From: Diplonema japonicum
Lineage: Eukaryota > Protista > Euglenozoa: Diplonemea
Length of the DNA: 64,000 nucleotides
Assembly (NCBI GenBank): GCA_964019335.1
Contig: OZ025761.1
Span: forward strand, 62,001 to 126,000
Direction: 5' to 3'
In this document: positions 1 through 64,000 of the stretch, in pieces
Layout: every line of letters starts with the position of its first letter
How positions within the stretch are numbered: position 1 is the stretch's first letter
The notes under the pieces: generated by a model
Seen by the model: the letters and a program-made list of their open reading frames with translations, nothing else
What the model was told of the DNA's origin: nothing
Database searches by the model: none
Made by a program: the position numbers and the translations under genes

Positions 1-684
1 AAAACAAGAATCAACAGATTTCACATTTCGCAGTGGGCTGAGGTCGATGGTTTCCAGAGACGAACAACAACTGAGGAAACCAAAATCCACCATCTTCATG
101 TTTTTACATGGTGTCAGGTCGGTCGCCTTGAGAGATGTGCAGCCGTACAAAAAGTATTTCCCGACAGTTAGAACCCCCAACAAAGAAGAAACATCCAACG
201 TTACAAGGCTCTCACAGTTTTTTAGAAACCCATCGCCGATAGCCTGCACGTCGTTCAGGGGGTCTGCCACCCGGAGGTGTTTCAAGCCTGCTGGTATGTT
301 TTTCGCTGATATTTTGAGAAAGGTGATGCCTGATGCATCGATTTCGAGGAGGAGGTTGGGGTCTTCCTCCAAGCGCTTAGCCATCACATCTCTTGTGGTT
401 TTCGTGCACAGGTCGTTCACCGCAACACGCATTTCGCCCTCTTTGCAGCAGAGAAACAGTTCGCATCCCTGCCACATCCCCAGTTGTTGTATTTCTTCTG
501 TGCCATATGCGTCGTCAAGTACCGTGCCCTCGAAATGTAGAAAGAAGCTGCCTTTGGTTCCCACCTCCAACCCAGCAGCCTCCCCTGCCTTCCTGTACAG
601 GTCCTTCACAGTGTCATGGCCTTCCAGATCCACCTCGTGTGTCTCCTTGTTTGCCATCTTGACGAACACCGTCAGCAGGCTCAT
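1..684 (-). CDS. Ubl-domain + LRR protein (partial, runs off window start)
   Basis: Not in the ORF track. Manual translation from ATG at 684: MSLLTVFVKMANKETHEVDLEGHDTVKDLYRKAGEAAG...IGDGFLKNCESLVTLDVS...FLSCCSSLETIDLSPLRNV, open to position 1; paralogue of 49888-50970. Confidence 0.85.
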   Translation of the reverse strand, partial: MSLLTVFVKMANKETHEVDLEGHDTVKDLYRKAGEAAGLEVGTKGSFFLHFEGTVLDDAYGTEEIQQLGMWQGCELFLCCKEGEMRVAVNDLCTKTTRDVMAKRLEEDPNLLLEIDASGITFLKISAKNIPAGLKHLRVADPLNDVQAIGDGFLKNCESLVTLDVSSLLGVLTVGKYFLYGCTSLKATDLTPCKNMKMVDFGFLSCCSSLETIDLSPLRNVKSVDSCF

Positions 685-752
685 TTTTTATTTTATTTAT
701 TTTTTTTTTTTTTTCCTTCTCCTCCCCCCCCCCCGCCTCCCCACTCTCCTTA

Positions 753-817
<65 letters not shown>

Positions 818-820
<3 letters not shown>

Positions 821-1560
821 TATTTCACTCTTCAGAAATTACTTCACGCACTGGGGGGCCCATTACTTCACGCTAAATCTCATTACTTCACAGTGAAATA
901 ATGGCCTGTTTTCCGTGAAGTAATAGGGGGTTTCCGTTAAATAATATGCCTCGGTAGGCCAATTTTTGCCTCGGTTCGGTTCCCAGTGGGGCTACTTTTT
1001 CCTCTCAGTTTGCTATTTCCCCCCAGGTTCAGCTCAATTGGCCAACTTTTGCCTCGGCTCAGTTCCAAGTTGGACTACTTTTTCCTCCCAATTTGCCCAC
1101 TTTTGGCTAGGCCTTGTTCCCAGTTTCTGTGGGTAACTCTTCTGTGGGTAAGGGTAACTTAGTCAGCATACCCAAGCACCCCAAAAGACTTCACCGAAGC
1201 AGCAGAAAAAAAGGAGCCAGCGGCCGCGCTAGGTATGGGAAGGCCTGATTAGAGATGGTGACAGTGGCAATGCCAGCGACAGTGGCAGCTCTTAGTCAAC
1301 AAAAGGAGGAAAAACAACTTGTATTGTAACCTTTGTAACCCCTCTCTTGTTGTACCCCTTGTCACCCTGTTGTGCCCCTCGTGGTGAAGTAATTTCAGAG
1401 TGTCGTGAAATAAAACCACTTACCTACCGCCAAGTAATGCTTTACCGACCTCTCGGTTCCGCATTTTACCATCTCGGGCCCTGCAGGCCCTCGACGGTAA
1501 AATGCGGAACCTCGAGGCAACGGTAAACTCATTACTTGTTGGCAGTAAATAGCTATTTTT
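818..1560 (+). repeat. Non-autonomous hairpin-ended repeat (Helentron/DINE-like), copy with internal insert
   Basis: Starts TTATTTCACTCTTC after poly-T; ends with a long hairpin centred on GGGCCCTGCAGGCCC and AAATAGCTA-poly-T; same ends as 2629-3165. Confidence 0.5.
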
Positions 1561-1779
1561 TTTTTTTTTTTTTTTTTTTTGTCTGACTAGAAAATTAATA
1601 AAAAAAAGAGAAAAAAAAAAAAGAGAAAAAAAAAAGGGGGGGGAATTCACTATGATAGGAAACGAGGTGGTTAGCAACCTCCTCACCGCCTTCTTGTCGA
1701 TGTCAATCGTCGTGTTGACGTTGACCCCCCTACGCCTACGTCCTCTTAGTGTAGCATTCGAAACCAATTGCCAGATAAT

Positions 1780-2285
1780 AAATAACACCCACCCTCCGAC
1801 TCCTTGAACGCTCTGAAGGGAGGTGAGGTAAGGGTGACAAGGGGATTCGCATTCAGCTGCCCAGGGTCCGTCCCTCGGAGGTCCCCTTTTGCGACTCGGA
1901 CTCTGTAAATACTGATGCCTCCACTTGAAGAAGGCCAGGGTCCTCCTCCAAACGCCGTTCTATCGCCTTCCTTGTCTCTTCTGAAGACAGCTCCCGTGAA
2001 AGGACACACATCGTGTTGCAGACATTGCAGCAGAGAAGGAGCTCGCACCCCTCCCACATCCCAAGGTGCTGTATCTCATTCCCACCGAGAGTCTCGTCCA
2101 GTTCCTCACCTTCGAAGTGTAAAAGAAAAGTCTTCTCCTCCACACCAGCAGCCTCCCCCGCCTTCCTGTACAGGTCCTTCACAGTGAGAGTGTCGGCAAG
2201 AGGAAGGCCTCCTACCTACAGGTCCTTCACCGTGTCAAAGAAAGTCGTGCGTCTTCCATTTTGATGAACACCGTCAGTTGGCTCA
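1780..2285 (-). pseudogene. Degenerate Ubl-LRR gene
   Basis: KDLYRKAGEAAGVEEKTFLLHFEGEELDETLGGNEIQHLGMWEGC is nearly identical to the 49888 gene; scrambled start and deletions before the first LRR. Confidence 0.85.
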
Positions 2286-2628
2286 CTTATTCTTTACCCT
2301 GTATGTGTGAATGGCAGATAAGAAGGAGATAAAATGTAAAATTGAAGAAGACCAAGCCTCCATCTCAAAACCACCCTTACACCAACCCTGTACAAGATTT
2401 TTTTTTTCAATTATTTCCCAGTATTTCCTCCATAGCCCCTAGAGCAAGTTCAGGATTTAGAGGTATGGAGGGGCGTTATTGGTGAGAAAAAAGAAAACCA
2501 AGGGGTGGAATTAAAAAAAGAAGAGAATAGACTACTACTGCCCAGGCGGGGGGTGGGGGGTCTAGGCAATAGCTCAGCTTTGATTTTGCAACCATACTAT
2601 CTCTAAGAAGCACCGCTTTTTTTTTTTT

Positions 2629-3165
2629 TTATTATTTCACTCTTCGTCATTTTCTTCACTCACTAGGGGCCTCATTATTTAACGCGAAATCGCCATTATT
2701 TAACTAGTTAAATAATGAGATTTTGCAGTTAAATAATGGCCCTTCAGAGTGGGAAAATGAGTCTCGCCGTGGAAAAAAATGCACCCAACCCCTTGAAAAA
2801 CTTTTTTGGGGTGGGCGTATTTTGACTATTTTTGGCCATCTGAGGCCATTCCAGCCCTTAAAAGTGGGAATAAGTGCCTTACTTCTCCTTTAAATGCCAC
2901 GGCGAAATAGCTACCCTGTATTACCTTAGGAAAATCCCCAAAAAGCTGACCTGCGTGAAAAAAAAAACAGCAGTGAAAGCAGTGAAGAGTGAGTGACTCA
3001 AATGACGAAGAGTGAAATAAAACGACTTACTTGCCGCCAAATGAGTCATTATTTAACTCTCGTTACCGTTTTTTTGCACGAGGGCCCGCAGGGCCCTCGT
3101 GCAAAAAATTCGGGAACTCGAGTTAAATAATGACTCATTATTTGTTGGCAATAAATAGCTATTTT
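2629..3165 (+). repeat. Non-autonomous hairpin-ended repeat (Helentron/DINE-like)
   Basis: TTATTTCACTCTTCGTCATTT (~2632) is inverted at ~3000-3020, followed by a ~100-bp hairpin (~3042-3139) and AAATAGCTA-poly-T; partial copies at ~5262-5370 and ~14128-14272. Confidence 0.55.
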
Positions 3166-3867
3166 TTTTTTTTTTACTCGTTGCAAAATAGGTTATAAGA
3201 TTTTTCTTATTTCCCTTAAAATAATAATTAAAAAAAAAAAAAAAAAAAAAAAAGACTTTTTGTAGGAGAGGGAAAGTTTTTTTTTTTTTTTTTTCTCTTT
3301 CTTTTCTTTCCGCTCACAGGGGGAAAGAAGAAAAAAAAAAAAAAAAAAGGAATGCTAAATAAATAGTGTGACAATAGGTAGTTAAGTAATGACCCAGAGG
3401 ATTGGTAAAGTCATTCTTTTGGTAGGTTTTATACAAATAATTGAATGATTTTGGTAAAATAAAGTGGGCTCTATTTTTCCCTTGGATTGGTATGGGGTCC
3501 CCAGCCAAAAACACTAGGGAGGGGGGCAAAAAGATTTAAATAAATATACTTAAAGTACACTCGGAGAGACAGAGAAATCTAACCTTGTCGGTGTTGTGAG
3601 TAGAAACTTTTAAAAAAAAAAAAAAAAAGGAGCGTAAGATTACGAAGCAAGCAGTGCGAAGCTCAAATTCGCCACTGCTAACATTCTCTTTCTTTTTTTT
3701 TTTCTTCTTCTTTTTTTCTTTTTTTTTTCTTTTTTTTTCTTCGGGCAGGGGCTCTAATGTTAACTTCTTGAACAAGGGGAAAAAAAAGGGGGGGGAAGAA
3801 ACATTTAAGGGTACCTGCGGTATGCGGCAGTCCCTACTCCAGAGCAAAAAAAAGGGGGGGGGATAAT

Positions 3868-3929
3868 TTTTTATGACTATATGTCTTTGTTGTTCGCACA
3901 AGCAAAAAAGGTTTTTAAAAAGCTGCGAA

Positions 3930-3963
<34 letters not shown>

Positions 3964-3981
3964 AAGATAAATATTTGTACA

Positions 3982-3983
<2 letters not shown>
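3868..3983 (-). repeat. Solo A-B terminal repeat of YR family 1
   Basis: Reverse complement matches TTGTTACAAATATTTATCTT...CTTTCGCAGCTTTTT...GTGCGAACAACAAAGACATATAGTCATAAA at 18687-18815; a further B fragment at ~5770-5803. Confidence 0.8.
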
Positions 3984-4021
<38 letters not shown>

Positions 4022-4169
4022 AGAGAGATTTAAGAAATACCCGTCTCATAACAAGAGCGGGTTTGATCAGAATCTCCTGGGGCAGTTGACAGCCGTCACG
4101 TACCCACAGAGAGTTCGCATGCACCCATAAAGAAGGGGGGGGAAGGGGGGATATAATAATGCCACAAGC

Positions 4170-4229
4170 CTACAGCATCAAGCCAACGACAGAAGGTGCC
4201 TTTGCCCTCGCGTGGTCAAGGGGTGTCTC

Positions 4230-4277
<48 letters not shown>

Positions 4278-4892
4278 CTTTCACACACCAAATCGATTCT
4301 TGATGGACGCATCTGCACCAAAGTCCAAGAGCAAACGCGCAACACTTTCCTGCCCAAAGTAAGCAGCATGGTGCAGGGCGGTGTGATTGTTGTAGCCCGT
4401 CGGCTGCACATCTATCTCTGCGATGCCCCTTTCCAGGATAAGTTTCGTGCTTCTAACAAGCCCGCGGCAAGTTGTCATCAGAAGCAGCTCTGCGGCACAG
4501 GAGCCAATAATGTTTGCATCAGCCATTGCATCAACTACATTGTGTACCTCTGTGTCTTGTTCTGCCGTCCCTTGTGGGTGCAGGCGGCGCACATAGTTTA
4601 CTAAATGAGATGAAGTCCTGCCTGCCCACCCCAGATCCAGTAAGCGGCGCGTCCCAATTTTTTGGGTGTCCTGAACCACCTCCACCTCTGTCATCTCCTC
4701 AAATGGGTATTCTTGGACTAGGCGCCACTCATCCAGCAGCTCACCCTCGTGCCGCAGAGCTGTACACTCGCAATCCAGCGATGCTTGTGCAGCGATCCTT
4801 TCCTTCATCTGTACCACCGTCTCCGTCCCTACCACGTCGCACAGAATGGTCGTCGGGCCAGGCAGCCTTACCGCTATAGTGAATTCGGACAT
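4170..4892 (-). CDS. Ubl-domain + ankyrin-repeat protein, 2 exons (4289-4892, 4170-4231)
   Basis: Ubl-like N-terminus MSEFTIAVRLPGPTTILCDVVGTETVVQMKERIA; ankyrin TALHHAAYFGQESVARLLLDFGADASIKNRF. Removing GT..AG intron 4232-4288 restores NRFGETPLDHA, with TAG at 4170-4172. Confidence 0.85.
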
Positions 4893-5369
4893 TTTTTTTT
4901 TTCTTTCTTTTTTTTTTTTTTTTTTTGGTAGTGGGTGTAATAATTCACCTAAAAACAGCATGTGAACGCTTGCAGCGCCGAGTTTATATATATTCTTTTT
5001 TTTTTTTTTTTTTTTAAAAAATAAATTCTACTTCTTTTTCGACGGGTTTGCTGGATGGACCGTCGTTGCATTTTACGCCTGCGTCTTGATCTTGAGTTGC
5101 GACGAGATATTTATCAACTCTACTATGACCACACCAAAGCCACCCGAGGTGCCTGCTAATAAATATGATTCTGAAGTAAAGATGGACCTAAATCCCCCAC
5201 CTTGTTCAGAGCCCTGTACGTGTTCGGCATTCCCCTCTTTTTATCTCAGTTTTCCCTCGCGCTGAAGTAATTTCAGAGTGCCGTGACATTTTACCGAGGG
5301 CCCTGCGAAAAAAAATCGGCGTACTTCTAGTGGCGTTAAGGTCATTACTCGTTGGCATTAAATAGCTAT

Positions 5370-5685
5370 AACTGTCTCGAGGTGGCCGTTCCCTGCATGC
5401 TTGATGAAGCGGTGTCCAACCGTCGTTCTTTTTCTATTCCAGTAATGAGACGGGAAGAACGCGTGATTCTGCATTTCAACAAGATATTTAACTGTCTCGG
5501 GGCTTCCAGTCTCCGCTACTAGATGAACTGGTGTCCAAGCTCGACGATATTTTTCTGTCTCGGGAGGTGATGTCACGATCAACTTCCCCTGCCTTCCTGC
5601 ACAGGTCCTTCACCGTGGCATGGCCTGCCGGATCCACCTCGTGTGTCTTGTTGTTCTATCGATGAACACCGTCAGCAGGCTCGCT
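5370..5685 (-). pseudogene. Collapsed Ubl fragment joined to ankyrin fragment
   Basis: 5585-5685 resembles the Ubl gene start (SLLTVFI...HEVD...TVKDLCRKAGE); 5370-5580 has WTPVHLVAETGSPETVKYLVE and GNGHLETV. Confidence 0.55.
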
Positions 5686-5898
5686 TTATTTTATCTCATT
5701 TTTATTTTATTTGTAAAAAGCTGTTCCTGTGATAGAGTTGATGGTTGGACCAAAGTAAAAAAAAAAAAAATAATAATTCTTTATGACTATATGTCTTTGT
5801 TGTAACAAAAAAAGAAAGAAAGAAAGAAAAGAATAGAAAAAAAAGATGTCTTTGAGGGAACCTGCAGTATGTGACAGGATCGCCTAACGACAATCAAC

Positions 5899-8800
5899 TC
5901 ATCTAGTGTTTGATCCCTTCTGTCGTGGTAGTGCCTTAGGCCCGTCGTAGTATCTTTTCAGCAGCTTGGGCGTGAAACCAACTAGCGAGTTGTTGAGGAT
6001 GCAATGAGTTCGTAACTGTTCCTCTAGGATAGGGTGGGTGACCTTCGGGGTTGCGAAGACCGGACGAGTGGAGTACCCATTGATGGGTTGGCTGTGGAGC
6101 CCTAGGGTACGCAAAGAGTGTACTGATTTCCTAGGTTCTGCTGGAATCAGGTGACTCCCCGTGCCTTTTTGGTGAATCCTGTCCAAAACTCTTAGGATTC
6201 CGCCGATTTTTCTTGCCCAGCTCGCTAGGTCTTCACCCTCCATGTGGATCCTTTCTGTTGCAATTAGGTCGACCGCAAGTTCCGCCTTGGACACCTGCCC
6301 ACCGTCCTTGCCCCACTTGAGGGCTTTCAGCCATTTGAGGATAAACGGGATTAGGCCTGGGAAGTACTTCTTCGCCAGCCCGTTCTTGTGGTACCAAGTG
6401 AGAGGTTTCGGGGTTAAGAGGTTCCCTGGCTGGAAAGGTCTATTCCAGAAGTGCTGGTTTTCGTACCTGACCTGCTTGTCGGCGTGCAGACAATCGAGTT
6501 TTCCTGCAATATCTGTAAGCATCAGGTGGAGTTCCTTGACTCTTGGCAGGCTGATGTCCGAGTCCGTTGTAATGATTCCGTGAATCTGGGTGCAGTTCGG
6601 CCAGCTCCTGTGTTCTTGCACCAGCCACTTGCGGTCGGCGTTGGCTGTCCTATAGCCGGCGTGTGCTGGACAGTGCCAAATGGTATGCTGCAGGAGGCTG
6701 CTGGTTCCATTCCTAACGTCGTAGAGTGCGTCACACCCGAGGCATTTCGCACGTGTGCCTGACAAATCGCCGTAGGCTCTGGGATGAAGGGGCAGTATGG
6801 CGCCAGTGATTGCACAAAGTAACTTTCTCGCTTTCTGCGGGTTGGCGACCGCCATCTCGTTGTGTAGGAGGTTCGTCCTCTCCTCGTCGATGCCCGTCTC
6901 GATCCCTCCAAAGGTCTCTCGCTCTTCGGCGAGCCCGCCACGTAGCTTGTCTTTCAACAGCGTTCTGATCTCATGCTTCAGGTGTTGTAAGCCTTGCGGC
7001 AGCATTTTCGTCTGAAGGTCCTTCCATCTGGTCCCAATGTCTCGAAGCCAAACCTCTGCATTGCCAAATGGTCCTTTCGGTAACGACGGTGTTCCGTTCC
7101 GTTCCTTCGTGTACCTGTAAGTTTCCCAGCATGAAACGAAGAGGGATTTGTTCGTCTGGCGTGTGCATAGACGCCCTAGGGTTGAAATGGCCTTGTAGAC
7201 CACCGTAGAGTAAGGGTCTAGGGTGTGACCTTTGTGGGCAATCCCCAGCAGAGCACTAGAGGAGCGCATCGGGTTGCGGGCCCCCCAGATACATAACGTG
7301 ATCTGTTTCTTCAGTTTCTCCAGCCAGGAGTCAGGGATTGGGTCGAAGAGTACGCCGTAGAAGGCGGACGGTAGGATGTTCTCAGAGATGATCTGTATCT
7401 TGCGATTGTGGTACAGTTTGGTCGCGGCGAGTCGTTCGACCTCTGCAAGGGCCTTGCGGACCCTTGAGTTCTCTCTCCTGCAGGGTTGGAAGTAGACCTG
7501 TACACCCAGTATTTGTAGCCTGTTGGAAGTGTCGAAGATCTCCCCGAATAACTGTACTTTGCCCTTGTACTTGGGTTTCGTCCCAAATGATCTGGTTTTC
7601 TTCGGGTGTATGGTCATCCCTGTGAGCTTGCATAGGCTGCCAAGCAGGTTGACGGAGCGTTGTATCGCGGCTTCTGATGTAGCTGACGTGAAGTTGAGGT
7701 CGTCTGCATACGACACAGGATGGGCGTTCCTCGGGTTCGCCGTGCATTTCCTGGTAAAGATGGCGAGGATCGCGTTGATGAAGATCGGTGAGATCGGGCA
7801 GCCCTGGAGTATCCCATTTGTGGTCCGGAATGGGGCGCCTACTCCCATTGGGAACCGTAAACGGCGGATCAGGTCAGAGTAAATGGACCTAATCGGTTTC
7901 AAAATGAGCCGGCTGAGGCCTAGACGTTCCACTAGTCCGAATGTTAGTGCATGGGGGACTGAATCGAAGCATTTCTTGAAGTCGACAGAAAGGCCATAGA
8001 GGTGCCTCCCCGACTCCTTCGCAATTTCTACACTGGTGCAGACCCGGGCGAGGAGGTCGTCTGTGCTGTGTTCCGGTCTGAAACCGAACTGGAGAGGGGT
8101 GATCCATGCTTCCTGCCACTCGAGGATTGCTGGTAGCCTCGCACCTGCCCATAGGCGGTAGAACGCGCTCGATACCGTAATAGGGCGGTGTTCTAGCGGC
8201 TCTTCGGATTCCCCTTTCGGGATCATCGTTACTAGAGCTGTGAGGACTGCCTTGGGCCAGCTCCCCCCCTCCTCTATCCAATCATATAGGAAGACGAACC
8301 CCTCCAACAATGCATCTGGTAAGTGAGCGAGTTCACACAATCTCCATCCGTCGATCCCTGCGCATTCTTGTTTCTCTTTCTTTTTCAGCACTTTCCGCAG
8401 GTCCTCCAGCGTGAGTGCGTGGTCCATCATCGGGTGGTGGGTGACCTGTGACCCAAACGTCTCTTCAAAAGCCGCGTAACTCGGCTCGGGGTGGTCTTCA
8501 AATTTCCTGAAGATATGGCGCCATTCCGACCTGAAAGCTTGGTCGATCTCCGCGACCGAGGATGAGAGTGTTCCATTCGAGTTCGACGCTACCAGTTCTC
8601 TCTCGGGCCTGTCTGCCACAAATTGCATGATGGCACTTCGATTCACCGAGAAGCCCGAATTCAGTTCTCTTCTCATTTTCACGCTGCGCTGGATTTTCGA
8701 CGCGATGTCCATGTCTCGTTGTTGTACAACCACTTTATTCAAAATCAGGTCTGCTTCTCTGGTGATGTTACCGTCAGAGAATGTTTCGGGGTGAACTCTC

Positions 8801-10539
8801 AAGAAGTTGATAGCTTTCGCCTTCATTTTGTCCCATCCCTTGCGCAGGTCGTAGGGCAGGGCTGGGTCTTTCAACTTCTGTACTCTTCGTATAATGGTGG
8901 ATGCACTTTGCCGGATTTTCTCAAGTGTCAGGTACCTCCTGGATACCGCCCCGAATCCGGTCGACGTGGAGGGGGCCGCGGATCTTCTCAAGCTGGGGTT
9001 ATTCACTTCGCCTCTGCCACTATAACTAGAAATCCCTGATTGTGCTGTGTCTCTCAGGAGGTGTTTCTCGCAGGCCGTAGAGAGTGCCAAGAATGCAGCA
9101 TCCAGGTCTCCGTTGTCTTTTAGAGCTCTCAATGTAGCATCTTCTCGGGTCCAGTCTCTGATCGTCAGTGAGTGGAGTTTCTCACCTCTCGCAATGAGTC
9201 TGGCTGTTGGTGGGGTAGCTGCCCGGATGAGCCATTTCGATCTGCCTATCTTGTCCATGTGACAAACGTTCCACCCGCATCCTGCCAGGTCCTCCCTCAG
9301 GTCGTATCCGTGCTCATGGTTGAGGCATCCTTCCAAAATATATTTTTCCCCCGCCTTCTGCAACGGGAGAAGGATGGGGTTGACCCTGGATAGGACCTCG
9401 TTGCGGTCTGCCCCTCTCGGCAACATGAGGGCCAACCCAATCGGTGTCACCGTGATGGAGGTGCCGAGTGATGCCAAGGGGACGTCGGCTGCTTTGATCC
9501 CCTTCTTCAGCTGGATGACCTCGAGCCGGTCCTTTGCGAATGCGTGTGTCCAGTAGACGCCTTGGTCCCCTGACGCTGCTAGCAGCCTGGTCGCGTGATC
9601 TGGGTCTACTCGTACAAGGGCGGTGGCTGTGTTGTTTTCAGTGGACCGGTCGATTCTGAACACGTTTTGCGGGACCACCTTGAAAGGACCTTCCTTGTCC
9701 CTCGCCGCAAGTAGTGCCATTCTTCTGATGGCATCGCCGTCCGCTGTACGCTTCCACTGTGCATCCGAGCAGTGGCCTTTTGCGATTATCGCCTTGAGAA
9801 TGGTTGTCCTGCTGCTACCCTCCTTGGGTGTGGCGTCCATGGCCTGCGGTAGGACCTCATCACCAGTGACAAAGGTCTTAACGACACCTCTCGAGGTGGG
9901 GGAGTCCGACTCGGTCCCGCCTACGAACGGTCGGGTGCTGACAATTTTAAAAGCAAGGCCGAGGGCCTTGAGGCGGGTGGAGAGCTCGACGGGGTCCGGG
10001 GGGTTGAAGTATATCCCTGCTGCGAGCTGGTCGGGGATCTCGTTGTGAACTTGCTGTCCCCAGTGCTGTTGGACCAGTGCTAAGGGGGGTTTGACAGGGG
10101 CCGGCCTGCTCGTCCAGTTGGTGGCAGCACCAAGGTATGACTTAGAGACTCTTGATGTCTTCCTCGGGGGAGTCCTCTTCTCCTGCGACGCTGGTTTCTG
10201 TTGCTGCTGTTTTTTCTGGGATTGCTGTTGTTGTGGTAGTCCTATGGACGTCTGTTGGCTCTGGTGTTGCTGCTGTTGGTATTGTTGTTGGAGCTGACGT
10301 GCCTGTTGGAATTGCTGGGGTGGTAGCTGCTGAGCCTGAGATTGTTGGAGAAGCGGCAGGGGCTGTTGTTGAGTTTGAGCCTGTAGGGGCTGCGGGGAGG
10401 ACGGCTGATGATTGGCCTGTGCCTTCTCGACTAGCTGTAGAACGCAGTCGAGGGTGGTCAGCACAAGGCTTTTGTTCTCCTCTGAGAGGTTGCCAGCTAG
10501 AAGGCGCTGGGCTCTCTGGACCAGCTGATGGGGGTCCAT
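5899..10539 (-). CDS. Non-LTR reverse transcriptase polyprotein (1546 aa)
   Basis: RT motifs GIDGW, IPKGE, RPITV, QFGFR, VDFKKCFDSV, GILQGCPISP, YADDL; C-terminal CxxC...HxxxxC knuckle (CLGC...HTIWHC); Q-rich N-terminus. Confidence 0.95.
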   Translation of the reverse strand: MDPHQLVQRAQRLLAGNLSEENKSLVLTTLDCVLQLVEKAQANHQPSSPQPLQAQTQQQPLPLLQQSQAQQLPPQQFQQARQLQQQYQQQQHQSQQTSIGLPQQQQSQKKQQQQKPASQEKRTPPRKTSRVSKSYLGAATNWTSRPAPVKPPLALVQQHWGQQVHNEIPDQLAAGIYFNPPDPVELSTRLKALGLAFKIVSTRPFVGGTESDSPTSRGVVKTFVTGDEVLPQAMDATPKEGSSRTTILKAIIAKGHCSDAQWKRTADGDAIRRMALLAARDKEGPFKVVPQNVFRIDRSTENNTATALVRVDPDHATRLLAASGDQGVYWTHAFAKDRLEVIQLKKGIKAADVPLASLGTSITVTPIGLALMLPRGADRNEVLSRVNPILLPLQKAGEKYILEGCLNHEHGYDLREDLAGCGWNVCHMDKIGRSKWLIRAATPPTARLIARGEKLHSLTIRDWTREDATLRALKDNGDLDAAFLALSTACEKHLLRDTAQSGISSYSGRGEVNNPSLRRSAAPSTSTGFGAVSRRYLTLEKIRQSASTIIRRVQKLKDPALPYDLRKGWDKMKAKAINFLRVHPETFSDGNITREADLILNKVVVQQRDMDIASKIQRSVKMRRELNSGFSVNRSAIMQFVADRPERELVASNSNGTLSSSVAEIDQAFRSEWRHIFRKFEDHPEPSYAAFEETFGSQVTHHPMMDHALTLEDLRKVLKKKEKQECAGIDGWRLCELAHLPDALLEGFVFLYDWIEEGGSWPKAVLTALVTMIPKGESEEPLEHRPITVSSAFYRLWAGARLPAILEWQEAWITPLQFGFRPEHSTDDLLARVCTSVEIAKESGRHLYGLSVDFKKCFDSVPHALTFGLVERLGLSRLILKPIRSIYSDLIRRLRFPMGVGAPFRTTNGILQGCPISPIFINAILAIFTRKCTANPRNAHPVSYADDLNFTSATSEAAIQRSVNLLGSLCKLTGMTIHPKKTRSFGTKPKYKGKVQLFGEIFDTSNRLQILGVQVYFQPCRRENSRVRKALAEVERLAATKLYHNRKIQIISENILPSAFYGVLFDPIPDSWLEKLKKQITLCIWGARNPMRSSSALLGIAHKGHTLDPYSTVVYKAISTLGRLCTRQTNKSLFVSCWETYRYTKERNGTPSLPKGPFGNAEVWLRDIGTRWKDLQTKMLPQGLQHLKHEIRTLLKDKLRGGLAEERETFGGIETGIDEERTNLLHNEMAVANPQKARKLLCAITGAILPLHPRAYGDLSGTRAKCLGCDALYDVRNGTSSLLQHTIWHCPAHAGYRTANADRKWLVQEHRSWPNCTQIHGIITTDSDISLPRVKELHLMLTDIAGKLDCLHADKQVRYENQHFWNRPFQPGNLLTPKPLTWYHKNGLAKKYFPGLIPFILKWLKALKWGKDGGQVSKAELAVDLIATERIHMEGEDLASWARKIGGILRVLDRIHQKGTGSHLIPAEPRKSVHSLRTLGLHSQPINGYSTRPVFATPKVTHPILEEQLRTHCILNNSLVGFTPKLLKRYYDGPKALPRQKGSNTR

Positions 10540-10787
10540 GTTTGGGCTGGTGGCGGGGTGGGATGTAGTAGGGAGGGGTTCACTTCAAAAAACTTATAAC
10601 TTCGTACTCCTATTCTGAACAACTTTTCAACCTTCCAACTTTCGACTGTTCACTGATATATTCCCTTTCACTTCACTTCCACTTCTCTCGATTGATCTCT
10701 GATATTCAACTTTCTACACTGCTGCTCGTGATTTCGATTTTATTTCTTTTCAAACCGCTCTACCTGGTTCCTTTATTGGCACGGTCG

Positions 10788-10829
10788 ATACCAATAAAGT
10801 ACAGAAACTGTAGCTTTAGAATCGTTGGT
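10788..10829 (-). ncRNA. Spliced-leader exon (38 nt) plus GTAT donor
   Basis: Minus strand reads ACCAACGATTCTAAAGCTACAGTTTCTGTACTTTATTG|GTAT. CAGTTTCTGTACTTTATTG is the conserved kinetoplastid/diplonemid SL 3' half, and the 5' half resembles the Diplonema SL. No downstream Sm site recognised. Confidence 0.9.
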
Positions 10830-11171
10830 AAAAAAAAAAAAGAAATCTTGCCTTTTCACTGGGTTTTGGTTTTCTTTTTTGGTTTTCACGCCACGACCTC
10901 CCGTTTCAGAGCTTCAGTCAACGAAGAGATATTAAGGCGATACCAGCTCGGTATGCTGGTTACGTTGAGTGGCATTTTTTGAAGTAAGTGTTAAAAGAAC
11001 GGGAAAGCGTTACAACATTGATAACGTGGGAATGGAGACAAAAAAAAAAAAAGAAAAAAGAAATACCATACAGATTCAGCATAATGAGGGAAATAACTGA
11101 TTATTCTGATGATAAGATATGTAAAAGTGAGATCCGCAGTTTTGTAGTGAGAGGGGGGGGGGGGGGGGGGG

Positions 11172-11477
11172 AATGGGGCTTTGATTGCAACACTAGGTGG
11201 TGTTAAGCGTTCAATGAAGCACGAACTACCTACTTGATTACAGGGGGTGCCGGCCGAGCAGTAGCTTCTTCTGCGTTCCGCGTCGTGTCCTTAATGCGTG
11301 CGGTGTGCTCAACCCTAGCCGGGGCGTCCCGGTTAACCAAGATTCTGCGCTCGTGCAGTTTGCTGCCTGTTCGTCACCCTGAGCATCTGCGTTACGTTCT
11401 TCCACTCGGGCGCTACCAGTGATGACCGACGAGATCTGATGTACTTCTTATATTTCCATGTTATCCCCACCACCTTG

Positions 11478-11505
<28 letters not shown>
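11172..11505 (+). repeat. Poly(A)-tailed SINE-like repeat
   Basis: Core CTACTTGATTACAGGGGG...GTTATCCCCACCACCTTG(A)n; other copies at ~13590-13730, 23725-23830(-), 30195-30336, 37243-38430, 39480-39805(-), 49350-49460(-), 53090-53430(-). Confidence 0.8.
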
Positions 11506-11508
<3 letters not shown>

Positions 11509-12403
11509 AGAGAGAGAGTTGGTGTGCAAAGTCGGGATTTCATCCTACAGAAGGTTAAAACCCGAACAAAAGAAAGAGAGGGGAACTGGTCGTAGTCCAC
11601 ACATGCCAAGTGTGAAAGTACTATAACTCGTTAAACCAAAAAAAAAAAAAAACTCGATAAAATTTCAGTGTGCATGGGGGTGCTCACTGTTCAGGTAGAA
11701 ATTCACACTAAAAAAAAACTTGCTTCAGGAGCAAAGAAGAAATAGGAGAAGAATAAAATAAAGCGACTACAACGAAGGAATGCGGAGAGCAGAGAGAGAG
11801 GGGGGAGGGGGGAGGGGGAGGGGGGGGAAGGGCCATGCTTTCACACCGAGGATCGGTACTGAAGATCGTGTATCGAGCAAGCTTTTACCCTTATGCTCTA
11901 CGTAAGATTTCTGTTCTTACTGAGGCTCGGGGCAAAATATCGCATCAGGGGCAAGAAAGAAAATTTAAAAAAAAAAAAAAAAAGAAGGAGAAAAGAAGAA
12001 TCACCGTGATAGGACTGGTTAGCAACGGCCCACCCTCCCTAAAGACTATATCTTTTTCAAACGGTTTTCACCACAACCACCACAGTCGGCTCCAAGTGTC
12101 CATAAGTACATGGGGTGGGGTGTTTGTGGCCTAACGACACATTGGAGTGCTTCTAACCTGTGCGGTGCCGCCTCTCAGACACGGCGTGCCTGGTCCCCGT
12201 TTCTTCGCGCTTGTGTGTGTGCGCCTGGGTGACAGTTGGTAGTGGAATAGCTGATGGCAGCCGGTCAAGGTTTGCCTCATATTTGTCTCTCCTACCGAGC
12301 ACCCGTAACACTGGCACAGACTTTCTTGAAATGACTCGCTTAAGGGGAGCTGTCGTTACGCACCTAGACCCGGTCAAAAGGTCGTGCTGCCCCTGAAGAA
12401 GAA

Positions 12404-12450
<47 letters not shown>

Positions 12451-12533
12451 AGTGAGGAGGGGAGGGGGATTCAACACGATGAATAAGCCGTTCAGTTTGC
12501 GACAATATTCCCTCATTCTTCTTCCCTTCTATC

Positions 12534-13424
12534 CTAAACGTAAGAACCAGGCTGCTGCTCCACAGGCATGGGTGGCGCCGAGGGCTCGTACACTGCATAA
12601 GGGAGTGCCCACGGCTCCTCAGGGCTGGGAGCAGGGGCCAAGGGCTGTGCAGCGTAGGACCCAGCAGGGATGATGCTGAGCTTCTTCGTCACGGTGAACT
12701 GCTGGCGGTCGACGGCGCTGCTGAGGGCCATGTGAACGAAGGGCAGGATCCCGATGATGGTCGAAAAGACGTAGAGGGGGACGGTCTTGCACTTCATGCC
12801 TCCCCCAGGCGTCACCAAGAAGGCGTGCTTGAAGCCAGGGAGGTCCACTCTAACACCCTTTTCTTGGTGTGTGTCGCGTGTGTTGTGGCTCAAGAAGTGG
12901 CAGTACTGTGCTTCCATGCAGGCACCGCTTACAAAATCAGAGTAGCACAGCCCTGTGCCAATCGTCATCAGCGTGCTTTGGTTGGGTGCTGTGAAGGGAG
13001 CGCTCACGTCTTCCTGGGCATCGAAGCTGACAGGCTGTGAGGCACTGTGTGTGTACACCTTCTCTGTGCGTGTTGAAGTGCTTCCATCGCTGTTCCGGTG
13101 TGTGCTGGTCCTGTTGTGGTAGCACCTGATCCACATCACGACCGTTGCCTCCGACCTGCACCATGTCCTCACCAGCGACTCACTCTTCTCCCTGCTCACA
13201 TGTGTCCCAGCACACGCCCTCACCTCTGGCATCATCCACATCCCAATCGTTATTACTATCCACAGGAACCCAGCCACCCCGAAGAAAATAAACATTTCCC
13301 CTACAATAAATGCACAAGCAACCATTGCATAGAGGGCCAGGCTGAGCACACACATGAAGATCCGCACACATTTGGTGTTGTGGGTGTTTCTGTTGGCTGC
13401 CTTGATCAACGGCTGGCTTTCCAT
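12534..13424 (-). CDS. TMEM151-like membrane protein, copy 1
   Basis: Two N-terminal TM helices; CYH...RNSDG...EKVYTH...DVS pattern resembling TMEM151 family (SYH...RNGD...ERVNTH...DVS); C-terminal TM and PY/PSAP-rich tail. Confidence 0.75.
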   Translation of the reverse strand: MESQPLIKAANRNTHNTKCVRIFMCVLSLALYAMVACAFIVGEMFIFFGVAGFLWIVITIGMWMMPEVRACAGTHVSREKSESLVRTWCRSEATVVMWIRCYHNRTSTHRNSDGSTSTRTEKVYTHSASQPVSFDAQEDVSAPFTAPNQSTLMTIGTGLCYSDFVSGACMEAQYCHFLSHNTRDTHQEKGVRVDLPGFKHAFLVTPGGGMKCKTVPLYVFSTIIGILPFVHMALSSAVDRQQFTVTKKLSIIPAGSYAAQPLAPAPSPEEPWALPYAVYEPSAPPMPVEQQPGSYV

Positions 13425-14516
13425 TTTTTGACTTTTTTTTTTTTTTTTTTTTTGTCGCTCCCTTTCTTTTTTTTTTTAAATTTGAATCTTTTGGAAATAA
13501 AACAAAAGAAAAGTTAGGTCGGGACCAAAAAAGAGAAAGATTGGTCATGGCTCGTTATTCTTCCTTTTGAGATCGAAAATGAGGAAATATATGTAAGTTA
13601 AAGTTAAGGAGGCCGGTGTTGGTAGCGCCCTGCACAAGAACTGTCTACTTGATTACAGGGGGTGCACCGCAGCCGAGTTGTAGCTTCTTCTGCGTTCCGC
13701 GCCGTGTCTTTAATGCGTGCTGTGTACAGCTCCGAAAAATAAAGGGGGAAGGGGATAAGAACGGAAAAGGAATAAGAAAAAGAAAGTGGAAAAGATAAAA
13801 GTTACTTCGCGAATCACTTTTTTGCAGGTTGTTGAAATGATTAATGGGAGAAAGGAGAGCGAGTAAAGAAAGAAATAGAAGAATTGATAAATTTCGGTAT
13901 TCGCGTGGCAAAACACTACAGTAACTTCTCACATTTCTTTTATGCCTCATTGGGGTTTAGCATGAAATGTAGCGAAGGGGAGCGAAAAACATGAAGTCGT
14001 GGCAGAAAGAAAATCTTCTAAAGAAAAGGAGACTATTTAAGGGTGCCTGCAGTATGTGGCAGGGCGCCCTAAAAAAATCTTCTAAAGAAGAAAAAAAAAA
14101 AAAAACACACACCATGGTCAGGGGAGCAATATGGAGATTATTGCCAACAAATTATGAGTCATTATTTAACTCGAGTTCCTGGATTTTTTGCACGAGGGCC
14201 CGCAATTATGGCCGTTTTGCGTTAAATTATGAGGCCCTTAGTGAGTGAAGAAAATGACGAAGAGTGAAATAAATTCTTTTTTTAAAAAAAGGAATTAACT
14301 GCCTCGTTTCACTTCGGTTCACAAATTCCTCTCCCAAGGGGGGTGGAGCGAAGTGAAGTGAAGAAGTTTTGCTTCAATTTTAGCCTATTTGCTTCATTTG
14401 GGGGTAATTTGGGTCCCCCTCCACCAGTCTCCAGAATTGCTCCCCCAGGGCGAAACATATTTGATTCACATTAAGAATCCTGGTCTGTTGTGAACGCGAG
14501 ACCTTCTTACGTGACC

Positions 14517-14550
<34 letters not shown>

Positions 14551-15060
14551 CCCTCTTGAAAGCAAGGAAATACCCCCCCAAAAAAAAGAAATAGACATCA
14601 TAAAATAACTAAAAATCCCTTTTCTCCTGAGTTTTTAGTTTTCTTTTAGGTTTTCACGCCATTTCAAGTATGTATTTAAAGAATGGGACAGTGTTGAAAC
14701 ATTGATAACGTGGAATGGAAATCTTTTGAGGAGGGGCGGGTGACACGTCACGAGGTCAAAGAAATACCATACAGATTCAGAATAATGAGAGAAACAATTG
14801 ATTCTTTTGATATGTGTTATGCTAAGGCGGGATCCGCAGTTTTGTATGAGAGAAAAAAAGAAAAGAAAACTAATCGTTGTTCATACATGCAGGGAATCGG
14901 AGAAACCTGGAAGCTTACACAAAGAATGCGGAAAAGTACAGAAGGGGGGGGGGGGGGGGGGGGGAGAAGAGAGGAGAGGGGGGGAGGGGAGGGGGATTCA
15001 ACACGATGAATAAGCCGTTCAGTTTGCGACAATATTCCCTCATTCTTCTTCCCTTCTATC

Positions 15061-15951
15061 CTAAACGTAAGAACCAGGCTGCTGCTCCACAGGCATGGGT
15101 GGTGCCGAGGGCTCGTACACTGCATAAGGGAGTGCCCACGGCTCCTCAGGGCTGGGAGCAGGGGCCAAGGGCTGTGCAGCGTAGGACCCAGCAGGGATGA
15201 TGCTGAGCTTCTTCGTCACGGTGAACTGCTGGCGGTCGACGGCGCTGCTGAGGGCCATGTGAACGAAGGGCAGGATCCCGATGATGGTCGAAAAGACGTA
15301 GAGGGGGACGGTCTTGCACTTCATGCCTCCCCCAGGCGTCACCAAGAAGGCGTGCTTGAAGCCAGGGAGGTCCACTCTAACACCCTTTTCTTGGTGTGTG
15401 TCGCGTGTGTTGTGGCTCAAGAAGTGGCAGTACTGTGCTTCCATGCAGGCACCGCTTACAAAATCAGAGTAGCACAGCCCTGTGCCAATCGTCATCAGCG
15501 TGCTTTGGTTGGGTGCTGTGAAGGGAGCGCTCACGTCTTCCTGGGCATCGAAGCTGACAGGCTGTGAGGCACTGTGTGTGTACACCTTCTCTGTGCGTGT
15601 TGAAGTGCTTCCATCGCTGTTCCGGTGTGTGCTGGTCCTGTTGTGGTAGCACCTGATCCACATCACGACCGTTGCCTCCGACCTGCACCATGTCCTCACC
15701 AGCGACTCACTCTTCTCCCTGCTCACATGTGTCCCAGCACACGCCCTCACCTCTGGCATCATCCACATCCCAATCGTTATTACTATCCACAGGAACCCAG
15801 CCACCCCGAAGAAAATAAACATTTCCCCTACAATAAATGCGCAAGCAACCATTGCATAGAGGGCCAGGCTGAGCACACACATGAAGATCCGCACACATTT
15901 GGTGTTGTGGGTGTTTCTGTTGGCTGCCTTGATCAACGGCTGGCTTTCCAT
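15061..15951 (-). CDS. TMEM151-like membrane protein, copy 2
   Basis: Protein identical to 12534-13424; offset 2527 bp. Confidence 0.75.
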   Translation of the reverse strand: MESQPLIKAANRNTHNTKCVRIFMCVLSLALYAMVACAFIVGEMFIFFGVAGFLWIVITIGMWMMPEVRACAGTHVSREKSESLVRTWCRSEATVVMWIRCYHNRTSTHRNSDGSTSTRTEKVYTHSASQPVSFDAQEDVSAPFTAPNQSTLMTIGTGLCYSDFVSGACMEAQYCHFLSHNTRDTHQEKGVRVDLPGFKHAFLVTPGGGMKCKTVPLYVFSTIIGILPFVHMALSSAVDRQQFTVTKKLSIIPAGSYAAQPLAPAPSPEEPWALPYAVYEPSAPPMPVEQQPGSYV

Positions 15952-16085
15952 TATTTTTTTTTTTTTGTTACAAATATTTATCTTTCAAAAAATGATTTTA
16001 TAACTATATGCAACTTGTGCCGAGCAAAAAACTTTCGCAGCTTTTTCAAAATCTTTTTTGCTCGTGCGAACAACAAAAAAGTAAA

Positions 16086-16997
16086 ATGCCGCCGAAGACT
16101 GCCAAAGCGGGTGGAGAGAGGGTTGGATCACCCACCTCCCCGCCTCCGTGCCAGACGCCAGGCCGGAGTGAGGCGACCCCTAAGAGAACCAGGGTCGACC
16201 GGCTCGTCGAGCAGGCCGTTCAGAGGGCCATCTCCGAGCTGCTCCCCACGGTTAGGGACCGGGTGGAGAGTTCGCACCTTGGGTCGGGACATCGGCTGGA
16301 ACTCTCAGCCGACCGAGCTGATCGAGGGCCAAGCGCCGAGGGTACGACTGGGGTCAACCTCCCCGGAATTCGCGACGGAAGGCGCAGACGCCTAGCCTCG
16401 CAGTCTTCCGCGGACTCGGAGGGTTTTCGCGACGAGCCAAGCGCCGACGACTCACCACAGGACAACCCCGACACTCAGGCTCCCCCACCGCTATGGGGTC
16501 TGCAAGCCTTAGAGCCGTCGAAGTGGGCGTGGTTAGAGCCGGGCGAGCGCCCCATGGTGGTGGCCAACATCGCCATGCAGTACAGGCAGCTGACCGTCGG
16601 GCCCCACGCTTGGGAGGCAGGCATGCGGGTCAAGGACCTGCAGGAGATCGTAATGGCCATTGGCTGTCAAGACCCGGTGGAGCTAAACTCAACGCTTGTC
16701 CGCCTCGCCGAGCGAGCCATCGTCCGCCTGCAGGCCCTAGAGAGGGGCAGCAGGGACAACTGGGAGGCCGCCGACGCGATCCAGCAGGCGTTCGACGGGC
16801 AGTCGGTCCCTACTTTTTTGAGAAAGGGAGAACGCCTGGCCGAAGAGCTCACCCGTCGACGCAGGAAGCGAAAGCTCACGGACAGCGCTACAATGAGGGG
16901 AGGCAAAAGCCGCAGGGAAGGCAGGGCATCTGGGGAGAACGAGGGCGGATCCCGCAGAGGAGACAGGTCTGGATCGAGGGATCGGCGCAGGAAATGA
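16086..16997 (+). CDS. ORF1 (gag-like) of YR family 1
   Basis: ATG immediately after repeat A1; basic R/G-rich C-terminus; its TGA overlaps the next ATG (ATGA at 16994-16997). Confidence 0.65.
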   Translation: MPPKTAKAGGERVGSPTSPPPCQTPGRSEATPKRTRVDRLVEQAVQRAISELLPTVRDRVESSHLGSGHRLELSADRADRGPSAEGTTGVNLPGIRDGRRRRLASQSSADSEGFRDEPSADDSPQDNPDTQAPPPLWGLQALEPSKWAWLEPGERPMVVANIAMQYRQLTVGPHAWEAGMRVKDLQEIVMAIGCQDPVELNSTLVRLAERAIVRLQALERGSRDNWEAADAIQQAFDGQSVPTFLRKGERLAEELTRRRRKRKLTDSATMRGGKSRREGRASGENEGGSRRGDRSGSRDRRRK

Positions 16998-18585
16998 CAG
17001 CGTTGACAGCCTCTCCCCCTGCACCCCACGTACCCCACGCCCCTTATCCAAACTCACATTCTCTTCCTCTCTCTCCCTCTCGACAAACAAACAATGTTCC
17101 CTCGCTAGGAAGGCCGAAAGTCACCGAACTCCCGCTCACCGCGAAGCAGAAGGTCAGGGTCTCCCGGGAAGCCGGCCGGCACATGAGGAGCGCCCTCAGC
17201 AAGCAGTACTGGGCCAGCATCACGTCGGTCTACAGACGTTTCCTGGAGTTCAGGAAGCACTGGGACGTCCCCTCCACTCCTTGGGCCATCATCCTTTTCG
17301 TCACCAAGTTGATGACACTGAACGACCTGAAGAGGGCGACTGCAAAGACCTCTTCTTTGCTCAGGTGAAATTCCCTTTTTCTTTTTTCCACAGTTCCGCC
17401 AAGGTCAGCCAGGGTGCTGACTACGACCCTTTGGACGGTTTCGAGACTTTCCCCTCGGCTGACCCCTTCATTGGATATGATGCAGAACCGCGTTTGTTTG
17501 GCGTCTCGCCTCCTGCCCAGCGGGGTTCAGACGGCGACATCGCGGCGATATCGAGAAGCAGGATCAGTGTCCCTGCCCTCAAAGAGTTGGACGAGCGTGG
17601 GATCCTTGACGGTGTCGTCCATGTCATCTGCTGTGAACATGTTTTCCGGGGTGCGCTGAAGGAAGGGGCATTGACAGAGATGGAGGCTCCGAGGTACTTG
17701 AGGGGCACATCGCGGGGCATGCTTCGCCACCTCCCGACGCTCAGAGATTACGGAGTCCTGAGGAAAGTGAAGATCGACCACCCGAAGGTCATCCTCCCCC
17801 TGTTCACCGTGCCAAAGAAGTCGGGAGATCTCCGTCTGGTTCAGGACGGCAGGAAGCTGAACCTCTTGATGAAGCCACCCCCCCAGATGTTTTTGCCGCC
17901 GATCTTGGAGGTGATCGAGCGCTTCCTACGCGCAAGGTATGTTGTGACGGCAGATGCGAGGAGTTGGTTTTACCAGTTCCCGCTGTCACCCGCGGTAGCG
18001 ATGTTCTTCGGGGCGAGAGTTTCTGGCTGGAGGGGCCAGTTCAGCACCGTGGTGATGGACGTGATGGCAATGGGGTGGAGTTGGGCGCCAGCTATCGCGC
18101 AGAGGACCGCCACGGTGTTGCTGCCGGAGGAGCAGGGTGTGTGCTGGATTGACAACTTCTTCGTCCTAGCACAGAGCCGCGAGGAAGCTCTCGGGAGGTT
18201 CGGTTGCTTTTTGCAGAGGTGCGAGAAGGTCGGGGTGGACCTGCACTTCGACGAGGCCGGTGCGGGCGTGCCAAACCAGGAGTTCGAGGCTTTGGGGCTT
18301 GCTTTTGATCTTGCAGCAGCCTGGGAAGGAGCTTTCATGGCCCTCCGTGGGGGGTCCCACTGCAAGGTATCGCTGATGGTCGACAACCTGCCTGCTGTGT
18401 ACGCGATGCAGAAGGGGCTGTCATCTAGCTTCATGGGAAATAAGATAATTGCTGACATATACACTCTCGTAGAGGAGCGTCAGGCAAATCTCCACGCCCA
18501 GTGGGTTTCCACACACGAGCAGAAGGCAGACCCATTCACGCGGGGCGTTACGCACCCGGGGGCAAGATCAGGCCACTTCCTGTAG
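16994..18585 (+). pseudogene. Truncated YR N-terminus plus RT/RNase H remnant
   Basis: FTVPKKSGDLRLVQDGR, ADARSWFYQF, MGWSWAP, WIDNF; RH C-half VDN...WVSTHEQKADPFTR; YR catalytic domain and RH N-terminus missing. Confidence 0.85.
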
Positions 18586-19064
18586 TGAGAGACGCCTCCA
18601 CGGCCCCGCCGTTACGGCACCGCGTTCCGCGGTCCCAGAGGGTCCTGAAGCGAACAACAAAGACATATAGTCATAAAGAATTATTTTTGTTACAAATATT
18701 TATCTTTCAAAAAATGATTTTATAACTATATGCAACTTGTGCCGAGCAAAAAACTTTCGCAGCTTTTTAAAGATTTTTTTTGCTCGTGCGAACAACAAAG
18801 ACATATAGTCATAAAGAATTATTTTTTTTTTTTGTGCTGTGAAGAAGTGAAAAAACCCCAGTCCACGAACTGTTTGGGTCCTCTTGGTCTTGGTGGTTCA
18901 TGCCCTTAGGACCAACGGGCCTGCGTGTTGCTTTTAATACCTTGTCAGGGGGGGGGGGGGATAGAGCATAAAAAGGGGGGGGGGTGACTTAACGTTCGAA
19001 GGCAGAGCAAAAAAAAGGGAAGGGGTCAAACCTGAGCATCTGCATAATGTTGCTTGGGTTTGTG

Positions 19065-19098
<34 letters not shown>

Positions 19099-19107
19099 GC
19101 AAGGGTT

Positions 19108-20199
19108 TCAGGGGGTTGCACTGGGTGGCACAAGAGGGCCCCGTAGCATCTTGCCTTTGTCCGTGAGCGCCCTGTGGGTGCAGTGAGTCATGTCCTTGGT
19201 AATATGACGGTTCACCCAAGAAGCTTCTTTAGCCTCTTTCGGGCACGGCGCGCTCGGATCGGAGTTGTAGTTCCTCCAAGCTACATGGCTGTCCTCGCAC
19301 TGCTGAACAATACTCCCCTCGACAGCTTCCGTAGGGCGGCCAACGATATGTCCTACAGCCGGACAGTGCCCCATTAGTATGTACAGAGCATCCGTACCAT
19401 TCTTATCAAAGAGACAGGTCGCGTCCGGTGGGATGTCAATCTCGACCCCCATCTCTTCAAGGAACTCCCTCTTAGCTGCATCAGCAACCGTCTCATCCTT
19501 CGGGGCAATGTCACCACCAGGCAGCACATAGGACCGCTTTGTGTTGGGACCTGTGTTCCTGAACGTTCGCATGTTCTCGAAGATGAGCACCTCCTCGCTT
19601 CCCTCGTCCCTCTGGAAGATGCCGTAAACCTTTTTCACCCAGTGCTCGCCCCACCGCACATACCCCTGAGGCCTCTTTCCCTTCTCTCCACAAAGCTGCA
19701 CATATATTCTTCTGATGCACTTCTTGGGGTCGATGTTTTTCTTTTCCCCCTCACGGTAGATTGTTTTGATGTGCGTTGTGTTACAAGGTAGCATCTCCAG
19801 CCTGAAGCCAGGCTGGTGCAGGAACTCATGCACGCCCTGCAGACCCTCCAAAACCTCTTTCAGGTCTTCAGGGACAGAGATGATACAGTGCGGCAGGTGG
19901 CTGAGCTCCACTTCGATGTCAAGAAGCGTCCCGGCGAAGTCTTCAAGCTCAGGGAGCCTTACATAATCCCCTACCTCCCTTGTGGGCATCGCCAGCAGGG
20001 CTGAGAGGGCGTGCTTTATTCTCACTGCGTCCTTGTTATCAGCACTAAACATGTCGCCTACCATGACAGGAAGCATGCATAAGTAGGTGGCTGCTTCTGA
20101 ACTCTTGCGGAACTTGTTGGGTTCACGCTTACTGGCTTTACGCTTGCTGTGGAATTTGTCGTCGATCGTGCTTGTCTCCCGTGTGCGGGCTTTGAACAT
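19108..20199 (-). CDS. Nudix-box protein with unknown N-terminal domain
   Basis: LPGGDIAPKDETVADAAKREFLEEMGV; likely start MFKART at 20199 (ORF open to 20310). Confidence 0.8.
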   Translation of the reverse strand: MFKARTRETSTIDDKFHSKRKASKREPNKFRKSSEAATYLCMLPVMVGDMFSADNKDAVRIKHALSALLAMPTREVGDYVRLPELEDFAGTLLDIEVELSHLPHCIISVPEDLKEVLEGLQGVHEFLHQPGFRLEMLPCNTTHIKTIYREGEKKNIDPKKCIRRIYVQLCGEKGKRPQGYVRWGEHWVKKVYGIFQRDEGSEEVLIFENMRTFRNTGPNTKRSYVLPGGDIAPKDETVADAAKREFLEEMGVEIDIPPDATCLFDKNGTDALYILMGHCPAVGHIVGRPTEAVEGSIVQQCEDSHVAWRNYNSDPSAPCPKEAKEASWVNRHITKDMTHCTHRALTDKGKMLRGPLVPPSATP

Positions 20200-20702
20200 C
20201 TTGTTGGCTCTCTCTCTCTGTGATGTGTAAGTGTGGGGAATAGGAAGAGTCGTTGTGAATACATGGCATGTTTCTTCTTTTTGAGGTGAAAGATAAAAGA
20301 AAGAATGCATGAAAAAAAAAGAAGAAGAAGAACAAGAAAAAAAGAAAAGGGTACTTGCACTTCAACTTCTAAGATATCGAAGGCTGTCAACCAGGAACTG
20401 GGGCTCCTTTATCTCGATGTTGTGTAAAAAGGGGGGTGAAACGCGTAAAAGCTTCTGTAAAAAAGCGAACGCTGGATAACAAAAAAAAGGGGGGTTGCAA
20501 AAACCTCAGAAGACGAAAGGCTAAAGCTGTAAATTTAGTATCTTTTTTGAGGGTACTTTTTTTGGTAAACCAAGAAACAAAAATACACAAGGGTGAGAAG
20601 AGTAGCAGAAGGAAGCCAAAGGGTGCGGTAGTAAAAAAATGAATTGGCAAAGAGGAAAAGAGGGAAGAGAAGCAGATAAAAGGGAATAATCATGCAAGCG
20701 TA

Positions 20703-21120
20703 GACACGGGGGCAGGGAACAAGCTCCAAGCCGATCCCAAGTATGGAATAACCCTACACTGCAGATCCAAGCTTGAGTACCACCCAACATCAACTAAGGC
20801 TGAAACACCCCCCTCCCACTACCTCCCTCTATCATTTGCGTTTATCGGTGATTGTGAAGAGGAAGAAAGGAAAAAGAGAGAGGTAGAAAACCCACCTTTT
20901 TATTTTTTCCCACAATTTCCACACCCACAATTTTGTGGTATGAGTACTCCCCTCCCCCCTTCCCAAAAGGTGAAGAAGCACCTGTTAAAAACTAGCAGCT
21001 ATGATTTGCTTGTGTTCTTCTTTTTTTTTTTGACTCTTTGATTCCTGTTTTCCCTTTCCCCCACCCACCCCACACCCCCCCCCCCCCCCCCCCCTGGCTG
21101 GGAAGAGGGAAAAAGAAAGA
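20703..21120 (+). repeat. Dispersed ~450-bp repeat
   Basis: GGAATAACCCTACACTGCAGATCCAAGCTTGAGTACCACCC core; also at 23228-23665 (-) and ~36660-37130 (+). Confidence 0.8.
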
Positions 21121-21209
21121 AAAGAGAACGGTCTGGCCAGCCTAAAAAAAAAAGAGGCTTATTTTTTTATAAAAAGAAAGAAGAAGAAGAAGAAGAAGAG
21201 GAAGAAAAT

Positions 21210-22886
21210 TCACATGAGGACATATTCGAAAGCAGTCTTTTTTTCCACGATACCAGTCAGCCAGGCCTCGCAAGTAGACACTTGATTGTCTGAATGAGAC
21301 TTGAGTAGCCGCAGCGCTTGTATTACATCGCCTTGAAAGTACGCCTTCCCCGCCTCATTGTACACCTCCCACGGGTTCGCCCTCATATTGTACATCCACT
21401 CGTCGTCACCAGCGCCTTCGTTGCCTTTCTCCAAGAGCTCGTATGCAAGCTCCTCCCCTTCACGTCCCGCGACCTGCACACGGATAGGGATCAGCTTCAT
21501 GTGGAACACAAAACTCACCTCATTGTACACACTGCTCCCACATACCATCTTGTGCCTACACTGCCGACCAAGCCGCTGCAGCACCGATGCTGTCACTGCC
21601 ATCGGGCCGATCATCACAAACGACATGAGCTCTGCAGACCCCAGTGGGCCGCAGTAGGCTGTCCCGCTCGCCACCCCCATCACAGCTTCGATCCCTACCT
21701 CTCCCAGCACCTCCTTTAAACACAACACAGCCTCCACAGTGCACCTCGTGTGCCCTACACACCTCTTCGCAGCATTGAACGAGGCGTGCACATGATCCCC
21801 CACAACCACACCCACCACACCCCCATGCTGCCTCACCTTATCCACCATCACGTTGATGTAGCATTCAAACCGTCTGACATACGCGGGTGTGTCCTTCATA
21901 CTTTCGTGCGACCCTAGTATGTTCGTCACGGTGTAGGTCAAGCGCCTGCTCTCAAGTGATTGGTGCTCGCCCATGCTACAGATGTCGGTGTCGGTGTGCG
22001 ACTTGGCAAGGGAACGTCGTTTTGATAGCCGTGTGCACACGCTGCTCACACTCCCTTCGCAGTCGTCCTCGTCGTAGTTGAAGCACGACTGTGGGAGGTA
22101 TGGGCGGTAGCTGCGGAGGTTCAGAAGGATGTCGCAGAGAGCAGCGTGAAGGGGAGGGGGCAGGGGGGTGCTGTCGATGGCCTGCTCTGCAGAGACGAGG
22201 TCAAAGTGGGAGAAGCAGTCTGCGATGTGCTCTGTAGCAGCGACGACACGCTGCATGGACTCCTGTTCCTTCTGCAGGCCTCGGGCAAAGCCGCGTGTGA
22301 AACCATAGTCAAGGATGAAGATGGAGGCCCGTACTGAGTAAGTGTTCACAGCACTGAACACACCAACTCTGCAAGGAGGGCTGGTGCAGTTCCAGTTGTG
22401 AGCTTCAGCACGCTCATCACTCGGCATCATATTCGGGAGGTCGATGTCGTAGAGGCCCCAACGGAAGGCATCTTCTGTGGCGACAATGAACAACCACATG
22501 AGGAGCATTGTGACAAGGGAAGTGCCTGTTCGGTAGGGGAGGCGGGCCACCAGTGCAATGTCAACAAGGGGAACAAAGACGGGCCACACAAACTCCTCTG
22601 AAGCAACTATGTGTCCAAGGTCGTTGACGATGAGGGACAGCCCCCCTATGTAGAGTGTGATTTCCATCAACAGCTTGTTCACTCTTCTGTAGACCAGCAT
22701 GTCAATAAGCATTAGCGCATTACACACAATCACAACGACGGACCCCGCCTCCATCATCCCCCGTGATAGCACGATCACCATGAGAATGGCAGATACGATA
22801 ATGTTGCCGAAGAACATGAAACGTTTCAGAAACCTCGTGTTAGCATCGTCTTCAGGACGGAGGATGTAGCTTGGGAAGCATAGCAT
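21210..22886 (-). CDS. Multi-TM class III adenylate/guanylate cyclase-like protein (degenerate active site)
   Basis: 5-6 TM helices, linker LRSYRPYLPQS, cyclase motifs HGGVVGVVVGDHVHASFN and MGVASGTAYCGPLG. Confidence 0.85.
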   Translation of the reverse strand: MLCFPSYILRPEDDANTRFLKRFMFFGNIIVSAILMVIVLSRGMMEAGSVVVIVCNALMLIDMLVYRRVNKLLMEITLYIGGLSLIVNDLGHIVASEEFVWPVFVPLVDIALVARLPYRTGTSLVTMLLMWLFIVATEDAFRWGLYDIDLPNMMPSDERAEAHNWNCTSPPCRVGVFSAVNTYSVRASIFILDYGFTRGFARGLQKEQESMQRVVAATEHIADCFSHFDLVSAEQAIDSTPLPPPLHAALCDILLNLRSYRPYLPQSCFNYDEDDCEGSVSSVCTRLSKRRSLAKSHTDTDICSMGEHQSLESRRLTYTVTNILGSHESMKDTPAYVRRFECYINVMVDKVRQHGGVVGVVVGDHVHASFNAAKRCVGHTRCTVEAVLCLKEVLGEVGIEAVMGVASGTAYCGPLGSAELMSFVMIGPMAVTASVLQRLGRQCRHKMVCGSSVYNEVSFVFHMKLIPIRVQVAGREGEELAYELLEKGNEGAGDDEWMYNMRANPWEVYNEAGKAYFQGDVIQALRLLKSHSDNQVSTCEAWLTGIVEKKTAFEYVLM

Positions 22887-22930
22887 TAGCTTTGGTTGTC
22901 CTGAGATACAGTGTGTTCTTTTATTTTCTC

Positions 22931-22975
<45 letters not shown>

Positions 22976-23227
22976 TCCAGTAACAGACCAACTGTCCCAG
23001 TCACAGCACCTCATCTTTAAGTCTATAGTAAGTAGACTGTTGTTTAATGACAACCAGAGGTCAGAGAACGAGAAGAGGGAGAATGGCCGGACTTTGGGCC
23101 CCTGATGCACATGGAGGTTGTTCCTCTGACCACCATCGGGACGAGCTCTTGGCGAGAATAATCAAGGGAAACAAACAGTCAAAGAAAAAAAATATATTTT
23201 GACAAAATAAATTTTAAAAAAAAGAAG

Positions 23228-23665
23228 GAAAGGGAAAACAGAAATCAAAGAGTCAAAAAAAAGAAGAACACAAGCAAATCATAGCTTGCTAGTTTTTAAC
23301 GGGTGCTTTCTCACCTTTTGGGGAGGGGGGGTGAGTACTCATACCACAAAATTGTGGGTCCTTTATCTACAAGTATTTGCCAAAAAATAGAAGTGGGTTT
23401 TTTACCTCTTCTCCTTTCCTTTTTTTTTTTCTTTCCCCTTTTCCTCATAAAACACTGATAAACACAAATGATAGAGGGAGGTAGGTGGGAGGGAGATGTT
23501 TTTTACACTTGTGAGGGGTTCCAATTAAAGGAGTGAGCAACACCTGGTCTGCCTTGGCAGTGCCTAAGTGTTGATGTTGGGTGGTACTCAAGCTTGGATC
23601 TGCAGTGTAGGGTTATTCCATGCTTTGGGATCGGCTTGGAGGGCTTGTTCCCTACCCCCATGTCA
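23228..23665 (-). repeat. Dispersed ~450-bp repeat (inverted copy)
   Basis: Reverse complement of ~36665-37085 and of 20703-21060. Confidence 0.8.
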
Positions 23666-24165
23666 CTCTTGCATGTTTCTTTTCCCTTTCGTCTGCTTCT
23701 CCTCCCTCTTTCCCCCAGATCATAAAGCAGATGCTCAGGGTGATGAACAGGCAGCAAACTGCACAAGTGCAGAATCTTGGTTTACCTGGAACGCCCTGGC
23801 TAGGGTTGAGCACACTGCACGGGTTTGCGGAAATGTTTGTTTGTTTGTTTTGTTTGGGGAGCTTTTTTTTTTTTCACACTGCTGCATCTGATTGGTCGGG
23901 TGCTGTGGTGGGGAGGGGGTAGGTTCTCTGTTTCTGCTCTGATTAAATGACAAGTGCCTCAGCCGATTGGCATGCTACTTCAGCAGGTTAGATGGTTGTT
24001 GTGGAGTTGTTGCGGAGGGGGGCAGGTCCCCGGTGTCTTCGAGGTATTGGATTGTTTTCCGTTGGTTTTTCCACAAAGATGTTTCTCAGCGCCAGGGTGT
24101 TCTTTTTTCTTCTTTTTTTCCCCTCTTTTTTTCTTCTTCTTCTAAACACCGACTTTTCTTTTTAA

Positions 24166-25296
24166 CCATCTACCAATGGACCATTTTTGCCCACCAGGGG
24201 GTAAATTTTCAAAACTTCAAAAAAAGCTATTCTAGTGCAACGCTGGGGCTATATGCCCCCGGAAATGCCTCCAGATGTCCCAATTCTAGAGAGAGGGTGC
24301 CCACAGCAGGGCCCACCCCCACAACATTGTCAAAAATATCGTTCCTGAAGTGCCCGAGAGGGGGTACAAAAAACACGTCAAAAAAAATCGACTGTAAAAT
24401 TCTATAAAAAGCTATTTAAGGCCTTCTTGACGTGGTTCATATGTGCCCCAGGGCTGGGGGGGCTTCTTTTTTGACCCCGGGAGGGGTTTCTGGGGGTATC
24501 CCTGGCAGGTGGCAGTCTTTGAAGTATGGAGTCACACAAAGTTGTACCAAGCAGGCTGAACACTGAAATAGGGGTCTTTTCGACTTGAAATGCTTACACC
24601 ACACGTTGCACTACTTTTTCGGGGAAATGGTCCCAGAAGGTACTGTCACGGTGCATTGGGGTCTCAGAGCACTTCTGTGTTTCGGGGCATGGTATTGGGG
24701 CAGCCTGCTCTGTAGTTGACTTTATCTGTTGTTTAGACTGCCTCCCTAGTAGCCCTTTGATGACTGCCTCTTTGAAAGGCGTCAATACACTGTCGTTCGT
24801 ACTCAGGGTGTTGGGGGGCAAGGCTTCTTTCCAAACAAGCCAAGCATTTGCCAGAGATTTACCTAACAAGTACGAAAATACTTTTAGGGGCCACTTTTAA
24901 GTCATAAGGGTGCGTTTATGGCGTTTTGTCACAGCGTCACCCAGGTTGGTTCTGCCCATTGTGGTGTTGTAAATATGCACTTGGTGGGGAACAAGATGTC
25001 CTTTCCGGCTTTCATTCTCTTTTGGCGGACGGTCAAATTTGACTTCACTGGAACATCCAACATCAATAGAAAGCACACAGGCTTGATGTCATGCCATGTT
25101 GTGGTGCAAAGGATGCTTGCATGCTGGTGGAACTGTGTCCCCATGGGATGCACGTCCTTGGGCTTGCAGACTCGCTTCTTTGGGGCATCCATGATCTCCG
25201 GGAGGCCTTTGTGATAGGTAGAAGTCAGCATGCTTGTTTGTTTCGCTGTGGAAACACAGATTTCCCAGAATAGTCAAAAAGCGGTCTCTTGACATC
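24166..25296 (-). mobile_element. piggyBac-like transposase relic (one end)
   Basis: MSRDRFLTILGNLCF, W.D.K.V, NAWLVW and Cys-rich CSACLVQLCV tail in broken frames; TTAA|CCAT terminus at 24162-24169; cut off by YR family 2 at 25297. Confidence 0.75.
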
Positions 25297-25548
25297 TAAA
25301 GTAATTCTCAATTACTCAGGGAGTACCACCTGGGACGTGCGAAGAACAGGCGCGAGAAAGGGTCAAGGGAGGACCAGAAAGCTTTTTCTTTCATCCCTCT
25401 CTGCTTTTGTTTTACTTTTCGCTTTTTATTTTCAATGTTTTATTCATACTTTTATACTCTTATATTCATTGATCCTTTTTTGTGGTTTTTCTGGCAGTGT
25501 TACTTACCATACAGTGATCTGTCCGAAATCCCCTGTTCGCTCAGAAAA

Positions 25549-26946
25549 ATGTCGCAGTATGAAGCGTTGAATGGGCAGAGGGTGCAGGTGCACTTGAGGG
25601 GACCAGATGGTGCTGAAGAGCACGTAGTTGGCACAGTTGGTGTCAATGATGCAGGTGCCTTTCTGGCTGAAGAAGGAACAGGTGAAGTCAATGCCTTTGC
25701 CCATTTTGCAGAGCAGGTAGTGGAGGTGACACCCCTCCTACCTGCAACAAGGACACGCACAGGCACACCCAAGAGGGGAAGGAAGGACCAAGGACGCACA
25801 ACCAACGTCCAGGAAGATGTGGAAGACCTCACATCTGGCCTGGAGGAGCAGAGGCAGCACCAGCTGAGGATGGCCTCTGTCCTCAACGGTGTCAGGGGAG
25901 AGGTGGATGAGGTGCGTGGTCATGGCTTGGAGCTGGCAGCAAAGGCAAGGCAGCAGCAGCACCTGGTTGAGGCTGCACAGGCAGAGGCAAGGGAGATTGC
26001 CAAGATAATTATGGATGAGAAGGGTGGATCTGCTGCAACAAAGGCAGGCCTGGAAGGACGCCTCTCTGAGGCAATCTCAAGGCTGCAGGTGCTGGAGGGA
26101 GAGCACTCCCTCACCCTCAGGAGGGTTGAGCAGGCAGGAGCAGAGGTCCAGCAGGCACACCGGCTTGCAAAGGAAGGGACACAGCGGACACAGGAGGAGG
26201 TGTACCGCATGGCTCAGGTAGGAGGTGGGCTGGAAGGCCAGGTGCAGGCAGCCATCACCGTGATGGAGCAGAGGACACAGCAGTTGGAGCAGCGGCTGGA
26301 GCAGACAAGGCAGGAGGACATCCAACGCCTAGAGCGGGCAAGGCAGGATGACCGCCAGCACCTCGTGGAAGTCCTGCGGAACATGGCACCTTCGATCCCT
26401 CAACAGCATGTGCCAGTGCCAATACCTCTCCAGTCCTCTTGTGGGCTGCCCCAACACCACTGTGAGTTTCCTCAGCAGCACCAAGGTGCACTTCCTCCAC
26501 AACAACAACAACAGCAGAGCACACTCCCCCATGGCTTCTACTGCCTTGCTACAGGTATTGACAGGGGAGACCTCCTTGAGGCTAGTAGGTGGCGCCTCTT
26601 TGCAGGGGAGTCAGACCAGCTGGTTGAGAGGGGCCTCCGTGAGTGGGCTGAGTATGACAGGCAGGCAGAGTCTCACCGTCTGGAGATTGACCACCTGGTC
26701 AGCACCCTCCTCTACACAAGAAGGCTCATGGTTCCTGGGGTTGATCAACATGTGGTGCTGAACATCATCCATGGGCAGCTGAGGAGGTTGGATGTGAAGA
26801 GGGCAGGTGTAGACAGGGGTTTTGCAGTGGCAAATGACCAGAACCTCCCCCCATCATACCTGGCAAGGATCCAAGCAGCAGATAAGACACTGGAGGCAAC
26901 CCGCAAGGCAGAGAAAGGTCAGAGGAGCAGTGGACGTGTACAACCA

Positions 26947-26978
<32 letters not shown>

Positions 26979-27078
26979 ACAGCAATCACAGCAGCCACAG
27001 CAGCAGCAACAGTACAAAGCAAGGGGGTCAGGACCCTCGGGTTTTCAGGCGCGTGGGGCCAAAGGTGGTCGGCGGTGA
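25549..27078 (+). CDS. ORF1 (coiled-coil, gag-like) of YR family 2
   Basis: ATG just after repeat A; long heptad-rich region, poly-Q, basic tail; positional assignment. Confidence 0.65.
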
Positions 27079-28087
27079 GCTGTGGGCAGGTAACCCCTGG
27101 GTCTCCAGGTGGTAGGGGGCAAGCGGAAGCGAGAGGACACACCTGCAGAGTACAACATCGAGAGGGTGGTGCAGGCACTTGCTTTGCTGGGGGTGCAGTG
27201 GTCAGGTGTTCCAGATTCCCCAGATCTGGAGGAGGAAAGGCAGGTGCTGCTCAGCGAGATGGCAAAGGTTCGAGCAGGAAACACAATGCATAGAATGGCA
27301 TCAGTGCTGGAAGACCTAGTGAGTTTTGCAACTGCTCACAAGGTGGTGTCTGGAGGACAAGGTGCTGCTCTGGCTCGCGAGGAAGGCAAAGCAGGGTGTT
27401 GCTCCATCTGCAAGGGCTGGATATGCTCGTTCTGTGACCTCAGCAGTGGCATTGTTCAGCAAGGAAGAGAAGCTACAGGGCCTAAGGTGGTACATCGATT
27501 CAATGGAGCACCAAGGGGCAAGGCAGCCACAGACACAAGCAAAGGTGCTGACGATGCTGGAGGTGCGGAGCCTGGTCAGGGGGCTGGATGCACAGATGGG
27601 AACAGCTGTCCTGCTGATGTGGTTGATGGCACTGCGCTTCTCAGATGTCCTGCAGCTGGCAGATTGCATTGTTGTCGAGAACACAGTGACGTCCCTAAGG
27701 TTAAGGTTCACCATTGAGGCAGGCAAGACCAATCGTGGCAAGAAGAAGACAGAAGAGGAGGTTGAGGTGGCTGCAGAGTGGAAGGACAAGGTGCTGGAGC
27801 ACGTGGAAGCTGTGAAGGGGAGAAGGATGTTCATTGTACTGAAGTATGCCGAGTTCATGGTAGCAATGAAGGCCATTGTTCCTCACGTTTCTACCCACTC
27901 CCTGAAGCACACACATGTCCAGATGGTGGCACAAGACAACCCCAACATGCCCATGGAGGAGCTAATGCTAGACTCTGGGCACAAGGGTGTACTGTCGTAC
28001 GAGACGTATGCAGGGGCAGAGGTGCTGAGGCAGCAGAAGAGCAGGAAAGTAGATCCGGTGAGGCGTCGACTCCAACAGAGGCAATGA
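27075..28087 (+). pseudogene. Tyrosine recombinase (frameshifted)
   Basis: LRFSDV (R), KTN (K), HSLKH, SGH (H), YETY (Y); 5-nt deletion near 27348 relative to the 40-kb copy. Confidence 0.85.
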
Positions 28088-28970
28088 GTGGTGTGAACCT
28101 GGGGCTGCCTGGTAATTCTGGGTGCGGCACGGGGGAACGCATGAAGAGCCGAAGGAGGAGGAGACACAGGGGTTTGTGGAAGAGGATCCTCATGATGCTG
28201 GATGTGAGGAACTATGATGAGGATCCTCTCCAGTTTGACAAGTACGAGGAGTCGAAGGAGGCAAGGAAGGCAGGAGCGCTGCTGCAGGAAGGAGACATGG
28301 ACACAGTTGTGACCAACACCGTGCGGCTTGAGGTGATGCGTGGCTTCCGGATGGAGGATGGCAGCATCAACACAGTTATTCCTGATGTGGAGCGGCTCCT
28401 TGGTGGTGGAAAGGTGTTTGAGGATCTGTTTGAAGATGAAGATTTCCGGCCAGTAGGGGCGCCAGGAAAGAAGTCAACACTCACCCGTAGGCAGGTGCAG
28501 CAGCAGGAGGAGGCAGGTGTGCTGGAGAAGAAGGGATGGTCAGATGAGAAGGTGAAGAATGTGGTGAAAGCGTTCACAGTTCCAAAGCCAAGTGGAAAGA
28601 GGAGGCTGGTGGTGGATGCATCGCTGGTGGGCAATGCACAGAGGGACCCTCCATCAGTTGATCTGCCATCTGTTGCTGATGTGAAGGAGATGGTGGTACA
28701 AAACGAGTACGTTGTGCAGCTGGATGGGAAGTCGTGGTTCTACCAGATTGGAGCTCGGCCCCTCCGTGAGTATTTCGCATTGCATACAGTTGCAGGATGG
28801 TACTGGTTGGTTGTGCTGGCGATGGGCTGGTCGTGGAGTGTGTGGGTGGCGCAGAGTGTGGCAGCGTTGTTGGCAAGTGAGGCTTGTGTGAGGGCAGGAA
28901 GGATGAAGGCTGGTGCGCTTGTTTACATTGACAACTTTGTCCTGTATGCGGAACAGAAGGAGGATGTGGC
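28084..28970 (+). pseudogene. DIRS/VIPER-type RT, truncated
   Basis: FTVPKPSGKRRLVVDA, LDGKSWFYQI, MGWSWS, YIDNF; ATG overlaps the YR stop. Confidence 0.9.
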
Positions 28971-29778
28971 AAGGAAGAAACATTGGTCATCGCATTCAAG
29001 TCGATGGTTTCTAGTTTTAAGCACCACTCCAAGAAGCGATCACCAATTTCAGAAAGATAGGTCATCGCATTCAAGTCAATGGTTTCTAGTTTGTCACACC
29101 AAGACAAGAAGTCATTACCAATGTAAGAAACATTGGTCATTGCATTCAAGTCGATGGTTTCTAGTTTGCCACACCAAGACAAGAAGCTATCACCAATAGA
29201 AGAAACATTGGTCATTGCATTCAAGTTGATGGTTTCTAGATTTTCGCACTTATATAAAAAATTTCTATCAATGGTGGAAACATTGGGGAGGATGAGATCA
29301 ACAGACGTCAGGTCTTTGCTGTTTTCAAGAAACTCATGGTCTATCCTTGTAACACAGCCTGTGGAGTCGGTGCCAACGAGGAACCGAAGTCCAGAAGGAA
29401 GGTCACTGCTGTTCATGGACAAGACTTCGACAGTTGGCGAGTTCCCCACCTCCACCACCAGAACCAGCTCAGGGTCAGCTGTCACAAGCCCCTCAAGCTC
29501 CAAAACCACTTCTGATCTCTCAAGCTCCTCCAGCTGAACGGTTCTCATCTTGTTCGCCTCCACATGGACCACGGAGCCCTCCACAAGCCCAAGTGAATGA
29601 AGCTCCTCACCCCCGTTCATGTCAAGGAGGTCTCCTTCCCAAACCAGTTTGAACTTGCCTTCGAGTAAACGAGCAGCCACCCCGCCTTCTTGTACAGGCT
29701 CCCCACCGTCTCCTTCCCTGACACTTCCACATCGTGAACCCCGCCTCCCGTCTTCACGAACACTGTCATATCGTTCAT
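28971..29778 (-). pseudogene. Ubl-LRR paralogue, frameshifted and 3'-truncated
   Basis: Paralogue of 54567-55706 with the same upstream sequence; small deletion near 29682; LRRs cut at 28971. Confidence 0.85.
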
Positions 29779-31027
29779 TTTGTTGCAGTGTCTTTGCTGT
29801 AAAAGGCGATTCATTCTCCATGTTCGGGGAGGGGGGGGGGGGGGGGGGGGGGTAACACAGAATAAGAAAAGTTCCTTTTTTTTTTCCTTCTTTTTCCTGT
29901 TCCTTTTTTTCTTTTTTTTTTTTTTTTTTTATTTGTTTCCTTTCTTTGATCAATGTCATGCATCAACCCCTTGGTGTACGTTCTTTTACTTTCAATCGAT
30001 TGTTATATATGTACTTATAAAATAGAGTGTGTTAGAGGTGTCGGTGAAGTCGTAGGTGTTGAAGTCACCCTCCCCTCCAGCTCTTCTGCACAGGCTGGTT
30101 TCTAGTTCTCGTAGCCTTCTACTTTTCCTTCAGCGTATTTCTCATTGTAGCTGATGGGGGCCAACCAGACCTTTGAAAACATGTGTATTTTGTGTGTGAA
30201 GCGTGCAATGACCTACTTGATTACAGGGGGTGCTCCTCGGCCGAGTAGTAGCTTCTTCTGTGTTCCGTGTCGTGTCCTTAATGCATGTGGTGTGCTCATA
30301 TTTCCATGTTATCCCCACCACCTTGACAAAAAAAAAGGAACTAAACTAACACAACATTTATGTCTTGTTGTATTAAAAAAGAATATCAAAAAGGGAGGGG
30401 TTAAAAAGTTGTCTCGATTTTAGTGGTGCCATGCAGTATGTGACACAGTGGCCACCCCTCCCAAGTCCCCTGTGGTCTGTAGAAAGTAAAAGTGGAGAGG
30501 TAAAGAAAGCTTGGAAATTGAAATAGGGAGAGGCCACAGAAGCAATTAAACACCAACTGGAGAGTATGCTGTGGGAGGCTTGCTTCACTGGCTCGATGCT
30601 GCAGAGAGGCTACTTGCCTGACCTGGTGAAGCCACCTCCTTGTTGGATGTAATGGGATAAGGGACTCTCCGTTGAGGGCAATGCTAACCGGCGCCATGCA
30701 TAGGGGCTCTCCACCCCCATCCAGATTTCCCCACATGTATGGCTTAACACGAGTATCCCTTTTACTTGTGTCTCTCCAAACCACAATTACCAGAAACCAC
30801 CACAGGGAGGTTGGAAACATTGGTCTCCAAATAAAAAAGGGGAGGGGTCAAAAAGAACAACAAAGCAGAACGTATTGCATCAGAATACTAATTTTTGTTT
30901 TAAAGGAAAGAAACTGAAGAAAAAAACTGTATTTCTATCATGGTGTTGGAGTGCTCCATCCACAGACCCAGTTTCGTCCCTTACAACAACCCCTAGGTAC
31001 CTGGGACTTATCAGGCTGTGTTGCACC

Positions 31028-31891
31028 TTATGTGGTCTTGTTTTTGCACCTTGACAAGTAATCACCAACAGAAGGATGATTAGCAATTGCACTCAAGTCT
31101 ATGGTTTCTAGCTTTTCACACCCTTTCAAGAAGTGAGAACCAATGGTATAAATATTGGCCATTGCATTCAAGTCAATAGTTTCTAGTTTTGTACACCCAT
31201 ACAAGAAGGAAGAGCCAATGGAATTAAGATTGGCCATCGCATTCAAGTCGATGGTTTCTAGTTTCGTGCACCCATACAAGAAGCAAGAACCAATTTCAGA
31301 AAGATTGGTCATCGCATTCAAGTCAATGGTTTTTAGATTTCTGCACCCACATAAAAACTTATTAGCAATGGTGAAAACATTGGGGAGGATGAGATCAACA
31401 GACATCAGGTGGTGGGAATATGCAAGAAAGTGAGCATCAATCCTTGTAACACAGCCTGTGGAGTCAGTGACAACGAGGAACCGAAGTCCAGAAGGAAGGT
31501 CCTTGCTGTTCATGGACAAGACTTCGACAGTTGGCGAGTTCCCCACCTCCACCACCAGAACCAGCTCAGGGTCAGCTGTCACAAGCCCCTCAAGCTCCAA
31601 AACCACTTCTGATCTCTCAAGCTCCTCCAGCTGAACAGTTCTCATCTTGTTCACCTCCACATGGACCATGGAGCCCTCCACAAGCCCAAGTGAATGAAGC
31701 TCCTCACCCCCATTCATGTCAAGGAGGTCTCCTTCCCAAACCAGTTTGAACTTACCTTCGAGTAAACGAGCAGCACACCCCACCTTCTTGTACAGGCTCC
31801 CCACCGTCTCCTTCCCTGACACTTCCACATTGTGAACCCCACCTCCCATCTTCACGAACACTGTCATATCGTTCACCTCTTCATTGGTCAT
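31028..31891 (-). CDS. Ubl-LRR protein (CpG-decayed duplicate of 51576-52439)
   Basis: 287 aa, open frame; many substitutions versus 51576 are CpG transitions. Confidence 0.8.
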   Translation of the reverse strand: MTNEEVNDMTVFVKMGGGVHNVEVSGKETVGSLYKKVGCAARLLEGKFKLVWEGDLLDMNGGEELHSLGLVEGSMVHVEVNKMRTVQLEELERSEVVLELEGLVTADPELVLVVEVGNSPTVEVLSMNSKDLPSGLRFLVVTDSTGCVTRIDAHFLAYSHHLMSVDLILPNVFTIANKFLCGCRNLKTIDLNAMTNLSEIGSCFLYGCTKLETIDLNAMANLNSIGSSFLYGCTKLETIDLNAMANIYTIGSHFLKGCEKLETIDLSAIANHPSVGDYLSRCKNKTT

Positions 31892-32544
31892 TCTCTTTCT
31901 CTTTCTTATTCTATTGTTCTTTTCTTTTTCGTTTCTTATTCACACCTTTTTTGCTTTTTTAATTTTATTTTTAATGTATTTTCCCTGTGTGCTTGTCTTG
32001 AAGGCTTATGAAGTCAAATGAAGAAGCAGATAGAAGAAGAAGAAAGCTGTCACTTTTTAACAATAACAATTCATTTACAGGGTTTCTGTTTTTTAAACAA
32101 CACGTCCCTTTTTTTTCCCCCCCTTTTGTTTCCCCAAAAGAATTCTTTCCACAGAAAAGATAATGAGATTTTTGCGACAACATCAATGACCGATGCCCTG
32201 AGAATTAAGCAGAGGTTGCTGCCATGGCCTGTATCAGTCTGTTGCCAGAAAGAGGAATGAAAATAACAGAACAAAGTGAAAAGGGAAAAGGAGAAAAGAG
32301 GGCCTGGTCGGAAAATACTGGACCATAGAGATGATCGAGCAAGGGAGGGAGGGAGCTGGATGTGACCCAAAGCAAAACTTGTATAAGGTAAGACCCTGCA
32401 AATGTGTGGTATATGAGCTGCTCATAATTAAATATGTGGTCAGGAATTTCCCATATTTGGGGGGTGGCACTAGCAGGCTCAGCAGCATCTATCTCAACTC
32501 ACAACACAATGACTCCTAAAGGTGCTCTTTTTAGCACTACTCGA

Positions 32545-35500
32545 GACCGAGTCTGTTCAACACACAACCTGCACTAACAGAGTGTTCGTCTGCAACTTGC
32601 AACTGCCTGCCAACTGTTCCCACCAACAATGCCAACTGTGGTGGATTGCTCTCCTTCATGACTGCTCCCAACCAATGTGGTACAACGCTCTGCTCTGTCA
32701 GGTTAGATGACAGGGGTGAAGACCAGTGTGTAGAAGACCCTGCCCACACATCCTGTTCCTGTCCTGGGTGTTGTAACGGTCTTGATTGCCAGTTCAGCAA
32801 CGCGATGCTTGCAGCCTGTCCCACTGCCATGCCTAGCCCAACTCCTTTCCTCTGCCTGGCAGGCTGCCAACCTGCAGACTGCAGTGTGTCCATCACTCAC
32901 CAGTTCTCCATCACCATCACCTGTGTCAATGACCAGCCTGCCTTCGACTGCTTGGGAAGCGGTGCCACCAGTGGTGCCAATGCTGCTTTTAAAGGTGATA
33001 CGACTGTCGAGATCAACGACTTCATCTTCAACATCAGGACGTGTCTCGACTGCGTGCTGAATGGCCAGCAGAACAACGAGAACCTCCAGAAGCCCAGGTT
33101 CATCATCAGCAACACCAACCCTTTGCTGTTTAATGTGCAGCCACAGATTGTGTGGGACCCTAAACGACCCCACCACAGCTGACCTGTGCTACAACCCCAA
33201 ATCCTGCAAGGTGGGGATGGCCACTGTCACCGTCCACATGTTCGATGACAGTGGTGTCAACGACGGTGGTGTTGATGTGGCACCTATGGACTGTGTGTTT
33301 CAAATAGAGATCAGAGATAAAAACACGGCACCATCTTTCGATTTTGGGACGTGCCCACTAGTTATTGACAAAGACCATGGTTCTTACACTGCCAATGCAT
33401 GGGCAGGGTGAAGAAGCAAAGGGTGCACTTCAGGAAGTGGTGAAGAGAACCAACAAGACCTCACTTTCAACATGCAGCTGGTGAACGCTGCCAATGCAGG
33501 GCTGTTCACAATGCAGCCTACCATCAACCCCATGACAGGAACACTCACTCATGCCCAGGATGGACATCAACACCTTTGGATGCAACGTCGACATGTATGT
33601 CCAACTGTGTGACGATGGTGTCCTGAAGACAAACCCACCACCTGCTTCGCCATTGTGCACATGTGACCCAATCACAAACTGCCCCACATGCAAGATTGTG
33701 ATACACCCTGTCAATGATGCACCGTCCTTTACCCCTGGCAAGGATGTGCTGGTGTGGGAGGATTTGTGCCAGCTGGCTGTGCCACCTGATCCACTCACCT
33801 TCACTGTACCTGACTGGGCTAAAGATATAAACGTGGGAGCTGCTTCAGAAGGCCTCACATCACCCAACCCCATGGTGTTCAACCCAGAAGGGCAGTGGTT
33901 GTATTTCGTGGTCACCACAGACAACGATGGCATCTTCGCAGTGGTGGTCCTGTCATTGATGAGACGGGGACTCTCTCTTTCACTCTGGCATGCAATGCCA
34001 ACAGCATCTCAAACGTACGTGCCGTGCTTTATGACACAGGCAACATGCCCAATGAAGGGAACACTGCTGTGTTTAAGATCATGGCCCTCCCTGTGAATGA
34101 CAAACCAACATTCGATCTTGATCCAAAGGGTGCACTGGGGCCACTTGTTGTCTCAGAGGGAGCAAGCACACTAGAATTCGACTCATGGTTGAGCAGGGTC
34201 AGCAAAGGGCCTGACGACGAAGCAGCACAGAAGCTGATGCTGCACACCACAGTCTCGAACCCCAACTGCTTCTTGATACAGCCAAACCATGACTTCACGT
34301 CAACTACGTCTGTGTGGCTGAGCTTCCAACCAGTGACCAACGTGCCCAGTGGTGCCAATTGTGAGAGTGACGTCACTGTGTTTGTGAAGGACGATGGACT
34401 GGACTTGAGGTGCAACATGTTTGTTGGAGGTCACGTATAAGATTCACATCACTGATACAAATGACCCACCCTCCTTCACCATTGGCCCCAATGTCACAAT
34501 ACAGGAAGATGCCTTCCCTGGTGGGTACACTGCTATAGTGTGGGTGAAGGATGTGTCCACAGGTCCCAATGAAGGCCTGCCTCTTCCACAGACTGTGCTG
34601 TTTCATGTAAGCACAAGTAACGATGCCCTATTCACACAAGGGAAGGGACCCACTGTGGGAACAGATGGCACTCTAACATTCACGGCTGCACCAGACGCTT
34701 GTGGGACAGCTACTGTGAGTGTCTACTTAGAAGACAATGGGGTGCCTCCTTTGCAGTCTGCAGCAACAATCAGTGATCACCATCAGCTGCTGCAACGACC
34801 CTCCCAAATTTACGATATCCTCTGACATAGTAGGCACAGCACTTCCCGAATGTACTACTGCTTGTGTGCATCAGTTCCCAAACTTTCTCACTTCGATCAG
34901 GCCTGGGCCCACTATGGCAACTGATGAGGCAACTCAAACAGTACGTTTCTATCTATCAGGATTTGATGCCTCTCTGTTTGAGGGCACAGATGGGCAGCCA
35001 AAGATAGACCAGTTTGGCACACTGACAGTAACACCCCAAGCCCCTTCACAGTGACAATCAGAGCCGAGGATGACAGCCCTATGCAGGCAGGGTGTTCTGG
35101 ATCAGCCACAAAGACTTTTCAGATGCAGATCACACCCTGGAATAATGCACCTTCATTCATACACAGCAGTAATGTAGAAGTCCTTGAAGACAGTGGCACT
35201 GCCAGCTTCCCACAATGGGCCAGGAGTATCAGTGCAGGGCCAGGTGATGAAAGCACCCAGACCCTCACTTTCACTGTGAGAGCTGCTGATCCATCTTTGT
35301 TTGATGTGCAACTGACTGTGAGCCCACAAACAGGCCTCCTATCGTTCAGACCTGCCCCTGATGCCTTTGGCACTACAGAAGTGACCATAACCCTTGATGA
35401 TGGGCAAGCACTGAACAGCCAACAAGTGCAATCTATCATCATCAACATCGTCCCCATCAACAACAGGCCCTCCTTCACTGCACCTAGCAAGATCAACATC

Positions 35501-35749
35501 CTAGAGGACAGGCCCACATACACGGAGCAGTTTGCTGTCTCTGTAAGCAAGGGTGCACCAAATGAAGCAGCTCAGACTTTCAGCTACAAAGTAACAGGGC
35601 TGATGAATGCAGACCTGTTTCAATCACCTCCCCTTCACAATGGTGAAGGATAAATGGGGTGAGTCAAAGTTTACTGTCCACTCTGTTGACAATGGTGGCA
35701 CTGCACACCTAGGTGAGGACACGTCACTGCCCATCACAGTGACTCTGAA
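32545..35749 (+). pseudogene. Cadherin-like/Ig tandem-repeat surface protein, fragmented
   Basis: Eight linker motifs VNDQPAF, KNTAPSF, VNDAPSF, VNDKPTF, TNDPPSF, CNDPPKF, WNNAPSF, INNRPSF, and GTLTFTAAPDACGTATV-type repeats over many frames. Confidence 0.8.
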
Positions 35750-36439
35750 CAGTGTTGTTACAAGAATGGGTTGCCCCCCTGAGATTTTCGGGGGGGCATG
35801 GGGGGGCAAATCCAGGGGGGTGGGGGGGTGGGGGGGCAAAAAAAAAAGTTGTCAAAGACACCCAAAAATTGATTTTTTTTCCAAAAAAAAAAATTCTTTT
35901 TTCTCAAAAGTACCTATCCTAGGCCTTAATAGAGGCTTTTAGTGAAGTGGGGTGAAAGTGAGATGTTTGGGGGTCAAAAAAAAGGTGCCCAAGAAAAACT
36001 ATTTTTCACATGAACAAGTGGTCAAAAACACCTGAAAAGTGGTTTTTTACCTCAGAAAAATTGATTGTTTTCTAAAAGGGTACCTATATCAGGCCTAGTA
36101 ATGGTCTATCTGTTGGTTTTCTCTCCTTTATGACTTACCCTTCTCATTCTTTGTATTTACCCCCCTTTTTTTTACTGTACTTTATTGGGTGTATAGGGTG
36201 CTGGAAAAAAAAAAAAAAATAGTGTCCAAAAAAATTGTTTTTCCTCCCAAAAAAAGTGGCCAAAAACACCCTTAAATTGATTTTTTCTCAAAAAAAAATT
36301 TTTTTTCCATCAAAAATACCTATTCTAGACCTCAATGAGGCTAATAGTGAAAGTGAGATGGGTCAAAAAAAAAGTGCCCAAAGATTTTTTTTCCTCACAA
36401 AAGAAATTGTCAAAAACACCTGAAAAGTGATATTTTACT

Positions 36440-36660
36440 AAAGTAATTCTCAATTACTCAGGGAGTACCACCTGGGACGTGCGAAGAACAGGTGCGAGAA
36501 AGGGTCAAGGGAGGACCAGAAAGCTTTTTCTTTCATCCCTCTCTGCTTTTTTACTTTTCGCTTTTTTCAATGGTTTATTCATACTTTTATACTCTTATAT
36601 TCATTGATCCTTTTAGCTGAAGAGCATGTAGTTGGCACAGTTGGTGTGAATGATGCAGGC
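36440..36660 (+). repeat. YR family 2 repeat A with a scrap of ORF1
   Basis: Near-identical to 25297-25478, then jumps to sequence matching ~25612-25654. Confidence 0.85.
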
Positions 36661-37242
36661 CCCTGAGCCCTCCAAGCTGATCCCAAAGCATGGAATAACC
36701 CTACACTGCAGATCCAAGCTTGAGTACCACCCAACATCAACACTTAGGCACTGCCAAGGCAGACCAGGTGTTGCTCACTCCTTTAATTGGAACCCCTCAC
36801 AAGTGTAAAAAACATCTCCCTCCCACCTACCTCCCTCTATCATTTGTGTTTATCAGTGTTTTATGAGGAAAAGGGGAAAGAAAAAAAAAAAGGAAAGGAG
36901 AAGAGGTAAAAAACCCACTTCTATTTTTTGGCAAATACTTGTAGATAAAGGACCCACAATTTTGTGGTATGAGTACTCACCCCCCCTCCCCAAAAGGTGA
37001 GAAAGCACCCGTTAAAAACTAGCAAGCTATGATTTGCTTGTGTTCTTCTTTTTTTTGACTCTTTGATTTCTGTTTTCCCTTTCCCCCACCCACCCCCACA
37101 CACCCCTGGCTGGGAGGAGGGAAAAAGAAAGCTGCAGGTATGTACAAATGTCTGGAAATGTTGTATTTGGATGTAATACAACCTGGCTGTGGTGATCAAT
37201 GCAGAACACAGAAGAAGCTACAACCTGGCTGCGGTGAGAGAT

Positions 37243-38430
37243 ATATGAGTTAAAGGACCTGCACAAGACTACTTGATTACAGGGGGTACACCACAGCCAA
37301 GTTGTAGCTTCTTCTTCCATGTCGTGTCCTTAATGTGTGTGGTGTTCAGCTCAACCCCAGCTGGGGCGTCCTGGGTAACCAAGATTCTGCTTGTGCAGGA
37401 TTGGGTTGTTCCAACCCCAGCTGGTGCCCTAAGTAGTTTACTCACCCTGAGCATCTGCAATTTGTTCTTCCACTCAGGGTGCTACAGGTGATGACCAGCC
37501 AAGTGGATGGAGGAAATGCCTGTTTGTTGTGTTGGTGGTGCCTGCACAAGAACTGTTAACTTGATACAGGGGGGCACTGCAGCTGAGTTGTAGCTTCTTC
37601 TGTGTTCTGTGTTGTGTTCTTAATGTGTGCAGTGTGCAGCTTAACCCCAGCCATAGCAACCTGGGGTAACCAAGATTCTGTGCTCATGCAGTTTGCTGCC
37701 AATTCATCACCCTGAGCATCTGCATTATATTCTCCACTTGGGTGCTACTGGTGATGACCAACATGGAGGTCAACAGCGAACAACACATCTGATGTACTTC
37801 TTATATTTCCATGTTATCCCCACCACCTGAATGATATATATATGAGTTAAAAGAGGCTGGTGTTGGTGGTGCCCTGCACAAGAACTGTCTGCTTGATTAC
37901 AGGGGCACACCACAACATAGCTTCTTCTGCATTCCGTGTCATGTCTTTAATGTGTGTGGTGTAGTTTGCTGCCTGTTTGTCACCCTAAGCATCTGCATTA
38001 TGTTCTTCCACTCGGGAGCTACTGGTGATGACCGATGAGGAGGTTAATAGTGAACAACACATCTGATGTTTTTTCATGCTATCCCTACCACCTTTGGAAT
38101 AATATACAAGAGTTAAAGGAGGCCAGTGTTGGCAGTGCCCTGCACAAGAACTGTCTACTTGATTACAGGGGGTGCACCACAGCTGGGTTGTAGCTTCTTC
38201 TGCGTTCTGCATCGTGTCCTTAATCACTGTGGCTGAGTTGTAGCTTCTTCTGTGCTCTGTGTTGTGTCCTTAATGTGTGTGGGGTTCAGCTCAACCCTAG
38301 CTGGGGCACCCTGGGTAACCAAGATTCTGCACTCGTGTGGTTTGCTCAGTGATGACCAATGAGGAGGTCAACAGCAAACAACACATCTGATGTTTTTCTT
38401 ATATTTTCATGTTATCCCCACCACCTGAAA
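37243..38430 (+). repeat. Head-to-tail array of 4-5 degenerate SINE-like units
   Basis: Repeated CTTGATTACAGGGG...CTGAGCATCTGC units, CpG-depleted relative to the 11172 copy. Confidence 0.8.
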
Positions 38431-38436
38431 AAGAAG

Positions 38437-38478
<42 letters not shown>

Positions 38479-38604
38479 CTCATTGTTTTTGTTGTTGTTG
38501 TTGTCTCTCAGTACCTGTGTAACATCTTTTCTTGTAGACATCTGTTTATACGTTTGAACTCTGCAGCAAAAAAAAGGGGGGGGATGTGGTGTTGTGGTTG
38601 TATC

Positions 38605-38740
38605 TTGTCCAGTCTGGTTCAGTCCAGTCCAGTCTGGTCTGGTCTGGTCTGGTCCAGTCTGGTCAGTCTGGTCAGTCTGGCATAATTGGGTCGAAATTCA
38701 CACTGGATCTGGTCTGGTCTGGTCCAGTCTGGTCTAGTCC
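38605..38740 (+). repeat. (GTCTG/GTCCA)n microsatellite
   Basis: Two blocks of pentamer repeats. Confidence 0.85.
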
Positions 38741-39834
38741 TAATTAGGATTTACCCATCACTGCTATTAGCCTTATTAAGGTCTAGAATAGGTATTTTTG
38801 AGGGAAAAAAAATTTTTTTTTGAAAAAAATCAATTTAAGGGTGTTTTTGGCCACTTTTTTTGGGAGGAAAAACAATTTTTTTGGACACCCTTTTTTTTTT
38901 TTTTTCCAGCACCCCATGCACCCAATAAAGTACAGTAAAAAAAAGGGGGGTAAATACAAAGAATGAGAAGGGTAAGTCATAAAGGAGAGAAAACCAACAG
39001 ATAGACCATTACTAGGCCTGATATAGGTACCCTTTTAGAAAACAATCAATTTTTCTGAGGTAAAAAACCACTTTTCAGGTGTTTTTGACCACTTGTTCAT
39101 GTGAAAAATAGTTTTTCTTGGGCACCTTTTTTTTGACCCCCAAACATCTCACTTTCACCCCACTTCACTAAAAGCCTCTATTAAGGCCTAGGATAGGTAC
39201 TTTTGAGAAAAAAGAATTTTTTTTTTTGGAAAAAAAATCAATTTTTGGGTGTCTTTGACAACTTTTTTTTTTGCCCCCCCACCCCCCCACCCCCCTGGAT
39301 TTGCCCCCCTGTGCCCCCCTGAAAATCTCAGGGGGGCAACCCATTCTCTAACAACACTGGTTGCACCCCATAACCCACAGGCACCTTCTGAAGCAGTCCC
39401 AGGTATAGGTACTCAGAAAAAAAAAAAAAAAAAGGTAAACAGTTTGTTTTTCTTCTTTTTTTTTTTTTTTTTTTCTTTCCAAGGTGGTGGGGATAACATG
39501 AAAATATAAGAAAAACATCAGATGTGTTGTTCGCTGTTGACCTCCTCGTCAGTCATCACTGGTAGTGCCCAAGTGGAAGAACATAATGCAGATGCTCAGG
39601 GTGACAAACAGGCAGCAAACTGCACGAGTGCAGAATCTTGGTTACCCAGGACACACTAGCTGGGGTTGAGCTGTACACCACACGTATTAAGGACACAACA
39701 CAGAATGCAGAAGAAGCTACAACTCGGCCACGGCACACCCCCTGTAATCAAGTAGACAGTTCTTGTGCAGGGTGCCACCAACACCAGCCTCCTTTAACTC
39801 ATATATTTTTTTTCCCCCCATTTTTTCCAAAGGG

Positions 39835-39865
<31 letters not shown>

Positions 39866-39890
39866 ATTGCAAAACTATCAAAAATAATGA

Positions 39891-40003
39891 CAGTGTTGGG
39901 GAGAGTCCTGTGAGTCCCATCGAGTCCCGTCCTGTGGAGTCCTGTGAGTCCCATCCAGGCCTGTATTCCATTTTAGGGGATGGGATGGGACTGACCAACA
40001 CTG
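39891..40003. mobile_element. 113-bp MITE with CAGTGTTGG termini
   Basis: CAGTGTTGG...CCAACACTG with internal GAGTCC(C/T) repeats. Confidence 0.55.
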
Positions 40004-43000
40004 TCATACCTGGCAAATCTAAGCAGCAGATAAGACACTGGAGGCAACCCACAAGCAGAGAAAGGTCAGAGGAGCAGTGGACGTGTACAACCACAGCAAC
40101 AGCAACAGCAACAACAGCAATCACAGCAGCCACAGCAGCAGTAACAGTACAAGGCAAGGGGGTTAGGACCCTTGGGTTTTCAGGTGTGTGGGGCTAAAGG
40201 TGGTTGGTGGTGAGCTGTGGGCAGGTAACCCCTGGGTCTCCAGGGGGGTAGGGGCAAGTGGAAGTAAGAGGACACACCTGCAGAGTACAACATCAAAAGG
40301 GTGGTGCAGGCACTTGCTTTGCTGGGGGTGCAGTGGTCAGGTGTTCCAGATTCCCCAGGTCTGGAGGAGGAAAGGCAGGTGCTGCTTGGCAAGATGGTGA
40401 AGGTTCGAGCAGGAAACATAATGCATGGAATGGCATCAGTGCTGGAAGACCTAGTGAGTTTTGCAACTGCTCACAAGGTGGTGGGAAGTCTGGAGGACAA
40501 GGTGCTGCTCTGGCTTGCGAGGAAGGCAAAGCAGGGTGTTGCTCCATCTGCAAGGGCTGGATATGCTCATTCCATGACCTCAGTGGTGGCGTTGTTCAGC
40601 AAGGAAGAGAAGCTGCAGGGCCTAAGGTGGTACATTGACTCAATGGAGCACCAAGGGGCAAGGCAGCCACAGACACAAGCAAAGGTGCTGACGATGCTGG
40701 AGGTGTGGAGCCTGGTCAGGGGGCTGGATGTGCAGATGGGAACAGCTGTCCTGCTGATGTGGTTGATGGCACTGCACTTCTCAGATGTCCTGCAGCTGGC
40801 AGATTGCATTGTTGTCGAGAACACAGTGACGTCCCTAAGGTTAAGGTTCACCATTGAGGCAGGCAAGACCAATCGTGGCAAGAAGAAGACAGAAGAGGAG
40901 GTTGAGGTGGCTGCAGAGTGGAAGGACAAGGTGCTAGAGCATGTGGAAGCTGTGAAGGGGAGAAGGATGTTTGTGGTGCTGAGGTATGCTGAGTTCATGG
41001 CAGCAATGAAGGCCATTGTTCCTCATGTTTCTACCACTCCCTGAAGCACACACATGTCCAGATGGTGGCACAGGACAACCCCAACATGCCCATGGAGGAG
41101 CTAATGCTGGACTCCAGGCACAAGGGTGTACTGTCAAGATGTATGCAGGGGCATAGGTGCTGAGGCAGCAGAAGAGTAGGAAAGTGGATCCGGTGAGGTG
41201 TTGACTCCAACAGAGGCAATGAGTGGTGTGAACCTGGGGCTGCCTGGAAATTCTGGGTGTGGCATGGGGGAACACATGAAGAGCCGAAGGAGGAGGAGAC
41301 ACAGGGGTTTGTGGAAGAGGATCCTCATGATGCTGGATGTGAGGAACTATGATGAGGATCCTCTCCAGTTCGACAAGTATGAGGAATCGAAGGAGGCAAG
41401 GAAGGCAGGAGTGCTACAGCAGGAAGGAGACATGGACACAGTTGTGACCAACACCGTGCAGCTTGAGGTGATGCATGGCTTCCAGATGGAGGATGGCAGC
41501 ATCAACACAGTTGTTCCTGATGTGGAGCGGCTCCTTGGTGGTGGAAAGGTGTTTGAGGATCTGTTTGAAGACGAAGATTTCCAGCCAGTAGGGGTGCCAG
41601 GAAAGAAGTCAATGCTCACCCGTAGGCAGGTGCAGCAGCAGGAGGAGGCAGGTGTGCTGGAGAAGAAGGGATGGTCTGATGAGAAGGTGAAGAACGTGGT
41701 GAAAGCGTTCACAGTTCCAAAGCCAAGTGGGAAGAGGAGGCTGGTGGTGGATGCATCACTGGTGGGCAATGCACAGAGGGACCCTCCATCAGTTGATCTG
41801 CCATCTGTTGCTGATGTGAAGGAGATGGTGGTGCAAAACGAGTACGTTGTGCAGCTGGATGGGAAGTCGTGGTTCTACCAGATTGGAGCCTGGCCCCTCC
41901 GTGAGTATTTTGCATTGTGTACAGTTGCAGGGTGGTACTGGTTGGTTGTGCTGGGAATGGGCTGGTCGTGGAGCGTGTGGGTGGCACAGAGTGTGGCAGC
42001 GTTGTTGGCAAGTGAGGCTTGTGTGAGGGCAGGAAGGATGAAGGCTGGTGTGCTTGTTTACATTGACAACTTTGTCCTGTATGCAGAACAGAAGGAGGAT
42101 GTGGCTGGCCTGGTTGGTGTGCTGAAGCAGACAGCTGTACATTGTGGTGCTGTTTTCAAGGAAGAAGACCATTGTCCAAAGCAGAGGGAGGAGGTTTTGA
42201 GAATGCAGCTGGACCTGAAGGAGAAGCTGGTGTCGCTGAAGCAGTCATGGGTGAGCAAGTTTGCAGATGCAACAGCGTTGTTCCTCATGGCACCAACGAA
42301 GTTTACACTGAGGGCCACATGGAAGGTGCTGGGGGCGTATGAGGGTCCTTGACATCAGTCATTTGAAGGTGATTCACATGAAACAGTGGATGTCAAGGCA
42401 TGCAAGGAGGCTAGGTAGTGGCGAAGAAAGCTGGGAGAGCAGGGTGACATGGTGGGCTGCAGCGATGAAGGACGTGCGGTGGGTCATTGCTGCAATTCTG
42501 GAAAACAGCCCAGTGGATGTCAGGTAGGTAGAGTTTGAATGGGAGGAGACCCTGTGGAGTGATGCCTCAATGAAGGGAGGGGCCTTCATTCTGCAGTCGA
42601 CTGGTGAGGTTGGCCAGTTCAAGTGGACACAGCAGGGTGAGCCAATTCACGTTTTGGAGGCCCGTGCTTGTTTGAGAGGTGTGTGCAGATGGGTGGAGAC
42701 GAGGGAGAGAGGCGAAGCAGTGGTGATGAAGACAGACTCAATGCTGGTCTTTTTCACCCTCAGGGACAGGAAGGCAACAGGTTATCTTTAACAATGTAGT
42801 TGATGATATTGTAACATTGCTTGATGGTCTCCCCTGGAGGGTGGAGTGGGTCCCGACTGAGGAGCAGTTGGCAGACAAGCCAAGCCGCATCTTTACATGA
42901 CGTGTGTTTTTTCCGTGGTCTGCTCCTACATCTATCCTGCACATGCCCTCTACATCTTCGGTATCTGTCTTGCAGCCGTCCTTTCAATGGTGAGTGTGAA

Positions 43001-43273
43001 TGTTGAAGGTGTCCTGAATGTGTTTTTTGATTTAGGGTCACGGGGTGGGGCTCGCAGGTAGGTGGTTTGAGGCCAGGTTAGTTTGCCGATTGGCATCCCA
43101 CTTTGTGGGACCCAACTGATCTGTCCGAAATCCCCTGTTCGCGAGTACCCTTTTTTATATTGTATTGTGTTAACATACCCGCGATGCCAAAGATACACAG
43201 GAGAAAATATGTTTGGCAGTTGCACCCCATGACCCACAGGCACCTTCTGAAGCAGTCCCAGGTATAGGTACTC
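40004..43273 (+). mobile_element. YR family 2 copy 2 (5'-truncated; YR, RT, RH, 3' repeat B)
   Basis: Colinear with 26854-28970 and continues through RNase H motifs WSDAS, HVLEA, KTDS, WVPTEEQLADKPS. Confidence 0.9.
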
Positions 43274-44138
43274 TCACTGTATGGTAAGTAACACTGCCAG
43301 AAAAAACCACAAAAAAAGATCAATGAATATAAGAGTGAGTACCTATACCTGGGACTGCTTCAGAAGGTGCCTGCGGGTCATGGGGTGCAACTGCCAAACA
43401 TATTTTCCCCTGTGTATTTTTGGCATCGCGGGTATGCTAAAACAATACAATATAAAAAAGGGTACTCGGATTTCGGACAGATCAGTTGGGTCCCACAAAG
43501 TGGGATGCCAATCGGCAAACTAACCTGGCCTCAAACCACCCACCTGCGAGCCCCACCCCGTGACCCTAAATCAAAAAACACATTCAGGACACCTTCAACA
43601 TTCACACTCACCATTGAAAGGACGGCTGCAAGACAGATACCGAAGATGTAGAGGGCATGTGCAGGATAGATGTAGGAACAGACCACGGAAAAACCACACG
43701 TCATGTAAAGATGTGGCTTGGCTTGTAAACAACGTACTTGTTTTTCACCACCATCTCCTTCACATCGGCAACAGATGGCAGATCAACTGATGGAGGGTCC
43801 CTCTGTGCATTGCCCACCAGCGACGCATCCACCACCAGCCTCCTCTTCCCACTTGGTTTCGGAACTGTGAACGCTTTCACCACGTTCTTCACCTTCTCAT
43901 CAGACCATCCCTTCTTCTCCAGCACACCTGCCTCCTCCTGCTGCTGCACCTGCCTATGGGTGAGCGTTGACTTCTTTCCTGGCACCCCTACTGGCTGGAA
44001 ATCTTCGTCCTCAAACAGATCCTCAAACACCTTTCCACCACCAAGGAGCTCCACATCAGGAACAACTGTGTTGATGCTGCCATCCTCCATCCAGAAGCCA
44101 TGCATCGCCTCAAGCTGCACGGTGTTGGTCACAACTGT
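43274..44138 (-). mobile_element. YR family 2 copy 3 (deleted; continues at 49308-49345)
   Basis: Inverted RT fragment, 3' UTR/B and part of A; split by the Penelope-like insertion. Confidence 0.85.
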
Positions 44139-45399
44139 AAGCATGGGTATGAAGTCCCGCCTGTCAGTCGACGCGCTCACGAGCTCCGAAAACCTGGAAC
44201 AAGACTTGGTCGGCTTCGTAAACCTTCACTTCAAGAAAGCCCTCGCGTCTGAAAGATTGACGTTCCTACGGGCTCTACACACCAAAGCAGAGGCTACTCT
44301 GAACAAAGAGCTCCAGCAGCCCGTCTTTGATCCTAAGGTCCCCGAGCAGCTTAAATCAAAGCTAAAAGAGTTGCAGAAGGCTTTCGTGTTCTTGCCAGTC
44401 GACAAAAGCGTCCACGACATCGGCATGGTCTGCAAGGCACACTACCTACAACTGCTCCACGCCCAGCTCGACGGCGAGTGTTTTGCAGAGGTACAAGACA
44501 TGGAGAGCACAAGGCATAGCATCACAGAAGAGACTGAATCGTTCGGTATCAAGATCAAGTCGACGAAGATGCCATACCTTTACGGGGCCATCAAGTTACA
44601 CAAAGAACAAGTAGGCTTCCGGTGGATTTCTGGCGTGTCGTCCCGAGACCCCCCTGCGACGGAGGAAGGCACCAACCCACAAGCACAATCAACGCAGTCC
44701 ATAATGGAACGACTGCTAGCTGCAGGTTCCGACGGTGAGCGCGACGACGCCTTCAAGGCCGCCGCCCCAACGAACGCAGCAAGACCGGTTGCAGCGATGA
44801 CAGGAGCGCACAAAGAGCTCTCGAGCCTCCTAAAAGCTGTACAACGCACCCTGCACGAGAAGGACCTGGAGTTCCGAAGCAAGGAGGTGAATCCGGGCCT
44901 CAGCGGAGTACGCCGCTTCTGGATCGTGGAATCAGCTGAGCAGGTCGCGGCTGAGATCAAACAGCGGTACACGTTTTTCAAGTCGAAGGTCCCCGCCACC
45001 TACGACTTTAAAACGATGTACTCCAACCTGGACCAGGGACTCCTTCGAAAGGGCCTGGGCAGAGCAATCCGCGAAGCCTTCGAGCACGCCGGGAAGGAGC
45101 TGGTGATAAACAAGAGCGGAAGTAGCTTCGCGGATGCAGAAGACGACGACAAAGTGTACTCCCTCTCGATGGTGGAGGAACTAGTCGAATTCGTCGTTGA
45201 CAACGCGTACGTCGAGCAAGGCGGCCGTGCTCTGCGCCAGGTGCGGGGCATACCGATGGGCGGCAACGCGTCTCCGGATATAGCGAACCTATACTGCTAT
45301 TCCGTCGAAGCCGACTACATCGACGGCTTGATCGAGAACAAGGACTGGGGCCGTCTCAAGGAGTTATGCTCAGCCGCCCGCTACATCACAAACTCCTGA
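44139..45399 (+). pseudogene. PLE-type reverse transcriptase (Naiad/Chlamys-like), motif C deleted
   Basis: FVFLPVDKSVHDIGMVCKAHY, PYLYGAIKLHK, FRWI, YDFKTMYSNL, QVRGIPMGGNASPDIANLY; breaks at RYI where DD is expected. Confidence 0.85.
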
Positions 45400-47309
45400 A
45401 CCGAGCATTCCACGAGTTCCTTTGTGAGCGCGTCAACAAGAACTACGGCTGGGAGAAAGGGGAGCTCCAAAGTTTCTTTACCGAAGCAGGGAAGAACTAC
45501 AGAGCAGGCCGCGAACTTGACGAATGCTACCCGGATCTCGCGTATGTGGGACGTAAGGACCCCCGAAAGAGCACAGCCCTCCCCTCCGAACCGACGCAGA
45601 CAACACAAGAGTCCACCTCCACCGCTGACACGAGCTCGCAAAAGGAACCACCTCCACAACAGCCGCCCTCAACGGAAACGACACCAATGGAGACACCTAC
45701 ATCGGAATACCCCACGTCGCTACACCAGGAAAGTGGCGAAGGACGCGTAGGCCTCGAGTGTGGTTGGGCCGTGGTGAACTGGATCGCAGACTACGCAGAG
45801 CTGGCACGCATGCCGTTCGCAGAGATGCAGACAATCCAACACCACCTCTGTACCTCGGAGCTCGCCCTGCACACCGAGGGGCATGCGAAGGAGTACCAGC
45901 CGAACGAGAAAGGCGACTTCTCCCAAGATACCCTGTCCCTTGCCTGCCAAAAGATCCTTGGCGAAGAGGCCTCGCTGCAGAGCGTGGTCAAGAGCGGACG
46001 GTACCCAGTTCTGGTAATCGGCCCGCCGAAGGGCTCCAGGACGGGCCACTGGACTACAGCCATCAAAACCGGCAGGTCGTGGTACACCGTGATGGACACA
46101 GACAAGGAAGAACACCGTGTCAATGGACTGAGGCAGGTCCTACGTATGTATGACGAACAGAACATCCTGGGTATCACCGAAGAAAGCTGGGCCAGAGCAA
46201 GGACCATAAGGGAGCAGAACGGCGGCAGACCAAAAGCGTTCGACGTCCACGCTTGCATCAAGGGAGCGCAGGACGAGGTAATGCCACCGGTTTCAGGCCC
46301 CTGTTTGAGCCAGACCCCTGCAGCTAGCCTCACCCCCAATGATGACCCGGTCCCTTCACCTGGTCCGGACTCAGACGCTAATCCGGTCCACAGCATTGAC
46401 CCGACCCCCGTTGCAGACCCGGTCCATACATCTGGCCCGGTCTCCGTCATGGACCCGGCCCCGACGGCTAATCCGGTCGCGGACTCGGTCCCCGCGACTA
46501 AACCGGTCGCGGACACGGCCCCCGTCACGAACCCGGTCCCCGCGACTAGCCCAATCGCTGACCCGGTCCTCATCACAGACCCAGTTACCGCAGCTAGCCC
46601 GATCACGGACCCGGCCCTCGTCACGGACCCGACCCGAGCTAACCCAGTCACAGACACGGCCCCCGTCGCAGACCCGGTCCCCACAACCAGCCCAGTCGCT
46701 GACCCGGTCCCCGTCACGGACCCGGTCCCCGCATCTGGCCCGGTCGCAGACACGACCCACATCACAGACGCGATCCCCGAAACCAGCTTAGTCGTTGACC
46801 CGGTCCCTGCAAGTAACCCAGTCGCTGACCCGGTCCTCACCACAGACCCGGTCTCCGCGACTAACCCGGTCGCAGACACGGCCCCTGCCACAGATCCAGT
46901 CCCTGCAACCAGCCCAGTCGCTGACCCGGTCCCCGTCACAGACCCGGTCCCCACATCTGGCCCGGTCGCAGACACGACCCACATCACAGACGCGATCCCC
47001 GAAACCAGTTTGGTCGTTGACCCGGTCCCTACAAGTAACCCAGTCGCTGACCCGGTCCGCACCGCAGACCCGGTCTCCACGGCTAACCCGGTCGCAGACA
47101 CGGCCCCTGCCACAGATCCAGTCCCCGCAACCAGCCCAGTCGCTGACCCGGTCCCCGTCACAGACCCGGTCCCTGTCACGGACCCGGCCCCCACAACCAA
47201 CCCGGTTGGAGACACGGCCCCCATCACAGACCCGGTCCCCGCAGCCAGCCCAGTCGCTGACCCGGTCCCCGTCACGGATCCGGTCCCCGCATCTGCCCGG
47301 TCTCGATAG
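45390..47309 (+). CDS. PLE C-terminal region: Josephin-like cysteine protease + DPV-rich repeats
   Basis: LECGWAVVNW, GDFSQDTL, GHWTTAIKTGRSWYTVMDT; probably continuous with the RT before the deletion. Confidence 0.65.
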   Translation, partial: KLLNRAFHEFLCERVNKNYGWEKGELQSFFTEAGKNYRAGRELDECYPDLAYVGRKDPRKSTALPSEPTQTTQESTSTADTSSQKEPPPQQPPSTETTPMETPTSEYPTSLHQESGEGRVGLECGWAVVNWIADYAELARMPFAEMQTIQHHLCTSELALHTEGHAKEYQPNEKGDFSQDTLSLACQKILGEEASLQSVVKSGRYPVLVIGPPKGSRTGHWTTAIKTGRSWYTVMDTDKEEHRVNGLRQVLRMYDEQNILGITEESWARARTIREQNGGRPKAFDVHACIKGAQDEVMPPVSGPCLSQTPAASLTPNDDPVPSPGPDSDANPVHSIDPTPVADPVHTSGPVSVMDPAPTANPVADSVPATKPVADTAPVTNPVPATSPIADPVLITDPVTAASPITDPALVTDPTRANPVTDTAPVADPVPTTSPVADPVPVTDPVPASGPVADTTHITDAIPETSLVVDPVPASNPVADPVLTTDPVSATNPVADTAPATDPVPATSPVADPVPVTDPVPTSGPVADTTHITDAIPETSLVVDPVPTSNPVADPVRTADPVSTANPVADTAPATDPVPATSPVADPVPVTDPVPVTDPAPTTNPVGDTAPITDPVPAASPVADPVPVTDPVPASARSR

Positions 47310-47560
47310 TCCCTGACGACCCAGTGCCCACAACTGGCCCAGTCTACGCCACGGACCTAGTCAGTTCGCCTGGCCCGATCTCTGTCACGGACGCAGTCCC
47401 CACCACAGGCCCGGTCCACGCTTCTAGTCTGATCCCCTCCGCAGACCCGGTTCCAACACCAGGCGCAGCCTCCACCAGAGACCCGGTCCCCGCGTCTGAC
47501 CCGGTCCTCGCCTCGGACCCGTTACCCGAAGTTGATGCCCTCCCCGTTACAGACCCAGTC
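46340..47560 (+). repeat. Coding minisatellite (18-bp base unit; TDPVPA/ADPVPV)
   Basis: Recurrent GACCCGGTC at multiples of 18 bp, plus a higher-order ~216-bp duplication (DTTHITDAIPETSLVV twice). Confidence 0.9.
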
Positions 47561-48330
47561 CCTGTGCAGATGGACCTGTCTGAACCTCTGGGGCAGCATG
47601 GATCGACGACATGGGTGCAACCCGAGCCCTCAACGAAGGCGGTCGCCCCACCACCCCTCTTGACGACAGCGGAGCCCTGGGTGCCGTTAGCTCTGACGAC
47701 GATGTCGCAACGACAGATGCAAAGCAGTAGCAGGACTGCGTTAGGACGGGGCACTTCTACTTCTCCTCCTTCTTTTTCTGCTTCTTCTTCTTTTACGCGA
47801 ACAACGACGACTGTCCATCAGAGTCTGCTGTGGTCCGATGTCCCGGGGCACCAACGAGGTCGTGGGGGCATCACGAGAGGTCGCACGTCAAGCCCCGGAT
47901 CACAACCGAGACGCGCACACAGCGCAACGACCGCGTGTTTCCCTCACACCCCAGAACGATTCTCACCCCTGGCCGGTCTGTCGGCTACAGACGACCTGTA
48001 CATGCCGGAGCTGACACAGCACAGCAGAGACATGTACATGCTGGAGCCACCCGCGGATTTGACTGCTGCGACGGAACCTCCTCCTCCCCCACAGGGGGAC
48101 ATGTACATGCTGGAGCCACCACCCACAGAGTCGACGCAAACAGACGACGACCCCCATCCTCAGTCAGCGAGACCTGCCCCACGGGGGACCGATGAGGCAC
48201 AGAGAAATCTGAAGGTGGTCATAGACCTGACTGGCGACGACGACGACGACGACAAAGTCTCTGCCCCGACCTCGACCCCGCCATCGGAGACGGCGGAACC
48301 TGCGCCACGGACGGAGGAGCTGGAACTGGC

Positions 48331-49059
48331 ATGCCTCACTACCCACGACGGCGACGAAGCCCTGGCCCCACACTCAGCCCCAGCCCGGCCCCGCCCCTCG
48401 CAAGCCACCACAAGAAGAAGCGAAAGGGAGGCGCATGCCCGGACGTGTACCTTGGCCACGACACCAAGCTGGTAAGGACCAGCACAGATCGTGCACCAGC
48501 GCCACCTCTGCTCGTCAAATGGCGGTCCAAGAGCGCGAAGCGCAGGCAGTTGTGCGACGGACAAGCGGAGCCCGCAAAGAAGAAAGACCGCTTGGACCTC
48601 CTCAGGGCGAACCGACGGTCGGGCAAGGCCGCCGTTCACGCCCTGGCTGAAGAACATCGAGCGGGTCTGGAAGATAAGCTCTCCCACACGAAACTGGCGA
48701 CGGCCGGGATCGTCGAAGCGGAAGGGGAGTGGACGCCAGAAGCCATGATACGGGTCTGCAAACACGTGCTCGGCGAAGAGCCTAAAACCGCGAAGGAACT
48801 CGGGATTCACATGAAGTTTGTCCGGTTCGCCCTCATCCTGGACTTTGACAAGACGTGGATCATGGCCAGGTATGACTCGGAAGGCTGGAAGGCGAAGGGG
48901 GACGTCGAGAGACGGCAGCAGTTCACGCGGCACGGAGATATGAGAGCCTTGAAGGATCACTACTTCGTGGCCACTGACTGGCTGTTCTTCACCACGCTGC
49001 AGTGGCATAATGTGGGACAGCGCCACCCCCCAAGAACCACGAAGACCTTACGCAAGTAA
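48331..49059 (+). CDS. PLE 3'-terminal unknown domain (likely frameshifted continuation)
   Basis: Globular-looking WTPEAMIRVCKHVLGEEPKTA...ATDWLFFTT; a diverged homologue at ~61436-61710. Confidence 0.55.
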   Translation: MPHYPRRRRSPGPTLSPSPAPPLASHHKKKRKGGACPDVYLGHDTKLVRTSTDRAPAPPLLVKWRSKSAKRRQLCDGQAEPAKKKDRLDLLRANRRSGKAAVHALAEEHRAGLEDKLSHTKLATAGIVEAEGEWTPEAMIRVCKHVLGEEPKTAKELGIHMKFVRFALILDFDKTWIMARYDSEGWKAKGDVERRQQFTRHGDMRALKDHYFVATDWLFFTTLQWHNVGQRHPPRTTKTLRK

Positions 49060-49124
49060 GAGAGCTGGCCCGGCGAGCTACGAGGGCAAAAACCTCTTTT
49101 CTCCTTGGAGATGAGAACATATAT

Positions 49125-49250
49125 TATAGTGCGACATGATCAGACTGGAACGGCCGCCCCGGGGCATCCTCTGCTCAACCCGGCGGACGTGGGAGGCCCT
49201 TCTTCGGAAGGTGCCAGTCGCTTGATCAGTGTCGTCGAATGCGCGCTATA
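49125..49250 (+). ncRNA. Predicted structured RNA in PLE 3' UTR
   Basis: Nested pairings TATAGTGCG/CGCGCTATA, TGATCA/TGATCA, GACTGG/CCAGTC; hairpin CCTTC-TTCG-GAAGG. Confidence 0.55.
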
Positions 49251-49887
49251 TTTTATATTTTATAAGTACATATAACAATCGATTGAAAGAAGAAGAACGT
49301 TTACCAAGGTGTTGGTCACAACTGTGTCCATGTCTCCTTCCTGCTAGTGGAACGTAGGAGAAGCTACTGCTCAGCCGAGGAGCACCCCCTGTGAGCAAGT
49401 AGGTAGTTTGTGCTTCATTGCACGCTTAATGTCACCTAGTGTTGCAATCAAAGCCCCATTTTTATTGTTTTTTTTTTTTTTTTTATTGTCATGTTGCATG
49501 TTGACCTGCCCCCTTTTTCCTACTTTCCTCTCCGCTTTATTTTAATTTTGATATTTTCATTTTGTTTTCCTACATGTTTTTCGTAGTCAAAGAAAGTGTC
49601 CATCCCTGATCCCCAAGAGAGAGTGTACCATCCTGTTCCACGGAAACAGAGAACCTACCCCCACCACAGCAGCCGACCAATCAGATGCAAATTATATAAC
49701 AATCGATCGAAAACAGAAGAATAAGGAGACCTGGAAGCTTTTTCCTTCTATCCTCTCTGCTTTGTTTTACTTAAAAATCTTTTTTTTTCTTATTGTTTTC
49801 CTACATGTTTTTCGGTCAAACTATCCTACCTCTATCACAGGAACAACTTTTTGCAATAAACAAAAAGAGAAAATACAAGTAAAGAAA

Positions 49888-50970
49888 ATGAGCCTGACGG
49901 TGTTCATCAAGATAGAGAACAAGGAGATGCATGAAGTGGAGCTGGGAAGCCATGACACGGTGAAGGACCTGTACAGGAAGGCTGGGGAGGCTGCTGGGGT
50001 GGAGGAGAAGACTTTTCTTTTACACTTCGAAGGTGAGGAACTGGACGAGACTCTTGGTGGGAATGAGATACAGCACCTTGGGATGTGGGAGGGGTGTGAG
50101 CTCCTTCTCTGCTGCAATGTCTGCAACACGATGTGTGTCCTTTCACAGGAGCTGTCTTCAGAAGAGACAAGGAAGGCAATAGAACGGCGTTTGGAGGAGG
50201 ACCCTGGCCTTCTTCTTCAGGTGGAGGTATCGGGTGTGGACTGTCTTCGGCTTCACAGCCGCCTGGAGCACCTTCCTTTTGGCCTTCGTCACCTCCGAGT
50301 GACAGACCCCAAGCAGTGTGTGATCCATATTGGGGATGACTTCTTGGCTGAATGGGAGTCCCTTGTCACCCTTGACCTCGCCTCCCTTCAGAACGTTCAA
50401 GGAATTGGAGGGTGTTTTCTTTTCGGATGCAGGTCGTTGCAGGCGGTTGATCTCACTCCCTTTTACAATGTAACAAAGATTGGCAACTCTTTCCTTGCTC
50501 ACTGCGAATCCCTGACAGGGGTGGACCTGGGGCCCCTTCAGAACGTGATGGAGGTGGGTATCAGTTTCATGGATAATTGCAGGTCTCTGCAGACCCTTGA
50601 TGTGGGGCCCCTTCGAAATGTCACGGTGATTGATGAGAGGTTTCTCTGTTTTTGTACCTCCCTCACTTCTGTGGATCTCGGCCTTCCCAACACAGTGTCG
50701 GTGCATGCAGACTTTCTCAGCTGTTGCAGCTCTCTCACTTCTGTTGACCTCAGCGCGATGCAGAGCTTGACAAAGTTGGGGGATAATTTTCTTTTATGCT
50801 GCAGTTCTCTGACCACTGTTAACCTTGGGCATCTGAGGGAGAGGGTCACTTTTGTCGGGAGTAACTTCATGAACTGCTGTGACAACGTACCTTTACAGGA
50901 CTGTAGGCTGCTAAGGATGTCGAGTAGTGCTAAAAAGAGCACCTTTAGGAGTCGTTGTGTTGTGAGTTGA
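49888..50970 (+). CDS. Ubl-LRR protein, subfamily A, with C-terminal CaaX-like CVVS
   Basis: MSLTVFIKIENKEMHEVEL...; about seven LxxVDLxPLxNVxxIGxxFLxxC repeats; ends KKSTFRSRCVVS. Confidence 0.9.
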   Translation: MSLTVFIKIENKEMHEVELGSHDTVKDLYRKAGEAAGVEEKTFLLHFEGEELDETLGGNEIQHLGMWEGCELLLCCNVCNTMCVLSQELSSEETRKAIERRLEEDPGLLLQVEVSGVDCLRLHSRLEHLPFGLRHLRVTDPKQCVIHIGDDFLAEWESLVTLDLASLQNVQGIGGCFLFGCRSLQAVDLTPFYNVTKIGNSFLAHCESLTGVDLGPLQNVMEVGISFMDNCRSLQTLDVGPLRNVTVIDERFLCFCTSLTSVDLGLPNTVSVHADFLSCCSSLTSVDLSAMQSLTKLGDNFLLCCSSLTTVNLGHLRERVTFVGSNFMNCCDNVPLQDCRLLRMSSSAKKSTFRSRCVVS

Positions 50971-51575
50971 GATAGATGCTGCTGAGCCTGCTAGTGCCAC
51001 CCCCCAAATATGGGAAATTCCTGACCACCTATTTAATTATGAGCAGCTCATATACCGCACATTTGCAGGGTCTTACCTTATACAAGTTTTGCTTTGGGTC
51101 ACATCCAGCTCTCTCCCTCCTTCTCTCGATCATCTCTATGGTCCAGTATTTTCCGACCAGGCCCTCTTTTCTCCTTTTCCCTTTTCACTTCGTTCTGTTA
51201 TTTTCATTCCTCTTTCTGGCAACAGACTGATACAGGCCATGGCAGCAACCTCTGCTTAATTCTCAGGGCATCGGTCATTGATGTTGTCGCAAAAATCTCA
51301 TTATCTTTTCTGTGGAAAGAATTCTTTTGGGGAAACAAAAGGGGAAAAAAGGGACGTGTTGTTTAAAAAACAGAAACCCTGTAAATGAATTGTTATTGTT
51401 AAAAAGTGACAGCTTTCTTCTTCTTCTTCTTCTTCTCTATCTGCTTCATTTGACTTCATAAGCCTTCAAGACAAGCACACAGGGAAAATACATTAAAAAT
51501 AAAATTAAAAAAGCAAAAAAGGTGTGAATAAGAAACGAAAAAGAAAAGAACAATAGAATAAGAAAGAGAAAGAGA

Positions 51576-52439
51576 ATGACCAATGAAGAGGTGAACGATA
51601 TGACAGTGTTCGTGAAGACGGGAGGCGGGGTTCACAATGTGGAAGTGTCGGGGAAGGAGACGGTGGGGAGCCTGTACAAGAAGGCGGGGTGTGCTGCTCG
51701 TTTACTCGAAGGCAAGTTCAAACTGGTTTGGGAAGGAGACCTCCTTGACATGAACGGGGGTGAGGAGCTTCATTCACTTGGGCTTGTGGAGGGCTCCGTG
51801 GTCCATGTGGAGGCGAACAAGATGAGAACCGTTCAGCTGGAGGAGCTTGAGCGATCAGAAGTGGTTTCGGAGCTTGAGGGGCTTGTGACAGCTGACCCTG
51901 AGTTGGTTCTGGTGGTGGAGGTGGGGAACTCGCCAACTGTCGAAGTCTTGTCCATGAACAGCAAGGACCTTCCTTCTGGACTTCGGTTCCTCGTTGTCAC
52001 CGACTCCACAGGCTGTGTTACAAGGATAGACGCTCACTTTCTTGCATATTCCCACCACCTGATGTCTGTTGATCTCATCCTCCCCAATGTTTTCACCATT
52101 GCTAATAAGTTTTTATGTAGGTGCAAAAATCTAAAAACCATTGACTTGAATGCGATGACCAATCTTTCTGAAATTGGTTCTTCCTTCTTGTCTGGGTGCA
52201 CGAAACTAGAAACCATCGACTTGAATGCGATGGCCAATCTTAATTACATTGGCTCTTCCTTCTTGTATGGGTGTGCAAAACTAGAAACTATCGACTTGAA
52301 TGCGATGGCCAATATTTATACCATTGGTTCTCACTTCTTGAAAGGGTGCGAAAATCTAGAAACCATAGACTTGAGTGCAATTGCCAATCATCCTTCTGTT
52401 GGTGATTACTTGTCAAGGTGCAAAAACAAGACTGCATAA
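51576..52439 (+). CDS. Ubl-LRR protein, subfamily B
   Basis: MTVFVKTGGGVHNVEVSGKETVGSLYKK...KLVWEGDLL; 25-aa LETIDLNAMxNLxxIGxxFLxGC repeats. Confidence 0.9.
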   Translation: MTNEEVNDMTVFVKTGGGVHNVEVSGKETVGSLYKKAGCAARLLEGKFKLVWEGDLLDMNGGEELHSLGLVEGSVVHVEANKMRTVQLEELERSEVVSELEGLVTADPELVLVVEVGNSPTVEVLSMNSKDLPSGLRFLVVTDSTGCVTRIDAHFLAYSHHLMSVDLILPNVFTIANKFLCRCKNLKTIDLNAMTNLSEIGSSFLSGCTKLETIDLNAMANLNYIGSSFLYGCAKLETIDLNAMANIYTIGSHFLKGCENLETIDLSAIANHPSVGDYLSRCKNKTA

Positions 52440-53089
52440 GGTGCAACACAGCCTGATAAGTCCCAGGTACCTAGGGGTCGTTGTAAGGGACGAAACTGGG
52501 TCTGTGGATGGAGCACTCCAACACCATGATAGAAATACAGTTTTCTTCTTCAGTTTCTTTCCTTTAAAACAAAAATTAGTATTCTGATGCAATACGTTCT
52601 GCTTTGTTGTTCTTTTTGACCCCTCCCCTTTTTTATTTGGAGACCAATGTTTCCAACCTCCCTGTGGTGGTTTCTGGTAATTGTGGTTTGGAGAGACACA
52701 AGCGAAAGGGAAACTCGCGTTAAGCCGTACATGTGGGGAAACCTGGACGGGGTGGAGAGCCCCTATGCGTGGCGCCGGTTAGCATTGCCCTCAACGGAGA
52801 GTCCCTTATCCCATTACATCCAACAAGGATCGAGCCAGTGAAGCAAGCCCCCCACAGCATACTCTCCAGTTGGTGTTTAATTGCTTCTGTGGCCTCTCCC
52901 TATTTCAATTTCCAAGCTTTCTTTACCTCTCCACTTTTACTTTCTACAGACCACAGGGGACTTGGGAGGGGTGGCCGCTGTGTCACATACTGCATGGCAC
53001 CACTAAAATCGAGACAACTTTTTAACCCCTCCCTTTTTGATGTTCTTTTTTAATACAACAAGACATAAATGTTGTGTTAGTTTAGTTCC

Positions 53090-53430
53090 TTTTTTTTTTT
53101 CAAGGTGGTGGGGATAACATGGAAATATAAGAAGTACATCAGATGTGTTGTTCGCTGTTGACCTCCTCGTCGGTCATCACCAGTAGCGCCCGAGTGGAAG
53201 AACGTAACGCAGATGCTCAGGGTGACGAACAGGCAGCAAACTGCACGAGCGCAGAATCTTGGTTAACCGGGACGCCCCGGCTAGGGTTGAGCACACCGCA
53301 CGCATTAAGGACACGACGTGGAACGCAGAAGAAGCTACTGCTTGGCCGAGGAGCGCCCCCTGTAATCAAGTAGGTAGTTCGTGCTTCATTGCACGCTTAA
53401 CGCCACCTAGTGTTGCAATCAAAGCCCCAT
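53090..53430 (-). repeat. Poly(A)-tailed SINE-like repeat (CpG-rich copy)
   Basis: Reverse complement of 11172-11505, without that copy's internal deletion. Confidence 0.8.
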
Positions 53431-54566
53431 TTTTTTTTTTTTTTTTTTTTTTTTTTATTAGCACAATTCCCAGGCACCTTCTGACCTGCAGGGACCTTCC
53501 CAGGCACCTTCTAAAGCCAGTCCCAGGTAACAGGTATTTTTGAAGTAGGGGGGTCCTAGAGCTTTTTCCTTCATTCCTCTGCTTTGTTTTATTTTTGATA
53601 TTCTCATTTTGTTTTCCTACATGTTTTTCGTAGTCAAAGAAAGTGTCCATCCCTGATCCCCAAGAGAGAGTGTACCATCCTGTTTCTCGCGGAAACAGAG
53701 AACCTACCCCCCACCACAATCAGATGCAGCAGATGCAGCACAAATTTCCCCCCCACCCCAATAACGTGATTAGAAAAAAAAAAAGCTGTAATTAAAAAAA
53801 GAAAAATGTTTTAGAAGGGAAAAAAAAAAAGAAAAAAAAAGAAGAAAAAAGAGGCATTGGGTTGACCCGGAATGTGTAAGACGGTGGGATTTATTTTTTT
53901 ATTTTTCGTTTCTCTCTTCTTCTCAGGGCAAGGGTTGGTTATTTTTATAACAATCTTTTTTTTTTCCTACCCCTCTTCTTCTTTTTTTTGCACAAGGGCG
54001 CACACACTACGATCCATCGACAAAGGCGGTAATCGGATAGAACAGGAGTGCAATATTTGCGTCACCGAAGACCAAGCATGACCTAGAGGCGTTGAAAGGA
54101 CAATGGGCAAGAGAACGAAGAGAAAAAGCGGCCAGGCTGGGGAGAAGGCCGGCAAGACCACCAAAAGAGGAGAAACCGCTGCTGAAAGGGGATAGGTGCA
54201 GGTAGACGATGAGAACAAGGGGGCGTCTCACAAAGACTTCCTTTAACGCATATTTATTTAGTTTCTCTTTTCTTCTCAAATGCAAGGGTTGGTTATTTCT
54301 TAAACAATAGGATGGGATGGAACAGAAGGCCAGTTTTTACATCAGAGAAAACCAAAGACCTTAAGAAACTGGGCAGGAAGTGGCAAGAAGAAAGAGAAGA
54401 TACTTTAAGAAAGGCAACACAGCCAAAAAAAAGAAAGAAAGGCCCCAGAATTTTATATTTGTACACCTGTACCTTCAACACGAATAAAGGGGAAAAATAT
54501 GTGGAATTTTATTGATTTCCCCCGTTTATAACTTTCTTACCCCCCCCCCCCCCCCGAACATGGAGA

Positions 54567-55706
54567 ATGAATCGCCTTTTACTGCAAAGACACTGCAACA
54601 AAATGAACGATATGACAGTGTTCGTGAAGACGGGAGGCGGGGTTCACGATGTGGAAGTGTCGGGGAAGGAGACGGTGGGGAGCCTGTACAAGAAGGCGGG
54701 GTGTGCTGCTCGTTTACTCGAAGGCAAGTTCAAACTGGTTTGGGAAGGAGACCTCCTTGACATGAACGGGGGTGAGGAGCTTCATTCACTTGGGCTTGTG
54801 GAGGGCTCCGTGGTCCATGTGGAGGCGAACAAGATGAGAACCGTTCAGCTGGAGGAGCTTGAGCGATCAGAAGTGGTTTCGGAGCTTGAGGGGCTTGTGA
54901 CAGCTGACCCTGAGCTGGTTCTGGTGGTGGAGGTGGGGAACTTGCCAACTGTCGAAGTCTTGTCAATGAGACGTTCTGTCCTTCCTTCTGGACTTCGGTT
55001 CCTCGTTGTCACCGACTCCACAGGCTGTGTTACAAGGATAGACCATGGGTTTCTGCGAAACAGCAAAGACCTGACGTCCATTGATCTCATCCTCCCCAAT
55101 GTTTCCACCATTGGTCATGACTTTTTATTAAGCTGTGATACATTAGAAACCATCAACTTGAATGCGATGACCAATCTTTATTCTATTGGTAATGACTTCT
55201 TGTATTGGTGCAGCAGGCTAGTAACCATCAATTTAAGTTCTATGACCAATCTTTATTCTATTGGTGATAACTTCTTGTCTGGGTGCGACAAACTAGAAAC
55301 CATCGACTTGAGTTCGATGACCAATCTTTATTCCATTGATAAAGGCTTCTTGCGTTGGTGCAGCAGGCTAGAAACCATTGACTTGAGTTCGATGACCAAT
55401 CTTAATTCCATTGGTGATTGCTTCTTGTATGGGTGCAACGAACTGGAAACCATCGACTTGAGTTCAATGATCAATATTTGTTCCATCGAATTTAGCTTCT
55501 TGTCTGATTGTAAGAAACTAAGGACCATCGAGTTGAGTTCGATGACCAATCTTTCTTACATTGGTTATTGTTTTTTGTCTGGATGCGAAAAGCTAGAAAC
55601 AATTGTTTTGAGAGGAGGCACTGATACTTTTAACAGGCTCTTAAAGGCTGAGATACCATCTGGGGTAAGTTTACAGACCCCCCCCCCCCCCCCCTCCTTT
55701 AGTTAA
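54567..55706 (+). CDS. Ubl-LRR protein, subfamily B
   Basis: Same N-terminus as 51576 with more LRRs; true start may be 54603 or 54612. Confidence 0.9.
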   Translation: MNRLLLQRHCNKMNDMTVFVKTGGGVHDVEVSGKETVGSLYKKAGCAARLLEGKFKLVWEGDLLDMNGGEELHSLGLVEGSVVHVEANKMRTVQLEELERSEVVSELEGLVTADPELVLVVEVGNLPTVEVLSMRRSVLPSGLRFLVVTDSTGCVTRIDHGFLRNSKDLTSIDLILPNVSTIGHDFLLSCDTLETINLNAMTNLYSIGNDFLYWCSRLVTINLSSMTNLYSIGDNFLSGCDKLETIDLSSMTNLYSIDKGFLRWCSRLETIDLSSMTNLNSIGDCFLYGCNELETIDLSSMINICSIEFSFLSDCKKLRTIELSSMTNLSYIGYCFLSGCEKLETIVLRGGTDTFNRLLKAEIPSGVSLQTPPPPPSFS

Positions 55707-55774
55707 AATATAGCGCCTCTTTTCAATATTCTTTCCTTTTTTGATTTTCAGAATTCAAGCCAGTGGATCACGCC

Positions 55775-55974
55775 NNNNNNNNNNNNNNNNNNNNNNNNNN
55801 NNNNNNNNNNNNNNNNNNNNNNNNNNNNNNNNNNNNNNNNNNNNNNNNNNNNNNNNNNNNNNNNNNNNNNNNNNNNNNNNNNNNNNNNNNNNNNNNNNNN
55901 NNNNNNNNNNNNNNNNNNNNNNNNNNNNNNNNNNNNNNNNNNNNNNNNNNNNNNNNNNNNNNNNNNNNNNNNNN
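55775..55974. other. Assembly gap (200 N)
   Basis: Run of N. Confidence 1.
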
Positions 55975-56348
55975 TTCTGTGTTTTGCGCGGCATTTCTGA
56001 TGAATATCTATCATCTTCCCGAGGTTAGGATGGTAAGTTTGTTTTTGCAAATATTTCAGGTACCAAACCGTGGTCACTGTTTTCAAAAATACAGATAAAG
56101 CATTACGCTCCATATTCGCTAAGTGACCCACCAGAACCCCAGAGTTTTGAAGAGCTAAAAAAATTTCTAATTGCTTTTTCTAGGGCTGGAATGGATTTAT
56201 TTGCGTCCGGACGCCCAATGTTCGACATATGGAATTTTTTTTTGTAATAAAATCTTTTTTTGGTGATTTGCCTTACTTTGTACTATACAAAATGAAGCTC
56301 CGGTGGAAAAAACACGGCACAAGTGGGGTTCGAACCCTGATGAAAAAA

Positions 56349-56431
56349 CCACTGTATCGGGATTCGAACCCGCGACTCCTGGAACAAGGGGGCCTGACAG
56401 GTGAGCACGGTAACCACTCTACCACACAGGA
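56349..56431 (-). pseudogene. tRNA-Asp(GTC)-like sequence (pseudogene or SINE head)
   Basis: TGGTAGAGTGG (A box), CTGTCA anticodon loop, GGGTTCGAATCCC (B box); acceptor CTGTGT/ATACAG; anticodon stem does not pair well. Confidence 0.55.
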
Positions 56432-56557
56432 ATTCAAAACTCTGACCCCCCATCTTTACTCACGCATCCAGCTTAGTGGATCTGGATGTGAATTTGGAAA
56501 TAGCCGTTCGCCGAAGCTAGTCGTGGCCCGATAAATCCGTTGTATCCTGACTAGTCA

Positions 56558-56650
56558 CGTATCTCTCTAGACTGGGTTCTGGCTTAGAGGCGTTCAGCCA
56601 TAATCCATCCAGTGGTAGCATCACGGCACTGTCAACCGTAGATACCAGGG
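56558..56650 (-). rRNA. LSU rRNA 3'-domain fragment
   Basis: Minus strand GCTACCACTGGATGGATTATGGCTGAACGCCTCTAAGCCAGAACCC matches the conserved eukaryotic LSU GGATTATGRCTGAACGCCTCTAAG segment; isolated fragment only. Confidence 0.8.
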
Positions 56651-58467
56651 TGGAGTAGGTCCCTTCTTTTCACACCAGATATCCTTGCGATACACACTCA
56701 CGACATGCCTCAGCCCATCAACACTGTGATGAAATAAACACAAGATGAGCTAAAGAGGTTCCTGTTCTGGAACGTCCTTGTCTATTATCTCTACTTATCT
56801 ACCCCTTTCCCAGTTTTCGAAGTCTAGTACGAGTTATTGTGGTGACTGTCGTCTTCCTCGGTCCGTCGTACTACTTCAGCTTCCTGAGCTACCACTCAGG
56901 TGGTGCGCATGAGCGTTTCCTTCCGTTATCTGTTCCAGGGGTGTGTCATGTACGTTTCTAGTACACTGAAGAGTAGGTCACCAGAAAAATCTGTTGTTTC
57001 TTCAGACGCTTGATCCACCCGAAGTAGAACAGAAGGAGGAGGAAGGGGGGGGGGGAGATACTGATGTCTTCTTCTTTACTTTCTGTTGTCGCTACTGTCT
57101 TTGCTGCTACTGCTGGTGCTGTTGCTGCTGTTACTGTTGTTGCTGCTGCGTTGGGGAGGTTGTCCATGTCCTCTGTTGTGCCTTGGGTGGCCCTCCTCTG
57201 CTTCCTCAGTCTTGTGCTTCTTGTACAAGATGAGGCTGGGGTGCCATCCTTTGTTTTTGCCTGCTTATGGCACTTCCACTCCGTCTGTTCTGAGATCTCA
57301 CTTCTTGCCCTCTTTTGTGTCGTGGACCCGGTAGTGGAGCTCCTTGTGGCTGTACTCCGCTATCGCGATCCTGTCCATCTGGAGTCCTCGTTGTCTGAGG
57401 CTCTCTGCTGGCTGGAAGGGCTTGCTTTGGTCTTTCCCTTCGAGTTGCCCGTGTGCTCTCAGGAGTAGGAAGTATTCTCCGGTCGTCGTCACTGCTTGTT
57501 TCATAGTCTCCGTTCCGTCGTCAGGCTGGTCATCAAACCAGGGCACGCGGGTCAAGGATCTTCCAACGCAAACGTGACCGGTGATCGGTGTAATTCCCAC
57601 ATAAGTACCTTCCAAGCAGAAATAACTTCTGCCCCAAAGGCAACGTCACTTTCAAATGACTATGCTATTTGGACTGTACGTTGCCCTGTGGTGGACGGCG
57701 TAGACGCGCATCTGTCTCTTCAACTATAAACTCCCCTATGGAACCCTCTTTGACCTTCTCGTCATCTCCACCCATTTGTATTTGGTGATTACGGCCGAAG
57801 TGCAGAGGACAGGACTGTTATGCTTACTGACTAACAACTAACAATCTTACAATGTTAAGAGCTGTCCTTCCCTCAAAACTGCACTTTTCTTCAACTAGAC
57901 TCCCACAAGCTTACGAAAAGCTTTTGCGGAAACACCAGTTCACTGCCGTTTCTCCCCTGTGGTGAGCCTAAAAAAATTCGCTGGAGTGGGGCTTGAACCC
58001 GCTTCGCACAGGGCAAAGCCCCCCCAACTAGACTACTACACCTTCGAAAATACTTTCGGCTGAGGAAGATGCTGGCTTCTGGGATCGAACCCTGTTAACC
58101 ATGTTTTTTCAAAGGGAAAAGTGCCCAGTTGCAAAAGTTTGGCAAAAATGGCCAAAACTCAAAATGGCGACTTCCAAGGTCATTTTGGTTGGCCCCCAAT
58201 ATTTTTTTTTTTTTGGAAAGTTTTTTTTGGAACTTCCTTGGAACTCACCGTTCTTTCATGTTCGACATATGGATTTTTTGGAAAAAAAAATTCAATGAAC
58301 CTTTGGGCATTTTTGACATTTTTTCCCCTATAGCCCCCTATAACCCCTTTGGGACATAGGGTGGGTCACTTAGCGAATATGGAGCGTAAAACAAGTGCTC
58401 AGAAATGCTCTAATCCGGCGAATTTTGATTTTTTGGTTAATTTGGAGGGTATTGGGCGGTTTTTTAA

Positions 58468-60643
58468 CCATTAAAGGACGGGGGTTTTTGGGCAAAAAAA
58501 AGGTCACCATCGACTTTTTTATTTTCTAAAATTAAAACATCCTCGAGCATGCAACCATAGAACGACGCTTGTGTAAAAGAAAATACATCACCCAGGAGGG
58601 ACAAAAAACACCCCCAGACGCCCCTCAAAGGCCCTGGGAAGTGAATAGAATAAGGAATTGAAGTGAAATTTATTGTAAAACCCCACCCATAGGTTAGACA
58701 CTTCCTTACTTTTTTCGCTTGGGCCTCAGAGTGCTAGGGGGGGTTTTGCTTTTGGGACTTGGCTCAGATGACGACCTGGGGAGAAGGGTATGTGTTTGGA
58801 GACGCTGGTACCTTAGGTGTTCCTTCGGTGTGGCCGGGCCTCCAGAGGGGGTAGATTGGGGTGGGTAAACCACTGGTTCGTGATAGTCCGCAAAGCAAGC
58901 TGGGCACAGATGCACGTTACAAGCCTTGCAGATGAAGATAGTTTGCACCCGGACCCCCGAAACACGCATGTGGTGTGTGCATTGTCTTGCTGCATCCAGT
59001 TTTTTGGACCAGTGACCTTTGGTGAAGTCGCGCCTGGCATCTTCCCTGGGCCCCTCGGTCCCCATTTCAGAACGGGTGCTTGCTGGGCGGTTGTTTCCGG
59101 ACTGGCGCATAACAGTCGAAAAGCTGTTGTCGCTCATCGCGAACCCGTTTTTGGGCCTGCCTGGGCCTACTTGCTTCTCACTGGGGCAAGATTAGGTACA
59201 TTCTGGCGGTTTTCTTCGGATTGTTACCACCATTGACTGGACTTTCCTCGGATTGTTTCCACCACAAACCCGATTCCCACATCTGTTGTACAAGGGTAAC
59301 GCCAGTATAGAAGTTATCGATGCCGGGGTACAAGGGGAACGGCCATCCACCAGGTGGACACGAATAGTGGCATCGACAAGTCACGTGGGGTGCGCTTTCA
59401 GACTGAGCACGACGTTCACTTCATGTCAAGCAAGACGCCATTGAAGGCACCGCAGGAGATACGGGAGAACGTTGTAAGAGCTTTCATTGTCGCGCTCGAG
59501 CTGCAGGACAAGAAGCTCGAAGCAGAGCTCCGCCGCCGAGACATTCTGGTCGCCATGTTGTCCTTTTTTGGCATCATAAGCATTGGTGCTTCTGCAGTGG
59601 TACACCAATCCTGTACGCGAGTCAGGGCTCCCAAACACCAGCACCCCCCTACAATGACCTCGATCCTTCACCAAATGGGAAGGTAATATGCCAAGTGCTG
59701 AGATACCTCACATCGGGGTCCACAGTGCTGTGTTTGATTGCTTTTTCACGCTTTTACAATGGTATTAGCACTGCGGACAGTAGATCGACAAGTTGAACAC
59801 GACCCTGTGTCAGATCCTGTCCGGTGCACAGCCTCACCTGTCCTCTTTGCAGGCTGGAATACTCTGAAGCGATGCCTACCGTGTGACTTGATCATACTCT
59901 CATCAATGATCGATTCTCCGGGGGAATAGTGTTGCAGACAGGTAGGGGAGCAAGAATCTTATTTTTTGCAACCTGTCTGTCTCTTCACCCCTCCAAAATG
60001 CAACGACCGCTGTAAGCGCAAAAAGCAGTAACGTTTCATTACACTTGCCAAAAAAAGGTGTGGCGAGGGCACAAATGGTCGGCCAGTAATCTTTTATGCC
60101 AGCCTTGCGGATGATGTCCATGAGCACCCACAAGGCCAGAAACTGATAGATATCGTCCACAGTGAAGTCAAAGTCGGGGTTGTGGTACTTGCAAACGGTG
60201 CAAAGAGATTTCACAAACCCCATTGAGATGAACAGCTTGGAAATCCTTGATGCACTCATGTGGGAAAAGGGTGATTTCTGCCCCCCCTGTGCCCTGTCAC
60301 TTCTTACGCGTAACCTGCGTAATATCGCTCTCCCAGGGCATATTTTCACTCTTCTCGTCACTACTGGCGCTAGGTGAGGTCCCATCGTCAGTGAGAATGT
60401 CCCCTTAGGTATTTCCGAACTCGTTTGAATCAGTACTGCTCATATGAGCTTTCGTGCCACCAAAAACTGGTTTCGAGGGTGTTTTTGGAGGTTAATCTAG
60501 GGGCCAAAAGTGATTTTCGATGGAAAAGAAATCGCGGAACTAGGTCATTCTGCGCAAGGGTAAGGGTCTATGGTACTTAAAATGCCTATACAAAAATTCT
60601 AATTTTTTGATCGCTAGATATCTAGCGCTTCGTCCTTTAATGG
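58468..60643 (-). mobile_element. piggyBac-like transposon with decayed transposase
   Basis: TTAA TSD (58464-58467, 60644-60647); 13-bp TIR CCATTAAAGGACG; DNFYT motif, IKDYW, CKACNVHLCPACFADYH. Confidence 0.92.
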
Positions 60644-60693
60644 TTAAAAACTTTTTTTTTTCACGTTTAACTACGTTTTTTAGGACCATGTGA

Positions 60694-60783
60694 CCCCCCT
60701 AGGCATAGTGGTGAGACGACTTGCACCAAATTCTCGCATGCGAGAATTTGGTGTGAGTCGTCTCACCACTATGCCTAGGGGGG
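60694..60783. repeat. 90-bp spacerless palindrome
   Basis: Centre GCA|TGC at 60738/60739; 45-bp arms with 2 mismatches. Confidence 0.9.
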
Positions 60784-61260
60784 GGGGGGGGGGGGGGGAG
60801 AGGCAGCTATTAACACACACACACACCAGGTCAAACTGCCCTGGACTATGCACGGGCAAAGGGGCATCAAGATATCGTTGCCTTGCTAGAAGCTGCTTGA
60901 AAAATGCAGCAACAAAGGGGCTTAGAACTCTACAACGGGGCGCAAGGCGAAGTGGGCATGTCTTCCGCTCAAAGAACAATGAGAGCCTGTTGTCCAGCCT
61001 ATAGGAATCTTCTTGCGCAAAGTTAGGCCTCAGCAATCCTGAAGTTTATGCGTTGCACACGTTTCGTCGAAGCTTTGCTACTGAGGCCTAAGCCTCAGTA
61101 CAAAGCTTCGACAAAAGACTTCCTTTTTTCTTTTCCCTTCCATCCTTTGTAGTAGCAGTCGTACAAAATAATTTATTTGATAAAAGTCACGTCCAACAAC
61201 TTTCGCAACAAACAAAACAAAACAAAAAAGAGAGTTACAAGAAATAAAAAAAAATAAAAA

Positions 61261-61710
61261 ATGAGCCCGACGGTGTTCGTTAAGATGGAAGATGCGTTCA
61301 GAAGGTGAAGAACTGAGACAGCACCTTGGGATGTGGGAGGGGCTCCGCAACAAGCTCGAGCAGGCAGAACAGGAGGACGGCACGAGGGGCGCAGGCATCC
61401 TGATCGAACACGCGGGTGGCACCGTTGAACTGATCAAGGGTCTGGAGGATACCCTCCCACACAAAACTGGCGACGCGCCGGGGTTGTCTAAGCGGTGAGG
61501 GACGTGGAGTGGACGTCAGAAGCCATAATACGAGTCTGCAAGCACACACTCGACGAGGAGCCTAAAACCGCGGAGGAGCTCGTGGATCATGGCCAGCGAA
61601 GGGGGACGTCGTCGAGAGACAGCGACAGCACACACGACATGGTGATAGAAGAGCCTTATAAAGATCACTGCTCCATGGCGACTGACTGGCTGTTCTTCAC
61701 CACGCGAACT
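61261..61710 (+). pseudogene. Collapsed Ubl gene start joined to a diverged PLE 3' domain
   Basis: 61261-61341 resembles pieces of 49888-50093; ~61436-61710 resembles 48663-48995. Confidence 0.7.
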
Positions 61711-62116
61711 GAGCAGGGGTGTGTGTGTACGACAGCTACCAGGCAGAGAAAAAATGCAAAAAGAATTGCTCGTAAGTGCCCAAAACCGGGCGGAATGTTG
61801 AATTGTCTTTTTCTTTCTTTTTACTTTTTGAAGAAAACCAGTGACTGTATGTGAGCGTCTCGAGACACTTCCAACCCACCTAGTGGGTGCGGCCTTAGCA
61901 AGTCGAAAAGGAAGCGGAATTTTAAAAAAAAAAAAAAAAGAAAAAAAAAAAAAAAAAAAGTGACTGTAAATAAATGAATTGTTATTGCTAAAAAGAGGCA
62001 GCTTTCTTCTTCTTCTATCTGCTTCTTCTTTCTTCATTTGACTTCATAAGCCTTCAAGACAAGCACACAGAGAAAAAAAAAGGGGGGAGTGAATAAGAAA
62101 CGAAAAAGAAAAGAAC

Positions 62117-63220
62117 ATGAATAGAAAGAGTAAGAGATCAGATGAAGAGGTGAACGATATGACAGTGTTCGTGAAGACGGGAGGCGGGGTTCACGATGTG
62201 GAAGTGTCGGGGAAGGAGACGGTGGGGAGCCTGTACAAGAAGGCGGGGTGTGCTGCTCGTTTACTCGAAGGCAAGTTCAAACTGGTTTGGGAAGGAGACC
62301 TCCTTGACATGAACGGGGGTGAGGAGCTTCATTCACTTGGGCTTGTGGAGGGCTCCGTGGTCCATGTGGAGGCGAACAAGATGAGAACTGTTCAGCTGGA
62401 GGAGCTTGAGAGATCAGAAGTGGTTTCGGAGCTTGAGGGGCTTGTGACAGCTGACCCTGAGCTGGTTCTGGTGGTGGAGGTGGGGAACTCGCCAACTGTT
62501 GAAGTCTTGTCCATGAACAGGAGGGTCCTTCCTTCTGGACTTCGGTTCCTCGTTGTCACCGACTCCACAGGCTGTGTTACAAGGATTGACGCTCACTTTC
62601 TTGAAGGTTCCCACCACCTGATGTCTGTTGCTCTCATCCTCCCCAATGTTTTCACCATTGATAGTGGCTTTTTATGTGGGTGTACAGATCTAGAAACCAT
62701 CAACTTGAATGCGATGACCAATCTTTATTCCATTGGTTCTCACTTCTTGTATGAGTGCGAAAAACTAAAAGCTATCAACTTGAGTTCGATGACCAATCTT
62801 AATTCCATTAGTTCCTGCTTCTTATATGGGTGCACAACACTAGAAACCATCGACTTGAACTTGACCAATCTTTCTTCCATTGGTTCTGGGTTCTTGGTCG
62901 GGTGTAAACAACTAGAAACCATAGACTTGAGTTCGATGACCAATCTTAATTCCATTGGTGATGACTTCTTGTCGGGGTGCAAAAATCTAAAAACCATAGA
63001 CTTGAGTTCGATAACGAATATGTATTCCATTGGCTCTGACTTCTTGCTTGAATGCACAAATCTAGAAACCATCAACTTGAATGCGATGACCAATATTGGT
63101 TACATTGGTCCTGGCTTCTTGAAAGGGTGCGAAAATCTAAAAACCATAGACTTGAGCGCAATTTCCACGCACCTTCTGACCCGCAGGGACGTTCCCAGGC
63201 ACCTTCAGCATCCCAGGTAA
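62117..63220 (+). CDS. Ubl-LRR protein, subfamily B (C-terminus from a YR repeat)
   Basis: Same N-terminus and about eight LRRs; the last ~17 codons match YR family 2 repeat B sequence. Confidence 0.85.
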   Translation: MNRKSKRSDEEVNDMTVFVKTGGGVHDVEVSGKETVGSLYKKAGCAARLLEGKFKLVWEGDLLDMNGGEELHSLGLVEGSVVHVEANKMRTVQLEELERSEVVSELEGLVTADPELVLVVEVGNSPTVEVLSMNRRVLPSGLRFLVVTDSTGCVTRIDAHFLEGSHHLMSVALILPNVFTIDSGFLCGCTDLETINLNAMTNLYSIGSHFLYECEKLKAINLSSMTNLNSISSCFLYGCTTLETIDLNLTNLSSIGSGFLVGCKQLETIDLSSMTNLNSIGDDFLSGCKNLKTIDLSSITNMYSIGSDFLLECTNLETINLNAMTNIGYIGPGFLKGCENLKTIDLSAISTHLLTRRDVPRHLQHPR

Positions 63221-63345
63221 CAGGTGAAGTATTTCTCAATTACTCAGGGAGTACCACCTGGGAGGTGCGAAGAACAGGTGCGAGAAAGGGTCAAGGGGGG
63301 ACCTGGAAGCTTTTCCCTTCGTTCCTCTCTGCTTTTGTTTTACTT
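63169..63345 (+). repeat. YR family 2 B-A junction remnant
   Basis: CACCTTC...TCCCAGGTAACAGGT followed by TCTCAATTACTCAGGGAGTACCACCTGGG as at ~25305; similar remnants at ~39360-39415 and ~53470-53590. Confidence 0.75.
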
Positions 63346-63376
63346 TTGATTTTTTTTTTTTTTTTTTTTTTTATAA

Positions 63377-63675
63377 GGGCACACCGAACAGGAACTGGGA
63401 ATCACCTGATTCCAGCAGAAACTAGGAAGTCGGTACACTCGTTGCGTACCCTGGGGCTCCACAGCCATTCCATCATTGGATACTCCACTCGTCCAGCCTT
63501 CGCGTCCCCGAAGGCAACCCACCCGATCCTAGAGGAGCACCTGCGAACTCATTGCATCCTCAACAACTCGCTAGTTGGTTTCACGCCCAAGCTGCTGAAT
63601 AGATACCACGACAGGCCTAAGGCACTACCACAACAGAAGGGATCAAATCAGGTTCCCTTCAGAGACATCTTTTAT
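63377..63675 (+). mobile_element. 3' fragment of the non-LTR family at 5806-10829
   Basis: HLIPAETRKSVHSLRTLGLHS...FTPKLL...QKGSN, then CAGGTTCCCT..AGACATCTTTT. Confidence 0.9.
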
Positions 63676-64000
63676 TCAAGCGTCCTGCCACGCACCGCAG
63701 GTACCCTTAAATGTCTCTCTTTTTTTTTTATTTTGTTTTCTTACTTGTTTTTCGTAGTCAAAAGAAAGTGTCCATCCCTGATCCCCAAGAGAGAGTGTAC
63801 CATCCTGTTTCTCGCGGAAACAGAGAACCTACCACCACAGCAGCCGACCGATCAGATGCAGCAGCAGTGGGAATAAAAAAAAGAAATCCCCCCCCCCCCC
63901 CCCAAATAAGATTTCCCTCACCCCAAAACAAGATTGGAAACGAAAAGTTGTAATTAAAAAAAAAGAAAAATGTTTTAGAAGAAAATATAAAAAAAAAAAA

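Follow-up and report, generated by a model that had tools for sequence, protein, structure and literature searches.

What is a DNA copy of the host's spliced leader (SL) doing at the 5′ end of a retrotransposon, and how is it kept there? We address this question in the diplonemid Diplonema japonicum, for a locus within a 64,000-nt stretch of contig OZ025761.1 (henceforth the window, to which all unprefixed coordinates refer). In euglenozoans every mRNA takes its cap from the SL, and to our knowledge Pol II promoters in this group are almost unknown outside the SL RNA gene. On the minus strand of positions 10771-10829, SL nucleotides 2-39 are followed by GT and then by a segment that pairs back onto the 3′ end of the SL (Table 1). 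The letters, and their position directly after a T-run, read exactly as quoted in an earlier interpretation made from the DNA letters alone (the sequence-only reading). A 23-nt SL core occurs once in the 64-kb window, with 0 occurrences expected, and the leader is of the diplonemid type, agreeing with the D. papillatum SL except around nt 11-16 (compared with the supplement of PMC10161547). This copy has a single SL, and no SL remnant truncated at an internal AG lies behind it. The head is co-oriented with and upstream of the reverse transcriptase (RT) ORF, as the sequence-only reading had it, at a distance of 290 nt (SL start to ATG) or 232 nt (hairpin end to ATG). Searches of the organism's own genome covered 62.5 Mb in 132 contigs.

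Table 1. Coordinates of the element and its head within the window.
Feature	Position	Strand	Remarks
12-nt T-run	10830-10841	minus	Abuts element 5′ end; target-site or tail signature of the element group
Host SL exon as DNA, nt 2-39 (lacks nt 1)	10792-10829	minus	Same as exon of true SL RNA genes
GT directly after SL exon	10790-10791	minus	Recreates the SL RNA 5′ splice-site context UUG|GU; from the sequence
12-bp hairpin	10771-10799	minus	RNAfold; covariation across head types I-III
Hairpin 5′ arm	10788-10799	minus	Last 8 SL nt + GUAU
Hairpin loop	10783-10787	minus	CGACC
Hairpin 3′ (anti-SL) arm	10771-10782	minus	GUGCCAAUAAAG
Conserved 92-nt head	10738-10829	minus	SL + 53-nt intron-like module ending ...CGGTTTGAAAAG + A-run
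Subfamily-specific 5′UTR body (B1)	10540-10737	minus	Only 3 genomic copies, SL head on all
Single 1546-aa ORF	5899-10539	minus	RT aa ~775-994; CCHC motif aa ~1266-1293; N-terminal ~460 aa without match
3′UTR/tail	5845-5898	minus	Ends ...CAAAGACATC; core motif in 542 genomic copies
T-run past 3′ end	5837-5844	minus	

The element behind the leader

The head belongs to a non-LTR retrotransposon of ~5.0 kb (5845-10829, minus strand). Its ORF contains an RT domain (PF00078, E 1e-23) and matches L1 ORF2p and R2 PDB structures by sequence, and the group has the marks of a LINE family: a LINE-type RT in a long ORF, variable 5′ truncation, and a common 3′ tail with 542 copies, among them mini copies and internally deleted derivatives. 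The nearest relatives of the ORF are APE-LINE transcripts and genes of protists, with 44% identity at best; three of them (P0002, P0004 and P0005) carry the APE domain PF03372, and the alignment to the window ORF begins at aa ~463. No PF03372 match was found in the window ORF even at E ≤ 10, its N-terminal third had no Pfam match, and aa 130-470 returned nothing usable from the protein atlas. The segment that stands in place of the relatives' APE endonuclease (aa 1-460; 9160-10539, minus strand) has a Q-rich start. A search for a C-terminal RLE nuclease gave a poor model of this region (pLDDT 57), mostly helical, and no fold match.

Whether a copy is full-length, internally deleted or a ~45-nt mini, T-runs flank it on either side. 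Because they bracket copies in this way, the T-run before the SL is the target or tail signature of the group; it marks insertion and is not an SL-related feature. Incidentally it supplies a polypyrimidine tract for internal AGs. At one locus (L054) another copy's 3′ end forms the upstream flank.

The majority of the 542 tail copies are minis of ~45 nt, all beginning at (TT)AGGCGATCC between two T-runs (L078, L079, L082, L083, L084 and L087). In another sample (run X7) the SL was joined at this same start point (joint 5887->10791). This start point, about 45 nt from the 3′ end, marks a place where the RT strongly tends to stop or switch. The tail motif recurs once more, in diverged form with 3 mismatches, at 14041-14063 (minus strand). 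Avoidance of internal T-runs, considered as a sign of T-run termination, was uninformative (0 observed vs 0.64 expected).

The surroundings of the element hold further repeats and genes. One repeat, which has ..GCAATCAAAGCCCCATT at its end and a C- or T-run behind it, is present at 11150-11300 (minus strand) and in the upstream flanks of L052 and L074, i.e., upstream of SL-headed copies. It probably represents the 3′ terminus of a different, homopolymer-tailed retroelement family. Just past the 3′ end of the element, a 226-aa ORF (4281-4961, minus strand) encodes a ubiquitin-like domain and ankyrin repeats and is presumably a host gene. Two isolated fragments of eukaryotic LSU rRNA, ~100-140 nt long (Rfam RF02543; 11835-11930 and 56558-56694, both minus strand), are similar to the dispersed 28S fragments described from D. 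papillatum.

Leader-headed copies and true SL RNA genes

The SL core has 227 genomic copies, six of which are true SL RNA genes (L057, two at L058, L061 and two at L062). These genes have a common upstream flank of ~43 nt, an exon beginning AACCAACG and an intron that begins GTACCCAATCTG, carries a terminal stem-loop and finishes with a T-run; the genes are arranged as ~350-bp tandem pairs adjoining 5S rRNA genes on two contigs (C15 and C59). The SL exon of the window is identical to theirs, and the sequences part after GTA. The sequence-only reading had foreseen that TGCCAATAAAG might simply belong to the native SL RNA intron of this species, and we found that the true genes carry a different intron. 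Similarity between the intron-like part of the head and the native intron was not significant (p 0.2-0.7, or 0.5-0.95 with the arm masked), and derivation of the head from the native SL intron was dropped on this ground.

One could nevertheless suppose that the locus is a genuine or decayed SL RNA gene with a LINE inserted in or beside it, as in SLACS or CRE: it has the SL exon in full, with GT and a stem behind it, and LINEs specific for SL genes are known from kinetoplastids and nematodes. However, none of the other hallmarks of the true genes was found here. The upstream promoter flank that they share is absent from all 15 heads of the window's type (type I), i.e., the window copy and 14 siblings, whose T-run flanks are unrelated and which continue into the LINE. 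In the window, a terminal stem-loop, a T-run ~100 nt past the exon and tandem or 5S linkage are all lacking, the head running instead into the 5′UTR and ORF, and no SL sequence follows the 3′ end of the element. The SL-gene explanation is thus already refuted, and we give it next to no probability.

How general is the head? Using an SL-anchored pattern, we found ~54 heads consisting of SL plus stem, which fall into three types: type I on 15 copies behind unrelated T-rich flanks, type II (GGTGTCCGACCGTGCCAATAAAG) on ~36 copies and type III (GGTCGCTCCCCGTGGCTGATAAAG) on 7. Types I and II, and likewise II and III, are homologous beyond the arm (p ≤ 0.001). The sequence-only reading named as a possible refutation that other full-length copies might have an AG acceptor where this one has the SL. 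When the type I intron-like segment was searched without the SL anchor, all 12 genomic copies carried the SL, as did all 10 matches to an SL-independent type II pattern, two old mutated copies included; no AG acceptor took the place of the SL in any of these 22 unanchored matches. The 15 type I heads and their flanks likewise bear out, family-wide, an SL that is encoded in DNA and sits at the element's 5′ edge. Among three type I subfamilies the 92-nt head is about 97-99% identical, compared with ~75% for the ORF, and the rest of the 5′UTR cannot be aligned; across these sequences the head is shown to be more conserved than the coding sequence. The window head is thus a real, heritable feature of the whole element group and not a one-off.

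Only one other full B1-type copy is present in the genome (L041/L066, C15:625761). It is 99% identical to the window copy over the first 454 nt, after which similarity ends, a break that points to a rearrangement or insertion in one of the two copies.

The SL core heads several unrelated retroelement families among the 227 copies, and GT follows the SL in ~157 of them. A ~1.4-kb non-autonomous derivative (L002/L081) is SL-headed and has the tail of the window element, whereas family e (L001, L007) and a single locus (L003) have other bodies. The most abundant SL-headed family, family b (SL|GTCGTTCGTG.., ORF MDPRRN..; L018:2-1357:-, L028:1696-2691:+), encodes an AlkB-type 2OG-Fe(II) oxygenase domain (PF13532, E 4e-14) and adjoins terminal repeat arrays, its sense strand directed outward. 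It is suggestive that a base demethylase should be encoded by an element whose RNA would carry the hypermethylated cap-4 leader. Many SL matches lie within 10 kb of contig ends, and the matches on C24 are spaced 10,659 bp apart. Three contig ends (L005, C2 right; L024, C11 right; L012, C5 left) carry an 8-mer array, (CCCGCAAA)n; as it runs 5′ to 3′ toward the end, the outward strand is C-rich, opposite to canonical telomerase repeats, and the repeat is not TTAGGG.

Hairpin, junction and the source of the leader

RNAfold predicts a 12-bp stem, CUUUAUUGGUAU / GUGCCAAUAAAG, closed by the loop CGACC (dG -14.9, z -3.89; 0 of 200 shuffles folded as well). From the letters, a stem had been proposed at the donor that works only on the sense strand, and this much stands, with 12 bp instead of 11 and two G.U pairs instead of one. 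Because two of its pairs are G.U, the antisense strand folds worse (dG -8.1 vs -13.5 for the sense strand). The same holds for type II (-11.6 sense, -10.1 antisense) and type III (-15.2 and -4.3), i.e., the sense strand folds better in every type, with 2-4 G.U pairs per type making the stem sense-specific.

Because a MAFFT alignment of the heads misplaced type III with respect to its structure, we took the pairs from each fold separately. Pair +3 is A-U, G.U or C-G depending on type, pair +4 is U.G or G.U, and type III has an extra C-G pair at +5; these compensatory changes sit on the only side that is free to vary. Counted over these three lineages only, conservation of the stem argues for selection on RNA structure in the element's own transcript. 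That the hairpin is kept by compensatory changes and is specific to the sense RNA is borne out by the folds of all three types. Rfam searches of the head at gathering and permissive thresholds returned no SL, ribozyme or other family.

In the predicted fold UUG|GU lies within the hairpin, as does the AG in which the 3′ arm ends, and it is plausible from this model that the hairpin masks the splice donor. The sequence-only reading proposed such masking, and also that the RNA may be treated like a mature mRNA. Pairing alone need not block a donor, however, because the donor region of the native SL RNA can also pair (7 bp) and yet this RNA is spliced. Nor is the hairpin required for carrying an SL, since two other families with an SL head (b and d) retain SL|GT and have no hairpin; among SL-headed families it is confined to the type I-III group, in which few copies have lost it (L072 and L073).

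The 3′ arm could also act in trans, as the sequence-only reading suggested in its alternative that the arm captures SL RNA. According to this explanation the arm recruits host SL RNA across the donor, for trans-splicing close beside the arm or for an RT template switch, and the cis hairpin is an after-image. The energetics fit for types I and II, whose arm pairs with the native donor region (CUUUAUUG|GUAC) at -16.9 kcal/mol, a pairing no weaker than that with their own 5′ arms (-15.9 and -13.8), and the 5′ G of this arm matches the native C at +4 better than the element's own U. By contrast, the type III arm is compensated for its own GUCGC and pairs well only in cis (-16.5, compared with -10.3 for native SL RNA), which argues against trans capture as the conserved role, and no copy has an AG before GTATCG. 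We consider such capture decidedly unlikely.

Where the leader itself comes from is best seen at its edges. In 37 of 48 contexts SL position 1 equals the flank, i.e., copies begin at SL nt 2; mismatches to the SL number 6 in 96 sites at nt 2-3 and 4 in 624 sites at nt 4-16. The 5′ A is also missing in D. papillatum RNA-seq, where the authors blame cap-4 modification (supplement of PMC10161547). Given that copies start at nt 2, matching this loss, they would have been made from RNAs with a capped SL 5′ end.

Several copies record trans-splicing onto an SL-headed RNA. Seven loci (including L017, L026 and L047) have the SL followed by TTTCTGTACTTTATTG, and C60 has the SL followed by CTACAG...TTATTG; these nested forms use the two AGs inside an encoded SL, and sibling copies of the window element with such relict SLs are L047, L092, L017 and L026. 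At L072 and L073 the SL is joined to GTAGAGCGG, which in the head directly follows ..AACCAG, and at L069 to TAGGAGTAC, which in the 5′UTR follows ..TTTGTCAG (..GTCAG); a junction after ..CTAG was found in other samples (contig-level data). These junctions in the genomic sequence show that SL-headed copies have been transcribed, sometimes trans-spliced at internal AGs, and re-inserted. They also bear on the claim that retention of GTAT points to the SL RNA or its gene rather than to a spliced mRNA, which is not supported: the intron-like part shows no significant similarity to the native intron, and GT after the SL is not by itself a sign of SL-gene origin, because an ordinary AG|GT acceptor (L072/L073) yields SL|GT as well.

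Could the head then be a passive relic, its element's mRNAs having been trans-spliced in the normal way and reverse transcribed in full, with hairpin and GT as accidents of the 5′UTR? Nested SLs and AG-exact junctions prove that such a pathway operates, unrelated families (b with its AlkB domain, d and e) are also SL-headed, and dispersed SL fragments in D. papillatum have been attributed to retroposition (supplement of PMC10161547). Against this, the head junction TTATTG|GT has no AG, no SL-less copy occurs among the 22 unanchored matches, the head is more conserved than the ORF and the stem covaries. Moreover, nested forms, which read-through and trans-splicing should produce from SL-headed parents, make up only ~3.5% of SL copies (at least 8 copies), while more than 90% keep one exact SL. 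A passive relic thus seems unlikely to us. Given that the assembly has no SL-less copies, the SL-headed copies themselves would be the sources; with such sources and an AG-less TTATTG|GT, the exact junction must be regenerated otherwise than by AG splicing.

The RT is also shown, from the copies it left, to switch templates onto SL RNA. At L060 and L064 a complete unspliced SL RNA (to ..CACTTTT) is followed by 1-3 A and the 5′ end of an internally deleted derivative of the window LINE, and L056 is a truncated chimera of the same kind. Further arrangements may be signs of RT template jumps between SL-bearing RNAs: L024 and L018 have tandem heads (SL + 45 nt + SL + body) and a 3′-truncated SL followed by a full SL. 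The window head is not a full-length chimera of SL RNA and LINE, since it differs from native SL RNA after GTA. It might still descend from an ancient one, i.e., a complete SL RNA captured by a template switch, as in U6/L1, and diverged since; its layout is SL-RNA-like (exon, GU and a stem involving the donor), present-day examples exist, and three loci (L016, L051 and L053) depart from the head at different points. Such descent is improbable in our judgement: the three head types share a module of their own, not the native intron, to which this module has no significant similarity.

Although the families themselves are very diverged, their SL exons are perfectly identical. Renewal of the exon from host RNAs that bear the SL, during reverse transcription, would fit this at least as well as inheritance through DNA. 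A family-specific 'CC' before the SL, considered as a marker of DNA inheritance, is non-discriminating, as it is also found on a nested copy (L047) with a newly added outer SL.

Our best explanation, which we regard as moderately probable when taken whole with its inferred steps, is that the feature is the 5′ head of a ~5.0-kb, T-run-inserting non-LTR retrotransposon, with SL, GU and a ~53-nt module forming a heritable unit. Each new copy would be made from an RNA with a capped SL 5′ end, as suggested by the stop at nt 2, where the RT would fail on cap-4. SL-headed copies would be their own source copies and would regenerate the exact SL|GU junction without an AG, most likely by transcription starting at the encoded SL from an internal promoter, by analogy with Pr77 (see below), and less likely by the RT taking up the SL anew from host RNAs that carry it. 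The hairpin would keep the recreated 5′ splice site and the adjacent AG from the splicing machinery, leaving the head intact. Against an internal promoter, no significant motif is common to the head and the native SL promoter; the one candidate, GGTTTG..AAAGA, was rejected as evidence (p 0.15-0.2).

A bolder version, which we offer tentatively and with more doubt than confidence, is that the head is a portable mimic of the SL RNA gene, in which Pol II initiates internally at the encoded SL, the LINE transcript has its leader (possibly including cap modifications) from the outset and the hairpin hides UUG|GU. If so, the LINE would bypass trans-splicing in a cell where every mRNA needs it, its leader would not be spliced away, and the exon would stay identical to the host's because host SL-specific factors must read it.

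Comparison with known systems

An SL that is a heritable and selected 5′ module would offer a natural handle on the roles of the SL and donor region in initiation, cap-4 formation and splice-site choice. The nested SLs and chimeras of SL RNA and LINE would be the first such record of retroposition in the diplonemid lineage, and the head might serve as a portable expression element in diplonemids, marine protists that are abundant and for which genetic tools are few. SL-headed retrotransposons would also explain dispersed SL fragments formerly dismissed as collateral damage. In D. papillatum, hundreds of SL exon pieces outside SL genes were ascribed to retrotransposon activity (supplement of PMC10161547); they were described as non-functional collateral fragments and were not connected with LINE 5′ ends, a hairpin, covariation or SL RNA chimeras (PMC10161547).

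SLACS, CRE1/2 and CZAR of trypanosomatids and NeSL-1 of nematodes occupy one fixed position within SL RNA genes, with a half of the gene on each side. The window element, like them, is a retrotransposon tied to SL sequence in a trans-splicing organism; unlike them, its group is dispersed in T-runs, has the whole exon at the 5′ end only and no SL in the 3′ flank, and has an RT closest to APE-type LINEs. Classification as a CRE/SLACS-type site-specific element was rejected for the complete exon at the 5′ side only, the T-run flanks and the lack of SL past the 3′ end.

Relict SLs of dinoflagellates (e.g., PMC5585692, PMC12014239) share with our case a DNA-encoded SL at the 5′ end and truncated relicts from trans-splicing at an internal AG. 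They mark retroposed host genes, however, and the relicts pile up, whereas here autonomous LINE families carry the SL together with a conserved module, more than 90% of copies having one exact SL. With regard to chimeras of snRNA and LINE such as U6/L1 (cf. PMC2104539, PMC13174262), L060 and L064, which contain full-length SL RNA, are their exact counterparts, but the window head is no copy of native SL RNA and is inherited and selected rather than dead on arrival.

A further likeness is to Pr77, the hallmark of trypanosomatid ingi/L1Tc LINEs, SINEs and SIDERs (PMC8190864, PMC1874656), a conserved LINE head that acts as a Pol II promoter with the SL-gene factors TBP and SNAP50 (PMC8190864) and is thought to solve the 5′-end problem under polycistronic transcription. 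Both are short 5′-terminal euglenozoan modules conserved across diverged autonomous and non-autonomous retroposons (here, a head ~97% identical against an ORF at ~75%, with types I-III homologous). Pr77 is not an SL, and its transcripts are unspliced and without SL. By contrast, in the module of the window the SL exon itself comes first, and there is an anti-SL hairpin besides. HDV-like ribozyme activity is a further mark of Pr77, and the head has no Rfam ribozyme match.

Follow-up and report, generated by a model that had tools for sequence, protein, structure and literature searches.

How free-living protists recognize intracellular bacteria and viruses is a largely open question, and a cluster of genes in Diplonema japonicum that join a ubiquitin-like (Ubl) domain to leucine-rich repeats (LRRs) raises it directly: are the products variable intracellular receptors, and to what would the Ubl connect them? 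The window analysed here is the whole 64,000-nucleotide stretch of contig OZ025761.1 (GCA_964019335.1) from position 62,001 to 126,000, from a group that PMC10161547 places among the most abundant marine microeukaryotes. Overall, sequence and predicted models lead us to favour, with a probability of about one half, the reading that the family is a birth-and-death set of cytosol-facing, compartment-targeted variable receptors. The first-pass annotation had listed at least nine members or relics. All of these loci were recovered, the one at 61261 only as a short subfamily A relic, and an additional relic at 5584–5754 (minus strand) brings the number of family loci to ten, namely six open Ubl-LRR frames and four broken copies (detected by tblastn, self-blastn and a Ubl HMM, and by DNA match in the case of 61261).

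Subfamily A is represented by the gene at 49888–50970 (plus strand; ORF, Pfam and predicted model), whose 360 aa comprise the Ubl (about residues 1–78), a cap, a TpLRR array, a basic tail and the CaaX box CVVS, and by an open frame at 1–684 (minus strand; ORF) that runs off the window and whose full-length form, P0002, has 376 aa and ends in a basic stretch followed by CIVC. The open frames of subfamily B lie at 51576–52439 (plus strand, 287 aa, without a CaaX box; ORF, Pfam and self-blastn), 31028–31891 (minus strand, 287 aa; ORF, Pfam and self-blastn), 54567–55706 (plus strand, an ORF of 379 aa; ORF, Pfam and predicted model) and 62117–63220 (plus strand, 367 aa; ORF and Pfam). The first two are duplicate sisters, a 2.26 kb segment containing 51576 being duplicated at 30295–32544 (inverted, 95%). 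In 54567 the Ubl begins at the ATG at 54612 and the LRR array is the longest; in 62117 an unrelated repeat, found also at about 53460–53535, replaces the last repeat and the cap near 63165. The broken subfamily B copy at 28971–29769 (minus strand; tblastn and alignment) lacks one base at codon 31, a deletion that is either real or an assembly error, and its 3' end is joined at 28970 to the RT region of a retroelement. The subfamily A relic at about 1770–2280 (minus strand; tblastn and self-blastn) has lost its start and contains an internal duplication and deletions, with 1914–2186 being 95.7% identical to 49956–50231, and the relic at 5584–5754 (also tblastn and self-blastn) keeps the 5' flank and the first Ubl helix and adjoins a LINE end. 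The heavily deleted 5' end of a subfamily A gene at 61261–61345 (plus strand) gave no match by tblastn or with the Ubl HMM and was recognized from a 35-column DNA match to subfamily A (score 52; 200 shuffles scored 33 at most). LINE, DIRS-like, Penelope-like and piggyBac-like elements surround the cluster, and summed contig depth over the subfamily B N-terminus is far above that of unique DNA, depth not being equal to copy number.

Both subfamilies are predicted to fold into a beta-grasp Ubl followed by a cap and a BspA/TpLRR solenoid, so that the predicted structures bear out the N-terminal beta-grasp domain proposed earlier. The predicted Ubl matches the Dsk2 UBL, ubiquitin and ISG15 (Z about 12, rmsd 1.2–1.9 Å over 69–79 residues) and, taken with Ddi2, the UBLs of the shuttle proteins (Dsk2 and Ddi2, Z about 12, rmsd about 1.5), and the predicted LRR domain matches the TpLRR structure 6MLX (Z 19.3–19.4, rmsd 2.9 over about 200 residues). 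Pfam LRR_5 is above its gathering score in five of the six window frames (51.7–80.6 bits, cut-off 27.7); the partial frame at 1–684 scores 23.7 bits and its full form P0002 63.8 bits. Pfam ubiquitin does not reach its gathering score in any window member, and F-box or BTB gave no Pfam match at E <= 0.1 in the six window frames. According to Pfam and the models the Ubl, cap and LRRs account for the whole chain, which has no C-terminal nuclease, NTPase or toxin domain. The ORFs are uninterrupted, without an exon-per-repeat structure, and the number of regular 25 aa units varies, as had been claimed; four to seven of them follow the first irregular repeats. A terminal GG, likewise said to be lacking, is absent after the Ubl in the window members; of 35 aligned Ubls, two are directly followed by GG, neither of them from the window. 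A head-to-tail self-association of Ubl and cap (a PB1-like idea) received a complex prediction score of 0.01, which counts neither way. The BspA/TpLRR repeat type and the C-terminal CaaX box are features that the first-pass annotation overlooked.

The C-termini differ between members. The CaaX boxes of 49888 and P0002, which have no counterpart in subfamily B, are a putative prenylation signal; a cysteine at position -4 is found in 12 of 38 relatives, an enrichment gauged against cysteine frequency only and not against a diplonemid proteome background. Further relatives carry NLS-like KR-rich tails or membrane tails. These tails bear on the unlikely alternative of a role beyond the cytosol, in which the products would be adhesins on the cell surface, would recognize prey or self, or would be exported as effectors, the Ubl then serving for export in the way proposed for the header of Crinkler proteins. 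The TpLRR structural matches are indeed bacterial surface proteins, Entamoeba BspA proteins are described as reaching the surface without a signal peptide, some of them with a CaaX box (PMC5349171, PMC2843621), and Ubl headers are proposed in PMC5289972 to aid translocation. However, the models agree with the earlier claim of no signal peptide, since the Ubl fold starts at residue 1–2 with no extension ahead of it, and a hydrophobicity scan (not SignalP) found no window above 1.5 at the N-terminus of 37 of 38 relatives; prenylation is not described as an outer-face anchor in the source text, and the KR-rich tails of relatives suggest nuclear import. The same NLS-like tails would suit an intragenomic arms race, in which a constant effector domain and a variable repeat array bind proteins encoded by mobile elements of the same genome, and the location of the cluster among such elements points in this direction too; we nevertheless hold it to be quite improbable, because expanding families may often lie in element-rich regions anyway and CaaX-bearing membrane members fit less well.

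Transcription was traced for the gene at 49888. An AG trans-splice acceptor preceded by a pyrimidine tract lies at 49839–49840 (plus strand), and a contig from run X7 matches 49840–49982 with no mismatching letter and has 20 loose spliced-leader-like letters ahead of the match, so that at least one copy is spliced-leader trans-spliced and not all copies are untranscribed. Where the source of a relative is named, it is a Diplonema transcript (EukProt records), and family members occur also in D. ambulator; the family tree is a quick version with a weak backbone. A D. papillatum match (P0008, 'putative kinesin') was dropped as a relative, its similarity running only via short repeats. None of 79 pattern matches in a viral scan and none of 498 in a metagenome scan was a relative, the viral structure matches were LRR-only or Ubl-only and lacked the joint architecture, and a GTDB scan returned 20 generic bacterial BspA loci (20–42% identity), none of them titled Holosporales. 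A literature search found no paper joining Diplonema with BspA, and searches among papers on diplonemids and leucine-rich repeats brought up nothing on a Ubl-LRR family, which the supplements of PMC10161547 may list.

Copies of subfamily B differ by about 1% in the Ubl and cap, silent sites included (Ubl dN 0.012, dS 0.030), and by 15–23% in the LRRs. In four copies this conversion island shows 3–5 differences in 336–339 nt against 62–94 in 408–411 nt, and the 5' flanks are unrelated between lineages. Uniformity that extends to silent sites, set between divergent LRRs and divergent flanks, suggests that the constancy of the subfamily B N-terminus is largely a product of gene conversion. The near-identity had been put at the first ~130 aa; it holds for about codons 1–119, with variation setting in from codons 120–123. 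The patch shuffling that had been read within the LRRs did not reach significance: the cited patches follow the majority tree except 'RR.VLPSG', common to 62117 and 54567, which rests on one nucleotide (nt 368). A PHI-like test for LRR mosaicism gave p values of 0.08–0.37 (LRR sites only) and 0.12–0.26 (one site per codon), and the lowest p among 12 MaxChi tests without the hypervariable codons was 0.067. Nearest-neighbour repeats hint at exchange and tandem duplication, short of proof.

Codon models (our own GY94 code, with NEB) applied to codons 114–250 of five genes indicate that LRR codons are under positive selection, and these sites are thus not simply neutral or purifying. The comparison of M1a with M2a gave an LRT of 37.5 on the best tree (range 37.5–54.5 over three trees), with an omega2 of 6.8 on 18% of sites, and that of M8a with M8 an LRT of 37.3, of 16.1 (p = 3e-4) when double and triple changes were allowed and of 29.9 without the broken copy. 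The maximum LRT in null simulations with mosaic trees (n = 52) was 10.0, tracts from unsampled distant paralogues lying outside the simulated model. By counting, dN/dS was 0.11 for scaffold, 0.61 for concave-exposed and 1.65 (CI 1.06–2.71) for all exposed positions, and the ratio was 2.8 for the hypervariable class, which was chosen post hoc. Amino-acid change is in excess at repeat positions 1, 16, 20, 23 and 24, and by counting also at 15 and 19. Aromatic residues are frequent at the selected sites, which the DSSP strings of the models, and not coordinates, place away from the usual concave strand; diversification off the concave strand, if true, would be unusual among LRR receptors. Aromatics occupy positions 16/19/20/23/24 in 21 of 100 cases in the window, against 0 of 80 at concave positions 4/5/7/9, and in two ENA clades the same comparison gave 87/320 vs 0/256 and 47/255 vs 0/204, counts that overstate significance because repeat units are not independent. 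A second radiation, in another genome, has a similar pattern; for exposed positions only, the variability profile correlated weakly with those of the ENA clades, at Spearman 0.43 (p 0.10) and 0.28 (p 0.29). Neutral turnover without an arms race, in which copies in an unstable region duplicate and convert one another while constraint on the exposed LRR residues is relaxed, would account for four of the ten loci being broken and one more having a rearranged tail, for an N-terminus kept constant by conversion and for an overall LRR dN/dS of about 1 (M0 0.98). It appears very improbable, however, given that models capping omega at 1 were rejected under four variants, that the scaffold is under purifying selection and that separate radiations have aromatics at matching repeat positions.

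The Ubl surface bears on what the receptor would be connected to. UBL shuttles of the Rad23, Dsk2 and Ddi type dock on the proteasome through a Leu8/Ile44/Val70-type hydrophobic patch with basic surroundings, and UBX/UBXL adaptors bind Cdc48 with an FPR/YPP-type beta3-beta4 loop. Among the 35 aligned Ubls of the family, none has all three patch positions hydrophobic and three have two; all 35 are acidic (net charge -2 to -17), and the beta3-beta4 loop reads [FWY]-E-G (F/W/Y in 30, E in 26 and G in 26 of the 35) and is not of the UBX type. The earlier proposal, in which foreign proteins caught by the LRR are passed by the Ubl straight to proteasome or Cdc48 and degraded, finds no support here, and canonical routing by either path is doubtful because the patch and the UBX loop are absent and the Ubl is acidic. 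The predicted fold ties with the UBLs of Dsk2, Ddi2 and BAG1, and there are weak UN_NPL4 Pfam matches (E 0.014 in window frames, E 0.0016 in P0042); a common fold does not show function, however, and with non-canonical proteasome sites in mind we leave direct degradation a small but appreciable chance.

Since the predicted beta-grasp domain, positive selection and trans-splicing all stand, the variable intracellular receptor of the first-pass annotation gains support, which the delivery to proteasome or Cdc48 does not. In the receptor reading that we favour, the LRR solenoid would bind fast-changing foreign proteins, probably by its second strand and the following turns and not by the concave T-x-D strand, and the near-constant domain of predicted ubiquitin fold would engage a single conserved partner in the host, its acidic, non-Ile44 surface perhaps recruiting a host effector by other means than the classic Rpn1/Rpn10/Rpn13 or Cdc48 N-domain sites. 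Gene conversion would hold Ubl and cap uniform, with repeat gain, loss and point change diversifying the binder, and the tails would send members to membranes (prenylation), to the nucleus (KR-rich, in relatives) or to the cytosol. The driver may be intracellular bacteria or viruses, for example the cytoplasmic Holosporaceae symbionts of D. japonicum, which is described as having two symbionts, the bacteria lying free in the cytoplasm (10.1101/719211). The same source reports most Diplonema species to be without symbionts, and since family members occur also in D. ambulator, symbionts may not be a sufficient explanation for it. More tentatively, free-living diplonemids might own an adaptive-style intracellular immune repertoire, in which a bacterial-type TpLRR binder, possibly acquired from Holosporales-like symbionts, diversifies off its concave face, is joined by gene conversion to a standard ubiquitin-fold connector and polices symbionts and viruses compartment by compartment, its tail being exchangeable between a prenyl group, a membrane anchor, a nuclear signal and none. 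For intracellular recognition in protists the family supplies named and expressed candidates that show positive selection, a predicted binding surface and tails for different compartments, which makes the question directly testable.

Several known systems share parts of this design. The BspA-like/TpLRR proteins of Entamoeba and Trichomonas vaginalis are likewise an expanded eukaryotic LRR_5 family with members described as lacking a signal peptide, and in Entamoeba histolytica, with 116 such proteins, some carry a C-terminal CaaX box as subfamily A does (PMC5349171, PMC2843621); the Diplonema family differs in its N-terminal Ubl, its 25 aa repeat and its free-living marine host, and the word 'ubiquitin' is absent from the text of the Trichomonas BspA paper. 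Nematode F-box and MATH-BTB adaptors, proposed to defend against foreign proteins, are similar in birth-and-death evolution and in coupling a constant N-terminal module to a positively selected binding domain (PMC4334554), whereas the Diplonema window members have neither F-box nor BTB and lack the Ile44 patch. The LRR-ROC-COR (ROCO) candidate immune receptors of brown algae are also intracellular LRR arrays under diversifying selection in a lineage that is neither animal nor plant, and are described as diversified by repeat shuffling (PMC11378527); unlike them, the Diplonema genes have no GTPase and uninterrupted ORFs, and repeat class and tails differ. Crinkler/CR effectors resemble the family in that recombination takes place behind an N-terminal Ubl that stays constant (PMC5289972), but the Diplonema C-terminus is a predicted binder and not a nuclease or toxin domain. 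On the bacterial side, Parachlamydiaceae are reported to have expanded F-box/BTB effectors (PMC4209131), and two Holosporales LRR proteins (CAO5680543.1 and MFN9000557.1, one with an F-box-like domain) have LRR_5 and match the cap and first repeats, but are bacterial and without a Ubl. Arabidopsis LRR-UBQ At2g30105, listed with unknown function in PMC4672068 and likened here by description only, has a Ubl and a repeat domain in one chain. ESM Atlas clusters (scores 0.81–0.84, leads only) join ubiquitin to DUF285 repeats and not to LRR_5, and together with At2g30105 they mean that the class of Ubl-plus-repeat architectures is not new. Membrane-anchored ubiquitin-fold (MUB/UBL3) proteins combine a Ubl with a CaaX box, as subfamily A does, and of the two it is the Diplonema family that places an LRR array between them.

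The first-pass annotation had proposed a family of proteins that join an N-terminal ubiquitin-like (Ubl) beta-grasp domain to leucine-rich repeats (LRRs), and this family proved to be real. All six long Ubl-LRR open reading frames (1-684, 31028, 49888, 51576, 54567 and 62117, named by window coordinates) were confirmed, and tblastn with three members together with a Ubl HMM built from relatives recovered these six and broken copies at ~1770-2280, 5584-5754 and 28971-29769. With a fourth broken copy at 61261, for which a short DNA match is the sole evidence (score 52 against a maximum of 33 in 200 shuffles), the family totals 10 loci in the window, of which 6 are open and 4 broken. Genes 31028 and 51576 belong to an inverted duplication of 2.26 kb (95% identity); copy 28971 has lost one base and is joined to a retroelement RT region, and the 3' end of 62117 derives from an unrelated repeat. 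The deletion junction of the 1770-2280 relic (~1895-1925, minus strand) recurs as a loose end of 228 letters in a contig of sequencing run X6 (at 50215), so assembly error alone does not account for the relic.

LRR_5 scored above and ubiquitin below the Pfam cut-off, and the predicted models of 49888 (pLDDT 92.6) and 54567 (pLDDT 91.2) both show a beta-grasp from residue 1-2, then a short cap, then a solenoid. Structural matches of the predicted Ubl are the Dsk2 UBL, ubiquitin and ISG15 (Z about 12, rmsd about 1.5); that of the predicted solenoid is TpLRR 6MLX (Z 19.3-19.4). The repeat unit is 25 aa long, with L3, I6, L8, I17, F21, L22 and C25 invariant in 20 units of subfamily B (31028, 51576, 54567, 62117 and 28971); in the models, DSSP places strands at its positions 5-7 and 16-17. 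In subfamily A, for instance in 49888, the C-terminus is a CaaX box. Of the 38 Ubl-LRR relatives picked from 81 proteins after polyubiquitins, LRR-only matches and three fragments were dropped, Cys stands at -4 in 12 (3.5% expected from Cys frequency, p 4e-9); two carry a hydrophobic tail anchor, and KR-rich tails occur in several. That these proteins act at the surface or after export seems unlikely.

Silent sites diverge by 0.03-0.05 across Ubl and cap but by 0.26 in the LRRs, and 51576, 54567, 62117 and 28971 show 3-5 differences in 336-339 N-terminal nt versus 62-94 in the 408-411 nt downstream. The 5' flanks group the copies as (51576, 31028, 62117) versus (54567, 28971), which is also the best LRR tree. 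Since the uniform tract sits between divergent flanks and divergent LRRs, its constancy is the hallmark of gene conversion. In agreement with this, MaxChi groups 51576 with 31028, its duplicate, at 1 of the 12 informative sites that precede nt 269 and at 60 of the 67 that follow (0/1000 permutations), and 9 of 30 triples gave p < 0.05. The constant N-terminus and variable LRRs described by the first-pass annotation thus stand; its shuffling of patches within the LRR array is not supported, as recombination tests on the window's B copies did not demonstrate exchange there.

The same annotation's variable repeats are under positive selection. Codon models (our own GY94 implementation, 5 genes, 137 codons) favoured M2a over M1a (LRT 37.5 with the best tree, 18% of sites having omega 6.8) and M8 over M8a (37.3). 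The LRT was 16.1 with double and triple changes allowed and 29.9 without the broken copy, and null simulations with mosaic trees reached a maximum of 10.0 (n=52); neutral turnover is accordingly a most improbable account of the family. Eight sites had NEB > 0.95: these are codon 122 and residues at positions 1, 16, 20, 23 and 24 of the unit, with none at concave positions 4, 5, 7 or 9. Counting dN/dS was 0.11 at scaffold positions, 0.61 at exposed concave ones and 1.65 (1.06-2.71) over all that are exposed; a hypervariable class defined post hoc reached 2.83. Direct comparison of 17 repeat units gave ratios > 2 at positions 1, 15, 16, 19, 20 and 23. A second radiation consists of ENA proteins with an identical layout, sets of which (7, 5 and 4 proteins) come from contigs of equal length; they form one clade in a quick tree, with near-constant Ubl, varying repeat number and CaaX or KR-rich tails. 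Variability in clade 1 of this radiation is highest at positions 24, 20, 19, 23 and 1; between window and ENA clades, the correlation at exposed positions only was not significant (p 0.10 and 0.29). Aromatic residues concentrate at 16/19/20/23/24, with nearly none at 4/5/7/9, in 4 of 4 sets, whose units are not independent. In this radiation (P0034, P0057, P0080, P0083-P0111) CaaX and KR-rich tails share one stem after the last repeat, and a deletion or a change of frame may connect the two.

In a source look-up of 23 relatives, the Ubl-LRR proteins with a named source were EukProt Trinity transcripts from Diplonema japonicum (8 plus one cluster member) and D. ambulator (2); relatives with LRRs alone came from Flectonema neradi and Holosporales. 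P0002, the complete form of gene 1-684, is a EukProt entry. One contig of run X7 matches 49840-49982 exactly and extends 20 letters further at its 5' end; the junction is an AG that follows a pyrimidine tract. Within these 20 letters is a motif shown in the sequence of a euglenozoan SL RNA (available text of PMC7859406), and SL addition is described as common to all Euglenozoa (PMC10161547, likewise). On this one contig, 49888 is a processed mRNA. X6 and X10 contigs end near 51380, where X4 continues, a weak hint of the transcript's 3' end. B-type starts behind different 5' flanks occur as loose ends in runs X5, X6, X7 and X10, so further paralogues exist; no run contig matched to the window showed transcription of its B copies. 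Overall, the family is real, positively selected and expressed in at least one copy.

A Ubl-ankyrin fusion (4281-4961, minus strand; Pfam) gives a weak match to the family HMM (E 5e-5), so the fusion of a Ubl to repeats may be more widespread here. An abundant ~340 bp repeat (53090-53431; also at 11172-11504, 37258-39812 and elsewhere) is a possible trans-spliced SINE-like element, given that run X11 shows a spliced-leader-like loose end at 53104. Three stretches (16008-18585, 25435-28970 and 40004-42352) contain DIRS-like elements, whose frames are gag-like, recombinase-like (by motif) and RT (RVT_1 E 6e-7 for 17680); 26854-28970 and 40004-42105 are 94% identical. A single-ORF LINE of 1546 aa lies at 5899-10539 (minus strand; RVT_1 E 1e-23), a LINE 3' fragment directly after gene 62117 (63382-63752), and a piggyBac-like relic at 58706-60385 (minus strand; weak zf-Tnp_2 and DDE matches). 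At 44074-48475 (plus strand), an RT frame without Pfam match, presumably Penelope-like by its motif, precedes a proline/threonine repeat frame. Conflict with such mobile elements is a very unlikely function for the family. Also present are a 998 bp duplicate (12448-13445 and 14975-15969, 99%), whose copies specify an identical protein of 296 aa that contains two hydrophobic segments and matches no Pfam family; a pair of isolated LSU rRNA fragments (11835-11930 and, on the minus strand, 56558-56694; RF02543); a Nudix protein (19108-20310, minus strand; Pfam); a membrane protein without Pfam match (21210-22886, minus strand) that presumably resembles a nucleotide cyclase; and a frameshifted Ig/cadherin-like repeat gene (32658-35942, plus strand; weak Big_9).

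Shuttle UBLs dock through a Leu8/Ile44/Val70 patch in basic surroundings, and UBX domains rely on a loop of FPR type. In the profile-to-ubiquitin alignment, these three positions are E/H/C in 49888 and G/V/E in subfamily B and are all hydrophobic in none of 35 Ubls; net charge is acidic in 35 of 35, and the beta3-beta4 loop is [FWY]-E-G. This speaks against canonical docking and is the chief finding against the annotated role as adaptors routing foreign proteins to degradation: direct routing to the proteasome or Cdc48 is doubtful, although non-canonical docking would still be compatible. We instead favour, at a probability of about 0.5, cytosol-facing variable receptors, in which the LRR array would bind the ligand, the Ubl would serve as a standard connector to a partner and the tails would act as addresses. 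The two symbionts of D. japonicum, free in the cytoplasm and encoding LRR proteins beside type VI secretion genes, would be a plausible driver, although most Diplonema species have none (available text of 10.1101/719211); D. ambulator also carries family members. Holosporales LRR_5 proteins (P0024, P0068 and other LRR-only matches), one with an F-box-like domain, align with the cap and first repeats, a possible lead for host-symbiont transfer.

The family belongs to the TpLRR/BspA type. The literature searched, with most subscription papers and supplements outside it, described no diplonemid family that combines a Ubl and TpLRR with switchable tails, a conversion island and off-concave selection. 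Its elements have precedents in the source texts available: a Ubl-LRR fusion in Arabidopsis At2g30105 and ESM Atlas leads, and BspA with CaaX in Entamoeba BspA proteins. As far as the available texts describe them, nematode F-box/BTB adaptors (PMC4334554) and algal ROCO receptors (PMC11378527) evolve in a like manner, but the diplonemid family is a member of neither.
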